A stretch of 64,000 nucleotides of DNA, from contig VRMN01000001.1 of NCBI GenBank assembly GCA_008690995.1, forward strand, positions 1,550,001 to 1,614,000, read 5' to 3'. Positions within the stretch are counted from its first letter, which is position 1. The number at the start of each line of letters is the position of its first letter. Under the pieces are notes generated by a model. The model was given only the letters and a program-made list of their open reading frames with translations. It was not told the DNA's origin and did not search any database. The DNA comes from Porphyridium purpureum (lineage: Eukaryota). Below, piece after piece: positions 1 through 64,000 of this stretch. Both the position numbers and the translations under genes were made by a program.

Positions 1-619
1 CACTGGCTGCCGCGTTTCCTGCTCGTCGTTTTTCCGAGAGCAGGCGCAGCAGGTTGGACGGTTTTTCTAGCAGCGAGTCTGAAAGTGGCTCTTCCCGCAA
101 GGATGGCGAGCTAACGTTCAGCGACCCTTTAAACGAGTAAGGTGCCTCAGCGTCATCGTTATCCTCATCAAAATCCAGACCGTCGTTGTGAACGTCCTCG
201 TCCACGTCCACGTCGATGTCGATGTCGATGTCGATGTCGATATCCGCTAAAGACAACGACACTGGTTTCGCTTTCGCGATGTTTTTGCTATTCGTAGCGA
301 ACCCAATGGTCGACTTGGTTCGCACAGCCTTTGGCTGAGATTCCTTGCTCTCATCGACCTTGCTGGTCGCGAACAGTTTTAGTCCTTGAACATTAGATCC
401 CTTCTGCTCCGCCGGCACAAGCGAGTGCGATGTCGAGTCTTTCACTCTTGTGCGGATCTTTTGAAGCCGCAACCGTGATCGCGGCGACGTCGCCTCGCTG
501 GGTGCATGCGCCTTGCTGGTGCCAGATTTGGACGCAAGCGAGGAGCTTTTATCGGACAGCCCGGCGGCAAGGTCTTCCACAGTCGGCAGCCTGTTCGCTT
601 TGAATGCCCGCATCGACAT
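1..619 (-). CDS. Hypothetical low-complexity protein, 5' part; runs off the window start
   Basis: Manual translation gives a stop-free minus frame from ATG at 619 (MSMRAFKANRLPTVEDL...) through a DIDIDIDIDVDVDED acidic tract to position 1. It is missing from the ORF track because no stop lies in the window. Confidence 0.5.
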   Translation of the reverse strand, partial: MSMRAFKANRLPTVEDLAAGLSDKSSSLASKSGTSKAHAPSEATSPRSRLRLQKIRTRVKDSTSHSLVPAEQKGSNVQGLKLFATSKVDESKESQPKAVRTKSTIGFATNSKNIAKAKPVSLSLADIDIDIDIDIDVDVDEDVHNDGLDFDEDNDDAEAPYSFKGSLNVSSPSLREEPLSDSLLEKPSNLLRLLSEKRRAGNAAAS

Positions 620-1286
620 CTTTGAGAATGGAGGATGGGAAGTGTGCGCAGTCCGCGAGGCTCCAAGCCAAACTTTTCGCGAGCACCGAAAACGCCAAGC
701 TCGATCTCGACGCGAAAGCTACACCCCACCTCTTCTTTGTGCGCCCTCGTCCGCAGCCACACGCACAAACGTCCGCGTGCACGTGCTCGACGTGTGTGAG
801 TCGCCTCACCACTCACCTACAGCTCGCAGCCGGCCGGGCGGCGGCACTCTCGGTTCTGGCAGCCCACTCTGCGCAATCCCGCGTTTGCCAAGACCCGCAT
901 GTCCGTGCAGGCGCGGAAATCCAGCTGCGTTTTAAGTCAGTGACAAGCCGAATCCTCTCTAATCTGACGCAGCGTACAAACACCGCGCTGCTCGCTGCGA
1001 GGCCCGTCTCGACACGCGAACCGGTAGCTGCACCAGCCCCTCGCGCGCTCCCGCTCAGCAACTCACAACCTCAACGACGAGCACAACTGAATGCGTATGT
1101 ACGTGCGTGCACGCGTGTAAGCGCCCAGCCACTGCGCGGCCCACGAGGAGAGAAAGGGGCGCTGGCGCAGCGTCACGCATCCATCCATTCACCCATCCAC
1201 ACCGCGTGTCAGCCTACTGTCCCACACACGCTGTCTGTCCCGTCCCCCAACGCAAAATTCTCCGTGCCGCAAAACGGCTCACAGCG

Positions 1287-1373
1287 TAACCGCTCTAACC
1301 GCTCTAACCGCTCTAACCGCTCTAACCGCTCTAACCGCTCTAACCGCTCTAGCCGCTCTAGCCGCTTTAACCG
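1287..1373. repeat. 9-bp tandem repeat (TAACCGCTC)x7 plus about 2.5 degenerate units
   Basis: Read directly; lies in the intergenic region between divergent genes. Confidence 0.95.
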
Positions 1374-1581
1374 AATCAGCCGGAACCTCCGGATGGTTTG
1401 AGGTACAGTTGCGGCGCACCTGCGTTTGGCGCGACGGCTCTATTAAAACAGCGCGTTTGTATAATAACCTTACACTCGAATTGAGAAGAAAGAGGTACAG
1501 TGCTCGAACCGTAACGCGTGTTTCGTGGCAGGGCGGCCGAGGGGAGCAGGAATAAGGGAGGGAGAGTCGAAGGGCCAGAGG

Positions 1582-1896
1582 ATGTCGGGGGTGGTTGGGG
1601 ATGGCGGCGCGGCCGGGAGCGCGCCGCGCGTGGTGCCGTTCAAGCATGTGGTGAAGCCCGCGGAAGACGCGCCGGTCGACGCGTTCATGTTGTTGTCGAT
1701 GGTGTGCGGCGTGTTTGTGCTCGTGTTCAAGATCCGCATGTACTGCTGGTTCACCTTGCTGTTCTTCATGGCGTCCGTGGCGAACAGCAAGGCCAGCGAG
1801 GTCGATTCAAAGCAATTGATCTCCTCCTTCTTCCTCGTCCTCATGACGTTCTACATGGGCTACATCGGGCCCATGCTCGCCGCGCGCGCGGGTTAG
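1582..1896 (+). CDS. WDR83OS: Asterix / PAT complex subunit (UPF0139)
   Basis: 104-aa protein with three hydrophobic segments and the pattern 'D.FMLLSMVCG...K...CW...SVANSK...DSKQLISSF'. Confidence 0.8.
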   Translation: MSGVVGDGGAAGSAPRVVPFKHVVKPAEDAPVDAFMLLSMVCGVFVLVFKIRMYCWFTLLFFMASVANSKASEVDSKQLISSFFLVLMTFYMGYIGPMLAARAG

Positions 1897-2188
1897 CGCT
1901 TCGACCCTTGACCATCCCTTTAGTAAACCAAGCGCATGACGCGCGCGAGAAAGAGCGCGTACAAATGTGTACATCATGTCGCGATCTGCGTGGAGTGCGT
2001 GTGATGCTCGTCTCATTTTTGAATCCTTCTCAATTCGTGCGCTATCTACATACCCGCTGCGATTGGAAACACCAAAAAGACGGCGCCCGGCGTTCGTCAC
2101 TCTAAATTCCGGCCTGACGCGGTGACCGAGGTTGCTGCGTTTCTTCCGCGGGTGGGATTCTGCGCACAGAGAAGCAAAGCAGAGACCA

Positions 2189-3256
2189 ATGATGGACAAT
2201 CTGGCCGTTGTACTGCACGCGCAGGACGATCTGCGCATGGAAAACGTGGCGCTGCCCGTCGCCGGGCCTGGCGAGGTGCTGCTGCAGATGCAGAGCGTCG
2301 GGATCTGCGGTTCCGATGTGCATTATTGGACGCACGGGCGGATAGGCGATTTTGTGGTGCGCGCGCCGATGGTGCTGGGCCATGAAGCGTCTGGTATTGT
2401 TTGCGGTATTGGCGAGGGCACGAACACGTCACTGCAGGTGGGCGATCGCGTCGCGATTGAGCCGGGCGTGCCCTGCCGCGCGTGCGAGTTCTGCAAGGTT
2501 GGCCGGTACAATCTGTGCCCAGGCATGCAGTTTTGCGCCACTCCGCCCGTGCATGGATCATTGTGCCGCTTCTACAAGCACGCGGCTGATTTCTGCTTCA
2601 AGATTCCGGACGAGGTGTCGTTTGACGAAGCCGCACTGCTCGAACCGCTATCTGTGGCAGTGCACGCGTGTCGCAGAGGTGGTGTGTCGATGGGCTCCAA
2701 GGTGCTGATTTGCGGTGCTGGACCTATCGGCCTGGTCAATCTACTTGTCGCAAAAGCGGCGGGGGCGTCTGCGGTTGTCATGATTGACTTGAACGAAGCG
2801 CGTCTCGCCACTGCTATGGCGATGGGGTGCGACCACGTGCTCAATGCATCAGCGTACGCAACACCGACCCTTGTCGCGGATGCCGTGCGCGCCTCGCTGG
2901 GCGGCGAGATGCCCAACGTGACCATCGAGTGCAGCGGCGCTGAGTCGAGCCTAAAAAATGCCATCTATTCCACCAAGTCGGGCGGGTGCGTAGTATGCGT
3001 GGGCATGGGTCGACCTGAAAACTCGTTGCCCTTGCTCGAGGCGGCATGCCGCGAGGTCGATATTCGTGGAATATTCCGGTATGTCAACTGCTACCCCACA
3101 GCGCTGGAACTCATTGCATCAAAGAAAGTGGATGTCAAGCCTCTGATCACGCATCGCGTTCCACTGGCGGATGCCGTGCGAGCGTTTGAAATTACAAAGA
3201 ATATGACAGATAATGCTATCAAGGTGATTATTGATTGTGGCGGGAGTTCGTCATGA
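2189..3256 (+). CDS. SORD: Sorbitol/xylitol dehydrogenase (Zn-dependent MDR family)
   Basis: GICGSDVH, GHE, CxxCxxC...C zinc ligands and GAGPIG Rossmann motif. Confidence 0.93.
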   Translation: MMDNLAVVLHAQDDLRMENVALPVAGPGEVLLQMQSVGICGSDVHYWTHGRIGDFVVRAPMVLGHEASGIVCGIGEGTNTSLQVGDRVAIEPGVPCRACEFCKVGRYNLCPGMQFCATPPVHGSLCRFYKHAADFCFKIPDEVSFDEAALLEPLSVAVHACRRGGVSMGSKVLICGAGPIGLVNLLVAKAAGASAVVMIDLNEARLATAMAMGCDHVLNASAYATPTLVADAVRASLGGEMPNVTIECSGAESSLKNAIYSTKSGGCVVCVGMGRPENSLPLLEAACREVDIRGIFRYVNCYPTALELIASKKVDVKPLITHRVPLADAVRAFEITKNMTDNAIKVIIDCGGSSS

Positions 3257-3482
3257 CCATAGCGAGTTGTAACGGGACTCCTGAGATCTCGTGAGACAAT
3301 AAGCAGGGTCGATGCAGGTCGACATTGCGCCAGCATGTGGTACGATGGACGTCGCGAATGACTCTGGCCCTAGTTCTCGAAGTCGTTTCTTGGTTGTTTC
3401 CTCTTTTTTTTGGTTTTTGGGTCTGCGTGTTTCGCCTTCCATTATTTTTTTCTTAAAAGGAAAAGTCCGTGCGGCGAAGAAA

Positions 3483-4253
3483 CTATGCCTTGTCTTGATC
3501 TGCGTCCTTGGCCTTTTCCCGCGGGGATGTGCTCAAGAAACTCGGCAAACTAATACCGCTCTGCGTGTACGAGACAAAAAGGATCGACAAACACGCTCCG
3601 AGGCTAAGCGGTCTGCGCAAGCTCAGATACCAGCTAGGCACCATTTTGAGCAGCTGACGCTGATCGACATTGTATGCCACAATAAATCCTGCCAGCAGCA
3701 CGTTGGTCGCTCCGTACGAACTCGGCATGAGACACGCAGCCCATCCAAAAAGACTTGGAGTCACTCCATACAAAAAGCGGCGCGACAAGTCGGCTGAGCT
3801 CAAGCTGGGCATGCGGAGCGCCACGCCCCAGTGCACGGCGCCCAAGAAGCTCAGAATCACCGCGCCGTATGTGATGTGTGCTGTCAGCGCAAAATCAGAC
3901 ACGGCAGGCGGTATCTTACCCTCGCTCACGTAGGCGGACAGAATCACACCCGCTGACGACACAAAGGGCACCAGGCCTGCAAAGCCCAGCAGCGATGGCA
4001 CCATAGGAATCACGCGCTGATGAAGGTTGAAATTCTCAATCCATAGGTTGAATTGCTTAAACTCATTCGCACGGTCGATCTCCCTCGCGAGTCGAGGCGG
4101 CTCGACGCCTCCGGCTGCTCCCCCAGCCCCATCGTAACCTCCACCAGCGGCACCGCTTTTGCTACTGAACGTGGCCATGATCCTCCGCGCGGGCGCCACT
4201 GCGTACGCGGCGCGCCGCGCCATCGCTTGTGCGGCAGTGCGCCAGCTCATCAT
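3483..4253 (-). CDS. DUF3429 / TMEM69-like membrane protein with a putative mitochondrial presequence
   Basis: Motifs LGFAGLVPF, YGAVILSFLGAVHWG and PSWYLSLRRPLS; Arg/Ala-rich N-terminus starting MMSWRTAAQ. Confidence 0.8.
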   Translation of the reverse strand: MMSWRTAAQAMARRAAYAVAPARRIMATFSSKSGAAGGGYDGAGGAAGGVEPPRLAREIDRANEFKQFNLWIENFNLHQRVIPMVPSLLGFAGLVPFVSSAGVILSAYVSEGKIPPAVSDFALTAHITYGAVILSFLGAVHWGVALRMPSLSSADLSRRFLYGVTPSLFGWAACLMPSSYGATNVLLAGFIVAYNVDQRQLLKMVPSWYLSLRRPLSLGACLSILFVSYTQSGISLPSFLSTSPREKAKDADQDKA

Positions 4254-4612
4254 CCCGTCTCCTTGGCGCGCTGCAATGCGTCCTCGAGCTCTTGCTGGAG
4301 CTTCGGATTGCGGCGCGCCAGCAGTAGAACGTCGTCCGTGCTCACGCTGCGCCGCCGCGCGTGCGCTGAGAATGCGTGCAGATCGCGCGCTACAAGCTGC
4401 GCAGCGTACGTGACCAGCAGTCGTGCAAGCACCAGCTGCGCGTCGTCGCCGACGGGCAACAAATCGTCTTTGCTTTGCGCGAGCGATTCCACCACACAAT
4501 GCACGCCTACCAGCGCGTGCACGAGTGTCTCGTCCGGTGGGTCGTGCTGCGCTTGTCCCTGTGCCGGAGCCTGCCCAGGCCGTGCGCCGTCTCCGCTAGC
4601 GCCCGCGTTCAT
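4250..4612 (-). CDS. MHF1: Centromere protein S (histone fold, MHF1/CENP-S)
   Basis: Signature ARDLHAFSAHARRRSVSTDDVLLLARRNP. An alternative in-frame ATG exists at 4672. Confidence 0.88.
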   Translation of the reverse strand: MNAGASGDGARPGQAPAQGQAQHDPPDETLVHALVGVHCVVESLAQSKDDLLPVGDDAQLVLARLLVTYAAQLVARDLHAFSAHARRRSVSTDDVLLLARRNPKLQQELEDALQRAKETG

Positions 4613-4740
4613 GACTTTCTTTTTATTTGACAGGCATGGGCGATGGACGGAAAACTTTGTGGTCCTTGGCATTAAACGCCGCACATGCACTGCGACCCAA
4701 ATCGCGACGCCAAAAACAAGGTGCGATGCCTCCCGTGCTG

Positions 4741-6081
4741 CTATAGCTCGGCCAGGGCGTCATAGAGGCGTGTCATCTGCTCGGGCGTGCCCATGCTCAC
4801 GCGGATGCACTCGGCAAGGCCTGCAGACGAGTAGTACCGAATAAGAATACCTCGCTTCGCGAGTTGTTGCTTCACATCGACGGCGCGCCGACCACCTTGC
4901 ACGCGGCATAGAACATAGTTGGACGAGCTCGGGAACGGCTGAAGCCAGTCAAAGCGCTTCACTTCCTCGTAAAAGCGTGTGCGCTCTGCCTTCATTTTCT
5001 CCACCTTATCGAGCAGGTCCGCGCGGTCTTGAACCGACACGGTCGCCGCGAGCTGCGAAGCCACTCCTACATTGTACGGCTGCTTAATTTTCCACAAATG
5101 CTGAATAATCTCGAGCGGAAATGCACCGTACCCCACGCGCATCCCGGCCAGTGCCGCCCACTTGCTGAACGTGCGCAAAACGACCAAGTTGTCAAACTCG
5201 CGGACCCAGCCAATGCGTGTCTCGCCGCAAAACTCAAAGTACGCCTCGTCGAGCACAATGAGCGAAGGCAGCTTGAGCAAGCGCCGCAGTAGGCTGTCTG
5301 TGATAGTTGATCCGTCTGGATTGTTCGGCGAGGTCACAAATACCATTTTCGGTGGTTTCGCGGGGTTCCCGGACTCATACAGCGCCTCGAGCTCGTCAAT
5401 GGGGATCCGAAACTCGGCGTCGCGCATCAAGTTGATACATGTGGCGCCATTCACGTCCGAGTCAAACTTGTACATGCCAAATGTGGGGGGAAAATTGACA
5501 ACGCTCTCGCCCTGCGCCGGCGTAATGAACAGACGGAAAAGGAGATCAATGATCTCGTCCGCTCCAGCGCCTACTAATAAGTGCTCCTTGGGCAAGCCCG
5601 TGTACTCTTCGAGCGCTTCGCGGAGAAAGAGTGACTCGGGGTCCGGATAAATGTGCAGAAACGGCGCATCGCGGAGCGCATCGCTCACTTTGGGCGACGG
5701 CCCGAACGGATTTTCGTTTGCGTCCAGCTTGACAATGTCCTTTGGCTCCATGCCCAGCCGTTGCGCGAGAATCTCGTACGGCAAAATCGGGGTGTACGCG
5801 TCCATGTCGATGAGCTCGGGCCGGATGGCGTCTTTCACCGAGAACTTGCGCTGCCGAGCCTCGCGTTGGCCTGATCCAACCAACACATCAGGATAATCGG
5901 ACGTAGACATCGCGATGGGCGCCGTTTCTGACGCTACGTCATCCTTCGAGACACTCATCCACGCACGTGACCGACGCACACCACTCGTCGACGGCGCTTT
6001 CGACACGCTAGGACCCGCACCTGCAATGGCACCACGTCTTGCTCGAGCAGTTGCCGCAGCAACAAAGCCAGGCACGGACAT
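4741..6081 (-). CDS. hisC: Histidinol-phosphate aminotransferase, plastid-targeted
   Basis: KLDANENPFG, SPNNPDG, DEAY and RTFSKWAALAGMRVGY; transit peptide starting MSVPGFVAAA. Confidence 0.93.
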   Translation of the reverse strand: MSVPGFVAAATARARRGAIAGAGPSVSKAPSTSGVRRSRAWMSVSKDDVASETAPIAMSTSDYPDVLVGSGQREARQRKFSVKDAIRPELIDMDAYTPILPYEILAQRLGMEPKDIVKLDANENPFGPSPKVSDALRDAPFLHIYPDPESLFLREALEEYTGLPKEHLLVGAGADEIIDLLFRLFITPAQGESVVNFPPTFGMYKFDSDVNGATCINLMRDAEFRIPIDELEALYESGNPAKPPKMVFVTSPNNPDGSTITDSLLRRLLKLPSLIVLDEAYFEFCGETRIGWVREFDNLVVLRTFSKWAALAGMRVGYGAFPLEIIQHLWKIKQPYNVGVASQLAATVSVQDRADLLDKVEKMKAERTRFYEEVKRFDWLQPFPSSSNYVLCRVQGGRRAVDVKQQLAKRGILIRYYSSAGLAECIRVSMGTPEQMTRLYDALAEL

Positions 6082-6436
6082 GTCTAAGCCTTGACTCTCT
6101 CTGTCTCTTTCTACCGTCTGCTGCCGCAACCTCGGTGGCGTCGCCGGCCCCGTTCGTCACCCCGCCGTCAAAGTCGAATCGCTGGCGTCGAGCGCTTGGA
6201 ATATGAAAATGAGAAGAATGAGGCGAATTTGTGATATTTCGAAGAGTTGCCATGCGTGTGTTGCCGGTGGAGAGCGGCACCGACGCATGGTGGGAGCCGC
6301 GAACGCAGCAGGCTGCATGGTCGACCCGTCTGTTTAGTCACATACCTGGTGAGTATTCTTGAACCATCCTTTCACGCCTCGGCACGCAACACAGAATAAG
6401 CAGCGCCGTCCGGAAGATGCGTCAAGTGAGCGTGCA

Positions 6437-7486
6437 TCATGCACGCGAGAGACGAAGCAGCCAGAGTAGCATTGGTGGGGTACTGCCGTGAAGCAAGTGC
6501 CCGAGAGCACTACCGCCGAAAGCACGCATGATGCGCTCGATAAACAGCAACGCGTGTGCCGTACCGGGGGCAACCGCGCCATAGGTAGAAACAAGCACGC
6601 CGTCCACGACGAGGTTGCCGTGTGCCGTGTGTGGGTTGAAAAGCCCCTTTGCCTTGACATTTGTTGCGACACGAGTTACCCGAACGGCCTCGTCATATAC
6701 CGCATCGTGCATTGTATCTCCCACTCTGATATCCCGACCTTGGACCAGACGCCCGCCATTCACGTAAGCCAAATGGCCCCCGCTAAGAGTAAGAACCTTG
6801 CCGGACGCGAGCGCGATGCGCACGTAATCATCAGAAGAGCCATGGAGCTCGCGATGACCCCACAAGACGATGGGACTAAAGGTGTTCGAGGAAACCTGCA
6901 CTTGGTCGCCAATGTCAAGCTCAGACATGAGCTTGATCTTGCCACTCTGGAGCATGACAGTCGCATGCATCGGAAAGCAGTCTGGCGTTGGTGATGGTGT
7001 TGGCGTTGGCGATGGTGTGGGCGAGGGCACCGGCGTGTTTGTCGGTACTGCAGCCTGTTCGCACGTAAATCTGGCTTTCTGCGCCGCGTCGGGCGACCCG
7101 ATGGGCAAGCACAAGTCTGGTTCCCGGTATGTTACCGTTTCCTGAGTCTCACTACCACCGCTCACGCAGCTATCCTGTCCGGCCTCGTCATACGTGGCCA
7201 CAAGCACAGGCACTTGCGCGCTGTCATTGCCACTGTCCCGGAATTCACACGCCAAACGGCTCCACAGACCTAGCTCCGGCGCGTACCCGCAGGTGCTTAT
7301 CGGAAGGCTGCTCACGCAAAACTCAGGAGCCGATGAGCAGTTGAAGTCGCCGACGGCGTGCACACACGCCTGCACGTACAAATCAGGCACCAGCTGTCTT
7401 TGTTGCGGCACATGCGCTTGCACCTTTGCCACGAGCGCCAAAAGGCACAGAGTCAGGATTAACGAAAACAACATGGTGATTCGCAT
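6437..7486 (-). CDS. Secreted Hedgehog-type Hint (Hog) domain protein
   Basis: Signal peptide, Cys-rich domain and PT/PS linker. The Hint region reads D-CFP...MSELDIGDQV, LTLSGGH, GLFNPHTAHGNLVVDGVLVSTY, followed by an amphipathic tail. Confidence 0.88.
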   Translation of the reverse strand: MRITMLFSLILTLCLLALVAKVQAHVPQQRQLVPDLYVQACVHAVGDFNCSSAPEFCVSSLPISTCGYAPELGLWSRLACEFRDSGNDSAQVPVLVATYDEAGQDSCVSGGSETQETVTYREPDLCLPIGSPDAAQKARFTCEQAAVPTNTPVPSPTPSPTPTPSPTPDCFPMHATVMLQSGKIKLMSELDIGDQVQVSSNTFSPIVLWGHRELHGSSDDYVRIALASGKVLTLSGGHLAYVNGGRLVQGRDIRVGDTMHDAVYDEAVRVTRVATNVKAKGLFNPHTAHGNLVVDGVLVSTYGAVAPGTAHALLFIERIMRAFGGSALGHLLHGSTPPMLLWLLRLSRA

Positions 7487-8675
7487 CGATATACACGGCG
7501 TCCTGGCAAATATACCGCGAGGTGGACTTTAACAGCTGCGACCACGCGCTCGACAACGCAGGTGTCTCGCGTCACGTCGCCGCCTCCACGCAGCCGCGTT
7601 TCCCGATGCCAAACCGGGAAGCAATCGTGCTCGCTCGCGAGTCCATATAAAATGCTCCATTTCACTATAAAGTGCTGCGCTTACATTTTCTCTCACATGC
7701 ATTGTGCGAGTCCGCGCTGCGTGCGCTCGCCACCGCGAGTCGCAGCCGCGCTTGCGTTTGTCCTTCGTGGGCACGTGAGCACCTCGTGGACGACCGGCAT
7801 CCAGAACGCGCGCGGTTGGAGACGACGACCTCTGCTACAACGACGGCAATGACAACGACAGCGACGTGAAATACCCGTTTCACATTCCTCCTGGACTCAC
7901 GCCGCAGTCACAGCCGCGGCCTACACGAAGCCGCGCATCATTTCCAATGAACGCAGCACCTGACTAACATCCCAGCCGCGCATCATTCTCCACGCGCGAG
8001 CGCGCATCCCATTTCTACAAACCATCACCCGCGTGTCTGTCCTCGGGACACGACCCGCGTCCTGCCCGACCCGAGCAGAAAAATAACCCTGGTAAAATAT
8101 ATGTATATACACAGTAATTTCTTCCCATTATAGCCATCTCGCAAGCTTAGCTCAGTTGGTTAGAGTAACCGCCTCACAAGATTTATGAATCGAATCGAGG
8201 TTCAACGCGATTGGTGCGCGGTGGGTCGGGGGCTCAAAGTGACGGATGTCGAAGATTGTCCCCCAGCTTGTACTTGAGAAGGGCTTCGTGCCCACTTTCT
8301 TTTTGGTCCTCGACCCGGCCACTTGATCTGTGCATTGTCCGAACATATACGCACGTTCTCACGTCAGTTCACGCACCGCGACAGCGCCGCCCTGTTGTAG
8401 CCGCGCAGAGAGAGAGAGAGAGAGAGGAGAGACAGCAACAAGCTCAACGTTGCGCGACTGTTGCGACAGAGACAGGTCTCGCTGTTTCGCTGTTGTTTGT
8501 CTCACCCTCGACACCTGCCTGTGCTGTGGACGCCAGCCGGCGTTGAAATTCTCGCCGCCGAGTGGGGATTCTATTGTCTAATCGTGTAGCTGTTCCTGTC
8601 GACGACGCTCAGACATCGGCTGCCGCCGGGGGGCTCCACCTTGCGTTTTGTCTTCCGGAGAGGTGCTAGACCGCG

Positions 8676-9695
8676 ATGGCTTCGGCAACGAGGATGGACC
8701 GGGCCCGAGCGATCTTCGGATGTACCGATGAGGCGCCTGCGGTGGTCGGGGCGCTGTTTCTGCACGACGGCAGTGTTTCCACGTTGCTGCGTACACTTCA
8801 ACTGGCGCGGCAAAGCTTTCAGCACGCGCTGGCGTGCGATTTGTCCGCAGGAACAGACGGGCTGGCCATGCAGCAGCGCGCGACAGTGTTGTACGCGCGC
8901 GTCATGTTGGTGATCCAGCAGACGCTGCAGGTCGTGCAGCCTGACAGCGGCAGCGACAATGACGAGCTGAAGCAAGCCAAAGATGAATTCCAAAAGATCT
9001 TCTTCCGGTGCGCAATTGCGCTGGAGCAAAAGCAGCCGAGTGCCGTGCAGCTGCTTTATCAGCAGCGCATGCAGAGCATCGAGTTCGGGCTCACCATTGC
9101 GCGCACGGCATTCAAGATTTTCGAGAAAATTGCGCACGAGCGCGCACCGGGCGCAAAGTACTTTTGCGCTTTGCTCGGCTCGCGCGGCGCCTTGCAGGCG
9201 CGATCTGGCACCGAACCTTTCCACATAGACACATTGGTTGTGCCAGTGCAAAAGGTGGTCGACGGTCAGATCACAATCAAGGGGGACCGGCATGTTTATG
9301 AGTTGCAGCGGGTCAAGCAAGTGATGGGCGTGGGCTGGATCTTTTATGATCGCAGTGAAAAGGTGGCCGCTAGGCTGCAACCCTTCCAGACCGAAGCACT
9401 TGCTGTCGAGCAAATTCTCTTTCCCGAGAGTGTGTGCATCATCTGCAACGGGGTGTCTTCATCTTCGGCGGATCCATCAGTATTTCACCTTGACGACCCG
9501 GAAACGTTGCTCGCGAAGCTTTCACCACATGCATCATCAAAAGACTTTGCATCGTCGGTGCACACGTTGGTGCTGGAAAATTGCGACAGCCGCGGCCGTA
9601 ATTCCGAGCTCGGGCTCAGTATTTTGGAAGAAGACACCAAAGCCGCGCAGCTCGCCATGCCTCTCAAAATTTACGACTTGAACGCTTCTCGGTGA
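8676..9695 (+). CDS. Hypothetical protein
   Basis: 339-aa ATG-initiated ORF with globular composition; no family recognised. Confidence 0.6.
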   Translation: MASATRMDRARAIFGCTDEAPAVVGALFLHDGSVSTLLRTLQLARQSFQHALACDLSAGTDGLAMQQRATVLYARVMLVIQQTLQVVQPDSGSDNDELKQAKDEFQKIFFRCAIALEQKQPSAVQLLYQQRMQSIEFGLTIARTAFKIFEKIAHERAPGAKYFCALLGSRGALQARSGTEPFHIDTLVVPVQKVVDGQITIKGDRHVYELQRVKQVMGVGWIFYDRSEKVAARLQPFQTEALAVEQILFPESVCIICNGVSSSSADPSVFHLDDPETLLAKLSPHASSKDFASSVHTLVLENCDSRGRNSELGLSILEEDTKAAQLAMPLKIYDLNASR

Positions 9696-10568
9696 GGGCC
9701 TTATGCATGCTGCGGGTCCGCCCCGGATATTATCAAGTTGGAGGTGGAAAAAGTCATGCGGAGCCGAAACTGCGGCCAGATCCGATTTGCTAATGCCTGA
9801 TGAACATATTCTGTAGCGTTCGGAACGATGTCAAGGTCGCACGATTCAAAGCAGATTGGCCAGGACCGCTTCAGCTTCAGCCATTTCTTTGGACATGTCC
9901 CTTATCAGTGATCATAGACACAAACGAGATTTTCAACGAACGCCATGTGATACCGTCGTGGTAAACGCAGCAAGTCAAGAGCTACAATGAGCCTGTTCGC
10001 AAGATTTGAGCACGGCAAGGACGAAAAAATGTGCGCGTCCTCCTGCTTTCGATATGATTGGGGTTTACATCGAATTGGGAGATGTAGACGCTCGCGCACA
10101 AAGAAGGGGCAGAGCCTCGCCCGAATGAAATCCAAGGGAGTTGATGACGCGGGACTTGTGCTCTAGAATCTTCCGGAATGAAGACGAAGGCACGCAAACG
10201 AGTGCTTTAAGCGCTTCTGATATTGCATATTTCGTTTTTCACTAAAGGCTACGAATACTATTAATATCGTCATGCTACTCCAGCCTCTAAAAGCCCTGGA
10301 CCACGCCGCGTAAAAAAAAGTCAACCTGAAAGCCGCATCATGCGCGGGAAGCAAATTTACGCTCACACCAGGCTGTAGCGGCGGTCTGCCTGCACTGAAA
10401 CGGACGGGCATTCTTGAACTCGTGGTTCCCACCAATCGCACATGCCCGATTCAAAACCAACTGATGTCCGGATGCAGGACGTGGCGGTCTGTGCCTCAAG
10501 CTGCAAGCGCCTCGAACGCCGTCTGCTTTGCAACATGACAAGAAAGAGAGTGTCTCCAACACACGTGG

Positions 10569-12341
10569 CTACGTTTGACTCGGCGCTGTTCCTTCGACAA
10601 GCGCAGTTTGTTCGGTGTTCCCTTCGGCTTCCTCGCTGTCGTCATCGTCGTTTGCCTGAAGAAGACGCAGCACGTAGACGGCAATCGGGGCGCCGAGCAG
10701 CAGGCCCGTAATGCCGAAAAAGTGATCCGCAACGAAAAGCACAGCGAGCACGAGCAGCGGATGCAGCTTCAGATGCGTGGAAAAGATGAGCGGTGCGATA
10801 GTGTTTGCCTCGACGGTGTGCACTAGCACCACCATTAGCATCACACTCAGAGCCTTGCGCACGCCATACTCGACAAGCGCAATATACGCCATGGGCACCG
10901 TCGAGATAATTACGCCGGCCACCGGTACGAAAGAGCACACAAGTGTGAGAGTGCTGAGGAAGAAAACGCCCGGAATGCGCAAGATGAGCAGACCTGCAAC
11001 CGTGAGCACAGTGTTCACGAGAGCGATCATGCTCTGCGCCTCGAAGGCCTTGCCTAGCACGTTGCTCACATCTGCGAGCACTGGGACCACTTCTTCGTAC
11101 ACACTGGCCAAACGGCCGCGGCGCAGCCGTTTGGCCGCACGTTTGAGATTAGGCAGATCCCAAAGGACCATGAACGAAAAGATGAGGCTCGCCACAAATT
11201 TGTAAATGAAGCCACCGGCCGCGCGAAGAATAGTTGTGATGAGTTTCGTGCCGCGTCGCACATTATTGCCAAACACTTTCTGCAGCAGCACGCCTAGTCG
11301 CTGCGACCTGCCCTCGGTCCAGCCTACCTCTTGCTGCAACACAGGCTCTCGCGCAAGTTGCTGCTGTGGAGAAGCCGGCGCCGGCGGCGCTGGCGATTGC
11401 CGTGCTTTGGAAAAGGGCGAAGGCAAGAGCCCTCCAGAAGGCCGCTCAAATGAACTAGGAATCTGCTCCAAAATTTCCTTGGTCGAATCACTCAGGGTGT
11501 CCGCAGATTCGCTGGATTCGACGCTCAAAATAAGAAAGGTCTCGAGCTTCTCACTCCACTGGTCGCCGATGGAGGACCGAATTCCGTTTGCGACCATGAC
11601 GTAGGGATTTGCATCTTGCAAACGAACGACAACATCGCGCCCTTCGCGGAAAGCGCGTGGCACCGTCACCAACGATAGTATCATAAACATGGTGATAATA
11701 AATGCGTAAAACGAGCTGACAATCGCCCTGCGTGGCACGCGACCGCGCGACAGCGTGCTTGCCCATCCTACCATGGACTCAGCCAGGTATGCAAGCACAA
11801 ATGTTCCCAGAAGCACAGCGTAGAATGGCCGCAGTGTGTACAAAATGGCAAGCATGACCGCCCAGATCAGAGCCTTTTGCAGCGGCACGCCAAACAGTGC
11901 CGCGTTGCCAAGCCCAGCCTGCACGACCTGCGCTCCCTGAGATTGCAAGTTGATCCCGCTCGCTGAGATCTTGGGGACCGCCGCCGACCCCGTATTCAGC
12001 GCAGGCACATCATTCGACTGCTCCTCCGATGGCTCCTGGTTGCTCCCGGCCAGCCACAGCTTTCTGGTCTCCTTACGACCCTGCACACGCAAACCATTGT
12101 CCTGATGATGAAGCGCTCCTGCCCCAGTCGTTCTGATCCCAGCACGACGTGTCCTCTCGCCTCTTCCTCGCACCGCGCCTCTCAGCTCCACTGTCCGAAG
12201 CGACACGAGCCTCTGCGTTGCGACCGCATGCAGCGCGGCACTGCCGAGCACAAACGCTGTCGCGCGTTCTGCTCGACGCCGACGCGATGTCTCTGCATTC
12301 AGTGGCGCTGCTCGGACAGCAGCCGCCGCCGCCGCCGCCAT
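10569..12341 (-). CDS. AI-2E (PerM/UPF0118) family transporter, probably plastid-targeted
   Basis: Multi-TM protein with AQSMIALVN, SFVPVAG, HTVEANTIAP, LKLHPLLVL and FGITGLLLGAP; long transit-peptide-like N-terminus. Confidence 0.88.
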   Translation of the reverse strand: MAAAAAAAVRAAPLNAETSRRRRAERATAFVLGSAALHAVATQRLVSLRTVELRGAVRGRGERTRRAGIRTTGAGALHHQDNGLRVQGRKETRKLWLAGSNQEPSEEQSNDVPALNTGSAAVPKISASGINLQSQGAQVVQAGLGNAALFGVPLQKALIWAVMLAILYTLRPFYAVLLGTFVLAYLAESMVGWASTLSRGRVPRRAIVSSFYAFIITMFMILSLVTVPRAFREGRDVVVRLQDANPYVMVANGIRSSIGDQWSEKLETFLILSVESSESADTLSDSTKEILEQIPSSFERPSGGLLPSPFSKARQSPAPPAPASPQQQLAREPVLQQEVGWTEGRSQRLGVLLQKVFGNNVRRGTKLITTILRAAGGFIYKFVASLIFSFMVLWDLPNLKRAAKRLRRGRLASVYEEVVPVLADVSNVLGKAFEAQSMIALVNTVLTVAGLLILRIPGVFFLSTLTLVCSFVPVAGVIISTVPMAYIALVEYGVRKALSVMLMVVLVHTVEANTIAPLIFSTHLKLHPLLVLAVLFVADHFFGITGLLLGAPIAVYVLRLLQANDDDDSEEAEGNTEQTALVEGTAPSQT

Positions 12342-12657
12342 CGAGCCGTTCTCTGCCTTTACCAGACGACAGACGACCGACGACGCACACCTACGCTCTC
12401 CTCCACGATCGCACGCAGCGCGAAATCGTTCAATGCCGAGCCACTGCGACTTGCTATGTAAACGGCCCTAATTTGCTAGACACGTCTCGAGCTGGTGCGG
12501 TGCTTCTGGACGCGACGTGCCAGGTGGAGAGCAGGCGTCGACGCGCGGCATTCATACGACGGAAGCCTGCGTGTGGTTGATGACAGCGACCTGCGTTGCT
12601 GCGCCGTGACGTGCCTGAGTTATTGCAAACAGCGCATCACGCACAACGTCTCATTCC

Positions 12658-13350
12658 ATGTTTGTCGGGCTGTACCATGCGCGGCCATTCGCGCGCGCGG
12701 CACGTCCTGGTCTGGGTCTGTCTGCGCTGAGCCCGCAGACGGCGTCGCGTTCGCTTTGCACAGGTGGTGGTGTCTCCATCGCCTTGAATGGGGTGTTTAT
12801 GCGAGTTCGTGGCAATGAGGTCCGCGCGGGAAGACAGGTGTCGAGGCCAAGAACAAGGTCAGGTTACAGGTCCTCTCGCAGCATGTCGGCGCCTTCCAAC
12901 GACTCCCCGGACGAGTTTGTGCCAAAGGAGTCCGATCAGGTGTTGAAGACAACTTACGCGATCCCGGCCGTGTTTTGTGGACTCGCGGCTGCTGGCTTGT
13001 TGAAAGGCGAAGGCTGGAGCGTCGCCGCATTTCCTCTCGCCCTATTCGGGCCATTTCTTCTTCTCCAGACCTCGGTGGTGCGCTTTGTGTTCACAGATAC
13101 CGAGCTCGTGGTGGCCAAAAAGTCGGCTGGGGGCAAGCTGAAATACATTCGCGCGTGGAAGCTCGACGACATCACAAACTGGGAAATGTGGTGGGAGCCC
13201 TTCCCCGTCTTGTGCTACTTTAAGGAGAAGGGAAGCTACGACGGCAGGGGCAGCATCCACTTCTTCCCCATGCTTTTTGACGGAAAGCAGCTTGTGCATT
13301 GCTTCCAGACAAGGACGAAAATTCAGAAGGGCAACTACTCTTCAGAATGA
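12658..13350 (+). CDS. DUF3119 family plastid protein (cyanobacterial origin)
   Basis: Motifs FLLLQT..VRFVFTD, NWEMWW..FPVLCYFKE and SIHFFPMLFD. Confidence 0.8.
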   Translation: MFVGLYHARPFARAARPGLGLSALSPQTASRSLCTGGGVSIALNGVFMRVRGNEVRAGRQVSRPRTRSGYRSSRSMSAPSNDSPDEFVPKESDQVLKTTYAIPAVFCGLAAAGLLKGEGWSVAAFPLALFGPFLLLQTSVVRFVFTDTELVVAKKSAGGKLKYIRAWKLDDITNWEMWWEPFPVLCYFKEKGSYDGRGSIHFFPMLFDGKQLVHCFQTRTKIQKGNYSSE

Positions 13351-14057
13351 CCACCCTATGGTATCCGGGTGGTGGCTCTCCGCTTCCGCGTTCCTATGCG
13401 TGTGCGCTGACCCTTGCCTCTTTTTCCCTTCGCTCGTGACGCTCTGTTTGAAACGCAGGACGGCGAATCGTCGACGTTGCCGTCACGTGGGGGTCTGTTG
13501 CACGAGCACTTGGTCAATGATCAGCGCGCATCCTCGACACTTCGCTGACATTCTCTGCGTGTCGGTGGTTTCACGAGCCCGCTGTGACAGAGCACTTATT
13601 TAACGCTCAAGTCAAGAGCTTTGCCCGTTCAAAGAGCGCCTTTCAAGAGGAGCAGGTTCTGAGATGAGCGAGGCTCTCAGGAAAAGACGGAAGCATGAAA
13701 ATCCAACGATTTTCAGAATACGATTAAAAGGCCTTGTGCGCACCATCGGCGCCCAAGGCAAAGACCTTCTTCGCTTCCAACACCCCTCTACTTTCGCGAT
13801 GAAACTCGTCACCCAGCGCGCACGGCTGCCTTCCAGTTCATCCAAAATCTGGACAGAACATCATTAGACGCCGCTTTAATGAAAGCGTGGTCACGGCTTA
13901 CTACACCAAACTGCTTATGTTTCGCGGTCGTCCGTTTCTTTCCTTAACCTTTTGCACGACGTAACACACGGTGACGAGCATACACGAGATGGGGCCGCTT
14001 AGCATTGGCAAGGACTGGCGTCAACCGGGTGAATTTTTCCTTCGAGAAATCACTGAT

Positions 14058-15110
14058 TTACGCCTTGAGCTCGATGCCCACTCTCCTGCCCATGATGATT
14101 TTGGTTGCTTGCGCCATAGCTAGCAAAGTCACAACCTGCCAATGCAGACGAAACTTGGAATTATCATAGACAAGCAGGTCTTCGCCTTTGAGAAACTGGC
14201 CCGGAATCTGCGACGCCACGTACGGAAAACGGACATCCAGATCCTCCGAGCTCTCATTCCGCCCTGAAACCAGATCGATATAATCGACATGCAACGTTTC
14301 TCCTAGCAGCGAACTTTCTCTGGCAATGAAACTGCAGATGGTGCCCTTCTTCTTCTCCTGGACATATTGCACCATCTCAAGGTCTGTATTCTTCCCGGAA
14401 AATATTTGCGTGACATGCTTGGTTGTCTCCTTCACTCTTTCCGCAAGAACCGATATCATCGATCCATGCCACGGCTCGGTGTACAATGCGAACGACTTGT
14501 CAAAGTCTTCGTTCGAGTCCTGATCGAGAAGAAGCCGAAAGTAAACCAAGCTCGAGCCGATGTGCTCAATGCAACCAACTCGAGTCATGTCGACAGTCAT
14601 TCCGTCGAGCGCCTTTTCCTCATGCGGGCCACGTAGGACGTGACACGATTTTGTATTGACCGCAACTCCCAGTTCGGGGCGTTCCGCAGACAGAGCCGCT
14701 TCGGAAATGAGACTATGATTCAGATACACGGACCACACACCGCCTGGTTTACACTCCGATGGCTTATCCAACGCGCCCGCCAAAGGCAACGCAAGCACAA
14801 GTCGCACAAGCAATGCCTCGTGCAAACTTTCAGCCGCACAATCCAGAATGGAAATGGTGCGACCCGCATGATTGGTGTGCGTCACGATGTACCTCGGATT
14901 GCCGCTCTCGTCCCACACCTGCGTACTGGACGAAGACGTCCTCGGTTCTGCACCGCTACCGCTGTTCTCAAAAAACTCGTCCTCGAGCGCGCGCGCCTTC
15001 AAGTCCATGCGCAACTGCGACGCCCATTCTGAGCGCCGCTGCTTCCGAAGTAACGCCGACGGGCGCACGCCGCGCCGCTGCGTTGCCAGCAAGGTCGCGA
15101 CTTCCTCCAT
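14058..15110 (-). CDS. Hypothetical protein
   Basis: About 350-aa ORF with globular composition. The start is uncertain (ATG at 15110, or the later MDLKARA). Confidence 0.6.
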   Translation of the reverse strand: MEEVATLLATQRRGVRPSALLRKQRRSEWASQLRMDLKARALEDEFFENSGSGAEPRTSSSSTQVWDESGNPRYIVTHTNHAGRTISILDCAAESLHEALLVRLVLALPLAGALDKPSECKPGGVWSVYLNHSLISEAALSAERPELGVAVNTKSCHVLRGPHEEKALDGMTVDMTRVGCIEHIGSSLVYFRLLLDQDSNEDFDKSFALYTEPWHGSMISVLAERVKETTKHVTQIFSGKNTDLEMVQYVQEKKKGTICSFIARESSLLGETLHVDYIDLVSGRNESSEDLDVRFPYVASQIPGQFLKGEDLLVYDNSKFRLHWQVVTLLAMAQATKIIMGRRVGIELKA

Positions 15111-17325
15111 GACGCGGCCGACTCCGTCGAGACGTGAGCGTCTCCACAGCCCTTTCGACCCGACAGCGCGTGGAGACGAAGCTGGTGAATGCCCAGTGCG
15201 AGGCTCAGTGCCAAGCAGTATGGCGCATGTGACCCTCATCCAAGCGTGGAAGGAAGCTTGGTGGGACCATGACGTCGGCAAATTGGGACACGAGCAAGCC
15301 GGCGGTAGCTCACGACTCGGTGCGTCCGCTGCGGACGTTGCGCCAGCCGCGCTTACTGCCGAGGCGCAAAAGTTTCTGGCGGGGATTGTTGAGAACAGCG
15401 GTCTTGGTGCGGAATCGGCAGGTGGACTTCTTGGATGTTCCCTGCATCCAGTAATGTACGAAGCGTTCCCAGAACGACCATCAAGCGCACGGCGTATGCA
15501 ACGTGGGTACGAGGTACCAACTGACCTGGGCGCAACAGATAAGGACGCTGTTCATATCATCCAGCAGCGACGGAGGAAACAGCAAAGAGCTTCGGCGGAA
15601 GCGGCTAAGGCTGCGGCTACGGGTACGAGGAAACCAGCTACAGGCAAGGCCTTTTCATCACAATGCAATTCAGGTTTGACTGAGGCACACTCTACATTTC
15701 GGACAGCGGAACAACATGACCTGCAACGCAATGCTCAGTGCCACATTGTGTCTCGCGCTACGGTCGAGCGAATTCTTTGTTTGGTCGGGTGCAAACCTAT
15801 TCTGGCCCTTCGCGCTGTGAACCGCTTGTTTGCGTGCCTGGAACGAGATGCAGCGCCCTCAGTTCAGGAGCAAGGTCTTCAAACGGCTTCGGCACCCAGT
15901 GGTGCGTTCGTGGCAAATATCCTTGACGTCGACCTTGTCAAGCTGCTTGAAAGCGTACTGGTTGCTGAAGGCTACCGAGGTGATGCAGATACACCTGATG
16001 ACCTGCATCTCGCGCTGCTGAACATTACGGGCCAGTTCCCGCTGGTCGTGTTGTTGGGAGGGACTTCTGGTTGTGGGAAGAGCACGCTGGGTTCTTTGCT
16101 GGCAAATCGACTCGGCTGGTCTGGCGTATTATCCACGGATGCTGTCCGCAATGTCTTGCGCAGCTCTGAGAAGTTTGCAAATATTGACGACTTCGCGGCA
16201 CTAAGTCGGTCGACATATGAGGAAGCTCCGGTCGGCACTGGGGCGACCAGGATCCCCGGCCAGGCAATGGCGGAAGAGGAGCAAGGTGCGCCATCGCTTC
16301 TGGCGCGTAATCGCATACTTAAGCGGTACAAGGAGCAAGTGGACCTGGTGATTCCGCACCTCAAAGTGGCGATTCGCGGCGCAAGATTGCGGGGCGAGAG
16401 CTTGGTGGTGGAAGGCGTCCACCTAACTCCAAAACATATGCTCCAGATCATGCTCGAATTTCCTGGCTGCATTCCATTCATGCTGCACATTCGAAGCGAG
16501 CAAAAGCACGAGGAGAGGCTCAGTGTGCGTGCAAAGTACATGTCGGCAGATGCGCAGCACAACAAGTACGTGAAACACCTTCGGTCGATTCGAATCATTC
16601 AATCGTACCTGGTGGCGAAGGCAGAGGACAGAAGCATTCCATTGATCAACAACACCAATGTGGACGTGTCGCTTGCTATGCTTCATCGTACTGTGTTTGC
16701 CTCGGCCGGTCGAGTGTATAATGGCCACAGTCTCGTCGACGCTCAGCTGAAAAAAAGTCTCGTGAGCTTGGACCGCAAGTGCTCATCCAAGGATGCGATG
16801 GCCGTGATTGAACTCCGTAGAGAGGCCAAGCGTTCAGCGCTTTCCACAACCATCAAAGCTGAGCAAGCCATTCGCGTGATGGACGACGGTAGTGTCGAGG
16901 ATGTCCAGGAAGACGACACAGAGCGGGGAATGCTTCGTCATTTGGGTGAAAGTGCTCCTCCCATTTCCGATCCAGATGCAGAGGTACGTGCAGATGTAGA
17001 TGTAGATCCAAACACAGTTCACTCGGCTTCGGTTTGCCGCTCCCACTTTATGGGGGACGCAGGAACGGATCCATCGGAAGGCAGAACTCGCGCCAGATCG
17101 TCGAAGCAGATGCGTGCCAGCCTCCTCGGCCGCGTGAGCGAGCTCAAGGCAGCTTCTTGTGACGATGCGTTGGGGTCGCGCGGCCAAAACAAGGCATTTT
17201 ACAGTTCTGAGGACGCAGGAAGCGCATCACTGGCGTCCGACGCGGAAGATAATGCACAATACTGGACCCCAGGCCAGCGACAAAGACACAGAGCCGAACG
17301 CCCAAAGCTTAGTACGGGTAAATAA
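15109..17325 (+). CDS. 2-phosphoglycerate-kinase-like P-loop NTPase (LPA1 homolog)
   Basis: PLVVLLGGTSGCGKSTL, STDAVR, ESLVVEGVHL, VRAKYM...NKYVK...IRIIQSYL and NTNVD. The start may be 15109 or 15220. Confidence 0.85.
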   Translation: MTRPTPSRRERLHSPFDPTARGDEAGECPVRGSVPSSMAHVTLIQAWKEAWWDHDVGKLGHEQAGGSSRLGASAADVAPAALTAEAQKFLAGIVENSGLGAESAGGLLGCSLHPVMYEAFPERPSSARRMQRGYEVPTDLGATDKDAVHIIQQRRRKQQRASAEAAKAAATGTRKPATGKAFSSQCNSGLTEAHSTFRTAEQHDLQRNAQCHIVSRATVERILCLVGCKPILALRAVNRLFACLERDAAPSVQEQGLQTASAPSGAFVANILDVDLVKLLESVLVAEGYRGDADTPDDLHLALLNITGQFPLVVLLGGTSGCGKSTLGSLLANRLGWSGVLSTDAVRNVLRSSEKFANIDDFAALSRSTYEEAPVGTGATRIPGQAMAEEEQGAPSLLARNRILKRYKEQVDLVIPHLKVAIRGARLRGESLVVEGVHLTPKHMLQIMLEFPGCIPFMLHIRSEQKHEERLSVRAKYMSADAQHNKYVKHLRSIRIIQSYLVAKAEDRSIPLINNTNVDVSLAMLHRTVFASAGRVYNGHSLVDAQLKKSLVSLDRKCSSKDAMAVIELRREAKRSALSTTIKAEQAIRVMDDGSVEDVQEDDTERGMLRHLGESAPPISDPDAEVRADVDVDPNTVHSASVCRSHFMGDAGTDPSEGRTRARSSKQMRASLLGRVSELKAASCDDALGSRGQNKAFYSSEDAGSASLASDAEDNAQYWTPGQRQRHRAERPKLSTGK

Positions 17326-17451
17326 TCGAAACCATAAGTTTGGATTGCGTTCAAATATCGTGGTAGGCTCTGCCCGGGGCAGGTGATGCAGATTTTGCCG
17401 CATGCACATTGACATCGTCGTGCCCGCGTCTTCTTCAATCTCTTTCGGTCC

Positions 17452-18996
17452 TCACTTCTCCCTATCATCTTCCTCTGTCAAAGGTTCTTCAACAACCATC
17501 AGATCGTCATCCAGACGATACGCGTACTCTACCTTGGAGTCGTCCTTTGCAAGCACCGTGAGCACAGCACGCACCTCATCCATTGGTAAGGGCTGTGCGT
17601 CTGCTGGATCATCAAGGAATACCCACACCTCATTGCGGCGCACCTGGAACGGGTATCGAACAAAGTTGATCGCCACGAGCGCGCCGCTGGGATTGAAACC
17701 TGCTGTCGTATTGTACGACGCTAGGCATAGCCGATTCGACCGGATGATGGCGTCATCCGATCCCAATTCGCGGAAAGCCGGGCCCAGTATTTTATCCCTG
17801 CGCAATGCCGCTAGCAACTTGATCGCCTCCTCGTAGGTCTTCTCGGACGTCGAAAGCCCTCCGTAGGGCCTGGACACGGCAACGCGCCGGGCACCGACGC
17901 GCACAACTTGAGCGGCGTCAGGACTTTTCAGCGCACTGGCAGCCGCTAAGCCGTCTCGTACGAGGCTTGGAATGGTGACAGACCAGCTATACCTCTCACC
18001 GTGCCTGCCCACAAGTACAGGAGCGGATGCGAGGATTTCCTGCGTGTTCTTGACGTCCGAGACAAACGCAGCCTCGACGGGCGCCGGGTATACCCACCAA
18101 GTGTCCATCACATCATCGGCGTGTTGAAACGTGCGCAGCTCCTCACTTGGCGGTTCCAAGAAAATACGATACTCGGGCGCGCTAGACACGAGCTTGCGAT
18201 TTTCCGTGCTCCACTCGGCTGGTGGGAACGCGAAGAACCAGTAAAGGTCTCCGAGGCGAGGCACGATTTGACGAAGCAGTCGCGGCAGCGTGATATTCCA
18301 CGAGTCCACAATCGACATAACACACTTCTTCTGCATGTCAACGACGGCCTTTGCTTCACCACTCAGCACGATTCGCGGCCTCCAGAAAATGGGCCAAAAG
18401 CCGGAAAAGGTCCATGAGTAGGACACAGTCACATTCTCCGCGTTTGCATTTGACGCAGCGTCCAAGTCGTCGTCCAGTACACGCACGTTGTAGACGCTTA
18501 ATTTGGGCTTGACCAAAAATGTCCGGATCTTGTCGAGCTCCAGGAAGAACTGACCGGCTGACTTGAGGTCAAAGATAGGCGAGCTCCACGCTAAACGCTG
18601 CTCGAGAACTCGCGCCAACCCAGCTTCCGCCGCTGGGACGTCCCCGTCGAACACAGACTGGTTGATGATGCGCAGCATGGTTCTGACCACGTCCTCTGGC
18701 TCGGTCAGCGGCTCTTCTTGCAAAGCCTGCGGTACCCGGCCAGAAGCAGGCGACTCTGTGACGCTTTGTGCAGTCGACGGAATGCCTGGCGTGGGCGCGA
18801 CCATGCGGAGCCCGGTGCCTCGCCGCGCGACCGTCTGTGTGCCCACGGTACTACGACGACCACTGCGCCGGCATGTGCTGTGAGCCGCATGCCGCACGTG
18901 GTCCATCCCTGACTGCCGCATATCCAACGCGCCCGCGCAAGTGCCGAATGCCACGAGCTCGTGCGACGCAATGGCGCCGGCGGAGCGGGTCTCCAT
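17452..18996 (-). CDS. Plastid protein with NTF2-like (DUF2358) and SOUL heme-binding-like domains
   Basis: Transit peptide, WTFSGFWPIFWRPR...DSW NTF2-like segment and C-terminal RRVAV...GG...YN...RRNEVWV SOUL-type motifs. Confidence 0.65.
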   Translation of the reverse strand: METRSAGAIASHELVAFGTCAGALDMRQSGMDHVRHAAHSTCRRSGRRSTVGTQTVARRGTGLRMVAPTPGIPSTAQSVTESPASGRVPQALQEEPLTEPEDVVRTMLRIINQSVFDGDVPAAEAGLARVLEQRLAWSSPIFDLKSAGQFFLELDKIRTFLVKPKLSVYNVRVLDDDLDAASNANAENVTVSYSWTFSGFWPIFWRPRIVLSGEAKAVVDMQKKCVMSIVDSWNITLPRLLRQIVPRLGDLYWFFAFPPAEWSTENRKLVSSAPEYRIFLEPPSEELRTFQHADDVMDTWWVYPAPVEAAFVSDVKNTQEILASAPVLVGRHGERYSWSVTIPSLVRDGLAAASALKSPDAAQVVRVGARRVAVSRPYGGLSTSEKTYEEAIKLLAALRRDKILGPAFRELGSDDAIIRSNRLCLASYNTTAGFNPSGALVAINFVRYPFQVRRNEVWVFLDDPADAQPLPMDEVRAVLTVLAKDDSKVEYAYRLDDDLMVVEEPLTEEDDREK

Positions 18997-19449
18997 GCGC
19001 CGCCCGCGTGCGCACATGCACGGCCACATGATTAACGCGCGCGGAGCTGCCCTCCGTGCGTCGCGCTTGTGCAAAGGAGAATGGCAATGCCCAACCCACA
19101 CTCGAAAAGTTCAATGCTTGGTGTTTCTCATCCGCCGCAACCCCGTCGCGGCCACATTCCACTCGAGCGGGAGATGAACGTGTTGCAAGGCTATTTTGCG
19201 AGCTCCAAAGTTCCTAGCGTAAGGTATGGAGCGGAACGGGTCGCGTGAAGATGAGTGGCGGGCGCGGGCAGCGCCGGGAAGAGCACGACAGAGCGAGGTG
19301 TCGCGTCGTTTCTCTCTCTTCTGCAGCTCGTTAACCAACTTTCGGTACCGCCAAAATTCAGCATTTTACTGGTGGCCAAGGCAAAAAGTGAAATCTAACC
19401 GTTCCGCATCTTCTTCGCGAGGCGCGCACCTGTGTTGATGGACACGCAC

Positions 19450-20238
19450 CTACTTGCGCTTTCCATTCCCGCCATTCTGGCTCGCCGACTTGGACAAGAC
19501 GTTCTTGGCCCGCTGCATGAGCGACGGCGACGCCTTGTTCGCGCCCGCGCGATCCGCACGACGCACATACTCGTCCAAGAATTGGAACTGCTTCACATTG
19601 ATGGCGCCGCGGCGCAACGAGCGAATGACGCCGACCGCTTCAAGCGGGCTCATGCCGTACTCCACCAGTGCCAACGCGACCAGCAACGGCGCGCGGCCCA
19701 GGCCGGTCTTGCAATGCACCGCAATCACCTCCTCGCTGCCATACTCGCGATTGGCGCGCTCCATCTCATCCACGAGAGCAAACCACTCGGACAAAATCGC
19801 GTCCGAAGGTACCGAACCATCCTCATAGTCGAGATCCTTCACCTCGAACGCCGGGGAGAGCCGGCTCGCATCATACTGCGGCCGGCACGCCAACACGACG
19901 CGCTTGACGCCAGACTTTCGCCACGTCGCCATAAACGACTTGAGCTCCTCCGGCCGGGGTGCGTCTGACAACATGAAGCGCAGCGAGCCGTGCTCCACGA
20001 GCGTGAACCGCGGCGGCAAGACCCCACGTCTGACCGTATCCATCGGACGCAGTGCCGATATCGTGAGCGGCGAGTTTGTCCCGCGTGCAGCGTCGAACAA
20101 ATTCTGCTGCTGCTGCAACGGCAGCTGTGGCTCCAGCGTCGCAAAGGACAGCGACTTGCCTCCCATCCCTTTCTCTGCGGCGCCCAGCGCCTTGGCCGCG
20201 ACAACGCCGGACGGCGTACGCGCGTCGCTCGACGGCAT
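19450..20238 (-). CDS. PRL/PTP4A-like protein tyrosine phosphatase
   Basis: RFMLSDAP, EDGSVP, AVHCKTGLGRAPLLVALALVEYG and RRGAINVKQ. The start is uncertain. Confidence 0.88.
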   Translation of the reverse strand: MPSSDARTPSGVVAAKALGAAEKGMGGKSLSFATLEPQLPLQQQQNLFDAARGTNSPLTISALRPMDTVRRGVLPPRFTLVEHGSLRFMLSDAPRPEELKSFMATWRKSGVKRVVLACRPQYDASRLSPAFEVKDLDYEDGSVPSDAILSEWFALVDEMERANREYGSEEVIAVHCKTGLGRAPLLVALALVEYGMSPLEAVGVIRSLRRGAINVKQFQFLDEYVRRADRAGANKASPSLMQRAKNVLSKSASQNGGNGKRK

Positions 20239-21469
20239 CTCTCCTTGGTGCAAGTCGCCATCGCGAGCAGAGTGTAGCGCGCGAGGCTTGATTGCCTGTT
20301 CCGGCTCGGAACGGCGGATGCGCTGGTCGCGGCGCCCGCGCACAGCTTCGCGCTCGGACGTCGAGCGCGCCAGCATCAAGAACGAGGCGTGCGCCATTGT
20401 CTCAATGATTCACCTAGAGGCAGCTCTGCCCTGCCGCCTGTTTCAAACTTTTCCCTTTCTTTTCGGGCCTCACGCTCGTCCTTATTTCACCACGCGCTCT
20501 CCCCTTCACAAACACACCAATGTCACGCGGCGACTTGTCCGACACGAACAAAACAGACAAGCTCTCCCGGAGTGCACCTTTTTTTCTTTCTCACAGCAGG
20601 ACGAGCTCAGTAGCGACACGCAGTACTCCTCCTCCAGCCGCCGACATGCTTTCCTTACGTCGCTCGCTGTCGTCCTTCCCACGTTTTGCACGAGCGCACT
20701 CGAGTGCCGTGCGCGGTAAGCTGCTGCTCTTGCTGCTCTTGCTGCTCTTGCTGCTCCTGCTCGCGGCGTGGCGTTTACGGGTCCAGCGCGTCTACGCCGG
20801 TCTTCACCCCTCGCACCGTTCCCCCTACCTGCATCCCCGTCTCCATATATGTAGCCCGTCCTCCTCCCCACGCCTCCCCCAATGCACGCCCTCCCCTTGC
20901 CTTCTTCCCTCTTATCCCTTCCTCTCTTCCACTCCACACACCGCGCACCCCCTTTCCCCTCCCTTTTCCCCACGACTTCCACCTGTCGGCCCGCTGTTTA
21001 TATAGGGAGCGGCGGCGCGCGCAATGTTCATTCCTTTCGAATAGCCATTCCGCCGGCGTCTTGTGGCGTTCGGGCGTTCCGGCGTTCGGTGTCTGGCCGC
21101 GTGTATGGGACGCTCCATACCAAAACACACACACACACACACACGCACATGCCACTACCAGCCCGCCGCGCTTCGTATGTGGGAGCGTATGTTTTGGTAT
21201 GGAGCGGTAGAACGCGGTTCGAACTACTCGACTCGTGCTTGAACAGCTGGCGGTGTTGTGTGACACGACGCCAGCGCGTCCGTCCGTCCGTCAGCCGCGC
21301 GTTCTCGACGAAACGGCGGCCGTAAAGTCAGAGGCGCGTGCGGAAGCGCGCGTAGGGTGGAATGCGGATTGCATTGCCATCGCGGGGGTACTGTGCGCGG
21401 GGGCACACCGCTCGAACGCAGCGCGCAGGGCAAGACGAAACAAGGGATGTTGTACACAAGCGGCTCGGT

Positions 21470-23554
21470 TTATGCGTCGTCCTCGGCCTCCGCGGTCGCC
21501 ATGCCGGCAAACACATCGTTCAGGTTGATCGTGCCGATCTCCGGCGACCCGTTCTCCATGAAGACCTTGCCCAGTTTCTGCAGCGCCGTCGCGCGCGCCG
21601 CAAGGATGTCCGACTTGGACGCAGGCTTCTCGTCGCCCGTCGCCGCCTTCTTCTTCCCAAACAGCTTGATGCTCGGCAGCGCGCTCTTCGCCCTCTCACC
21701 AACGCTGTTCAGCAGGTCTTCTCCGGACAGCACGTGGTCCACCACCATGTCCAGCGTATCCTGAATGTCAATCGCCGTCATCTGCCACATAATGTCCATC
21801 ACACTCGCCTGCATGTCCTGCTCAATCGCCGCAACCTCGGCGGGCGTCAGCTCGCGCCCTTCTGCCGCGGCTTCCGCGCGCTTCCTCTCCATCACCTTCT
21901 GCTTCTTCTGCGCCTCCACCGCCTTGGACACAATCTTCATCCGCGTGTTAAACTTGGACGCCTTGTACCCCGTGCTCTTAAACATGCCTCCCAGCCCCAG
22001 CGCCTTTTGGCGGCTCAAGTAGATGTCTGCCTTTTGCGAGTAGATCACGCCTATACTGTACAGCATGGCCTCTCCAAAGCTGGCCGTCTTGAGCGTCTTG
22101 CCTTGCTCGTTCGCCCAGCTCATGAACGCCTCGTGCTCGCCGTTCACATACGGCTGCAACATCCTCACAAGCTCCCACCGCAACGTCTCGACGCGCGTTT
22201 TTTGCTTCTTCTTCATATCTGCACGCGCCGCCTCTGTATTCGCGCTGTCGGCCATTTCCATCTGCGCCGCGATCGCCAGCTCGCCCACGTACTTGTCAAA
22301 CTTGTCGCTGCCAAAGATCATCGCGAATAATGTGCGCGGGTCCACGGCCTCGTAGTTTTCGCTGTGAATCACGTGCTGCAGGCCGTGCGCGTCGTACGCG
22401 GCCCGCGTCGCCTCGTTGCCAAGCACTTGGTACGCCTGGCTGATTTGCTGGAAACGCTCCGTGGCGTTGGGGTCCTCCTTATTTTTGTCCGGGTGGTTGT
22501 CCTTGGCCAGCCGGAAGTACGCCTTTTTGATCTCTGCATCCGTGGCGTCGGTCGGCACACCCAAAATGTCGTACAGTTCGGTTTCCGCCACTTCGTGCCG
22601 CTTCTTCCGACGCGCTGCGGGATGATTTGCACCATCTGCGGCGGCCGCGCCGCCACCGCCGCCTGCACCGCCCTTGCCGCCGTTGGCCTTCTTTTTGGCG
22701 AGCTCCTGCTGGAGCTTCATGAGCTCTGGTTCCAGCGGACACAGCTCAAGGCCCCTGTCGAGCGCGGCCTGAGCGTCGTCGAACCTTTCGAGCAGAATCA
22801 GCGCGGCGACCTTGCGCTGATGCCCGCGCGGCCACGACGGGTCGAGCTCGATCGTCTTGTCAGCATCCTCTACCGCGTACTCGATTGTCATGGCGCTGTC
22901 GTTCTCCTCGCCCTTGCGCGCGTACGCCACGGAGCGGTTCGAATAAATGCGCTTGTCGTGCTCGCGGCCCGCCGACGTGAGCACGTTGATGGCCTCGGTG
23001 TAGTGCGCGATCGCGGCGCTCCACTCTTGCTTTGCAAACGCCTGGTTGCCCAGCAGGCGCTCCTGCTCAGCGAGGTCCACCTCTTGGGGCGCTCGGGCCT
23101 TGGGCTGGCTGGCGAGCCGCTCGGACACGATCGCGCGCTGCTGCTTGAGCGCTTCGTACGCGGCTGGTTCCTGCTCGGCGCTGGCGCGTTGCAGCCCCAG
23201 ATCAGCCGCAGCGAGCGCGTCGTCGTACGCGTCCAATCGCTGGAGCGTGGTGCACAGGCGCAGGTACGCCTTTGCCCACGTGGGCCAGTAGCGCACGGCG
23301 TCCTGTGCGTCATCGCGCGCGTCCTCCAGCAAGTCCCTCCTCTCGTGCGGCGGCACTTCCAAGCTCTTGGACGCCTTTGCCGCGGCGCGATTGCTGTAGC
23401 ACTTGGCGAGCAGCTGCTGCACGGCGTCGGACGCCGGGTCGCCCTCCGCGCCGCTGTTCGCCGCCTCAATCGCTATGCCATACTTCTCAATCGCCGCGTC
23501 CCACCGCCCTTCCTGAAACGCCTCGTTCCCTTCCAACCGATACGCCTCTGCCAT
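21470..23554 (-). CDS. TPR-repeat, J-domain and DnaJ-X domain co-chaperone
   Basis: Two TPR clusters (GNEAF..., YSNRA/S), a J domain with HPDKN, and DnaJ-X motifs (SFGEAMLYSIG, DIQDTL, RATALQKLGKVF). Confidence 0.9.
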   Translation of the reverse strand: MAEAYRLEGNEAFQEGRWDAAIEKYGIAIEAANSGAEGDPASDAVQQLLAKCYSNRAAAKASKSLEVPPHERRDLLEDARDDAQDAVRYWPTWAKAYLRLCTTLQRLDAYDDALAAADLGLQRASAEQEPAAYEALKQQRAIVSERLASQPKARAPQEVDLAEQERLLGNQAFAKQEWSAAIAHYTEAINVLTSAGREHDKRIYSNRSVAYARKGEENDSAMTIEYAVEDADKTIELDPSWPRGHQRKVAALILLERFDDAQAALDRGLELCPLEPELMKLQQELAKKKANGGKGGAGGGGGAAAADGANHPAARRKKRHEVAETELYDILGVPTDATDAEIKKAYFRLAKDNHPDKNKEDPNATERFQQISQAYQVLGNEATRAAYDAHGLQHVIHSENYEAVDPRTLFAMIFGSDKFDKYVGELAIAAQMEMADSANTEAARADMKKKQKTRVETLRWELVRMLQPYVNGEHEAFMSWANEQGKTLKTASFGEAMLYSIGVIYSQKADIYLSRQKALGLGGMFKSTGYKASKFNTRMKIVSKAVEAQKKQKVMERKRAEAAAEGRELTPAEVAAIEQDMQASVMDIMWQMTAIDIQDTLDMVVDHVLSGEDLLNSVGERAKSALPSIKLFGKKKAATGDEKPASKSDILAARATALQKLGKVFMENGSPEIGTINLNDVFAGMATAEAEDDA

Positions 23555-23670
23555 CTCTCCCAACCTTCCCACCCCCACTTCCCCAACGCCCACCTTGTTT
23601 CCTCCTCTTCCCCCCACTCTTCCTCTTCCGTTTCTCCCGACACTCGCACCTGCAGCACGCCACTTCAAAC

Positions 23671-23709
23671 ACTGTACACCACTGTACTCTACTGTACTCT
23701 ACTGTACTC
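23671..23709. repeat. (TACTGTACTC)n microsatellite, left half
   Basis: Read directly; continues at 36106-36160 beyond the inserted element. Confidence 0.95.
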
Positions 23710-24057
23710 CAAGATTGGGTCATAGGAATGAACGTGGGGGACGAGGTCCAACACTGATAAGGGGAGACAGCAAACCGAAATCCACTGCTGAGAAGACAAG
23801 ACCAAAAGGGTATCCACGAGAAACCTCCTTTAATCCGCGCCCTGATCTCCTCTGACTAAAAGCTAACAAAACACGTCTACGGCGAAGCGAAAGGGTGCTG
23901 GTTATATACCCGTGCGGCGCCATGGACGGCCGCCGTCGCCGCCCATATTGGTGCAGTGTGGGCACAGATTGAGGCTGCCGGCTGCTCACTCATCTGCAGC
24001 AGTACGACGGAACTGAACGCCCGCTCGATACTGGAGTACAGCTTGACCCCATTCACG
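23710..24057 (-). repeat. 3' LTR of the Copia-type element
   Basis: Appears identical by eye to 35758-36105; preceded on the minus strand by the PPT TTGAGAGGGCG. Confidence 0.92.
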
Positions 24058-24232
24058 CGCCCTCTCAAGCTTAATCCATATCGAGCGCAGGCTAAAAGAG
24101 ATTCATATCAAAAGCCCCCAACAAGGGGGTGTATAGCTAGGACTAGCCATACCATCATCATATCCATAACGGGTTGGTTTCACCATACCCGAACATTCAT
24201 AAGAGGGCGAATTGGTGCTCTGCCCTCACAAC

Positions 24233-27200
24233 CTAACACGACTCCGTGGCCGAAGGGGAAAGAAGGGATGACGAGAGGCCCCACGCGCGCGCATGGCCGC
24301 GGAATACATCGGCGCTCACCGGCTTCGTGAGCGGGTCAGCCATATTGCCCCGTGTGGGCACGTGGTCAAAGGTCACGAGTGCTTCACGGTAAAGCTCGTG
24401 AAGCCAAGCCAGACAAATTTTCTGGGTCTTGCTCGCATGGAGCAGTCCTGGACTGAATCCCTTCATCACCGCGCCAAGCGCGGTCTCATTATCGCAGCGG
24501 ATGGTGGCGCGCGGCCATCCCCGGCCCACATCCTCCAGGAAAAGCGCGATGGGAAACAGCGCGTTCTGCACTGCGCCATGGAGCGCCACCAGCTCTGCTT
24601 CGGCTGTCGAGGTCGCAACGCGCCTCTGACGTCTACTGGACCACTCGACAAGGTGACGGGTATCACCGGACACCAAGAATAAAGCAGTACCACTGGTTGA
24701 GCGACCGGGATCCAAATCGGAATCCACATAAGAATGGATCATTATCTGAGCATTCTCCGCTTGCGGCACCGGATAGCGCAAGCGCACATCTGCGTGCTTG
24801 TACAAGTACGCGAGGACCTCGCTGAGTGCGCGTTCTGCATCAGCCGACCAGCGATCTGTGTGACGCGCAATCATTGCCACTGCGTGTGCGACATCGGGGC
24901 GTGTGGTCCTGGCGAGCCACATGAGCTTGCCCAGGCATGAGCGCACCTCAGACGAGCAAGAATTTGCTTCTTCGCTCGTCTTGACTCGGGATGAAAGTGG
25001 TGTTGCCCTTGCGCGCCCACCTTTGTGGGCCGCAGTGATGTACCTGGCAAATTCGCAGCTATCAAAAATCCACGCGCCCTCCTCGCGGTACACATTCACG
25101 CCGAGGTAGCGGATTGGTTTTGCGCGCGTGCTTTCCGAGATGAGCTGCGCACTCTTAGTGATGTTGAACATTCTTACTAGCTCACGCATTGCCTCGCTCA
25201 CCGAGTGTGTAGTGCCAAGGATGGCACCATCGTCCACGTAAAGGACGAGCAAAGTAAGCGCGCCATTTCGTCTGCGCCAGTAAATGTTCTTGTCCGAAGC
25301 CGACTCTTTCCAGTGTGCGGCACATAACTTTTCGCGAGCATAAGCCGAATAATCGAATCCCGCTCTGGGCAATCCGTAAAGTGCCATCGGTATTGGCACG
25401 ACGGGGTTTGGAATCGAAGAAATTTTCCGCATATCAGCTCGCGGCAACACAGAATCCAAGAACGGCATCAAGGATTTGAAGTACGCAAAGGTCGGACTTC
25501 CGAGTAATGGTGCGTGTACATAGGCAGCATCGATGTCAAAGAACATCGCATCTGCGGCCTCACCATGAGTATGAAGCGCAACCGACACCGCAGCACGAAT
25601 GCTCGAAAGGCCCGGAGGCCGGTCAAACTGCGGCACTTCGGGCGGGGCGCGCCGGCCTGTTGCATCAGTGATGTGGCACCCTTGTGCCACAACGCGGCAC
25701 TTCAGCACGCGATGCTCGGGAGGCATCTCACTGTTCTTAATAGCCATGATTGGCTTCATGTTCACAAAGCGTGCTTGCTTTGCGCGCGCAGCCTCGTGCT
25801 TGCTGACCACCTTATGAAACGGCAGAGCGCCGCTTCCTATAAGTGTTTGCATCTCCTTCTGAAACGCAATGCGGCCTGGCTTTGTGTGCGCGTGATCGGC
25901 AAATGGCACTATCTCGGCTACACCAAGTTCTACAACTTCACCGCTGCAGCTTGCGGTGCGCCCATGTTGAGCGCCAAGCCCTTCCTCCGTTGTCTCCTGC
26001 TGCGCCAGCTGCGCCACGCCTAACACCATCTGCATAGCGCGCGTGTTCCCGGTCTTGATGCCGCGCCGATGCTCTTTGAGACCCATGGCGCGCTCGCCGA
26101 GTAGGCCCATGGCTGCCGCATGAGATCGCAAACCCTTGCTTCCAATGCCGCGCAGTGACTCACCTCCGCTTTCACCAATCAAGGACCAATTAGGCCCGTG
26201 CTTTTCGTATCCTGCGCTGAGCGCGTTGTTCATATCTGCGCTCCAGACGCGGCGTTCCTTCTTCCTCTGCGGCGGCGAAACAAGAACAACCTCATTGTCT
26301 TCTTGCTGGGCTTCAGCACTTTTATCACCGGGCAGACTTGACTGAGTATGCCCCGATGATCGATTGCCCTCGGATTCGTGCATGCTATCCCGCTCCGGCA
26401 TTACCCGAGCCATTACACCCTCTTCAGATGGGCGCTCTTTCTTGGGAAATTCGTTTGCTGATAAAGACCACTCTCCTACCCACCTCGCCGTTGTGGACCG
26501 GAGGTCGGCGTAGGGTGCGACAAGAAGGTTAAGGGGTGTTCGCGTTGTTGTTGGGGTTGGCATGCGTATGCCGATGACGAGCGCCAATGTGCCTGGCGGA
26601 TCGTACTTTGTACGCTCGGGCGCCAAGACGTACACGCCGCGGCCGAACGGCGGAAGCTCACGGTTCCAAGCGAACCCGTAGCGAGCCTCATACGGCGTCT
26701 TGCCGTCAGCGCCCTCCCACTTGACGTTTCGGGCAGCTGCCCAGTACTGAGCCGCAAATGCGAACCACGGCGAATCGAGTCCAGCGGCGGCGAGTAATGC
26801 GCGAACGCCCGCGTTCAAGTCACGATGCATTCTTTCGTGGATGGCATGCGTATTGGGACGGTGTGGGAGCCCGACCTCGTGGGCTACCAGGTTACCTTTC
26901 AGGGCTGTCTCGAAAGCGCCTTGAAACTCTCCTCCATCATCGGTCTTGACAAGACGCGGCCAGCCGCGTCCGCGCTGTATCTCAATCAGCGCCATCAACG
27001 TGCTCTCAGATGTTTTGTTCGCAAGCGGCGCGACTACCAACCAAGCGGTTGCCGCATCACGGTGGGTCATAAGCCAACGTGTTCCACATATGCCCGTCTC
27101 GGTTGGATCAACTAAGTCGACCGATACAACATCGTTAAATCCCTCGAATTGGGAATTTTCCTTCTTACGCGGCGCGCGAAGTACTTTCAACTTCGCCGCC

Positions 27201-28798
27201 TGACAGGCATCACAACTTGCTTTGGCGGGCATGTGCAGCACTCCGTGCTCATCTTCTGGCACCTCTTCGTTAGCGCGTGGTGCGTGCGCCTTATGCCCGC
27301 TTGCGACGGCACACTCAAATGGTTTCTCCGGCTCATCTGCCGGTGCTTCAATTGCGGCAGCTGGCCCAGGAATGCTTTTCCCAGCAACTTGAATTTTCAA
27401 TTCATGTGCATGTAGCCAGTCCAAGCCGAGAATTAACTCATGATGCCCTTGATGCACCCACGCATTTGTGCTCTCATCAGTCGCGCCGGGCGCGACGAGC
27501 AGGAATGAGGCTTTGCCATGAATTGGCTCACTGCGCCCATCGGCCAGTCGAATGCGTGGCCCGTTCGCTCCGCACTTCGTGTACGGCACTCGCAAGCGGC
27601 GACACAGAGCTTGCGAAATGAAGGTTGCGGTGGCGCCAGTATCAACAATGGCCTGAGCCTTGTGCCCGTTGACGAATACTGGCAGTCGAATTAGATCCGA
27701 AGCGCCGCTGACGGCGCTGGTTCCAATCTCGTACTCGGCCACACCCAGCTCTTGCGTGCAATCTGCGGCCCAGTGGCCGCGTCTTCCGCAATTGCGACAA
27801 GTATCAGCACCGAGATGATTGCCTATTAGCGGCCTACGGTTTCCCTTTGATTGTGCCTTCGGCACGTTCTTGCCTTTGTTGTTTCGTCGGCCATACCTCC
27901 GACGCGGCCCTTCAGCCGTCCCAAGATCCATCGGCGCGACGCCATCGTTGGAGAAGGCGGACGCGTGGACGCTCTGCCGATACACGGCATCAATTGCCAG
28001 TGCCGCTCGGAGTGCCTCATGGTAGTCGGTGGGCTGCTTCAACAGCACTTGCACTTGGATTTTCGCCTGCAAACCGCGCACGAAGCGATCGAGACGTTCC
28101 GAATCGCTGACGGACGGAAGGCGAAGTAGGCAATTACCGAAATCGTTTGCGTACTCATGCACGCTTCGATTGCGCTGCACGCAGGCAGCGAGTCGGTCAC
28201 GAGCGATCTGACTTGAAGCAATGGGTTCAAATTCCCTCTTAAAGACGCCAATGAAGCGGTCGAACCTGATCGGTTTCGGTTCCAGCACGGACCACCATAG
28301 CCTCGCGGCTCCGTGAAAGAAAGATGCGGCTACACGCACACATTTCAGCTCCGCGTCGTCATCCCATGTACGACCGGCAAGCTGGTATTCCTCTCTCAAC
28401 TGTGAGAGGATGCGATCGTTCGCGGCGTCGCACCACGACGCGACCACAAGCGCGTCGCGTTCTCCGAGGAAAGCGGGCATGGGAGCGTGCTTGACTTGAG
28501 ACGTCGCGTCAACGCGCGAGTATGCGTCATTGCGCACGCGGTGCAATTCAGCGGCGAGCGCTGCGCGCTCTTCCTGCACCTGTCCAATGAGTTCCTCGCG
28601 CATGCGCGAAAACTCTTGAGACATGGCCTGTCGCATGAGCTCAATATCGCTCTGCGCGGCGGCCATCGTCGGCTGATGATGCTGCTGTGCAGCTGCCTGC
28701 GCAGCCAGCTCGGCCTGCATGGCCTGCTGCTGCTGGCGAGCTAGCGCCGCGTTGCGCTCTTGCTCCAGCCGGGTGGGGGTCCTATGACCTGACTCCAT
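24233..28798 (-). CDS. Intact Gag-PR-IN-(Myb-like)-RT-RNaseH polyprotein
   Basis: CCHC knuckle CRNCGRRGHWAADC; protease IVDTGA; integrase H-x3-H-x6-C-x2-C, VSVDL, TDDGGEF, HER. RT motifs KCRVVAQG, DIDAAY, LYGL, LYVDD; RNase H motifs YVDSD, STAEAE, CDN, ADPLTK. Confidence 0.93.
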   Translation of the reverse strand: MESGHRTPTRLEQERNAALARQQQQAMQAELAAQAAAQQHHQPTMAAAQSDIELMRQAMSQEFSRMREELIGQVQEERAALAAELHRVRNDAYSRVDATSQVKHAPMPAFLGERDALVVASWCDAANDRILSQLREEYQLAGRTWDDDAELKCVRVAASFFHGAARLWWSVLEPKPIRFDRFIGVFKREFEPIASSQIARDRLAACVQRNRSVHEYANDFGNCLLRLPSVSDSERLDRFVRGLQAKIQVQVLLKQPTDYHEALRAALAIDAVYRQSVHASAFSNDGVAPMDLGTAEGPRRRYGRRNNKGKNVPKAQSKGNRRPLIGNHLGADTCRNCGRRGHWAADCTQELGVAEYEIGTSAVSGASDLIRLPVFVNGHKAQAIVDTGATATFISQALCRRLRVPYTKCGANGPRIRLADGRSEPIHGKASFLLVAPGATDESTNAWVHQGHHELILGLDWLHAHELKIQVAGKSIPGPAAAIEAPADEPEKPFECAVASGHKAHAPRANEEVPEDEHGVLHMPAKASCDACQAAKLKVLRAPRKKENSQFEGFNDVVSVDLVDPTETGICGTRWLMTHRDAATAWLVVAPLANKTSESTLMALIEIQRGRGWPRLVKTDDGGEFQGAFETALKGNLVAHEVGLPHRPNTHAIHERMHRDLNAGVRALLAAAGLDSPWFAFAAQYWAAARNVKWEGADGKTPYEARYGFAWNRELPPFGRGVYVLAPERTKYDPPGTLALVIGIRMPTPTTTRTPLNLLVAPYADLRSTTARWVGEWSLSANEFPKKERPSEEGVMARVMPERDSMHESEGNRSSGHTQSSLPGDKSAEAQQEDNEVVLVSPPQRKKERRVWSADMNNALSAGYEKHGPNWSLIGESGGESLRGIGSKGLRSHAAAMGLLGERAMGLKEHRRGIKTGNTRAMQMVLGVAQLAQQETTEEGLGAQHGRTASCSGEVVELGVAEIVPFADHAHTKPGRIAFQKEMQTLIGSGALPFHKVVSKHEAARAKQARFVNMKPIMAIKNSEMPPEHRVLKCRVVAQGCHITDATGRRAPPEVPQFDRPPGLSSIRAAVSVALHTHGEAADAMFFDIDAAYVHAPLLGSPTFAYFKSLMPFLDSVLPRADMRKISSIPNPVVPIPMALYGLPRAGFDYSAYAREKLCAAHWKESASDKNIYWRRRNGALTLLVLYVDDGAILGTTHSVSEAMRELVRMFNITKSAQLISESTRAKPIRYLGVNVYREEGAWIFDSCEFARYITAAHKGGRARATPLSSRVKTSEEANSCSSEVRSCLGKLMWLARTTRPDVAHAVAMIARHTDRWSADAERALSEVLAYLYKHADVRLRYPVPQAENAQIMIHSYVDSDLDPGRSTSGTALFLVSGDTRHLVEWSSRRQRRVATSTAEAELVALHGAVQNALFPIALFLEDVGRGWPRATIRCDNETALGAVMKGFSPGLLHASKTQKICLAWLHELYREALVTFDHVPTRGNMADPLTKPVSADVFRGHARAWGLSSSLLSPSATESC

Positions 28799-28805
28799 AT
28801 GGGAG

Positions 28806-29083
28806 TGCTGTGTACTACACCCGCAGCCACTACAACCCCTCTCTCACCTACAGGCACCCGCCCGGATCGAACCCCGACACCAACGGCACACCAACCTCTC
28901 CTCGCACTTCGGTACCTCCTTTACTTTTCGTTTAGCTCGGGCCGCACGGCGGCGTGGATTATATACTGCCGCAAAGCCCTGGATCTAACTCAGTGGTGGG
29001 TTTGGATGGGGTTTTGGAGGGTGGACTGTACTCTGGAGTACAGGTGCTACATGTGTACAGTGCATGGGGTGTACAGCATAGCA
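28806..29083 (-). repeat. 3' LTR of the nested Gypsy
   Basis: Apparently identical to 35207-35484; TGCT...AGCA termini; minus-strand TATATAA at 28959-28965. Confidence 0.93.
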
Positions 29084-29672
29084 CATCTCCCCCACCGCCT
29101 CAACCGCTTGTGCGCGCTCGGGGACCGGGAAGAGAGGAAAGGGAGGCTGGCTAGCCCGGAGGAAAACCACGCGGGAAACCGGGCAAAGGGGTCGCGGAAA
29201 ACGACCGCCGGCCAGCCCCAAACAAGCAAAAAATATTGTGAACGACGGAAAACCCATGCGACCCGGGTGTACGCGGCGGCGTCTTTGTACCTCTTTTCCG
29301 TGAGTTTTCGGTTTTCTGGTGCCGACTCCAGACGAGCACATTCCGGTGATCCAAGGTTCCGAGATAGAGGTGCAGGCTCAAGCAACACTCAAGAGGAGTT
29401 GATTGAAGCCTTTTCCCGCGAGGGAGGGCGCTTGCGGAAACCTCGGCGATATGCAACATTTGCCGACCCACCATGAACAGAAATTCCTGATTTGCGGCCA
29501 AACGACGCGGCGAAAGTGCGCGAAATGCAATATTGTAACCTAGATGAGGCCCACGAAGCCAGTCATCACCAAAGCAGAGCTTCTCTCGCCCTGGAACCTC
29601 CAGACACTCGTTGCTCATCCGTTGACACCGCCTGCCTCTCAACACCATATCCTCACTGTACCCACCCTGTGA

Positions 29673-29828
29673 GCCGATACGCCGATACGCCGATACGCCG
29701 ATACGCCGATACGGATAAACGGATAAACGGATAAACGGATAAACGGATAAACGGATAAACGGATAAACGGATAAACGGATAAACGGATAAACGGATAAAC
29801 GGATAAACGGATAAACGGATAAACGGAT
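29673..29828. repeat. Compound 8-bp arrays (GCCGATAC)x5 then (GGATAAAC)x14 in the Gypsy 3' UTR
   Basis: Counted directly from the sequence. Confidence 0.95.
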
Positions 29829-29925
29829 GAGCCTCCGCCTTTCTCACAGTCGAAGGTCGGGAAGGATAGAGAGGCAGCGCGAAAGGAGGCCGAGGCTCTT
29901 GCCACACGCCGGCGGCCCGGACCGA

Positions 29926-32900
29926 CTATAGAAAGCTCTCGCCCGACGTGGATCGCAATGCAGTGCCGCGGTGCAAGCTGCCGCGGTTGAACGCCCACAC
30001 AAGGGCCGGCGGCAGGGCAGAGGAACTTTCCCACGTCCAGTCCTTCTTCCTTGCCCCCTTCCAAGCCACAAGATACTCGGCCCCGTCGCTCCGTTCGCGC
30101 CTGGCTTTCAGACCTGACACCTCAACGATGTCACCGTCGGCGTTTCCCAGGCTGGTCGAGCGCAATGTATCGTTGCTCAGTAGCGCTCGGTCCACTCTCT
30201 TCAGCCGTCGGCGATGCACGAAGAATTCTTTGCCGTCATGCGTCTTGAGCCATGCGCGATGCTCGTCAGCACGCTCAACTTCAAAAGGGCCTACCCAAGG
30301 GTCCGCCAGCTTTCGGCCCTCCCTGCCCAGCGGCGGCTTCCAAACGAACACACAGTCCCCCGGTTCAACGTCAACAATTCGACATGACGCGTTAAGCTCT
30401 CGACGTCGGGCGTCCCGGGTGGCATCATTTTCAACTACTGCGTTGTGCAAGGCCTCGAGCCTGTTGCGCAACAGAATCACAAAGGCGTCCTCCTTTCTTG
30501 CGCTGTCTTGTGGCGCTACTTCCCCTTCGGCGGCCGGGTTGAAGGGTCCCAGCCATGAATTGGCCTCTCGTCCGAACATGAGCTCGTAAGGCGTCCTCTG
30601 CGTCGTGCTGTGTCTAGTCTGGTTGAACGCGGCCACACAGGCAGGCAACCACAAATCCCAATCGTCCTCCGTGACCCACGAAGAAAGCATGTCGCAGAGT
30701 GTCCTGTTAAAGCGTTCGACCGCCCCGTTGGCTTGTGGGTTGTACGCTGTCGTAAACAGCTTTCTAACGCGCAGCATCTTGCATAACTGGCGTAGAACAT
30801 CGGCTCGGAAACAGGGCCCGTTGTCGCTCAGAAGAGCTTCCGGTAGGCCAAAGATTGCAGCCCAACGATCCAAAAAAGCCTCGGCAATGGTCTCTGCCCG
30901 CTCGTCTCGCACACATATTGCTATGGTGAACCGAGTGAAAAGGTCGCTCACTACCAGGATTTTTGAATATCCAGTGCTTGTTCTCGGCGTTACCGTTAAA
31001 ACGTCCGCAGCAACGACCTCGAACCGCCGGGTAACGACCCGCTTTCCCATGCGGTGGCTTGTGACAGGGGTCGGTGAGCCCTTTCGCGCGGCGCAAGTTC
31101 TACATTGCTTTACGAACTCCAAGACGTCTTGCAGCCAGCCAGGCCACCAAAACTCCGCGTCGGATATACGTGCCGCCGTCTTGGACACTCCGAAATGCCC
31201 GCTGAAAGGTGCTGAGTGGTAGACATCTAAAATACTGCCCACTAGTCCATCAGGGACTACCTTGCGCGGTTTGTCTTTCAGCGCGGCCCACGCAAGTCCA
31301 CTTTCGTCCAGATAGTACTCCGGATAGGAATATACTCGTGGGGACTTTTGCAATGCCGCGAGCTCTTTCGATAGCAGCTCGTCCTCCCTGTACGCTGCCT
31401 TGAGCCTCTCCGGAGATGGGAGCTCGTAGCCCACGGCTTGACCAATCGCGTGCGGATCATCTTCATCTGTCGGTACTGCAGAATCCTCTGCGACGGGATC
31501 TCGTCGCGCACGCGTGCGCACTGCGTTCAGTTCGAGACGTGACAGTGCGTCCGGCACTCGATTCAAGCGGCCTTTAACATGCTCGATGGTAAACGAAAAG
31601 TCCTGAATTGTCAGTGCCCAGCGCGCCAGCCTTCCTCTTGGCTCTTTCATGGACAGGAGCCAACGGAGAGGTTCATGGTCAGTGCGAATGCGTACGGTTG
31701 TGCCGAAAACATAGTGTCGTACCTTTTTGAGACACCAAACTACTGCAAGGCACTCCAGCTCGGTGACCGTATAATTTTGCTCCGCCGACGTCAAAGTCCG
31801 CGACAAAAAAGAGATTGGCGCAAGCTTCCCGTCCGGCATCTCCTGATACAACGCACCGCCCAGTCCTATCTGAGAGGCGTCGGTGTCGAGAACCTTTGGC
31901 GCGTTCGGATCCGCCAACACCAGCATCACTTTGTCCGACGTGAGCACCTCTTTGAATCCGTCGAAAGCGCAGCGCGCGTCTTCCCCAAAGCGTGCCTGCC
32001 AGCCGGCGCACTCTAGATCTGTATTGCGGTGTGCCTTCTTTGCATTGACGTCCAAGCCATCCAGCGCTCTCCGGAGCGGCGCCGCGCGATCCGAGAACCT
32101 GGGTATGAAGTCCCTGAACCAATTCACAAGCCCTAAGAAACGCAGCAGCTCTGTTGGGCCCTTAGGGTAAGGCCACTTGAGAATGGCTGCCGTACTTTTT
32201 CCCCCCCGGCCGAATGCGGCCTTCTTCCACTTCATGTCCCAGGAAACTGAGCCTTGCCGTAGCGAATTTGCACTTTTGCAGGGAAAATGTCATGTTCTCT
32301 TCCTGGAACTTGCTTAGCACTACGTCTAGGACCTCCAAATGTTTTTCTATCGTTTTGGTCCCTGTCAACATATCGTCTAGGTACATCAGGATGTGTTTCC
32401 ATCGAAGCGACCCAAGTATCGTGTTCACAAGTCTCTGGAAGGTAGCGGGCGAGTTTCGGAGGCCCTGTGCAAGGACTGTGTAGCGGAACAGTCCCTCCGC
32501 CGTTATCATACCGGTGAAGTCCCGCGAGGACTCCGCGAGGGGAACTTGGAAGAAACCGTCAGCCAGGTCCATCACAGAGAAGACTCCACACGGGAGGAAG
32601 CGTCCCATCCAATCTAAGCATTCGCGCACGTCAGGGATTGGGTATCTATCTGGAACGGTGTGGCTGTTCAATTGGCGGAAATCCGTAGTCAGCCGCCACT
32701 TACCGTTTGGCTTTCGAATGATAACGTTCGTGCTGGCATATGGGCCCGAGCAAGGCTCGAGGATGCCCAAAGATAATAAACGCTGGACTAGCGTGCTCTC
32801 GGCCTCTCTTTCAACTTCAGACAATCTACGCAGGCGGGCCGGGGTAAGACGTGCGCCTGGATCAATAGCAATGGAGTGCTCAGTAGACCGTGTGCGACCT

Positions 32901-33724
32901 GGACGGTCCCGGAACACCCTCCAGTGCTTGAGCAACACCGCCCGAAGACCACTTTGGTGAAGCACGTCTACGTGGCTGAGGTCTACATCCATAATGCGAG
33001 CACGCGTCTCCTCTTCGTCCTCTTGCATTACGTTTGGACTCCCGAGCTTACTTGCGTCTCTTTGCTCTACCCCAACGCAATCAATTAAGTTCAGTGATTT
33101 TGCAGGCGCTCCCTCTAAGAGGCGAATCGTGGCGCCGTCTTTCATTTCGAGCTCGCCCTTGCCAAAGGAAAGCGCGTTAGCATTAGCAACCCAGAAATCC
33201 CATCCCAGGATAAGATCTTCGATAAGATCTTCGGCAACTAATGCGCGCACCTGGTACATTGACTGGCCAATTTGTAGCTGAAGCTCTGATGCTCCGACAA
33301 TACCGAGGGAGCTTCCGCCTGCAGTTCGACACTCCTGCGCCACGTCCTGTATTACGGCTCCTAGAGAACTGACCCACTTTGCTCGCGCATATACACCGGC
33401 AATCCCTACAGCACCCGTGTCGGCAAGAGCATCTACGGCAGATCCCGAGACCTTGACAGGCGTGCGACCCGATCGCATGACACGTGCTTTGGCCAACACG
33501 CGCACGTACGGGACTCTGCCAGAAGCAGATTCCACCAGATGGTTTAAGACTTCCAAGGTTGGACTCGCTCGCAGGATTCGCTTCGGCCCTAGAGCTAGAT
33601 CATCAATCACGGAACTTGTTCGAATTTCGGTGTTCTCTTCACCTACGCTGGGCTTGCGATATCCCAACGCTTCCATGGCCTCATCCACGGCCCTCCCATT
33701 CCACGCTACCACGCGTCCGCGTAG
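29926..33724 (-). CDS. pol: Gypsy pol (PR, RT, RNase H, IN, chromodomain) with one frameshift near 32200
   Basis: ALADTGA, YLDD, TDASQIGLG, ELECLAVV, HSAPFSGH..C..C, SDNG, NGAVERFN, GPF and the chromodomain EYLVAWKG...TWE. The frame changes in a G7A5 run at 32196-32207. Confidence 0.9.
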
Positions 33725-34936
33725 TCACTCGCTCGCAGGCGCCGCCGAGGTAGCTCTGCGCACCGGTGCTGGCGCCAGGCAGTCTCCGGCATAGTGTCCT
33801 GTCCCTTGGCAGCGGCGACACACCACTCGATCCGAGTTGGCCATTAAACGGTTCCCCCCGATTCCGGGCACGCCCAAAACGGCTGCCACCCGGTCCGCCA
33901 GGAACTCCACTTCGATCAACTTTTGATCCTCTGTCTCCTTCGCCGGGTCAGGAGGTACACCCCCAAGATTTGGTTCGGAATCATGAAGTACATTGACCGC
34001 AGCCCCCGGTGGACGGAAAACCGGTCTCCCTTGGGCAAAGCTTCGTCCCTTCTCCAGTGTCGACCCGTAGTTTTTCTCCAACGGTAAAATCATTCCGAAG
34101 AATGTTTCTGTGGCAGCGTGGAGACGACCCATCTGTTGAATATCTCGAGGAAGTCCTCGAACAAAGTCGCTCTTCATCGACGCCTCGGATTTCCCAAGAG
34201 CAGCGCCGAGCTCGTACACGGCGCGGTGATAGTTTGCCACTGACTCGCCCTTCGTCCATTTCCTCTCGCAGTACTCTTGTTCCACAGATTCCAAAAGCTG
34301 AGGAGACCAGAAAACCGAACGCGCCCACGCCCAACGCTGCTGAGCCGAGTACTCCGTCGCAAGCTCGCCGTTCTTCTCGGCAGTGCGATAAACCTGCTCA
34401 GCCGAATCCGCAAAAGCTAGAACCACAAACTTTGCCGTGAGGTCGGCTGGAATGTGGCGACATGCTTCCACCCAGGTCAAATACGTGGTTTCGAACCTGA
34501 GATCACGCGCGTGACGGATGCGACAGTCTTTCATCTCGAGAATGACCGACCTCTTCATTTCTTGCTCGAGTTTGATGAGCCGGAGCTCCTCAGTGGACAT
34601 TGTCAACAGGCTCGAACCATCAGAGACCGCCAGTGCAGTCCCGATTCTGGACGCGCGGCTGGGCTCCCCCGGTGGCTCGGCACCATGTTCGGCGGATCTT
34701 GGCCGAGAACCGCGATCCTGCGCGTCCGCAATCGTCGGTTCGTCCAGCTGCGGTCCGAGACGCTGAAAGATCATCTCCATTCTCTGACGTATCTGGTCAA
34801 TGCTTTCGCGCAGCTGCTCCTGGCCGGATGCGATCAGCTCTACACGTCCCTGGAGTGCCGCCACATCAGCCGTGACGCTCGCTACAGTTGGACGCCCGGC
34901 CATTTCCCCCAAGATATCCGACAGGCGTCCGGACAT
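33725..34936 (-). CDS. gag: Gypsy gag
   Basis: GESVANY, FVRGLP and the CCHC knuckle CRRCQGTGHYAGDC. Confidence 0.88.
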   Translation of the reverse strand: MSGRLSDILGEMAGRPTVASVTADVAALQGRVELIASGQEQLRESIDQIRQRMEMIFQRLGPQLDEPTIADAQDRGSRPRSAEHGAEPPGEPSRASRIGTALAVSDGSSLLTMSTEELRLIKLEQEMKRSVILEMKDCRIRHARDLRFETTYLTWVEACRHIPADLTAKFVVLAFADSAEQVYRTAEKNGELATEYSAQQRWAWARSVFWSPQLLESVEQEYCERKWTKGESVANYHRAVYELGAALGKSEASMKSDFVRGLPRDIQQMGRLHAATETFFGMILPLEKNYGSTLEKGRSFAQGRPVFRPPGAAVNVLHDSEPNLGGVPPDPAKETEDQKLIEVEFLADRVAAVLGVPGIGGNRLMANSDRVVCRRCQGTGHYAGDCLAPAPVRRATSAAPASE

Positions 34937-35206
34937 AAATCAGATAATCAGTCAGTCCCTAGAAATCAAACGCAAAAGTGTGCAATGCGTGTGCTGAAGC
35001 CACCCGGCTTCCCACACAAGTTCAAAAAACCAAACAGAACTATCTTTTCAAAGCCACCCGACTTCAAACGAGACACCAGAGCCACCCGACCTGGCACCTC
35101 TCCCCCACGTCGCCCTGGTTCCGGGCCACCCGACCACCAACCAGACCGGCCCGCGCGCTCCCACAAGAAATTACTCAAGAATGGGGCAACGCTAATTCTA
35201 GAATTA

Positions 35207-35484
35207 TGCTGTGTACTACACCCGCAGCCACTACAACCCCTCTCTCACCTACAGGCACCCGCCCGGATCGAACCCCGACACCAACGGCACACCAACCTCT
35301 CCTCGCACTTCGGTACCTCCTTTACTTTTCGTTTAGCTCGGGCCGCACGGCGGCGTGGATTATATACTGCCGCAAAGCCCTGGATCTAACTCAGTGGTGG
35401 GTTTGGATGGGGTTTTGGAGGGTGGACTGTACTCTGGAGTACAGGTGCTACATGTGTACAGTGCATGGGGTGTACAGCATAGCA
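35207..35484 (-). repeat. 5' LTR of the nested Gypsy
   Basis: Direct repeat of 28806-29083. Confidence 0.93.
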
Positions 35485-35743
35485 GGAGTAACTTCTGCTC
35501 CGTGCCTACTACACGGGCCTACGTGCGATCGTTCCTTTGCAACGAGCCTCTCGTTCTAGTTGCACGCTACAAGCCTCTTGCTCGTACGTCTGTTTGTGCG
35601 CGCCGTGCCTTCTTGCACGCGTCACTCAACGATCACCGGTGCGGCGAGCTCCTCGCTCGAGCCGTCTTTGCGCAACTGTCGCGTTCGCGCTTCACGCCGT
35701 GCCCTTGCACGCGTTACTTTGTTGCAGCTGTGTTGTTAGCGAC

Positions 35744-35757
35744 CTAGGCTCATAACC
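35744..35757 (-). other. Primer-binding site GGTTATGAGCCTAG (tRNA-iMet anticodon-arm / half-tRNA type)
   Basis: Directly abuts the 5' LTR and matches the GGTTAT(G/A)GCC PBS type of Ty5 and Drosophila copia. Confidence 0.8.
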
Positions 35758-36105
35758 CAAGATTGGGTCATAGGAATGAACGTGGGGGACGAGGTCCAAC
35801 ACTGATAAGGGGAGACAGCAAACCGAAATCCACTGCTGAGAAGACAAGACCAAAAGGGTATCCACGAGAAACCTCCTTTAATCCGCGCCCTGATCTCCTC
35901 TGACTAAAAGCTAACAAAACACGTCTACGGCGAAGCGAAAGGGTGCTGGTTATATACCCGTGCGGCGCCATGGACGGCCGCCGTCGCCGCCCATATTGGT
36001 GCAGTGTGGGCACAGATTGAGGCTGCCGGCTGCTCACTCATCTGCAGCAGTACGACGGAACTGAACGCCCGCTCGATACTGGAGTACAGCTTGACCCCAT
36101 TCACG
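35758..36105 (-). repeat. 5' LTR of the Copia-type element
   Basis: Direct repeat of 23710-24057. Confidence 0.92.
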
Positions 36106-36160
36106 TACTCTACTGTACTCTACTGTACTCTACTGTACTCTACTGTACTCTACTGTACTC
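36106..36160. repeat. (TACTGTACTC)n microsatellite, right half (TACTC plus 5 units)
   Basis: Read directly. Confidence 0.95.
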
Positions 36161-36486
36161 CGCTGGACATCCTTCGCCACCGGCTTCCCCAAAACCTGAA
36201 ATCAAAAACGACGCTCCAAACCTCAAAAACGGCTCGCGCGTGGGTGTACAGTTGCAGTTTAGCTAGTGATTTCGCGTGCGCTGTACCCGTAGCCAGCGCG
36301 TCTTTATGCCGAGATTGTGATTCAATCCAGATTTGCGTTCACAATCTGGACGTTTCTGCGCGCACGAGACGGAGAAAAACGGGATGGCTGCGGTGGCTGT
36401 GTTTGGGATGATTGGACATGTGGTATTCGGCCGGGGGGGAAGAGAAAGAGAGAGAGAGAGATAGAGAGGAGGACAGAAGGGGAAGG

Positions 36487-36879
36487 ATGGACGGCATGGG
36501 TTTTGTTGGGGCGGTACCGACGGGGTGTGTCTCACGGCGTGCGCTCGGAGGCGTGTGTGCGGTCAAGCCGATGCGGCAATCGCAGGCGCAGACGCGGGCG
36601 CGGTGCGCGGCTGCGGAGATGCATGCGCCGCAGCAGGGCGAGCAGCCGGCGTCGGACAGCGGGAAGGGCGGCGCCGCGGCGCCGGACGGCGCGGAGGCGG
36701 AGCGCGTGATAGTTGCACGGCCGGTCTCGTTGCTCAAGGAGAAAAAGTGGAGCGCCGAACGCGCAAAGGAAGAGGCCATGAATGAACTCAAGCTCGTCAC
36801 AGCGCTCCAGCGCCAAATGAACCCAGAGGACTTCCGGCGGATATTCATGGATGATCCAGTCATCGGCGAACTGTTTTAA
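36487..36879 (+). CDS. Small, probably plastid-targeted protein of unknown function
   Basis: MDGMGFV transit-peptide-like start and a conserved-looking C-terminus (DFRRIFMDDPVIGELF). Confidence 0.65.
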   Translation: MDGMGFVGAVPTGCVSRRALGGVCAVKPMRQSQAQTRARCAAAEMHAPQQGEQPASDSGKGGAAAPDGAEAERVIVARPVSLLKEKKWSAERAKEEAMNELKLVTALQRQMNPEDFRRIFMDDPVIGELF

Positions 36880-37134
36880 CAACATGCTCTCTTTGTGTCG
36901 TAGGCAAAAGGCGTAGCCGGCCACGCTCTTGGTAATATAAAGTAATCGGTGTAACGCAATGGTGGCACAGCGGAAAACTGCACGGTTGGCGCCTCTTCCA
37001 ACCATCCATCTCGACGGCATTTGGCGGCAGGGAGCGGCCAGCTGGGCTGTGGCGACTACCACTAGGCGTGACGGCATTTGGTAGCGCTGTCGAGCATCTG
37101 CGCGGTCACGCGCACACATAAACGCACTCGCAAC

Positions 37135-37659
37135 ATGCGAAAGGACTCGCGACCAAGAACAAGACGCACGGAGACTGAGGAGCCGCACACGCCGTATGCG
37201 GCGGCACCATACAGACTTTATGACCGCAAGGCGGACCGTGCCCCTGTTTCAACATGGCACGGTGAGGACTTTCCCGCCGAAGCCATGTCACGCCTGCAAG
37301 TGGGCGACGCCGTGCGCCTTTTGTTGATGGACGATGCTGGGTGCTGGGAAAAGATCTATTTTGAGATCACATCCATTGACTACTACAGCAAGGGCGGCTC
37401 GAGCAAGCCGCGCAAGTTCCGAGGACGAGCATTGTCGACGTATCGCATTGTTTCACCAGACCGCTACGTCTCCGAGGGCGACGAGATTGCATTCCAGCGT
37501 CGACACATTGTTGAGGTGCCAGGATGGCATCTCGACTCGTTCGGCCTGGCTGCTGGTGCAGGGGGGCCGCAGAGCAACCTCGCGGCTGTGGAGGATGAAA
37601 GGCGGCGCATTCTCGACCAGGAAAGAACGACGGTCTATTTTGCCAAGCACGCGAGATGA
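37135..37659 (+). CDS. Hypothetical beta-rich protein, loosely DUF2314-like
   Basis: Pattern LQVGDAVRL...WEKIYFEI...FRG...GDEIAFQRRHI. Confidence 0.6.
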   Translation: MRKDSRPRTRRTETEEPHTPYAAAPYRLYDRKADRAPVSTWHGEDFPAEAMSRLQVGDAVRLLLMDDAGCWEKIYFEITSIDYYSKGGSSKPRKFRGRALSTYRIVSPDRYVSEGDEIAFQRRHIVEVPGWHLDSFGLAAGAGGPQSNLAAVEDERRRILDQERTTVYFAKHAR

Positions 37660-37823
37660 GCGCGTCGCTGCTTTCGTGTCACAAGTGACTTCTTGCAGCA
37701 TCCAGGCACATGCACGTATCCGAGCAAGCCCAAACACATGTACACAGACAGCTGCATGGAGCTGGACTTTTTTTTTTTATACTTTTCATACATAAACAAA
37801 GATAGCGAGTGCTAGACGACTTT

Positions 37824-39626
37824 TCATCGCTTGGCTTCGCTGAGCAAAAAGCCCTCCACGCAAGCTGGAGCACTTGCCGGTGTGATTTCAGAGCCGGCCT
37901 CGGCAGCTGCCGAGGTTTGCGGATTCCGCGGCACCTGGCTTACGCGACTTTTCGCAAATGTGTTCCCGATGAGGGACATCATCTCATCCAGTCGCGGCAT
38001 GGGCGCCAACTGCTCGCCCCTCGTGAAAATCATACTACTGGAGCTGTCCCAATGCCCCATGTCATGCGGATCACCCTTCTCATTCTCCCCTTCGTCATCA
38101 CTGTCTTGGTACGCAATGCCGCGCATGTTCTCGTCCGCTTGGTCCGAGTAGATCAGGTTGGCGCTACGAGCCATGTCCGTAATGAACCGTTTGCGGTCGG
38201 CACTGCGTTCGCCATTGTCCCTGCCCATGAACGATTTGCTGCCGGTCGCGGTTTCGCCCAACAGGGGCTGATACAGCATGAACGATGCTTCTTGAATCAG
38301 GGTGCACGCTGTCTCGAAGAAGATGCCCTGGCCAATGACGGACCAAACAACCAAACTGTACGTCATGATGAACAGCAGTGCGCTCTGCCTCGCTTCCAAG
38401 AACTGTGAACCAACGAGCAGAGTCAGGGCAATGGCTAGCCCTCCGCGCAAGCCAGCCCAAGTCAGCAGCAGGATCGTTCCAATCTTGTACTGTGATTTCG
38501 GATGCCTGAGTCGGCGGCCGATGGTCTTTTCAATCGCTACCACCGAAAGCAACGAGCACGCAACAGAGATCGCGCGCGAAAAGAGACTGATAGGGATAAT
38601 GCCCACCGCTGCGTACGCAATTTGCAGGATGCTAATGCCAGCCAGATCCGAGTCGGCGCGGTCCATGGCAACAGTCATCAGTCCGATGGCGAAAAACAGT
38701 AACGAATTGAGCGTCTCGTCGATAAAGCGCCAGAGCTGGTAAAAGCCGTTCCGTCCGTCCGTTGAAAAGCTATACGCCACGCCGTGGTTGCCCATAAGCA
38801 GGCCGGCCACGACCGATGCGAGCGGCGCGGAGACACCCATCAGGTTGCAAAGGACCTGAATGTTGGCAACAAGCACGACTGATATCGTGATTTCGAGCAC
38901 CGCCTCCTCCACGGATTGGATAAGCAAATATGCTAGGTATCCCAAAAATAGTCCAAGCAGCACGCCGCCCAGACACTCTTGCAGGAACAGCGAGGCGATG
39001 GCGAACGCATGGTCCGTCCAGCTCATTTCCGAGTAGGTGACAATCTGCAGGAGGCCCGAGAACAGCACGATGCCCACTGCGTCGTTGAACAGGGCCTCGC
39101 TCATCACAAAGTAGCGCGTCGAGACCGGAATGAGGTCCGGCTTGTCGTTGAGGATGGACGCGACTGCGACCGGGTCGGTTGGCGAGACAATGGCGCCAAA
39201 CAGGAGGCAATATGTCATAGGAAGCGGGCTGACCGCACGCAGCAAGCAGTAGGTGAGAAGTCCGATCAAAAGAGTGGACACGAGCGTGCTGATGAGCCCG
39301 AGCGCCACGGCGGTGGCCGTGACTCGCCGAAGCGCGCGCAAGTCCACCTCGATTGCTGACGCAAAGAGCAGATATCCCAACAGGAAGCGCATCAAAATAT
39401 CCGGGAATCCGTTCGTCAAGAAGATGCGAATTTCGGCAACAGTCGAGTACGCCGGCCAAGGAACTTGCAGCCGTGCCAGCACGAGCAGCAGGAGCGAAGC
39501 GATGATCGCGCTGAGCGCCATCATGACGGACGCCGGCAGGCGAATATAGTGCCAGTTGATGCACCGAACCGTGACTGTCACTGTCAGGAGCATGGTGACC
39601 ATCTCAAAAATGCCCATGTAATTCAT
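37824..39626 (-). CDS. CPA1 / NhaP-type Na+/H+ antiporter
   Basis: LLFGAIVSPTDPVAV, SEALFNDAVGIV and WAGLRGGLAIAL; about 12 TM segments plus a cytosolic tail. Confidence 0.92.
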   Translation of the reverse strand: MNYMGIFEMVTMLLTVTVTVRCINWHYIRLPASVMMALSAIIASLLLLVLARLQVPWPAYSTVAEIRIFLTNGFPDILMRFLLGYLLFASAIEVDLRALRRVTATAVALGLISTLVSTLLIGLLTYCLLRAVSPLPMTYCLLFGAIVSPTDPVAVASILNDKPDLIPVSTRYFVMSEALFNDAVGIVLFSGLLQIVTYSEMSWTDHAFAIASLFLQECLGGVLLGLFLGYLAYLLIQSVEEAVLEITISVVLVANIQVLCNLMGVSAPLASVVAGLLMGNHGVAYSFSTDGRNGFYQLWRFIDETLNSLLFFAIGLMTVAMDRADSDLAGISILQIAYAAVGIIPISLFSRAISVACSLLSVVAIEKTIGRRLRHPKSQYKIGTILLLTWAGLRGGLAIALTLLVGSQFLEARQSALLFIMTYSLVVWSVIGQGIFFETACTLIQEASFMLYQPLLGETATGSKSFMGRDNGERSADRKRFITDMARSANLIYSDQADENMRGIAYQDSDDEGENEKGDPHDMGHWDSSSSMIFTRGEQLAPMPRLDEMMSLIGNTFAKSRVSQVPRNPQTSAAAEAGSEITPASAPACVEGFLLSEAKR

Positions 39627-41993
39627 GTTGCCGACGGTGCTGTCGTGCGCGTTCGTCCCAGACGCACCGCCACGCGGCGAGATTCCAAGCGCGGTTGTCC
39701 AGTGTCCCTATTCTGTTCCGAGCGTGCCATGCGCCGCACTCGCCGTCTTGCTGGTCACAAACGTGTCATACCTCGCGCCGCGCGCCCACACACACACCTT
39801 CTTTGTCTTGTGCGTCATGTATTCCACACCACCAACACCCGCGCGCGCACCGGGTTGCTTAACCGGTCACACGCTCGAACCGTTTGCCAATGTCCAGTTA
39901 GGGTTTCCGCCACTGTACCCAATCGATTTTACTACGAGAAGGTCACTGTACCCCCACGCTAGGGTTAATTCAGAGTCTTGCACGGTGGCAAACCGGATAA
40001 CGGCGTATCGGCTAAATGTTATCCGATAAGCACAGTGGATGTTGCGTGCCGTGGTTGAAGAAGAGTGGTGGCAAGGGCAGGAGTGAAGAAACTGTGTGCC
40101 GAGGCACCTACAGAGTCAGCCGTGCACGAAGCTCGGCGCAAGAGTATGCGCTGCAGTTGCCGTCGCGCGCAGAGGTCCGAGTGCTATTTGGATATAAAGT
40201 GGTACGTCTGGCCATGGCGGCGACTACGCACTCCGTTGATTGGTGCTTGGGCGCTCTGCTGATCGGGAACTGACGGAGCCGCGCACCATCGGCAGCGCTG
40301 CTGGACCAGATTTCCGTGTGGAGGTGGCGGTGGTAGGGTGTGTGCACCACGCGAATGCCTCGTGTCTGGAGATGAGCATGCTATTGTGGTGAAGCGCTTA
40401 CGGCTGCAAGTTGAGAAGCGCGCGCGGGAATGGTCGGTGCTTGCGATCGTGCGGTGTGGTGGCAGCGCTGACAGCTTGGTCGTGCTCGCAGGAGGGAAAG
40501 TAAACTCGGAAAGTTTGCTTGGCTATATGGTGGTTCAGTCGAGTACGCACCTGCATGAGCGAGCGGTGGTCTTGTCGAATGTTCTGTAGCATGTACACGA
40601 CTCATCAAGAGAATAGGGCAACGCTGGACATCCAGTTTGTGCTGACTACACGTGCTCACCCTCACGTCGACGTTGTTCTCGCTTACACAGGGTGAATCAT
40701 GCGCGTGGATACACAAGGCATGAAACTCAGATTCGTCGTAGGACCAAAAGCTTTTGGTCCTGGCAGCCCGCCGTGGACTACGAAACCAGCACAGACAATG
40801 GAGCGAGGAAATGGAGAGCCAAGCAGTCCACCGGTCCTCGCGACACCAGATTCTTGCGAATGGCTGCCAATGCCGAGCTTCTCGGCGCGAGCTCGGCAGA
40901 TACGAGCGAGACTGGACGACGACAGGATGCCCTTCGATGCTCAAGACCTCAAGAAATAGGTCCTCAATCAGCCTGCTGGCTCTTCTGTCAACTCGATGAA
41001 CTCGAGCGCTTTGCCAAACTTTGGCAACTTTGAACGTGCTGTCTCTTCCTCGCCGCGACTGAGTGTCTAGCGTCTTATACGCACATGCACAGCCGATTCG
41101 ATCACCGCTCCAACAAACCGAAAAGAGCGCATCACCACGCCAAAGTGCATGCAGACGCTTAGTGGCCTCCCGCCCATAAGGACTTTTGTTTTAAATGGCC
41201 TGGTTACGCTCAGCGTGCTCGATGCCAAGTCTAAGGCTGGCAAACGTCAAGCAGTGGCGCCTTGTGATGCGGCCACACTTGTGAGATTTGAGGCGCGCAC
41301 ATAGCTATTCCAAGACAAGGACGCAGCGACGTGGAATAGCTTTAAGGAGGAGCTGAAGACGCTCATCATAAAAATTATAGAATCCGTGGCACCCGGCTTT
41401 GCGGCACTCGCAACGGGTCCAGGCAACCTCCTGCGTATGCCACTTCATCCAGCCGGTCCGGGAACCGCGGCGCGAGTCCAACTTCCGTGCGATTGCCGCC
41501 AACCGCAGCACGGGCGCCGAAGCCCACGCCGGCATCCGACCGCGTGGCGCATGGCATCAGCGCCCATCATTTCTACCGGCGCCGAGCTTCTGGCCGCCGC
41601 GCGCTCGGAATCGACGCACGGATGCACGTCTGAGCGCGCATGGACGTGCGCGGATGAGTTGAGATCGAGAGGTACAGTGTGAAGTACACTCAGCGTCTTA
41701 TCAAACGAGGCTGTTTTACCAGGCGCGCCACGTTTCGGCGCAGCATCGCGGCCGATCTCCACTCCACGTGGATGAAGGTGAGGAAGAGAGAGAGGGGCAG
41801 AGCAGGAGAAGGGAGAGCGTGCGCGTGGGTGGAGGGGTTTGGGCGGGTCTCGGGACGCTCGCGGGGTGGCGCCGTGCATAGTTCAAGCAGCGAGCAGCCA
41901 CTTCGGGAGCAGGGGCTGTGCTGCAGCGACGTGGCGAGGCTCAACGGCGCTCGCGCAGAGCTTGGCGTGGCCGGTCTCTGAGCGCACGAGCCT

Positions 41994-44900
41994 ATGCTTG
42001 AGATCTTGAAGGTCGTCCTGGAAACCCCAAGAGTGATTGGGTTAGGAGGCAAGATGGGCGGCGCAAGTAGGTATGACAAGTGGGTGCAAACGTTTGTGGG
42101 CAAGAATGAGGCTGCGATTGCAGAGGCCATGGCCGAAATCGAGGTCGAGTTGCTGAGCGTGCAGCGCGCTGGGTATGCCTCGCACGCAGAAAGAGTGTCG
42201 CTCCTGGAGACAATGCTCGTCTGCTTGCTGGGCCACCGCGTTGACAACATTCGGGAACGTGCCGTTGTGCTGCTGAACGTGCTGTACGACGGCCACGACC
42301 TGCAGCTCACGGACTCGCTTACTGTACAAATCGCATCGGTTGACGTGAACCAGTTCCTAATCTCTGTACCACTGTCCAGCGGCCATGGCGCAAGCAGCTC
42401 AACAGCAAAGGCCGACCCCAGCAGCGTGAAGATCAAAGTATTTGGTCCGACCGCTGACCTTTATGCACCGCCAAAGTGGGTTGACGTGCCAGTCGAGCGG
42501 ACCAAGGATGGAAACGGAGTACAATGCGCGCTTCCGGCCTTCTCGCGCCCAGGATTTTACGACTGGGCCCTTGTGCCGGCTTCCATGTCGTCGACACGCG
42601 TGCCGTCCTCTACAGATTCTCTGGATCCGGCCGTCGCTGCGTTTGATCACCGGCGATGCAGGGGTCGCGTGATTGTGCAACCGGCTGGCGTGCGGGACGA
42701 GTATCTCTTTGAAGCACCCGTGGATCAAGTGGGCGCATCGTGGGATGAGTCGACGGGTGCCTTGCAAGACCTGGGCAACTTTGATCGCATCTTGGAGATT
42801 CTGCCCGACCTGAAAATGAAAGGCGTCACGGGCGTTTATGTTATGGGTGCACTGGAACGACCCGTCGATGACCCGGATGCCGCGCCGTTTAACGTGGCGG
42901 ATCGCGCCAGTGTGTGCTCCAAGGTGGGCGGCGAAAAAATGTTTGCGCACCTCACATCGGAGATGCGCTCGCTCGGCCTCAAGCCTATCATCGATGGCTT
43001 CGATCGCGTGAGCCGCGGCTTTCATCGTAAATACCGCAAATTTGTTGTAGACACACTCAACCAGCGCGGCGTGCCGACGCCGCATCCAGGCACGGACGCC
43101 AGGGAAAACCAGTGGTCAGACTCGGTGCTGCTGAATTATCGACGCGTGGAGGTGTGGGATCTATTGGTGCAAGAGCTCAAAGTACTTGCGCGAAAGTACG
43201 GCGTGCGCGGTGTGCGCCTGGACAATGCCCAGAGCTACCCGTTGATTCTAGCGGAAGATCCGTCGCTGTATCGGCGCGACCCGGATGGTGAGATGCACTA
43301 TAGCATGGACGAGATCTTCTTTGGACAGATTGTCAAGCCGAATGCCGAGTGTGCGTACTGGACGACCGGTGCATGCTTGGACCTGAATTATCCCAACCCC
43401 TTCCTGATCAAGGTTGTCAGAGAAATGTGGAACGAGTTTCCAAACTTTTTGGTGATTGGCGAGTCGCACTTTCACCGCGAGATCGAGCTGGTGCAAAGTG
43501 GGCTTATTGTGCATTCGTTCCGAGTCGCGCAAATTCTTGCATCCCTGTCCGGTCGCACGTTGCGTCGCGACGGCTCGGTGGCGCGCATTCCGATGAGCAA
43601 GCGGTCCACGGCACGCACGCTGACGAAGCTTTACAAGAACGAGCGAGACTACATGCCGAAGGACCCGGTCATGGTGCAATCGTCGTGCTTCCACACCACA
43701 CCGTATCCTGGCGGGTTGTACGGGAGGAAGGCTTGGATGGCCGTTGATCTTTTGTATTTTTTACCGGGGATCCCGATGCTGCTTTTCGGCGAGGACAAGG
43801 GCCAGTCAGTCCGACTGAACATGATGTCGTATGCCAATCATGAAGAGACGTCTGCATACGATGTGAATTATGACCTACTTCTCCCGAAGAGTCCTCCAAA
43901 GAAGGCTGCGACCCCTGCAAATGCGAGCCCGACTGACGGTGTGAGCGCGCTCGCAACAGGAATGCGGAAAGTCATGTCGGCCAGCAATCTTGCCAATTCG
44001 CCGTTGTCACTGACTCCCGTAGCGCAGCTTGTAGCGTCTGAAGGTGGTGCTGGCAAGGGCATGAGACGCGTAAGTTCCAAGGGTCAGATTGCGGGCAAGC
44101 TCAGCACGCGTGGCTCTGTGCAGGACCTCAAGGCCATGTCGCGTACGGGTTCTGTGACGGACTTCAAGTCGCCGCTCATTCGCAATCGCTCCAAGGACGA
44201 TCTAAAGGGAATGGCGGTACGCAGCACCACGGCGACTGACGTGGCCAACCTGTCCATGTTGAACAAGCAGCTGTACGAGGAGATTGGGCCTCATGCCGGC
44301 TTTGATCTCACCCGCATCAAGGGTCATTATGACCACAGGGAGTTGATCCGTCACGAATATCCTGTTTTCAGCAAGGGATCTTTCTGCGTGCTTGGTGTCG
44401 AGCCGCTTTACCGGGAGCAGATCTTTGCGTTTGCACGCTTCACGCATACCCAATTTGTGATTGTTGTCATGAACCTCAAGGACGTACAAGACGGCGAGGC
44501 TTTCAAGGAAGCGAAAGACGTGTCCATTTTCCTTCAGCCGCTTGCTGACTCGCTCCCGGATTCGTACACGTCTCGCATGAATCACCTATTCAGCCTCAAG
44601 GACGTCTTTACGGGCGAAAAGAGGGCGGACGGTCACTTATTTACACTTGAAGAGCTAATTTTCCGCCGCATGAACTTGATGATGGAACCTCTCCATACGT
44701 GCATTTTTGAGGTGTGCGAGGCCGACTCCAGTGCGGAAACCTCGGCACTTCATTTGAAGCAGTGCGTACATCGACTTCACGCCGAGGGTGGGGACATGAA
44801 AGATCCGCGCGAGAATACAATCTCGGCTTTGTTTGCGCGCAGCGCGGCCAAAGGCATGTCAAGCTTTGCGGCAGCGCTTTTGCAGGTGGATACGATGCTA

Positions 44901-46931
44901 AGAGAGAATCACATTCCAGACGACGAATTAGATACCTTCCTGCAGCTCGCACTGCAGCGCGCAAGCGGTTTGTATTATAATGTGATCTACGAGGGCATCG
45001 AGGCACCGCGCGACTTTGAGCCACCAAAGGGAGATCGTATCATCGCATATCTGCTTCAACTTGCGTATGCTGCGCGTGAGCCCCGGGTTAAGACACTTGC
45101 CTCAAACATGCTCAAGCGTTGCCAGAATATTGGACCGCTTGTGTTTGTGTGTCCTGAGTACGGCCGTTTTTCCACCGCAGGAGGTTTGGGCGTTATGGTG
45201 GACGAACTTACAAAGGACCTTGCGGATCTAGGGCTCGAGATCTATGTTATTTCACCGTATTACACTGTGAACCGCAAAAATCAGACGGGTTACTTGGGCC
45301 CCGGCTTTAATTGGACACGCAATCTAGACATTAATGTCGGGACGCACGTCGTAACCGTCGGCGTGTGGGAGGGCAAGGAGGAAGGCGTGAACATGATTTT
45401 CCTGGAGCGCGGAGACTTTTTCCCCAAGGTGTATGCTGATGCCGGTAGCCAGGAGAAGCACCTTCAAAGCATTGTTCTCATGTCGCTGGCGTCTCTCGAG
45501 GTGATGTGTCACAAGGCCGTTCAGCCCGCGGTGTTTGTCACGAATGACTGGATGCCATCAATGGCGGCGGCTTACGCAAAACAAGGCTTCTTTGGCTCAT
45601 ACTTTGACGACACGACATTTTTCCACTTGATTCATAATCTCGGCTCCGATTACGAAGGGCGCTGCTACCCGTCGCCGCAGCAGGGCGACATGAGCATGAT
45701 CCACCGGCTTCCGACCCATTTGCTGATTGATCCATGGTGGGCACAGACGGTGGTGAATCCATCGCGCTGCGCGCTCATGTGCTCAGACTCGTGGGGCACA
45801 GTATCGCCATCCTACCTGCGCGAGCTCAAGGAATCGCACGCGCTGAAACATATTATGTTGCAGTGTCGCGCGCCGTTTGGGTATCCGAACGGGATTCGCC
45901 AGGCGCACCGCGAGCAACTGTTATTGTCGAAAGGCGCCGAAAACCACACAGCGGCGAAACGAATCCTGCAACAAAAGTATTTTGGTTTTCGAGACCTGGA
46001 TGACAGCATCCCGCTATTCGCATTTGTGGGGCGCGTGACGTCGCAGAAAGGAGTGCACATGATCTTGAACGCTGTGGATGAGCTTATCCAGTTTACAGGG
46101 GGGCGCCTCATGGTATTGGTCGGTGGACCGGCGACCTGGTCAGATCCTTATTCGGCAGGCTGCGCGCGTCACATGCAGGACCTCCGAAACCGCCACCACG
46201 ATCGCTTTTGGGCAGATCCGGACGCCTTTTTCCTTGACGGACCGCTCGTAAACTTGGGCGCAGACTTTGGTGTTATGCCGTCGCTGTTTGAGCCCGGCGG
46301 TATTGTGCAGCAGGAGTTCTTTGTGGCGGGGACGCCTGTTGTGGCGTTCAAGACGGGCGGGCTCAAGGACACAGTGCATGAGTGGAACCCGGAGACTGGT
46401 GATGGTAATGGATTTCTTTTTGATGGTTACAACCACAACGACTTTATGTGGGCAATGAAGCGCGCGCTACGCACCTTTTCGAGGCGGGCTGAGTATGAGG
46501 AATTGAGGCAGAACGCGTATGATTCCACAATTGATGTCTCACAGGTGGCGTGGGCGTGGAGCTCAGAGTTTCACCGTCTGCGTGGTGCGATCTTTGCGAT
46601 TCCGAAAGGCATCGCGACCGAGCTTGGCGAGGCGGCGGCGACGGCGGTCGATGATGGCACGTTGGAGTCCAGCGCTAAAGTGGTCACCTTTGAATGGAAG
46701 AACGCGGGCGGCGTCAACAGGGTCGAAATGAAGGGCTCATTTGACAACTGGCAGCGCTCCTCGTCGCTTGTACAAGACCCGAGCGACGACAGCAAATTTA
46801 TTATCTCGATGCGTTTGCCGCGCGGAACGTATCAGTTCAAGTTTAGAGTTGACGGACAATGGTTACTCAATGACAAGTATGAGCGCGCATCGTCCAACGG
46901 GATGGAGAACAATGTGTTCACGGTTGAATAG
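41994..46931 (+). CDS. Floridean starch/glycogen synthase: GH13-like, GT5 and CBM48 domains
   Basis: GH13-like GVRLDNAQ; GT5 STAGGLG, NDW, NGI, FVGRVTSQKG, MPSLFEPGG, KTGGLKDTV; C-terminal CBM48 (GSFDNW, YQFKFRVDGQW, NN). The 5' end is uncertain. Confidence 0.9.
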   Translation: MLEILKVVLETPRVIGLGGKMGGASRYDKWVQTFVGKNEAAIAEAMAEIEVELLSVQRAGYASHAERVSLLETMLVCLLGHRVDNIRERAVVLLNVLYDGHDLQLTDSLTVQIASVDVNQFLISVPLSSGHGASSSTAKADPSSVKIKVFGPTADLYAPPKWVDVPVERTKDGNGVQCALPAFSRPGFYDWALVPASMSSTRVPSSTDSLDPAVAAFDHRRCRGRVIVQPAGVRDEYLFEAPVDQVGASWDESTGALQDLGNFDRILEILPDLKMKGVTGVYVMGALERPVDDPDAAPFNVADRASVCSKVGGEKMFAHLTSEMRSLGLKPIIDGFDRVSRGFHRKYRKFVVDTLNQRGVPTPHPGTDARENQWSDSVLLNYRRVEVWDLLVQELKVLARKYGVRGVRLDNAQSYPLILAEDPSLYRRDPDGEMHYSMDEIFFGQIVKPNAECAYWTTGACLDLNYPNPFLIKVVREMWNEFPNFLVIGESHFHREIELVQSGLIVHSFRVAQILASLSGRTLRRDGSVARIPMSKRSTARTLTKLYKNERDYMPKDPVMVQSSCFHTTPYPGGLYGRKAWMAVDLLYFLPGIPMLLFGEDKGQSVRLNMMSYANHEETSAYDVNYDLLLPKSPPKKAATPANASPTDGVSALATGMRKVMSASNLANSPLSLTPVAQLVASEGGAGKGMRRVSSKGQIAGKLSTRGSVQDLKAMSRTGSVTDFKSPLIRNRSKDDLKGMAVRSTTATDVANLSMLNKQLYEEIGPHAGFDLTRIKGHYDHRELIRHEYPVFSKGSFCVLGVEPLYREQIFAFARFTHTQFVIVVMNLKDVQDGEAFKEAKDVSIFLQPLADSLPDSYTSRMNHLFSLKDVFTGEKRADGHLFTLEELIFRRMNLMMEPLHTCIFEVCEADSSAETSALHLKQCVHRLHAEGGDMKDPRENTISALFARSAAKGMSSFAAALLQVDTMLRENHIPDDELDTFLQLALQRASGLYYNVIYEGIEAPRDFEPPKGDRIIAYLLQLAYAAREPRVKTLASNMLKRCQNIGPLVFVCPEYGRFSTAGGLGVMVDELTKDLADLGLEIYVISPYYTVNRKNQTGYLGPGFNWTRNLDINVGTHVVTVGVWEGKEEGVNMIFLERGDFFPKVYADAGSQEKHLQSIVLMSLASLEVMCHKAVQPAVFVTNDWMPSMAAAYAKQGFFGSYFDDTTFFHLIHNLGSDYEGRCYPSPQQGDMSMIHRLPTHLLIDPWWAQTVVNPSRCALMCSDSWGTVSPSYLRELKESHALKHIMLQCRAPFGYPNGIRQAHREQLLLSKGAENHTAAKRILQQKYFGFRDLDDSIPLFAFVGRVTSQKGVHMILNAVDELIQFTGGRLMVLVGGPATWSDPYSAGCARHMQDLRNRHHDRFWADPDAFFLDGPLVNLGADFGVMPSLFEPGGIVQQEFFVAGTPVVAFKTGGLKDTVHEWNPETGDGNGFLFDGYNHNDFMWAMKRALRTFSRRAEYEELRQNAYDSTIDVSQVAWAWSSEFHRLRGAIFAIPKGIATELGEAAATAVDDGTLESSAKVVTFEWKNAGGVNRVEMKGSFDNWQRSSSLVQDPSDDSKFIISMRLPRGTYQFKFRVDGQWLLNDKYERASSNGMENNVFTVE

Positions 46932-47696
46932 GACACTGAGTGATAGACACAGAAGGAGAAGAAGAAAAAAAAAAGAAATGACAGAAAAGTTGATAGGTAT
47001 GAATGGTCAGTGGTGGGTGACCTGTGTGCTTTTCTCTGCTGTGACCAAAGCATGAGTCGTCGAGCCCCGCAAAGCTTGCGTAGCCTTTGCCAACGGACCC
47101 TGCGCTGCTCGCTCTTGAGCTTGCATGTCACTGCGCCTGGCAAGAGCTAACCTGGTTGCTTCCGAAATTAAATCTGCCGCACAGCACGACACATAAGCTC
47201 TAAATTTTCCTTTTCTGCGTGCCCTGCTGATTCTCGGTGGTCTCGCCATGCCGACGAGGAAGAGCGCCTCTGTCGTGATGGACTTGCGGGAGGAAGACTT
47301 CAAATCTTTCGCGGTCGAAAGGCCGAGCCGTTCGATTCGGCCTGCGGGGCGGGTTTTGCCTCTTTTTGTGATCGGCGCACTGCAGGCGCCGCGAGAACAA
47401 TGTCGTCGATGCTGTCGACTTTGGTAACCGAGGTAAATGACAACGTGTGCTTACCTTGCACGGAGGAGAGCAGGTTGTTAGTTCAGCTGGCACTTGCGCT
47501 TTGTTATATCGGGTGGAGGAAGACGGTTATTCAGGCATTTGCTCGCAAGGAAGGTATTAAGACCGCTCTCACTTGACACTGGATAATTTCCGGCACACAT
47601 TCGTGTAAGCCGTGATAATACCAGCTGGTTGCGACTCTTGCGCGCGTGCGGCGCCAAATCCAAAACATTGCGTCGGCAGTGTTCTGTTTAGATTGT

Positions 47697-48443
47697 TCAC
47701 TTCTGGAGCGCTTCTAAAGCTAGTCCTGCCAGATCTATCGCGTCATCTAAGTATGCCAAAGCTTCCATGACCTCTTCGTCCATGCCGTTCAGCTCGGAAT
47801 ACCCTGTATCTTTGGCGATAATCTCCACATTGCGACGATCAGCGCCATTAAAGAAGACCACCCGATTGCCGAAAGCTCGATCTTTGAGTGCCTGGATGGC
47901 TGTGCGAAGATCATTAACAGTCTCAGCCACGGATGCTGCTCTTGCAGAGTGAGGCAGCAATTCAATTCGCATAGCATTCTTGCTCAAAGCAAGCAAAGCC
48001 ATGCAATCGCCACTTCCAAGCAGCGCAAATAAATCATCCCACGCCTTGCGCCGGATGAGCGCTCGCGCTTCGGTGTCCAAAACTTTGGCCACGCCCGCCA
48101 CGGTCTTTGTTAGCTCGTCGACTGTCTGGGGGGTACCCAGTTTCTCACTAGCGCTCGAACTGGTGCTGCTAGGTCGCGATTTTTGGGACTGATCCAAAAG
48201 AAAGCTGCCGCCAGAGCGTTTCACGGATCCTTGGCCGCCCGCGTACTCGTCAAGCGTAGGCACCGCCGCACGGGCATGTTGCGGGTGCACCGCGACGCCG
48301 CTGATCCCAACAAGAAGAATCCGACGCAACAAGTCACGTCGCGTGGCATGCGCGTCTCCTGCGCACATGGCCACGCCCACACGAGCATGTGTGCGAAGGA
48401 CAAGAACGGAAGCGAAGGCTTCAGAAGAAGACTCTCTGATCAT
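47697..48443 (-). CDS. Putative thylakoid-lumen protein (twin-Arg signal; PsbQ-like helical)
   Basis: TRRDLL followed by a hydrophobic stretch and the ARA cleavage motif, then a helical domain. The start may be 48443 or 48506. Confidence 0.55.
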   Translation of the reverse strand: MIRESSSEAFASVLVLRTHARVGVAMCAGDAHATRRDLLRRILLVGISGVAVHPQHARAAVPTLDEYAGGQGSVKRSGGSFLLDQSQKSRPSSTSSSASEKLGTPQTVDELTKTVAGVAKVLDTEARALIRRKAWDDLFALLGSGDCMALLALSKNAMRIELLPHSARAASVAETVNDLRTAIQALKDRAFGNRVVFFNGADRRNVEIIAKDTGYSELNGMDEEVMEALAYLDDAIDLAGLALEALQK

Positions 48444-49308
48444 GTCGTGTCCTTGCCGGGGCTCATCACCCGCGTCCTCCTCAGATGATGAGATGCCTTC
48501 AACCATTCGGGTTAAAAGCGAGGGGACTTTGGCGACCCTGGTCTGTGTATGTAGATATTCGTGTGTATGGGGGCTTACGACAGCTGCACTTGAGGAAACA
48601 ACATGCCAATGCGCTACGAGTTCGGATTCTTTTTGGCGTGCTCTCACATGGTGCATTCCCCGAAACAGAGACAGACCATGAAGAAAGAAAATACATGCGG
48701 TGTTTCGAAAGGATCAAGGTGAAGCTGTGCTGCGAGCACACAAGGGGCCTGACGCTCCGATTTTTCAGGCCCTTTCGCTACTCATTGGTCACAATCACGG
48801 CCTGCAAAGCTTGACGATGAGAAAGTTGCAGCATGATGGACGCCGAGTCGTTGCAGCAATGAGCACGATACGTTCAGATGTCCGAATCAAGGCACTGTCG
48901 ACCTATGTGCAGGTCCAGTGATCGGGACTGGCTACATACCGACATTATGGCGCTGTTATCATGCCGCGGGAAGGACTGGCTGCATCCCATGTGATGCCGC
49001 TTGCATTGGTCTGCACAACTCTACCCGATGCTTACATCGTGCGTCTTGCCGCGAGCGTGATTCTGCACAACACCGTCGAATGGATGCATACTGACCTCGT
49101 GGCACTCGCGATCTTCTGCACAGCTCTGCCTGTTGTCAACCTAGCTACGTTGGGTTACTTGTGTATTTATCTTGTACGTGACGCTACACACCCGCGGGGA
49201 CGCCGTTTGTGTCACAGGCACACAGCTATTGTGCGACGTCCACGTTTACGCGCATGAACTTGAAAGGCAGGCGCTCTACCAAGTAGGATCACCCCCAAGA
49301 GCATCCAC

Positions 49309-51216
49309 CTACAATGTATTGATTTCACCCATGATATGAACGGTGCGTCCGCCGAACAGTCCGCTGACGGAAGCCTCGACGCTGCCTTTCAAACGTTTTG
49401 TGCTCTCGATGAGCTGTGCCAGCGCTTTGCTCGCGGACGCGAGCTCTTGCTTTGCGTCAGCACGCTTCTCTTCCCTCAGCACAATCGATCTGGACAGTTT
49501 GTCGTTCAGGCGCCGCTCATCCTCCATCGACTTGCTGATGCGGGCAAGAAGTTTGCGGCTCTTCGCCATTCGGATCCAGCGAGCATTATGTTCTGATTCA
49601 AGCAGATCCAGCGCCGAGCGCACCGCGTCGTGCATGCGGGCAAGATCTTGTGTGGTGCTCAGGCGCAAAATATCTGGCGCATGGCGGTCATCAATCGCTG
49701 CAAAAGAAAGCGCGTCCGAGCCGGCACGCGGACGAACAGGGGGTCCTCGAGTATCCGTGTTCTCTAAAAACAAGGCCATTCGATAGGACAAGAAGCTCGA
49801 CAGCTCGTGCAAATCATTCAGGTACTCGGACCGGACGCGATCATTTTCGAGCGAACAAGTTTGCTCGTGGGATAGTGTGCTCTGTTGCAGCGTCGCAGCC
49901 GTTTCAACTTCGACCGAATCACCCCAATCAATGTCAACAGTTGACGCTGTTGCTTCTGGAACAACCTGAATGGCGCCGTCATCGCCTGAGCCGACACTTT
50001 GACCGGGCGCTGCTCGATTGACGTTGACCTCTGACGATAAAGTAGGCTTCTCGTTCCAATCAATTTCGACCGCTGCTGGATTCAAAGCGCTATCGTCGCC
50101 CTGAGCTTGCGCTCCATGATCTGCCGCGGTTGACGCCAACGACACAACATCGCCCCAGTCAATTTCAACGCTATCTGCATTCGCGCTGGTGCCGCCGTGT
50201 GTCGAGCCCCCGACGACAGCAGGCACCACAAAATCTGTGGCTCCCCAGTCGATCTCTACAACGCCACCTTGAGCGCTGCCCGGGACGTTATCATGATCCA
50301 ATGCCTCCGGAGCCGTGCCGTCCTGCAGCACAGGCAAAGCGTGCAACTCTTCGTCCGGACTGGAAGCACTTATGGCTTTCAGGGCTTTGAGCAAGGTCAA
50401 GGACTCAATAGTGTGTTGCTTTTCACACTCTGCGTTTTCTGACTCTTTCGGCAGATCCGATGCACCCGTGGGTGCATCAGCAGTGCGCCGAGTCCGCGCA
50501 TACTGCACAAAGTTGAGATAATATCTGATTGCTTGTTCCAAATCTGCGTTGCTCGATGCGAAACGCGTCGCGTCGTACAGAATGCGTTTGAGATGAGTCT
50601 GCATATTGGATTCGATCTGCTGCTGCATCGACGCATTGCTCTGCTCATCTAAGCCAAGACTGGCCATTTTTTCGGAAAGTCGGTTCCGCGCTTGCGCAAT
50701 CGTAACATCCAGCTCGCTCTGCTTGCGAACCGAGTCTGAAAGCGTCGATTGCAACTTTGTCACCTTTTTCTTCAGGTTCGGGATGACCATGTCTGCAAAG
50801 CGAGACAAAATCAGAGCACCGTGCGCAAGAAAAATATTCTCACTCTCCAGGCCTTTGACAATATCTGCTAGCGCACGCGGGATTTCCTGCTTGTAACGTC
50901 CAAACAGGTCCTTTTCCTTGCCGTAAGCCTCGCCTGACAAGTCCAGCACTTCGTTTCGAAGCGTATAGTAGTCAACATTTTCGTCTCCGAGAATGGCAAG
51001 AAGACGCCGCACTGCTTGAGCCTTGTTGCTTTGCCCATTACCGGCGAGGCTCTCGTTCGTAGCCGTGATACCACTCTCTTGCGCCGCAAGCTCTCGCACG
51101 TGCGCCAGCGCCTCTCGCGTGCGCCGCAAGGTCACGTGGTAGTTTCGCGGAACAAGCTTGCGATCAAGCAGCCAGTCCAGCAGCTTGGTGTACTGGATGT
51201 CGATCGGGATCTCCAT
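49309..51216 (-). CDS. CDK5RAP3: CDK5RAP3/C53 (DUF773) UFMylation and ER-phagy adaptor
   Basis: PIDIQYTKLLDWLLDRK, DLFGRY, IDW repeats, LNDLHELSSFLSYR and the GRTVHIMGEIN C-terminus. Confidence 0.92.
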   Translation of the reverse strand: MEIPIDIQYTKLLDWLLDRKLVPRNYHVTLRRTREALAHVRELAAQESGITATNESLAGNGQSNKAQAVRRLLAILGDENVDYYTLRNEVLDLSGEAYGKEKDLFGRYKQEIPRALADIVKGLESENIFLAHGALILSRFADMVIPNLKKKVTKLQSTLSDSVRKQSELDVTIAQARNRLSEKMASLGLDEQSNASMQQQIESNMQTHLKRILYDATRFASSNADLEQAIRYYLNFVQYARTRRTADAPTGASDLPKESENAECEKQHTIESLTLLKALKAISASSPDEELHALPVLQDGTAPEALDHDNVPGSAQGGVVEIDWGATDFVVPAVVGGSTHGGTSANADSVEIDWGDVVSLASTAADHGAQAQGDDSALNPAAVEIDWNEKPTLSSEVNVNRAAPGQSVGSGDDGAIQVVPEATASTVDIDWGDSVEVETAATLQQSTLSHEQTCSLENDRVRSEYLNDLHELSSFLSYRMALFLENTDTRGPPVRPRAGSDALSFAAIDDRHAPDILRLSTTQDLARMHDAVRSALDLLESEHNARWIRMAKSRKLLARISKSMEDERRLNDKLSRSIVLREEKRADAKQELASASKALAQLIESTKRLKGSVEASVSGLFGGRTVHIMGEINTL

Positions 51217-53871
51217 CTTCCTTCTTCTACGCCGACCGTGAAGAGCTCACCGTGCGCAAGTTCTCACCAAACACCGCACGCTAGGGGGACTTCCGGCTTA
51301 AGCGCGCTGCGCTGTTTGCGGCATGTGAGAGTGTAAGGAGCGCTCAAAAGCCCGAGCCGGTACAGACCCGGCCCTGACCCAAACGCGCGCGGGGTTGTTG
51401 AAGACCGACGATTGGCGAACTGTCGACTTTCACCCCGTGAATTTTGAAGCCTCGGACTGCGGTGACGGATGTGGTGACGACGACAGCGGGACAACGAGAG
51501 TTCTTCATTGTCTTGCGTGTCGCATCCACGCCAGGTCTTGGTCTTTCTGGACGAGACAGGTGTGCTGGACAGGGCAGATATGTAGATTGCGCTAGAATGT
51601 GTTCTTAATGTGGCTACGCTGGACGCTATCCAGGGCTGCGGTCGCGCCCGCGAAACATGAAGAGCTGCCGGCGTAGCGCATACTTCTGCTCGGCGCAGAG
51701 GCGTACACCAGTTTAAGACTGGCTCGGAGGTGCTGGGCCGTGTATCCACGGTACTTTGTTCCTGATTTGACATTTTGCGACGGTTGTTTGTTTCGATTTC
51801 TGCACGGTTTCCTCTTCGCACCGTATGATCGGCTGGTTCGCGTCGCATGTGCACGTGCGTGGATTGTGCCATCAACAAGGGCAATGTTGAATGCGGACCG
51901 ACAGGACAAACGGACAAAGAACGACGCTAAAAACCTCTACGTGGGGGAATGCAGGGTGGCGGAGACGTGGAACGAGCGGAACCAGATGTGAACGCTCGAC
52001 GCGCACCGAAATGGCGGAATGGCCTGCAAAACAGACCAAACAGATCTCATAGCGACGGCAAAAAACCAGCGCGTGAAATGCAGTCCGGGCTTCTGTGCTT
52101 GCGTCTCGTTTGCCCGTGGCGCCTTGCTTGGGCTATTGTTTTGGTTTTAGAGGCAGAAACGGCGTGAACCTCATAAGTTGGTACAACGACTGCGGAGATA
52201 CGAATCCAGGAACAACTGGCGACGCGATTGAAGCCCGTCACACGGGAAGGACATGACCCGCTCGTAGGCACGATGAGTGGTTCACGGTGAGTTCCGAGGC
52301 TCTTCTGTCAAGCGCCGTGGATTCGTTTGGACCCTGCTTGCATGTGTTGTTGGCTCTTTCCGTTGGCAAGTTCCGCAGCAGCGGTGGGTTGTCCTATGGA
52401 CAGACCAGATACAAGGCTTACAGGTCACGCTGAACCCAGAAGTGAATCGCATGAAATTGTCGCTTTGAAGCCAGGGCTAGAGCGCGAGACCAAACGCTTT
52501 GCAAGCCGTTGATCAGGTCCAAAAGGGACTCAACCCGATCGCTGGCGCCGTTGGAGGGCTCGGAGCGTCAAGTTTGGTGCGTGTACTGATGGATTCGAGA
52601 GCGACGCGAGCCCGAGACCGCCAAGCTTTTATGCATGGCAGATGACCTCGATGACATTCTAGGATCACATGACACGGAGCGTGCGTAGCTACTTGCAGCT
52701 TTGCTCGTTGCGTATGCCGCGACGCCCCTGTCAGAATCGCGTGAGTACGTGAACTACCTCATTCTTTCCGCGACGTCTTTCGCAAGGGATCAAAGGACCG
52801 ATCCGTACAAGGTGTGCTGAAGAACAGTCACAGCGCATCGAGCAGGGCAAACGCGACAATCTTTGTCAGGCTGGGCGCCGAGACTCAAATGAGGGCCTGA
52901 ACCCCAGACAAATGGAGCGATACCATGAAGTCACATGGGCACGAGCCCCAAATGCGAGAAGCCGAATCTCCAATGGTTGGAGGGGATTCACAGGATTTTC
53001 TATTGGGCACCGAAAATGTTGAACGCGCTCATGCATGCGCTTCTCTGCGCGCCATTGTGCGCGCAACTTGTGCTCGTGGAACCCGAAACCGGGTTCCCAC
53101 CGAGCTCACTCGAACCCTTCCGCGGCACGTTGATGTGGCGGCCGAACCACACGGCCGACTCCCGTACACCAGCGAGCTCGCACACGGCCATTCCGGGCCC
53201 GCGCCGAGGCAATTGACACGCCCGTGCGCACGCGACGAACGCCGATCCGTCCGCCCCAAAGTCCCGCGGATCATGCGTCGCAGCCACGGCTGCCACCATG
53301 TGACACAGTGACACGTGACGCGCTTACACATCCGATTACGTGGCGACGTGCGCGCCAACCGCGCCGATTTTTTGTGGTGATTTTCGCACCCCCGTGGAAA
53401 TCGGCGGGGCGGGTGAGCGCGTGAGCGGCGATCACCCGCGCGTGCGCTTTTGTATCAGTCTGTCTGTGCGGTTGCATGCGTGCCGTGCGTGAATGAAGTG
53501 GCGGGTGAGCTTGGCGTTTCTCTATCGCGCGATGATGTAACCGTGCATCATGCACGTGAAAAGGGGAGAGGGGGGCTTGTGGTCACGGCCTTGCGTTTTG
53601 TGATGAGACGGAATCCCGCGAGCGCTGACATCTCAGGTGGAACCTTTGATCCGCGTTCATGTCGATTTGGCCACGCAAAGGTTACATGCCGCGCGCCCAT
53701 GTGCCGGCCGTGCATCCGTCGACCGCTGGACGCGCGTGGCTTATAAAGCGCATGCGCACAGCTTGTCTCTTTGGCGGCCGCGGGGGTTGGAAACGCGTCC
53801 GACACGGAAAGAGCATTGAGGGAGAAGCGCAGAGCAAACGAAACAAAGACAAGAGAAAACGAGCCGTGAGC

Positions 53872-54051
53872 ATGTCGAACGCACAGGTGCCGACTACAAG
53901 TAGTGCCGCGCAATTCGAAATCAAGTTTCATGTGCTGGAGCGCATGCCAAAGGAGCTGCAGTATTCACGGATTTCAAAGTTTCAGCCGACTTTGCCAGTC
54001 ATACCGGAAGCCGATGATGAGGCCGACATCCCAGACGGAGACAAGGAATAG
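53872..54051 (+). CDS. Putative 59-aa microprotein with an LxxIxE motif
   Basis: TATAAA at 53742, upstream CACGTG boxes, purine-rich leader and AT-rich 3' region. Confidence 0.5.
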   Translation: MSNAQVPTTSSAAQFEIKFHVLERMPKELQYSRISKFQPTLPVIPEADDEADIPDGDKE

Positions 54052-54975
54052 CTGTGCTTGCATATTGAAAAGTATTCAACTGTTTATATAAATGAAAAGG
54101 AAGGCGGAACTTGCTGGCGTCTCTGTTGCTGTGAAATTCCCTCGGTATGTGCTGGCCTGTCCGGCGGCACCACTTCAATTGGCACCATCGGCAAAACCAG
54201 AACGAGAGAACGACGAACACACCAGTGAGCGACCTCACATTCTCCCCGAACTGCTCGAGTCCTGTTTTCTCCCCGAGGAAAAGCGCAGCAGATGAAGACA
54301 TGCGTTGCATTGTCGGTCTGATGAGCCACGGGATTGGATATGCAGGTCGCCAATTCATTCTTGCACTTTGTCCATTCCCGCATGTGACACTATTCAGCTT
54401 GCAGTGGATAGCCGTAACGTGATCAGTAAAGTGCGCCTTCCACCGAAGACCAGGTCTTGGGGACACCCAAGCCTATGCACCGTGGTGCACAGCATCCCCG
54501 GGGAATCGTTCTGAGGCACCTTCAAACTTGCACATGTAGAGAGGTACGATAAGTTCCGAAAAGTAGATGGATCTACGAAAGCCATGCATCAGTAGCTAAA
54601 TCTCAACGACGTGCGCTTTCCTGGCCGATCAATGTCAAGCCTTCGGCCCTTGCAAATCAGTCAAACATGCAGCTCAAACTTGGCGCACCCGCGATGCAGT
54701 CGCGGCGGCGACAGCGCTAAGACACCATCCGCCAACTGTGCGCCTCTACGCACTTCGGGCAGCACAGCTGCTCGGCCCGCCACACCCACTTGTTCACAGA
54801 GTGGCTGGATGCGCCCCGGTCCTACATACTGCTGTGGTCGTTCACTTGTTCGAGGCACTACGTGCAAACGTGTTTCCAACGAGCGCGTCGAGTTCGTAGA
54901 ATGGCATTTGCAACATGATGGCGATTAGAGCACAAATGATATGGCCGCTGACCAACTCTCGATTGACTGCGCCAG

Positions 54976-56263
54976 TGTTGTAGGAAACGCCTTCCCACTC
55001 TGTGTGCACCGCGTGTCACAGTCCCTCGACTGTACACACACGGTGCTCACCTCCTGTTCTTCCTTGCTGCCAAAGGACCGTTGTGCAGCTTCCCAACACC
55101 TTGTAGGCTCTTTCTTCTTCGTCAACGGTGCCCTCTTTATTTCGGCTCACTCTAATCTAACACCTGTCGAACGTACTTTATATACCTTTCTGTCCAAAAC
55201 GGTCCGCTCGAGAAAACGCCCCCTCAGGCGCAAAAAACTCTGCGTCCGTTCCCGTCACGACCCCCTGGACGGTCGCACAACCGAATTATTGTGGGCCACG
55301 ACACTACTGTGCGCCCTCTTTCACGTCAGCAAGCTCTGGCGCGCCCTGTTCCTCATCAGCAGGTTCATTCGCGTGCGTTCGGCTCGACCCATTTGCACGA
55401 AGTTCACACAGTCGCTCTTCTTTCTGTGCGAGCCGAACGCTGGTTGATTGCTTAATTTGCTGCTCGATCACCAAGTTAATTGTACCGTCCTTCAGAAGTC
55501 GAAGTAGCGCCTTGTTTGGTTCCGCTTTTGTAAGTCCGTCGGCTGGATTTCCTTCCGACCTCACCCACTTAATACTCACAACTTCCTCATTCTTGAAAGC
55601 CTCTCTTAAGACAGAAATATCCAGCGCAAGCCTTTTCTCCGCCGGAAGTCTGTCTGTTGATATTGCATCGAATATGGACCTGCTGTCGGTCACCAGGCCC
55701 AGGGGTAAGTCCATCCCGATACTCCGCAGCGTTGTTTGAATAAAGATCCCAGCGTCGAAACCCTCAGCTAAGGCAAGGATTTCCGCACCCAGGACGGAGC
55801 GGGTAATTCTTCTCGCCTTCTTGGATCCCCACAGTAAGGGTACAGCATGACCGTTGTCGTTGACCACGCACACAATGTATCCCAGCTGACTCGAAAGATC
55901 TTGGTTATTTGCGAATGCCGCATCCGCAAACACTTCGATTCGCAGTGCCCGATCCGTTGTATCCTCGCCGCGAAGACCTCGTATTAGAACGGATCCGTCC
56001 CAATGTCTCATCGCTTTTTTTACCCTCTTGAGTAGCTCGTCTACTCTCGTCTGATCGTAACTCACGTCTGTTACTTGCATCAATTGCGCGCAGAGGTAGT
56101 TTAGATCCGCTCTGGTGCCATTCACTAACCAGCTCAACTTACCACGTAGTGACCTTAAGGATGAGAAATCGTGAGCTTCAAGAACGTCGATTGGCGTTTG
56201 TTTGATGGTCAGACCGTCTTCGACCTCGCGCACTTGCATTCCAGCGAATGAGATGGCGTTGTC
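54976..56263 (-). mobile_element. GalEa-like Copia element, 3' part (RT end, RNase H, putative 3' LTR 54976-55257), interrupted by a Gypsy at 56264
   Basis: ORF 55304-56263 has FADAAFAN, SQLGYIV, RSVLGAEILAL, TDSRS, EKRLALD and NPADGLTK. The candidate TG..CA LTR has TATATAAA and a PPT-like AGGGGG; its partner LTR is not in the window. Confidence 0.8.
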
Positions 56264-57314
56264 TGTTACCAATGCTGTGCCTTTTACTCTGCTTCTTCTT
56301 ACCTCTTCTGTCTCCGAGCAAGACCTGACCGGCTAGTCCGGGCAGGCGCGTCGCCTTTTTATACCCTTACTTCCGCTAGGGACAGCAAGGCGCCAAGAGA
56401 AATGACAATGCAAACCATTGGCATTTCTGCGCGCGTCTAGAAGGTTCTGGAACCTCTAGAAGCTTCTAGAAACGGTTAAACGGTCTACCGGTTTAGCGGC
56501 TTACCGGTTTCGGACTAACCGAACCGTTCTAGGTGACTGGGGTCGAACGGATAACATCTCCCCCCCTCTTGACTCGACGTCTCGGCGAGACTCCAAACTA
56601 AGTTGCATTCTTGGCTCGAGGAACCCGCGCTCCGGGAGAAAACCTCTGCCTAGCAAACTTCTCACAGTACCCAAGTCATTCAGAGTCAGACTCTTCGATA
56701 ATTTTCAACAAGTCGGGCTCAGAATCGGACGCCGGCATTTCGTCGGGTACTTCTTCATCATTTTCCCCTGCCATGTATTCTTCGCGTCCATAGTATGGCC
56801 TCAGATGCTGGATCGGAAAAACATCATGACAAGCCACACCCTCGGGCAAAATCACTCGGTAAGCATGCGAGCTTACCTTCTCAATGACAGGCACCGGACC
56901 AAGAAACTTTGGTGCCGCCAAATCACTCTTGTTCGGCCGCATTTGCGGCGCCGTGACCAACACTTGATCACCAACTTGAAACTCCCGGGCATCCTTGCGT
57001 CGATCGAAGAACTTCTGCATTCTCCCTTGGGCTTCGATCAAATTGTCGCGGACTTCTTCATGGACTTTGCACAGGCGAAACCAGTGCTCCGCCATGTCCT
57101 TCGTCTGTCCGTCACGCGCAGGCGTCCACCCTTCTGTTACCAATGCTGTGCCTTTATTCTCTGCGTCTTCTTTCTTACCTCTTCTCTCTCCGAGCAAGAC
57201 CTGACCGGCTAGTCCGGGCAGGCGCGTCGCCTTTTTATACCCTTACTTCCGCCAGGGACAGCAAGGCGCCAAGAGAAATGACAATGCAAATCATTGGCAT
57301 TTCTGCGCGCGTCT

Positions 57315-57348
57315 AGAAGGTTCTGGAACCTCTAGAAGCTTCTAGAAA
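57315..57348. promoter_or_regulatory. Two perfect heat-shock elements in LTR U3 (copies at 56439-56472 and 62487-62520)
   Basis: aGAAggTTCtgGAAc and aGAAgcTTCtaGAAa, about 75-110 bp upstream of the minus-strand TATAAAAA. Confidence 0.7.
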
Positions 57349-57551
57349 CGGTTAAACGGTCTACCGGTTTAACGGCTTACCGGTTTCGGATTAACCGAAC
57401 CGTTCTAGGTGACTGGGGTCGAACGGATAACATCTCCCCCCCTCTTGGCTCGACGTCTCGGCGAGACTTCAAACTAAGTTGCATTCTTGGCTCGAGGAAC
57501 CCGCGCTCCGGGAGAAAACCTCTGCCTAGCAAACTTCTCACAATTCCCAAG

Positions 57552-60500
57552 TCATTCAGAGTCAGACTCTTCGATAATTTTCAACAAATCTGGCTCAGAA
57601 TCGGACGCCGGCATTTCGTCGGGTACTTCTTCATCATTTTCCCCTGCCATGTAGTCTTCGCGTCCATAGTATGGCTTCAGATGTTGGATCGGAAAAACAT
57701 CATGACAAGCCACACCCTCAGGCAAAACCACTCGGTAAGCATGCGAGCTTACCTTCTCAATGACAGGCACCGGACCAAGAAACTTTGGTGCCGCCAAATC
57801 ACTCTTGTTCGGCCGCATTTGCGGCGCCGTGACCAACACTTGATCACCAACTTGAAACTCCCGGGCATCCTTGCGTCGATCGAAGAACTTCTGCATTCTC
57901 CCCTGGGCTTCGATCAAATTGTCGCGGACTTCTTCATGGACTTTGCAGAGGCGAAACCAGTGCTCCGCCATGTCCTTCGTCTGTCCATCGCGCGCAGGCC
58001 TCCACCCTTCGCTCGGTGGAAACCAAGGATCCCTTCCATACACCACTTTGAACGGCGCGAATCCAGTGGCACTGCTTGGTGCGGAGTTGTACGCAAACTC
58101 GTACAACGGCAAGTCTCGCACCCAGCCAGTATTCGTCGTCATCAACTTGAGCATTTCCCGAATCACCCGGTTCACTCGCTCAGTTTGGCCATCTGTCTGC
58201 GGGTGGTTGGCGGTAGACATTGCCAACTTCATGCCCACCCGCTTGCTCAACTGCTGCCAAAACGTTGACGTAAACAGCGGATCTCGGTCCGACACAATCG
58301 ACTTGGGGTATCCGAAGCGGCTCACGACGTGCTTCACGAACAAGTCAGCACAACGCTTTGCTGTCAAGTCCTTGCGCGTCGGGATAAACAGCGCCATCTT
58401 CGAATAGCGATCCACCACAGTCATGATTGCATCACAGCTGCCTTCGCTCCGAGGCAGCTCTGTCACAAAGTCCATCGAAATGTCGACCCAAGGTCCTTCT
58501 GGGATCGACAAGGGCTTCAGCTTTCCAAACGACCGATTCTCTGACTTTGTCACTTGGCACGCGTGACAAGTCTTCACAAAACGGCTCACGTCTCGCTTCA
58601 TCTTTGGCCAGTAGAAGCGAGTTATCAAAGATGCATAAGTTGTGTCCGCTCCACGGTGCCCTGCTGTCGGGATATCGTGGTGGAGTTGCATGACACGCTC
58701 TCTGAACTTCCTCGGCACGCAAACGCGATTCCTCAAGTACAAGAGCCCAGCTTCGGTTCGAAAACCCTGGTGGGTCGGTAAATCTCCCATCAAAGTACCA
58801 AAGTCTGGGTCACTCGAGTACGAACCCACGAATGCCTGGAAACCCGCACCAAATTCCTCACATCGAACCTGGTACTCTAGCGCGTGCAGCTCTGGCTTCC
58901 TCGACAAAGCATCGGCTACCACGTTCGACTTTCCCTTCACATAGTCGATTGTAATATCAAACTCGGCTAAAAAGTCCAGCCACCGTGCTTGCCGGCCATT
59001 CAGCTCCTTCTGCGTCATCAAATGTTTCAACGCCTCATGATCTGTGTGAAGCACAAACTTTGCCCCGTACAGATAAGGTCGAAACTCTCGCAGACAGTGA
59101 ATGACGGCCATGAGCTCACCTTCATAGCTGCTGTGCCTGGTCTCTCGGTCCAGCAGCTTCCTCGACGTAAACGCGACCGGTCTGCCTTCCTGTGCCAGCC
59201 ATCCCCCCACCGCGACTTCAGAGCGGTCCGTGTACACCTCAAATGGCTTTTCAGGGTCTGGCAAGGCCAACACCGGCGCTTCCGTCAACATCCCCACAAT
59301 CTTCTTGAAGGCCGACTTGCCTTCATCTCCCAGTTCGATCAGCTGCTTCTTCGACTTTGCGTTCTGCAACAGCGAAGTCAGCGGCGCCACGACGGTAGAG
59401 TATCCTTTAACAAACCTCCGAAACCAGTTTGTCATTCCCAAAAAGGATCTCAACTCCGTCACCGTCTTTGGCACTGGCCAATCTTTCAAAGCTTCCACCT
59501 TCCGTGGATCCATCTTCACGCAACCGTTGCCGACAATGTTCCCCAGGTATTCGACTTCAGAAACGAAGAAGCTGCACTTCTTGCGCTTCAACCGATACCC
59601 CGCCTTTTGCAAGCGCGACAACACTTCCTTCAGGACCTCGCCGTGCGACTGCCTATCCTTCGTAAAGACCAAAATATCGTCCAAGTAGACAATGACGGTC
59701 TTGTCCAGCAGATCTGCAAACAGCTCGTTCATGGCCCTCTGGAAAGTTGCCGGCGCGTTGCAAAGACCAAACGGCATCACACGGAACTCGAACTGTCCGT
59801 ACCTGGTCTGGAACGCGGTCTTCGGCACGTCCTCTCTCCGAACACGCAACTGGTGGTATCCCGATGCCAAATCCAACTTTGAGAAACAGTGAGCTGCGCC
59901 CAGTCGATCCAGCAACTCATCCATGTTCGGCAACGGATACCGGTCCTTCACAGTTGCGTCGGTCAACGCCCGATAATCAACGCACATCCTCATGCTGCCG
60001 TCTTTCTTCTTCACGAACAGCACGGGTGCTCCAAACGGGCTCTGACTCGGCTGGACGAATCCCTTATCCAGCAAGTCATCCAAAGTCTCTCGGAGGACTT
60101 TCAACTCCGCAGGGCTCAGTCGGTAGACCCTGCCCACTCTCACAGGCTTTTCATCTTTCAGCCTAATCACATGCTCCACTGTTCGGCTCTCAGGCAGCCC
60201 TCGCGGCTCCTCGAACAGATTTTCGAAATCATTGAGCATCTTTCTCACAGAGTCAGCTTCTTTGCGCTCCACTGAACAGGGCTCCTCCCTTCCTTTCAGC
60301 ACGCCGAGGTAGCACTCTTCTACCTCCTGACTCTTCAACAGCCGACGGAGCTCTTTCCGTGGCACCAGCATCTGCGTCATGCTCCAGGCCTTCTTCTCTC
60401 CGTAGGCCAACATGCCAGACTGCCAATCAATCCCTGGGTTCTCCCGCTTCAGCCACTCCATGCCCAAGATTGCGTCTTGTCCCGCAATCCGGCAAATGGC

Positions 60501-60950
60501 AAAGTTAGCGGCCCCTGAGTACCCATCGCTCAGTTCAAACTTGACATTGGAAACTTCTCCGGCTGTTTCCAATACAGACCCATCCGCTAGGGTCACATGA
60601 TCTCTCTTCCACGACGCCTTCTGCTTCAGGCCGTCGGATTTCAGCACAAAGTCCACGCTCATGAAGTTGTCCGTCGCGCCACTGTCAATCAAAAACGTGG
60701 CCTCTCCATCGGACTTGTGCACTTTTCCTCGAACTCGAAGAAGCATGGCAGCTCCCATTCCTCCAAGTTCCTTGATCACGGGCTGATTTGCGCTCGAGTT
60801 TCGCCCACAAGGTGTCGGACAGCCAGACCTTGGCTTACCAAGGCCACCACAGCGGTCTTCATTGCCGCCCCTAGAGGTCTCGTAACGTCTGCGAGCCTCC
60901 TTTCCCTCTGACTGTCCGAGGAACCTCTCTACTCGAGCTCCTCGTTTTTT
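57552..60950 (-). CDS. pol: Gypsy pol of element X (PR-RT-RH-IN), intact, reached by a -1 frameshift
   Basis: LIDSGAT, YLDD, HDIPTAGH..C..C, SMDF, SDRD and DGQTERVN; no chromodomain. Confidence 0.93.
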   Translation of the reverse strand, partial: KKRGARVERFLGQSEGKEARRRYETSRGGNEDRCGGLGKPRSGCPTPCGRNSSANQPVIKELGGMGAAMLLRVRGKVHKSDGEATFLIDSGATDNFMSVDFVLKSDGLKQKASWKRDHVTLADGSVLETAGEVSNVKFELSDGYSGAANFAICRIAGQDAILGMEWLKRENPGIDWQSGMLAYGEKKAWSMTQMLVPRKELRRLLKSQEVEECYLGVLKGREEPCSVERKEADSVRKMLNDFENLFEEPRGLPESRTVEHVIRLKDEKPVRVGRVYRLSPAELKVLRETLDDLLDKGFVQPSQSPFGAPVLFVKKKDGSMRMCVDYRALTDATVKDRYPLPNMDELLDRLGAAHCFSKLDLASGYHQLRVRREDVPKTAFQTRYGQFEFRVMPFGLCNAPATFQRAMNELFADLLDKTVIVYLDDILVFTKDRQSHGEVLKEVLSRLQKAGYRLKRKKCSFFVSEVEYLGNIVGNGCVKMDPRKVEALKDWPVPKTVTELRSFLGMTNWFRRFVKGYSTVVAPLTSLLQNAKSKKQLIELGDEGKSAFKKIVGMLTEAPVLALPDPEKPFEVYTDRSEVAVGGWLAQEGRPVAFTSRKLLDRETRHSSYEGELMAVIHCLREFRPYLYGAKFVLHTDHEALKHLMTQKELNGRQARWLDFLAEFDITIDYVKGKSNVVADALSRKPELHALEYQVRCEEFGAGFQAFVGSYSSDPDFGTLMGDLPTHQGFRTEAGLLYLRNRVCVPRKFRERVMQLHHDIPTAGHRGADTTYASLITRFYWPKMKRDVSRFVKTCHACQVTKSENRSFGKLKPLSIPEGPWVDISMDFVTELPRSEGSCDAIMTVVDRYSKMALFIPTRKDLTAKRCADLFVKHVVSRFGYPKSIVSDRDPLFTSTFWQQLSKRVGMKLAMSTANHPQTDGQTERVNRVIREMLKLMTTNTGWVRDLPLYEFAYNSAPSSATGFAPFKVVYGRDPWFPPSEGWRPARDGQTKDMAEHWFRLCKVHEEVRDNLIEAQGRMQKFFDRRKDAREFQVGDQVLVTAPQMRPNKSDLAAPKFLGPVPVIEKVSSHAYRVVLPEGVACHDVFPIQHLKPYYGREDYMAGENDEEVPDEMPASDSEPDLLKIIEESDSE

Positions 60951-61734
60951 GACTCCAGCGAGTCTCCCTCCAGCTGCTGGATAGTCTTCCTTGCCTCGGG
61001 ACACGTTCTGGCGATGTGTCCCGGCCTTCCACAATTCCAGCATTTGAGCTCGGTACGAACACGCCTCTGACCCTGCACATGTCCCAGCTCCATCGGGACA
61101 GGTCCTTCCTGCGCTGCACGACCGAAAAATGGCGCCCTCACACTTGAATCACGCACGCCGCGGGTCGCATGAATGGCGTCGTCCACGACCACCGCCACCT
61201 GCGCAGCCTCCGCGAACGTACTCACTCCTCGCTTGTACACTTCCAAGCGCACCTCGGGCTTCAGACCCCTCACAAAGCGGTCCATCATTTCTGCGTCCGA
61301 CAAGTCCGGAATCACAAGTGCCGCGTCCTGAAAGCCGCCACATACGCATGGGCCGGGCCTTTCTGCGAAAGACGCGTCAACTTGTCCCTTGCACGCCTGA
61401 TCGAATCCTGCGGCGTGAACCGAGCACTCACGAGGGCAGCAAAATCATTCCACGTCGTGGGGATCTCCTGCGGGTAGCGCTCGCAGTTCAGAACCCACCA
61501 ATGAAGCGCCTCTCCCTCGAAGTAGTCTGATGCCAAGTCCACAGCACGCCTCTCCGCAAGCAGACGTTTCTCCAAATCGTCCGGGTGGATGCTCTCCAAC
61601 AACCGGCCCAAGATCTTCTTTCTCGCCTGGAACAACCACGTCTTCACAACCAGAAGGTCACGCTTCCCGTCGAACCTCATCAGACGGGCCTCCTTCGGGC
61701 CACGTGGTCCCAGCGTCTCCGAATCAATCTCCAT
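60929..61734 (-). CDS. gag: Gypsy gag of element X, with a 1-bp frameshift near 61325
   Basis: Two ORF pieces (61312-61734 and 60929-61315) together form a Retrotrans_gag domain, PMELG and the CCHC knuckle CWNCGRPGHIARTC. Confidence 0.88.
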
Positions 61735-64000
61735 GCTTTCTGGACTAAAGCACGCTCACCGATCACAATAACGACACGAACAGCAAGCCTCCGATGCTCA
61801 CTTTCTCCAACAGCTGCGCGCACCACGAACGGGCTCGGTCGCCCTCACGAACACAAACCGACACACGAAGCTGTCCTCTCACGCACACACACACGCACAG
61901 CAATCTTCTCACGCACACACAACAAAGCACACAGCAATCCTCCTCTGTTGCGCTGGATGGGGAGCGGCCCGGGCCTTTGCACTGGGGCGGGGATTATAGA
62001 TGCGATCTTATATGGAGGTGTTCGGCGCCTACCTTCGCAAAGGTGGTCGTGCGACACTAGGATGAATCCTAGTGAAGGCTGACCGTTACGGCTCTTGCCT
62101 ACTAATACGTGCTAAGGCAGAGAGCGAGTCCGCCGTCAAGGCCTAGGCCTATCGTACAGCCAAGACTGAGACCCGCTTCCACCCGTCGCACCCTCCGGAT
62201 CGACTTACTCGAACCCCCTTACCCGCAGACTCTCCCACCCAGGCAACCCCGGAGAAGCTCTAAGAGAACCTTAGAGCAACCCCAGGTAACCAGCGATGAT
62301 ACCAAATGTTACCAATGCTGTGCCTTTATTCTCTGCGTCTTCTTTCTTACCTCTTCTCTCTCCGAGCAAGACCTGACCGGCTAGTCCGGGCAGGCGCGTC
62401 GCCTTTTTATACCCTTACTTCCGCCAGGGACAGCAAGGCGCCAAGAGAAATGACAATGCAAATCATTGGCATTTCTGCGCGCGTCTAGAAGGTTCTGGAA
62501 CCTCTAGAAGCTTCTAGAAACGGTTAAACGGTCTACCGGTTTAACGGCTTACCGGTTTCGGATTAACCGAACCGTTCTAGGTGACTGGGGTCGAACGGAT
62601 AACACCTTCACTCGGTGGAAACCGAGGATCCCTTCCATATACCACTTTGAACGGCGCGAATCCAGTGGCACTGCTTGGTGCAGAGTTGTACGCAAACTCA
62701 TACAACGGCAAGTCTCGCACCCAGCCACTATTCGTCGCCATCAACTTGAGCATTTCCCGAATCACGCGGTTCACTCGCTCAGTTTGGCCATCTGTCTGCG
62801 GGTGGTTGGCGGTAGACATAGCCAACTTCATACCCACCCGCTTGCTCAGCTGCTGCCAAAACGTTGACGTAAACAGCGGATCTCGGTCCGATACAATTGA
62901 CTTGGGGTATCCGAAACGGCTCACGACGTGCTTCACGAACAAGTCAGCACAACGTTTTGCTGTCAAGTCCTTGCGCGTCGGGATAAACAGCGCCATCTTC
63001 GAATATCGATCCACCACAGTCATGATTGCATCACAGCTGCCTTCGCTCCGAGGCAGCTCCGTCACGAAGTCCATCGAGATGTCGACCCCAGGTCCTTCTG
63101 GGATCGACAAGGGCTTCAGCTTTCCAAACGACCGATTCTCTGACTTTGTCACTTGGCATGCGTGACAAGTCTTCACAAAACGGCTCACGTCTCGCTTCAT
63201 CTTTGGCCAGTAGAAGCGAGTCATCAAAGACGCATGAGTTGTGTCCGCTCCACGGTGCCCTGCTGTCGGGATATCGTGGTGGAGTTGCATGACACGCTCT
63301 CTGAACTTCCTCGGCACGCAAACGCGATTCCTCAAGTACAAGAGCCCAGCTTCGGTTCGAAAACCCTGGTGGGTCGGTAAATCTCCCATCAAAGTACCAA
63401 AGTCTGGGTCACTCGAGTACGAACCCACGAATGCCTGGAAACCCGTACCAAATTCATCACACCGAACTTGGTACTCTAGCGCGTGCAACTCCGGCTTCCT
63501 CGACAAAGCATCGGCTACCACGTTCGACTTTCCCTTCACATAGTCGATTGTGATATCAAACTCGGCTAAAAAGTCCAGCCACCGTGCTTGCCGGCCATTC
63601 AGCTCCTTCTGCGTCATCAAATGTTTCAACGCCTCATGATCTGTGTGAAGCACAAACTTTGCCCCGTACAGATAAGGTCGAAACTCTCGCAGACAGTGAA
63701 TGACGGCCATGGGCTCACCTTCATAGCTGCTGTACCTGGTCTCTCGGTCCAGCAGCTTCCTCGACGTAAACGCGACCGGTCTGCCTTCCTGTGCCAGCCA
63801 TCCCCCCACCGCGACTTCAGAGCGGTCCGTGTACACCTCAAATGGCTTTTCAGGGTCTGGCAAGGCCAACACCGGCGCTTCCGTCAACATCCCGACAATC
63901 TTCTTGAAGGCCGATTTGCCTTCATCTCCCAGTTCGATCAGCTGCTTCTTCGACTTTGCGTTCTGCAACAGCGAAGTCAGCGGCGCCACGACGGTAGAGT

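Follow-up and report, generated by a model that had tools for sequence, protein, structure and literature searches.

Gypsy-type Gag and protease ahead of Copia-type integrase, reverse transcriptase and RNase H in a Porphyridium purpureum retrotransposon lineage

Introduction

The classification of LTR retrotransposons uses the reverse transcriptase (RT) and the order of the pol domains, while Gag and protease (PR) are assumed to follow. Recombination within Copia is already known. A large plant survey dropped chimeric-looking elements as probable mis-predictions (PMC6317226).

The element described here resembles Ty1/Copia (Pseudoviridae, including the half-tRNA-Met-primed copia and Ty5) in having the integrase (IN) before RT, an RVT_2-type RT and RNase H (RH), a single open reading frame (ORF), a primer-binding site (PBS) on the Met anticodon loop and a 5-bp target-site duplication (TSD). 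However, Ty1/Copia elements combine Retrotran_gag_2 with an LLS protease motif, whereas ours combines a Gag of the Retrotrans_gag/Ty3_capsid type with ILG, and it also differs by its CG...TG LTR ends, a shortened HHCC finger and a putative Myb-like domain after IN. Outside Porphyridium, the closest IN-RT-RH is found in the protist Copia relatives P0033, P0035, P0041, P0057 and P0174 (those looked up are JGI and transcriptome records), which share the short HHCC finger and, in most cases, a Cys-rich linker, but carry a DSG...LLS Copia-type protease and a Gag without similarity to the chimeric one.

With Ty3/Gypsy (Metaviridae; here Gypsy A, and the PEG10/Arc-type capsids, which are of Gypsy origin) the element shares the capsid, the PM(D/E)LG motif, the CCHC knuckle and the ILG protease, but follows Copia in its pol order, RT, RNase H, IN and PBS. 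Gmr1-like Gypsy elements (PMC2774666) also have a Gypsy-type front end and IN ahead of RT; however, Gmr1 is a Gypsy with a Copia-like order, whereas our element has its IN, RT and RNase H placed with those of Copia. The GalEa-like elements CoPorcru1/2 (PMC3587641) are Copia of the same algal genus, but the GalEa elements described there have a tRNA 3'-end PBS and TG...CA ends, which, compared by description, sets them apart. A literature search found no published description of a Copia element with a Gypsy-type Gag-PR.

Results

The element lies in a 64-kb window of P. purpureum DNA, the whole stretch that was analysed, and all features given below are on its minus strand, except the unstranded TSDs. 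The sequence-only reading had proposed an intact ORF, LTRs that look identical, and a Copia-type PBS and polypurine tract, all of which held. The single Gag-PR-IN-RT-RH ORF (24233..28798) is stop-free from the ATG at 28798 to the stop at 24233-24235 and encodes 1521 aa. Both LTRs are 348 bp long (5' LTR, 35758..36105; 3' LTR, 23710..24057) and match at 348/348 positions. The polypurine tract (24058..24068) adjoins the 3' LTR, and the PBS GGTTATGAGCC (35747..35757) is complementary to the Met anticodon loop, both being placed from the sequence. We take this PBS to be of the half-tRNA priming type, as in copia and Ty5; the 64-kb window holds no tRNA gene for comparison with it. Half-tRNA-Met PBSs are mentioned in PMC6317226.

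The TSD TACTC flanks the element on the left (23705..23709), inside a short TACTCTACTG tandem repeat, and on the right (36106..36110), so that LTRs, PBS, polypurine tract and a 5-bp TSD, as in Copia, are all present. The register of the left TSD follows from where the PBS lies and from a single loose end at 24057, and a 1-bp shift is also compatible; judged from this one locus and one loose end, the LTR ends are CG...TG (GT...GG if the register is shifted), not TG...CA. The loose end at 24057, from an X11 contig, does not show the TACTCTACTG repeat, which, if it is genomic flank, speaks against strict targeting.

A Gypsy element, B (28806..35484), 6.7 kb long with 278-bp identical LTRs, a 4-bp TSD (GGAG) and a chromodomain-like end, is inserted whole 3 bp upstream of the chimeric ATG, a point absent from the sequence-only reading. 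The 5' leader of the chimeric element (35489..35746) is joined directly to 28806 in an X11 contig, and uninterrupted copies without the nested Gypsy are present in read sets.

Within the ORF the order Gag-PR-IN-RT-RH, with IN before RT as in Copia, was confirmed. All the motifs quoted earlier are present, both for Gag and protease (FLGERD at 110, ARLWW at 165, SDSERLDRFVRGL at 231, APMDLG at 288, IVDTGA at 384, LILGLDWL at 455) and for the Copia-type pol (KCRVVAQG at 1033, LYVDD at 1186, STAEAE at 1397, ADPLTK at 1487). The capsid (aa 104-295, 27914..28489), assigned to Gypsy by Pfam, HMM and pairwise scores and also modelled in structure, is followed by a CCHC zinc knuckle (aa 334-347, 27758..27799) and an aspartic protease (27383..27697; DTG at 386, ILG at 456). 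A variable PR-IN linker (27248..27412), delimited by alignment and spanned by contigs, holds the Gypsy/Copia junction. The pol part comprises the integrase (26429..27247), with its short HHCC finger, D561-D620-E655 and SH3-like C-terminal strands, the RT with YVDD (25019..25927) and the RNase H (24284..24766). Against Pfam, the ORF scored 48.6 bits for Retrotrans_gag (cut-off 24.1) and 41.3 bits for gag-asp_proteas (cut-off 28.2), with Ty3_capsid at 26.4 bits (under its cut-off of 29.1) and RVT_2 at 18.1 bits (under 31.6); RVT_1, Retrotran_gag_2 and Pol_BBD gave no match at E 0.1. RVT_2, weak on the window copy, was matched by family members, and RVT_1 was not.

The Gag had been aligned by eye with a Gypsy Gag of the same window, and the scores bear this out. 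Against the frameshifted Gag of Gypsy A (60932..61755), used for comparison only and the closest non-family Gag obtained, the alignment is collinear over the full length at 31% identity, with a local score of 205 (z 34; 300 shuffles reached 55 at best), whereas 34 canonical Copia Gags scored at most 46 and three P. purpureum Copia Gags 28-45. A Gag HMM of the family gave 89.6 and 59.5 bits on Gypsy A, 0.3 bits on the Gag of Gypsy B and at most 6.2 bits on non-family proteins (179 proteins, many without a Gag). Conversely, a Copia Gag profile gave -1.1 bits on the chimeric Gag against 96-112 on canonical P. purpureum Copia. Family Gags are 24-40% identical to Gypsy A and the RTs only 14-18%; GAG and PROT being the most variable retrotransposon regions, this is the reverse of normal rates (PMC6317226).

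Fold searches with the capsid model barely separate Gypsy from Copia capsids: dArc1 was top among capsids with Foldseek, and the PEG10 CA-CTD (Z 13.9, rmsd 1.6, 84 aligned) preceded the Drosophila Copia capsid (rank 4; Z 11.9, rmsd 12.1, 166 aligned) and a Ty1-type CTD (Z 9.9). In the Atlas, 7 of the 10 best family-bearing matches fell in the family or clan of the top match, and a Copia Gag or protease family was absent from these ten. BFVD matches were generic (retroviral or caulimoviral), and phmmer searches of the PDB returned nothing beyond weak matches to integrase, Ddi1 and knuckle sequences.

The protease had likewise been called Gypsy-like, not of the Copia type, and its motif, Pfam match and phylogeny agree. 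It has ILG in place of LLS, a Copia/non-Copia marker with 'very few exceptions' (PMC2774666), leaves Pol_BBD unmatched and scores 4.8 bits with a Copia PR profile. In the protease tree, seven family and two Gypsy PRs stand apart from 16 Copia PRs with 100/99 support. Grouping the family PRs with those of their pol sisters was rejected (p-AU 0.020), as was, with few Gypsy references, a single protease origin (p 0.014); the test did not reject a tree that sets just the two Gypsy PRs apart (p 0.188). The profile scans and the separate comparisons of Gag, PR, IN and RT that had been proposed as checks thus place Gag with Retrotrans_gag and PR with gag-asp_proteas, Copia gag and protease profiles fail, and neither part groups with Copia.

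One could argue that the likeness to Gypsy profiles is no more than convergence or an artefact of labels, Gag and protease being divergent Copia ones. Retrotrans_gag also matches some plant Copia, capsids all share one fold, with the Copia capsid at rank 4 in our search, and Ty3_capsid is under its cut-off for the window copy. Yet the collinear alignment with Gypsy A, the background scores of Copia Gags, the protease tree and the Atlas matches all run against this explanation, which we consider very unlikely.

The Gypsy references were two, both from the window (A and B), and with only these no donor lineage could be identified. Word-index searches and viral-contig scans yielded no further Gypsy references: as weak evidence, word-index searches with Gag-PR (two matches) and with the Gag alignment (three matches) returned family members only, and viral-contig scans for the element returned nothing.

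For the pol domains the trees point the other way. In the integrase tree the family is separated, together with Copia, from the two Gypsy sequences (100/98), and its RT and RNase H are placed with Copia at 100/100 against two Gypsy outgroups. A separate RT-RH tree of 37 rows is a quick tree only. Membership of Ty3/Gypsy by pol was rejected, neither the order RT-RH-IN nor an RVT_1-type RT being found; a Gmr1-like Gypsy was rejected by the position of RT on the Copia side. The matches listed in a fold search with the IN model were integrase cores, and relatives' integrases show weak SH3_retrovirus matches.

In the IN+RT+RH tree, the family joins protist Copia (96/98). These sisters retain Copia-type proteases and were typed by protease only, their Gags scoring at most 16.7 bits on the Copia Gag profile. 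The short HHCC finger is common to the family and these sisters and missing in the eight canonical Copia and two Gypsy rows aligned. That the family's IN-RT-RH sits with protist Copia keeping a Copia-type PR suggests that the Gypsy front end was acquired. A relic could give a similar picture: an early-branching Copia may have kept an ancestral Gypsy-like Gag and ILG protease, other Copia later evolving LLS. ILG is widespread outside Copia (PMC2774666), branching inside the family-plus-protist group is without resolution, and with IN+RT alone the test did not reject a basal position of the family (p 0.104). However, this position was rejected, marginally and under LG+G4, once RNase H was added (p-AU 0.0395), and particular elements with an LLS protease have the short finger and the Cys-rich linker in common with the family, which links it to them. 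Nor would a relic fit a Gag up to 40% identical to Gypsy A when RT reaches 14-18% and the Gypsy B Gag is at background on the same HMM; we regard it as unlikely.

The layout is not confined to the window. At least seven P. purpureum families share it, 30-68% identical and with similar divergence across Gag, PR, IN, RT and RH, which indicates a radiated lineage and not a one-off recombinant. The junction, for which other copies and spanning reads had been sought, is crossed without differences by contigs from three studies (X3, X6 and X11), two of which are not flagged as a possible source; runs X19-X21, with small shares, were left out. An assembly artefact was therefore rejected, as was a recent recombinant with Gypsy A or B of the window, the Gag being only 31% identical to Gypsy A. 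A window full of nested and duplicated elements and an interrupted window copy are what an assembly chimera, or a recent and dead one-off recombinant of Copia with the window Gypsy, might leave, but given this junction, this even divergence and this Gag identity, such an origin is exceedingly improbable. The sequence-only reading had proposed a viable recombinant: the hybrid nature and the intact ORF stand, but viability is indicated for the lineage and not for the window copy, whose 5' leader is interrupted by a Gypsy.

Discussion

We therefore read the locus, with a probability of about 0.83, as an intact gene combining a Gypsy-type Gag-PR with a Copia-type IN-RT-RH and belonging to an old Porphyridium lineage, in which an ancestral Gag-PR swap likely occurred, possibly more than once. 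The hybrid lineage probably still spreads; the signs of an autonomous active element are indirect, namely the intact ORF, the identical LTRs, the uninterrupted copies and the low level of RNA. The element would work as an ordinary Copia: the Gypsy-type protease would process a single polyprotein, the RNA would be packaged by the capsid and knuckle of Gypsy type, a half initiator tRNA would serve RT as primer, and the 5-bp duplication would be made by the Copia-side integrase.

The swap likely began when a Gypsy inserted, in the same orientation, into the 5' end of a Copia. A deletion, or template switching by RT from Gypsy protease to Copia integrase, would then have followed, with the Copia LTR and PBS kept. 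That such insertions are still taking place is shown by the Gypsy nested 3 bp before the ATG. Gag and PR probably move as a unit, since the protease has to cleave its own Gag.

It is tempting to speculate further, at slightly less than even odds, that the Copia/Gypsy boundary is permeable to autonomous elements and that Porphyridium has one RT-RH lineage with interchangeable front ends, either through repeated capture of Gypsy Gag-PR from different donors or with a canonical Copia Gag-PR-IN, the hybrids having radiated with CG...TG ends and a Myb-like domain, whose role may lie in the targeting of integration. In three other families, the RT-RH of this lineage lies behind a canonical Copia Gag-PR-IN. 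The Myb/SANT-like three-helix domain between IN and RT (26099..26254) is a lead only: relatives P0007 (E 8.7e-5) and P0027 (E 3.3e-5) are both just below the cut-off, a family HMM gives 51 bits on the window copy, the structure model has three helices, the Atlas gives 0.78, and P0027 has one weak phmmer match in the PDB, to TBF1 (E 0.33).

A radiated, intact cross-superfamily hybrid implies that particle assembly and processing are separable from priming, reverse transcription and integration. These hybrids offer a natural system in which to study how protease and nucleocapsid adapt to a Pol and an RNA that are foreign to them. A chimeric origin has been proposed for caulimoviruses, to which the Porphyridium hybrids would be a small-scale parallel (PMC2774666).

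Beyond these families, a metagenome scan returned eight weak integrase-only loci at 27-30% identity, which were left out of the analysis. The window is also rich in other nested and duplicated elements. Finally, probable sense RNA of the element is present at a low level in X22.

Architecture of the chimeric element

The chimeric element is a Copia-type LTR retrotransposon whose Gag and protease are of Gypsy type. It carries a single ORF of 1521 aa on the minus strand (ATG at 28798, end at 24233), stop-free throughout, and its two LTRs (23710-24057 and 35758-36105, 348 bp each) are identical in a self-comparison of the window, so both the intact frame and the identical LTRs of the sequence-only reading hold. 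The LTR termini are CG...TG, with TACTC on either flank, within a short tandem repeat. This insertion target (23685-23709 and 36106-36160) is a 10-bp tandem repeat with seven exact copies, found exactly nowhere else in the window. Directly after the 5' LTR lies the primer-binding site, GGTTATGAGCC, which matches the Met anticodon loop and which we take to be the half-tRNA type of copia/Ty5, while a purine tract adjoins the 3' LTR. The element spans 12,396 bp because a complete Gypsy (Gypsy B, with identical 278-bp LTRs and the target-site duplication GGAG) is inserted 3 bp ahead of the ATG; its length is 5,713 bp without this insertion. Judging by a named protein with 98% identity, the host is probably Porphyridium purpureum.

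The front end is Gypsy-type and the back end is Copia-type

In this copy, Pfam identifies Retrotrans_gag (48.6 bits), zf-CCHC and gag-asp_proteas, with Ty3_capsid below the cut-off at 26.4 bits, and no Pfam Copia Gag or protease family is matched. Because the Retrotrans_gag profile can match some Copia elements, Gag was compared directly with Gypsy and Copia Gags. The capsid scores 205 (z 34; best of 300 shuffles, 55) against the Gag of Gypsy A, another Gypsy of the window (Gag at 60932-61755), whereas 34 canonical Copia Gags reach at most 46, bearing out the likeness first seen by eye. Three Copia Gags from P. purpureum score 28-45, and that of the pol relative P0035 scores 36. Moreover, an HMM of eight Gags from the family (this element and its P. 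purpureum relatives of the same layout), applied to 975 frames of the window and to 179 proteins, retrieves beyond the family only two Gypsy A frames, at 89.6 and 59.5 bits, the next match being 8.4.

Similarly, the protease HMM matches both window Gypsy proteases (43.5 and 33.6), compared with 14.6 for the best Copia. In a protease tree of 25 rows and 90 columns, 7 family and 2 Gypsy rows are split from 16 Copia rows at 100/99, and a tree that sets the two Gypsies apart from all other rows is not rejected (p 0.188). A tree that forces the proteases of the family and of its pol sisters together is rejected (p 0.020). Atlas clusters for the front end are Asp_protease_2, RVP_2 and Retrotrans_gag (top score 0.95), and an AlphaFold model (pLDDT 74) has a two-lobed capsid and a retropepsin. 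Among capsids dArc1 and PEG10 rank first, but structure does not decide between Gypsy and Copia, because the Copia capsid is close (Z 11.9 versus 13.9). On the sequence comparisons, Gag and protease are both of Gypsy type.

The pol segments that follow are Copia-type, with integrase (IN) before RT. In fold comparison, the modelled IN core resembles retroviral integrases (Z 19.8, rmsd 3.1, 161 aligned), and it has D561, D620 and E655. A pol profile of four family members, searched against 1.84 billion representatives, ranks P. purpureum families at the top and further relatives after them. With both Gypsies of the window as root, the trees group the family with Copia, at 100/98 for IN (30 rows) and 100/100 for IN+RT+RNase H (20 hand-chosen rows), and join it to a protist-like Copia group at 87/92 and 96/98, respectively. 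In separate phylogenies, the protease falls with Gypsy and the pol segments with Copia, as the sequence-only reading had it. Where these protist-like relatives have a protease, it shows the DSG...LLS pattern, plainly in most of the 21 aligned and in degenerate form in some. The family shares with these relatives a short HHCC finger (pattern in 44 of 190 proteins) and, with many of them, a Cys-rich linker (31 of 190).

A lineage with this layout, and a probable second kind of chimera

The same layout recurs at full length in at least six further proteins (P0002, P0003, P0004, P0005, P0007 and P0176, alongside this copy and its near-twin P0001), which answers the earlier suggestion to look for other copies. 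The first five share 30-68% identity with this copy, and divergence among members is of similar size across all domains. Partial records (P0056, P0063, P0046, P0180 and, from ENA, P0089) have the same front end over their covered length. The RT-RNase H clade of the family holds 22 rows at 95 in a 142-row FastTree that leaves out 37 partial rows; a quick IQ-TREE on 37 rows picked by hand recovers it with 14 rows at 96. Judged from these sequences, the layout marks a lineage. In the P0176 family, two records have a Gag that stops behind the knuckle, and Pol stands in a record of its own (P0175, P0178, P0046); this points to two ORFs, where this copy has one. The protist-like Copia polyprotein P0041 has an AAA_28 NTPase domain fused behind RNase H.

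Three other P. purpureum proteins (P0181, P0183, P0184) are likely a second kind of chimera, with an IN/RT break, because their Gag, protease and integrase are canonical Copia yet their RT-RNase H lies in the family clade; their IN groups with canonical Copia at 96/92.

Origin and proposed working

We favour the reading that a Copia lineage would have acquired a Gypsy Gag-protease module, because identity to Gypsy A is 24-40% in Gag versus 14-18% in RT, and because of the placement in the pol trees. It is unlikely that the family is instead a relic, basal to all Copia; a tree of that kind is rejected once RNase H is added (p 0.0395), though not on IN and RT alone (p 0.104). For the acquisition, a Gypsy may have inserted in the same orientation within a Copia element, followed by deletion or template switching. 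The P0007 protease is 39% identical to Gypsy A and 17-24% to its own relatives. A single origin of the family proteases is rejected (p 0.014), and Gag-protease data reject the P0007+P0176 pairing of RT-RNase H (p 0.017), in tests framed after the trees were viewed, on 90-300 columns with two Gypsies. On these alignments the family proteases do not form one group. On such tests, repeated capture of the Gypsy front end is likely.

Domain types and order, the single frame, LTR identity and the common layout are observed; beyond them, the element would make one polyprotein cut by its Gypsy-type protease, package RNA through the Gypsy-type capsid and knuckle, and prime and integrate in the Copia manner. 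A three-helix Myb/SANT-like domain lies after IN and before RT (26099-26254), as in most core families (P0007, P0027, P0028, P0003, P0004) and, weakly, in P0181. Other members have a Cys/His-rich motif there, and some have both. A role of the Myb-like domain in targeting integration is a lead only.

Sequencing runs and literature

Word content is half or more in 17 of the 24 runs listed, and eight studies hold some part. Four runs (X3, X6, X11 and X22) were compared with the element in detail. The protease-IN linker with the Gypsy/Copia junction (27248-27412), for which spanning long reads had been proposed as a check, is crossed without differences by short-read contigs in runs X3 (flagged as a possible source), X6 and X11. 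Copies without the Gypsy B interruption exist, since X3 and X6 have records of 5,395 nt, the length left when Gypsy B and one LTR are taken from the element and 30 is added, and an X11 contig joins 28806 straight to the leader. X11 depth (about 620 inside the element, 160-210 in the flanks) suggests several copies, although it is not a copy count. One fifth of RNA run X22 yields 381 reads, mainly from the 3' end and in the direction that sense RNA would give, with a depth of only 1-4 at the junction.

The chimeric element is real, and this Copia variant is apparently new to the literature: a search of full-text sources, which include few subscription papers and not Repbase, turned up no Copia described as carrying a Gypsy Gag and protease. 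PMC3587641 describes GalEa elements in Porphyridium; PMC2774666 distinguishes LLS (Copia) from ILG motifs with 'very few exceptions', among which its supplements might name a comparable case, and gives Gmr1 and CoDi-A as known shortcuts; PMC6317226 treats recombination within Copia, with chimeras taken out; and PMC13570524 covers hybrids among non-autonomous elements.

Other features of the window

In Gypsy B (28806-35484), gag ends at a TGA and protease-RT continues in frame, with a TGA-CTA context and possible stop read-through. Near 32162-32289 the frame changes between RT and RNase H. The element also has a palindromic, not tRNA-like, sequence at the expected place of the primer-binding site, a chromodomain-like C-terminus, and an 8-bp tandem repeat array (29671-29830) in its 3' untranslated part. 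Gypsy A (56262-64000) consists of tandem, partly duplicated copies with segments 96-99% identical, a frameshifted Gag and a primer-binding site of the tRNA-Met 3'-end type. A remnant Copia-like RT/RNase H at 55304-56332, with a weak RVT_3 match alone, is by eye presumably of GalEa/CoDi type. Finally, a host ORF of 1649 aa (41982-46931) appears by eye to combine amylase-like and starch/glycogen synthase-like parts with a carbohydrate-binding end.
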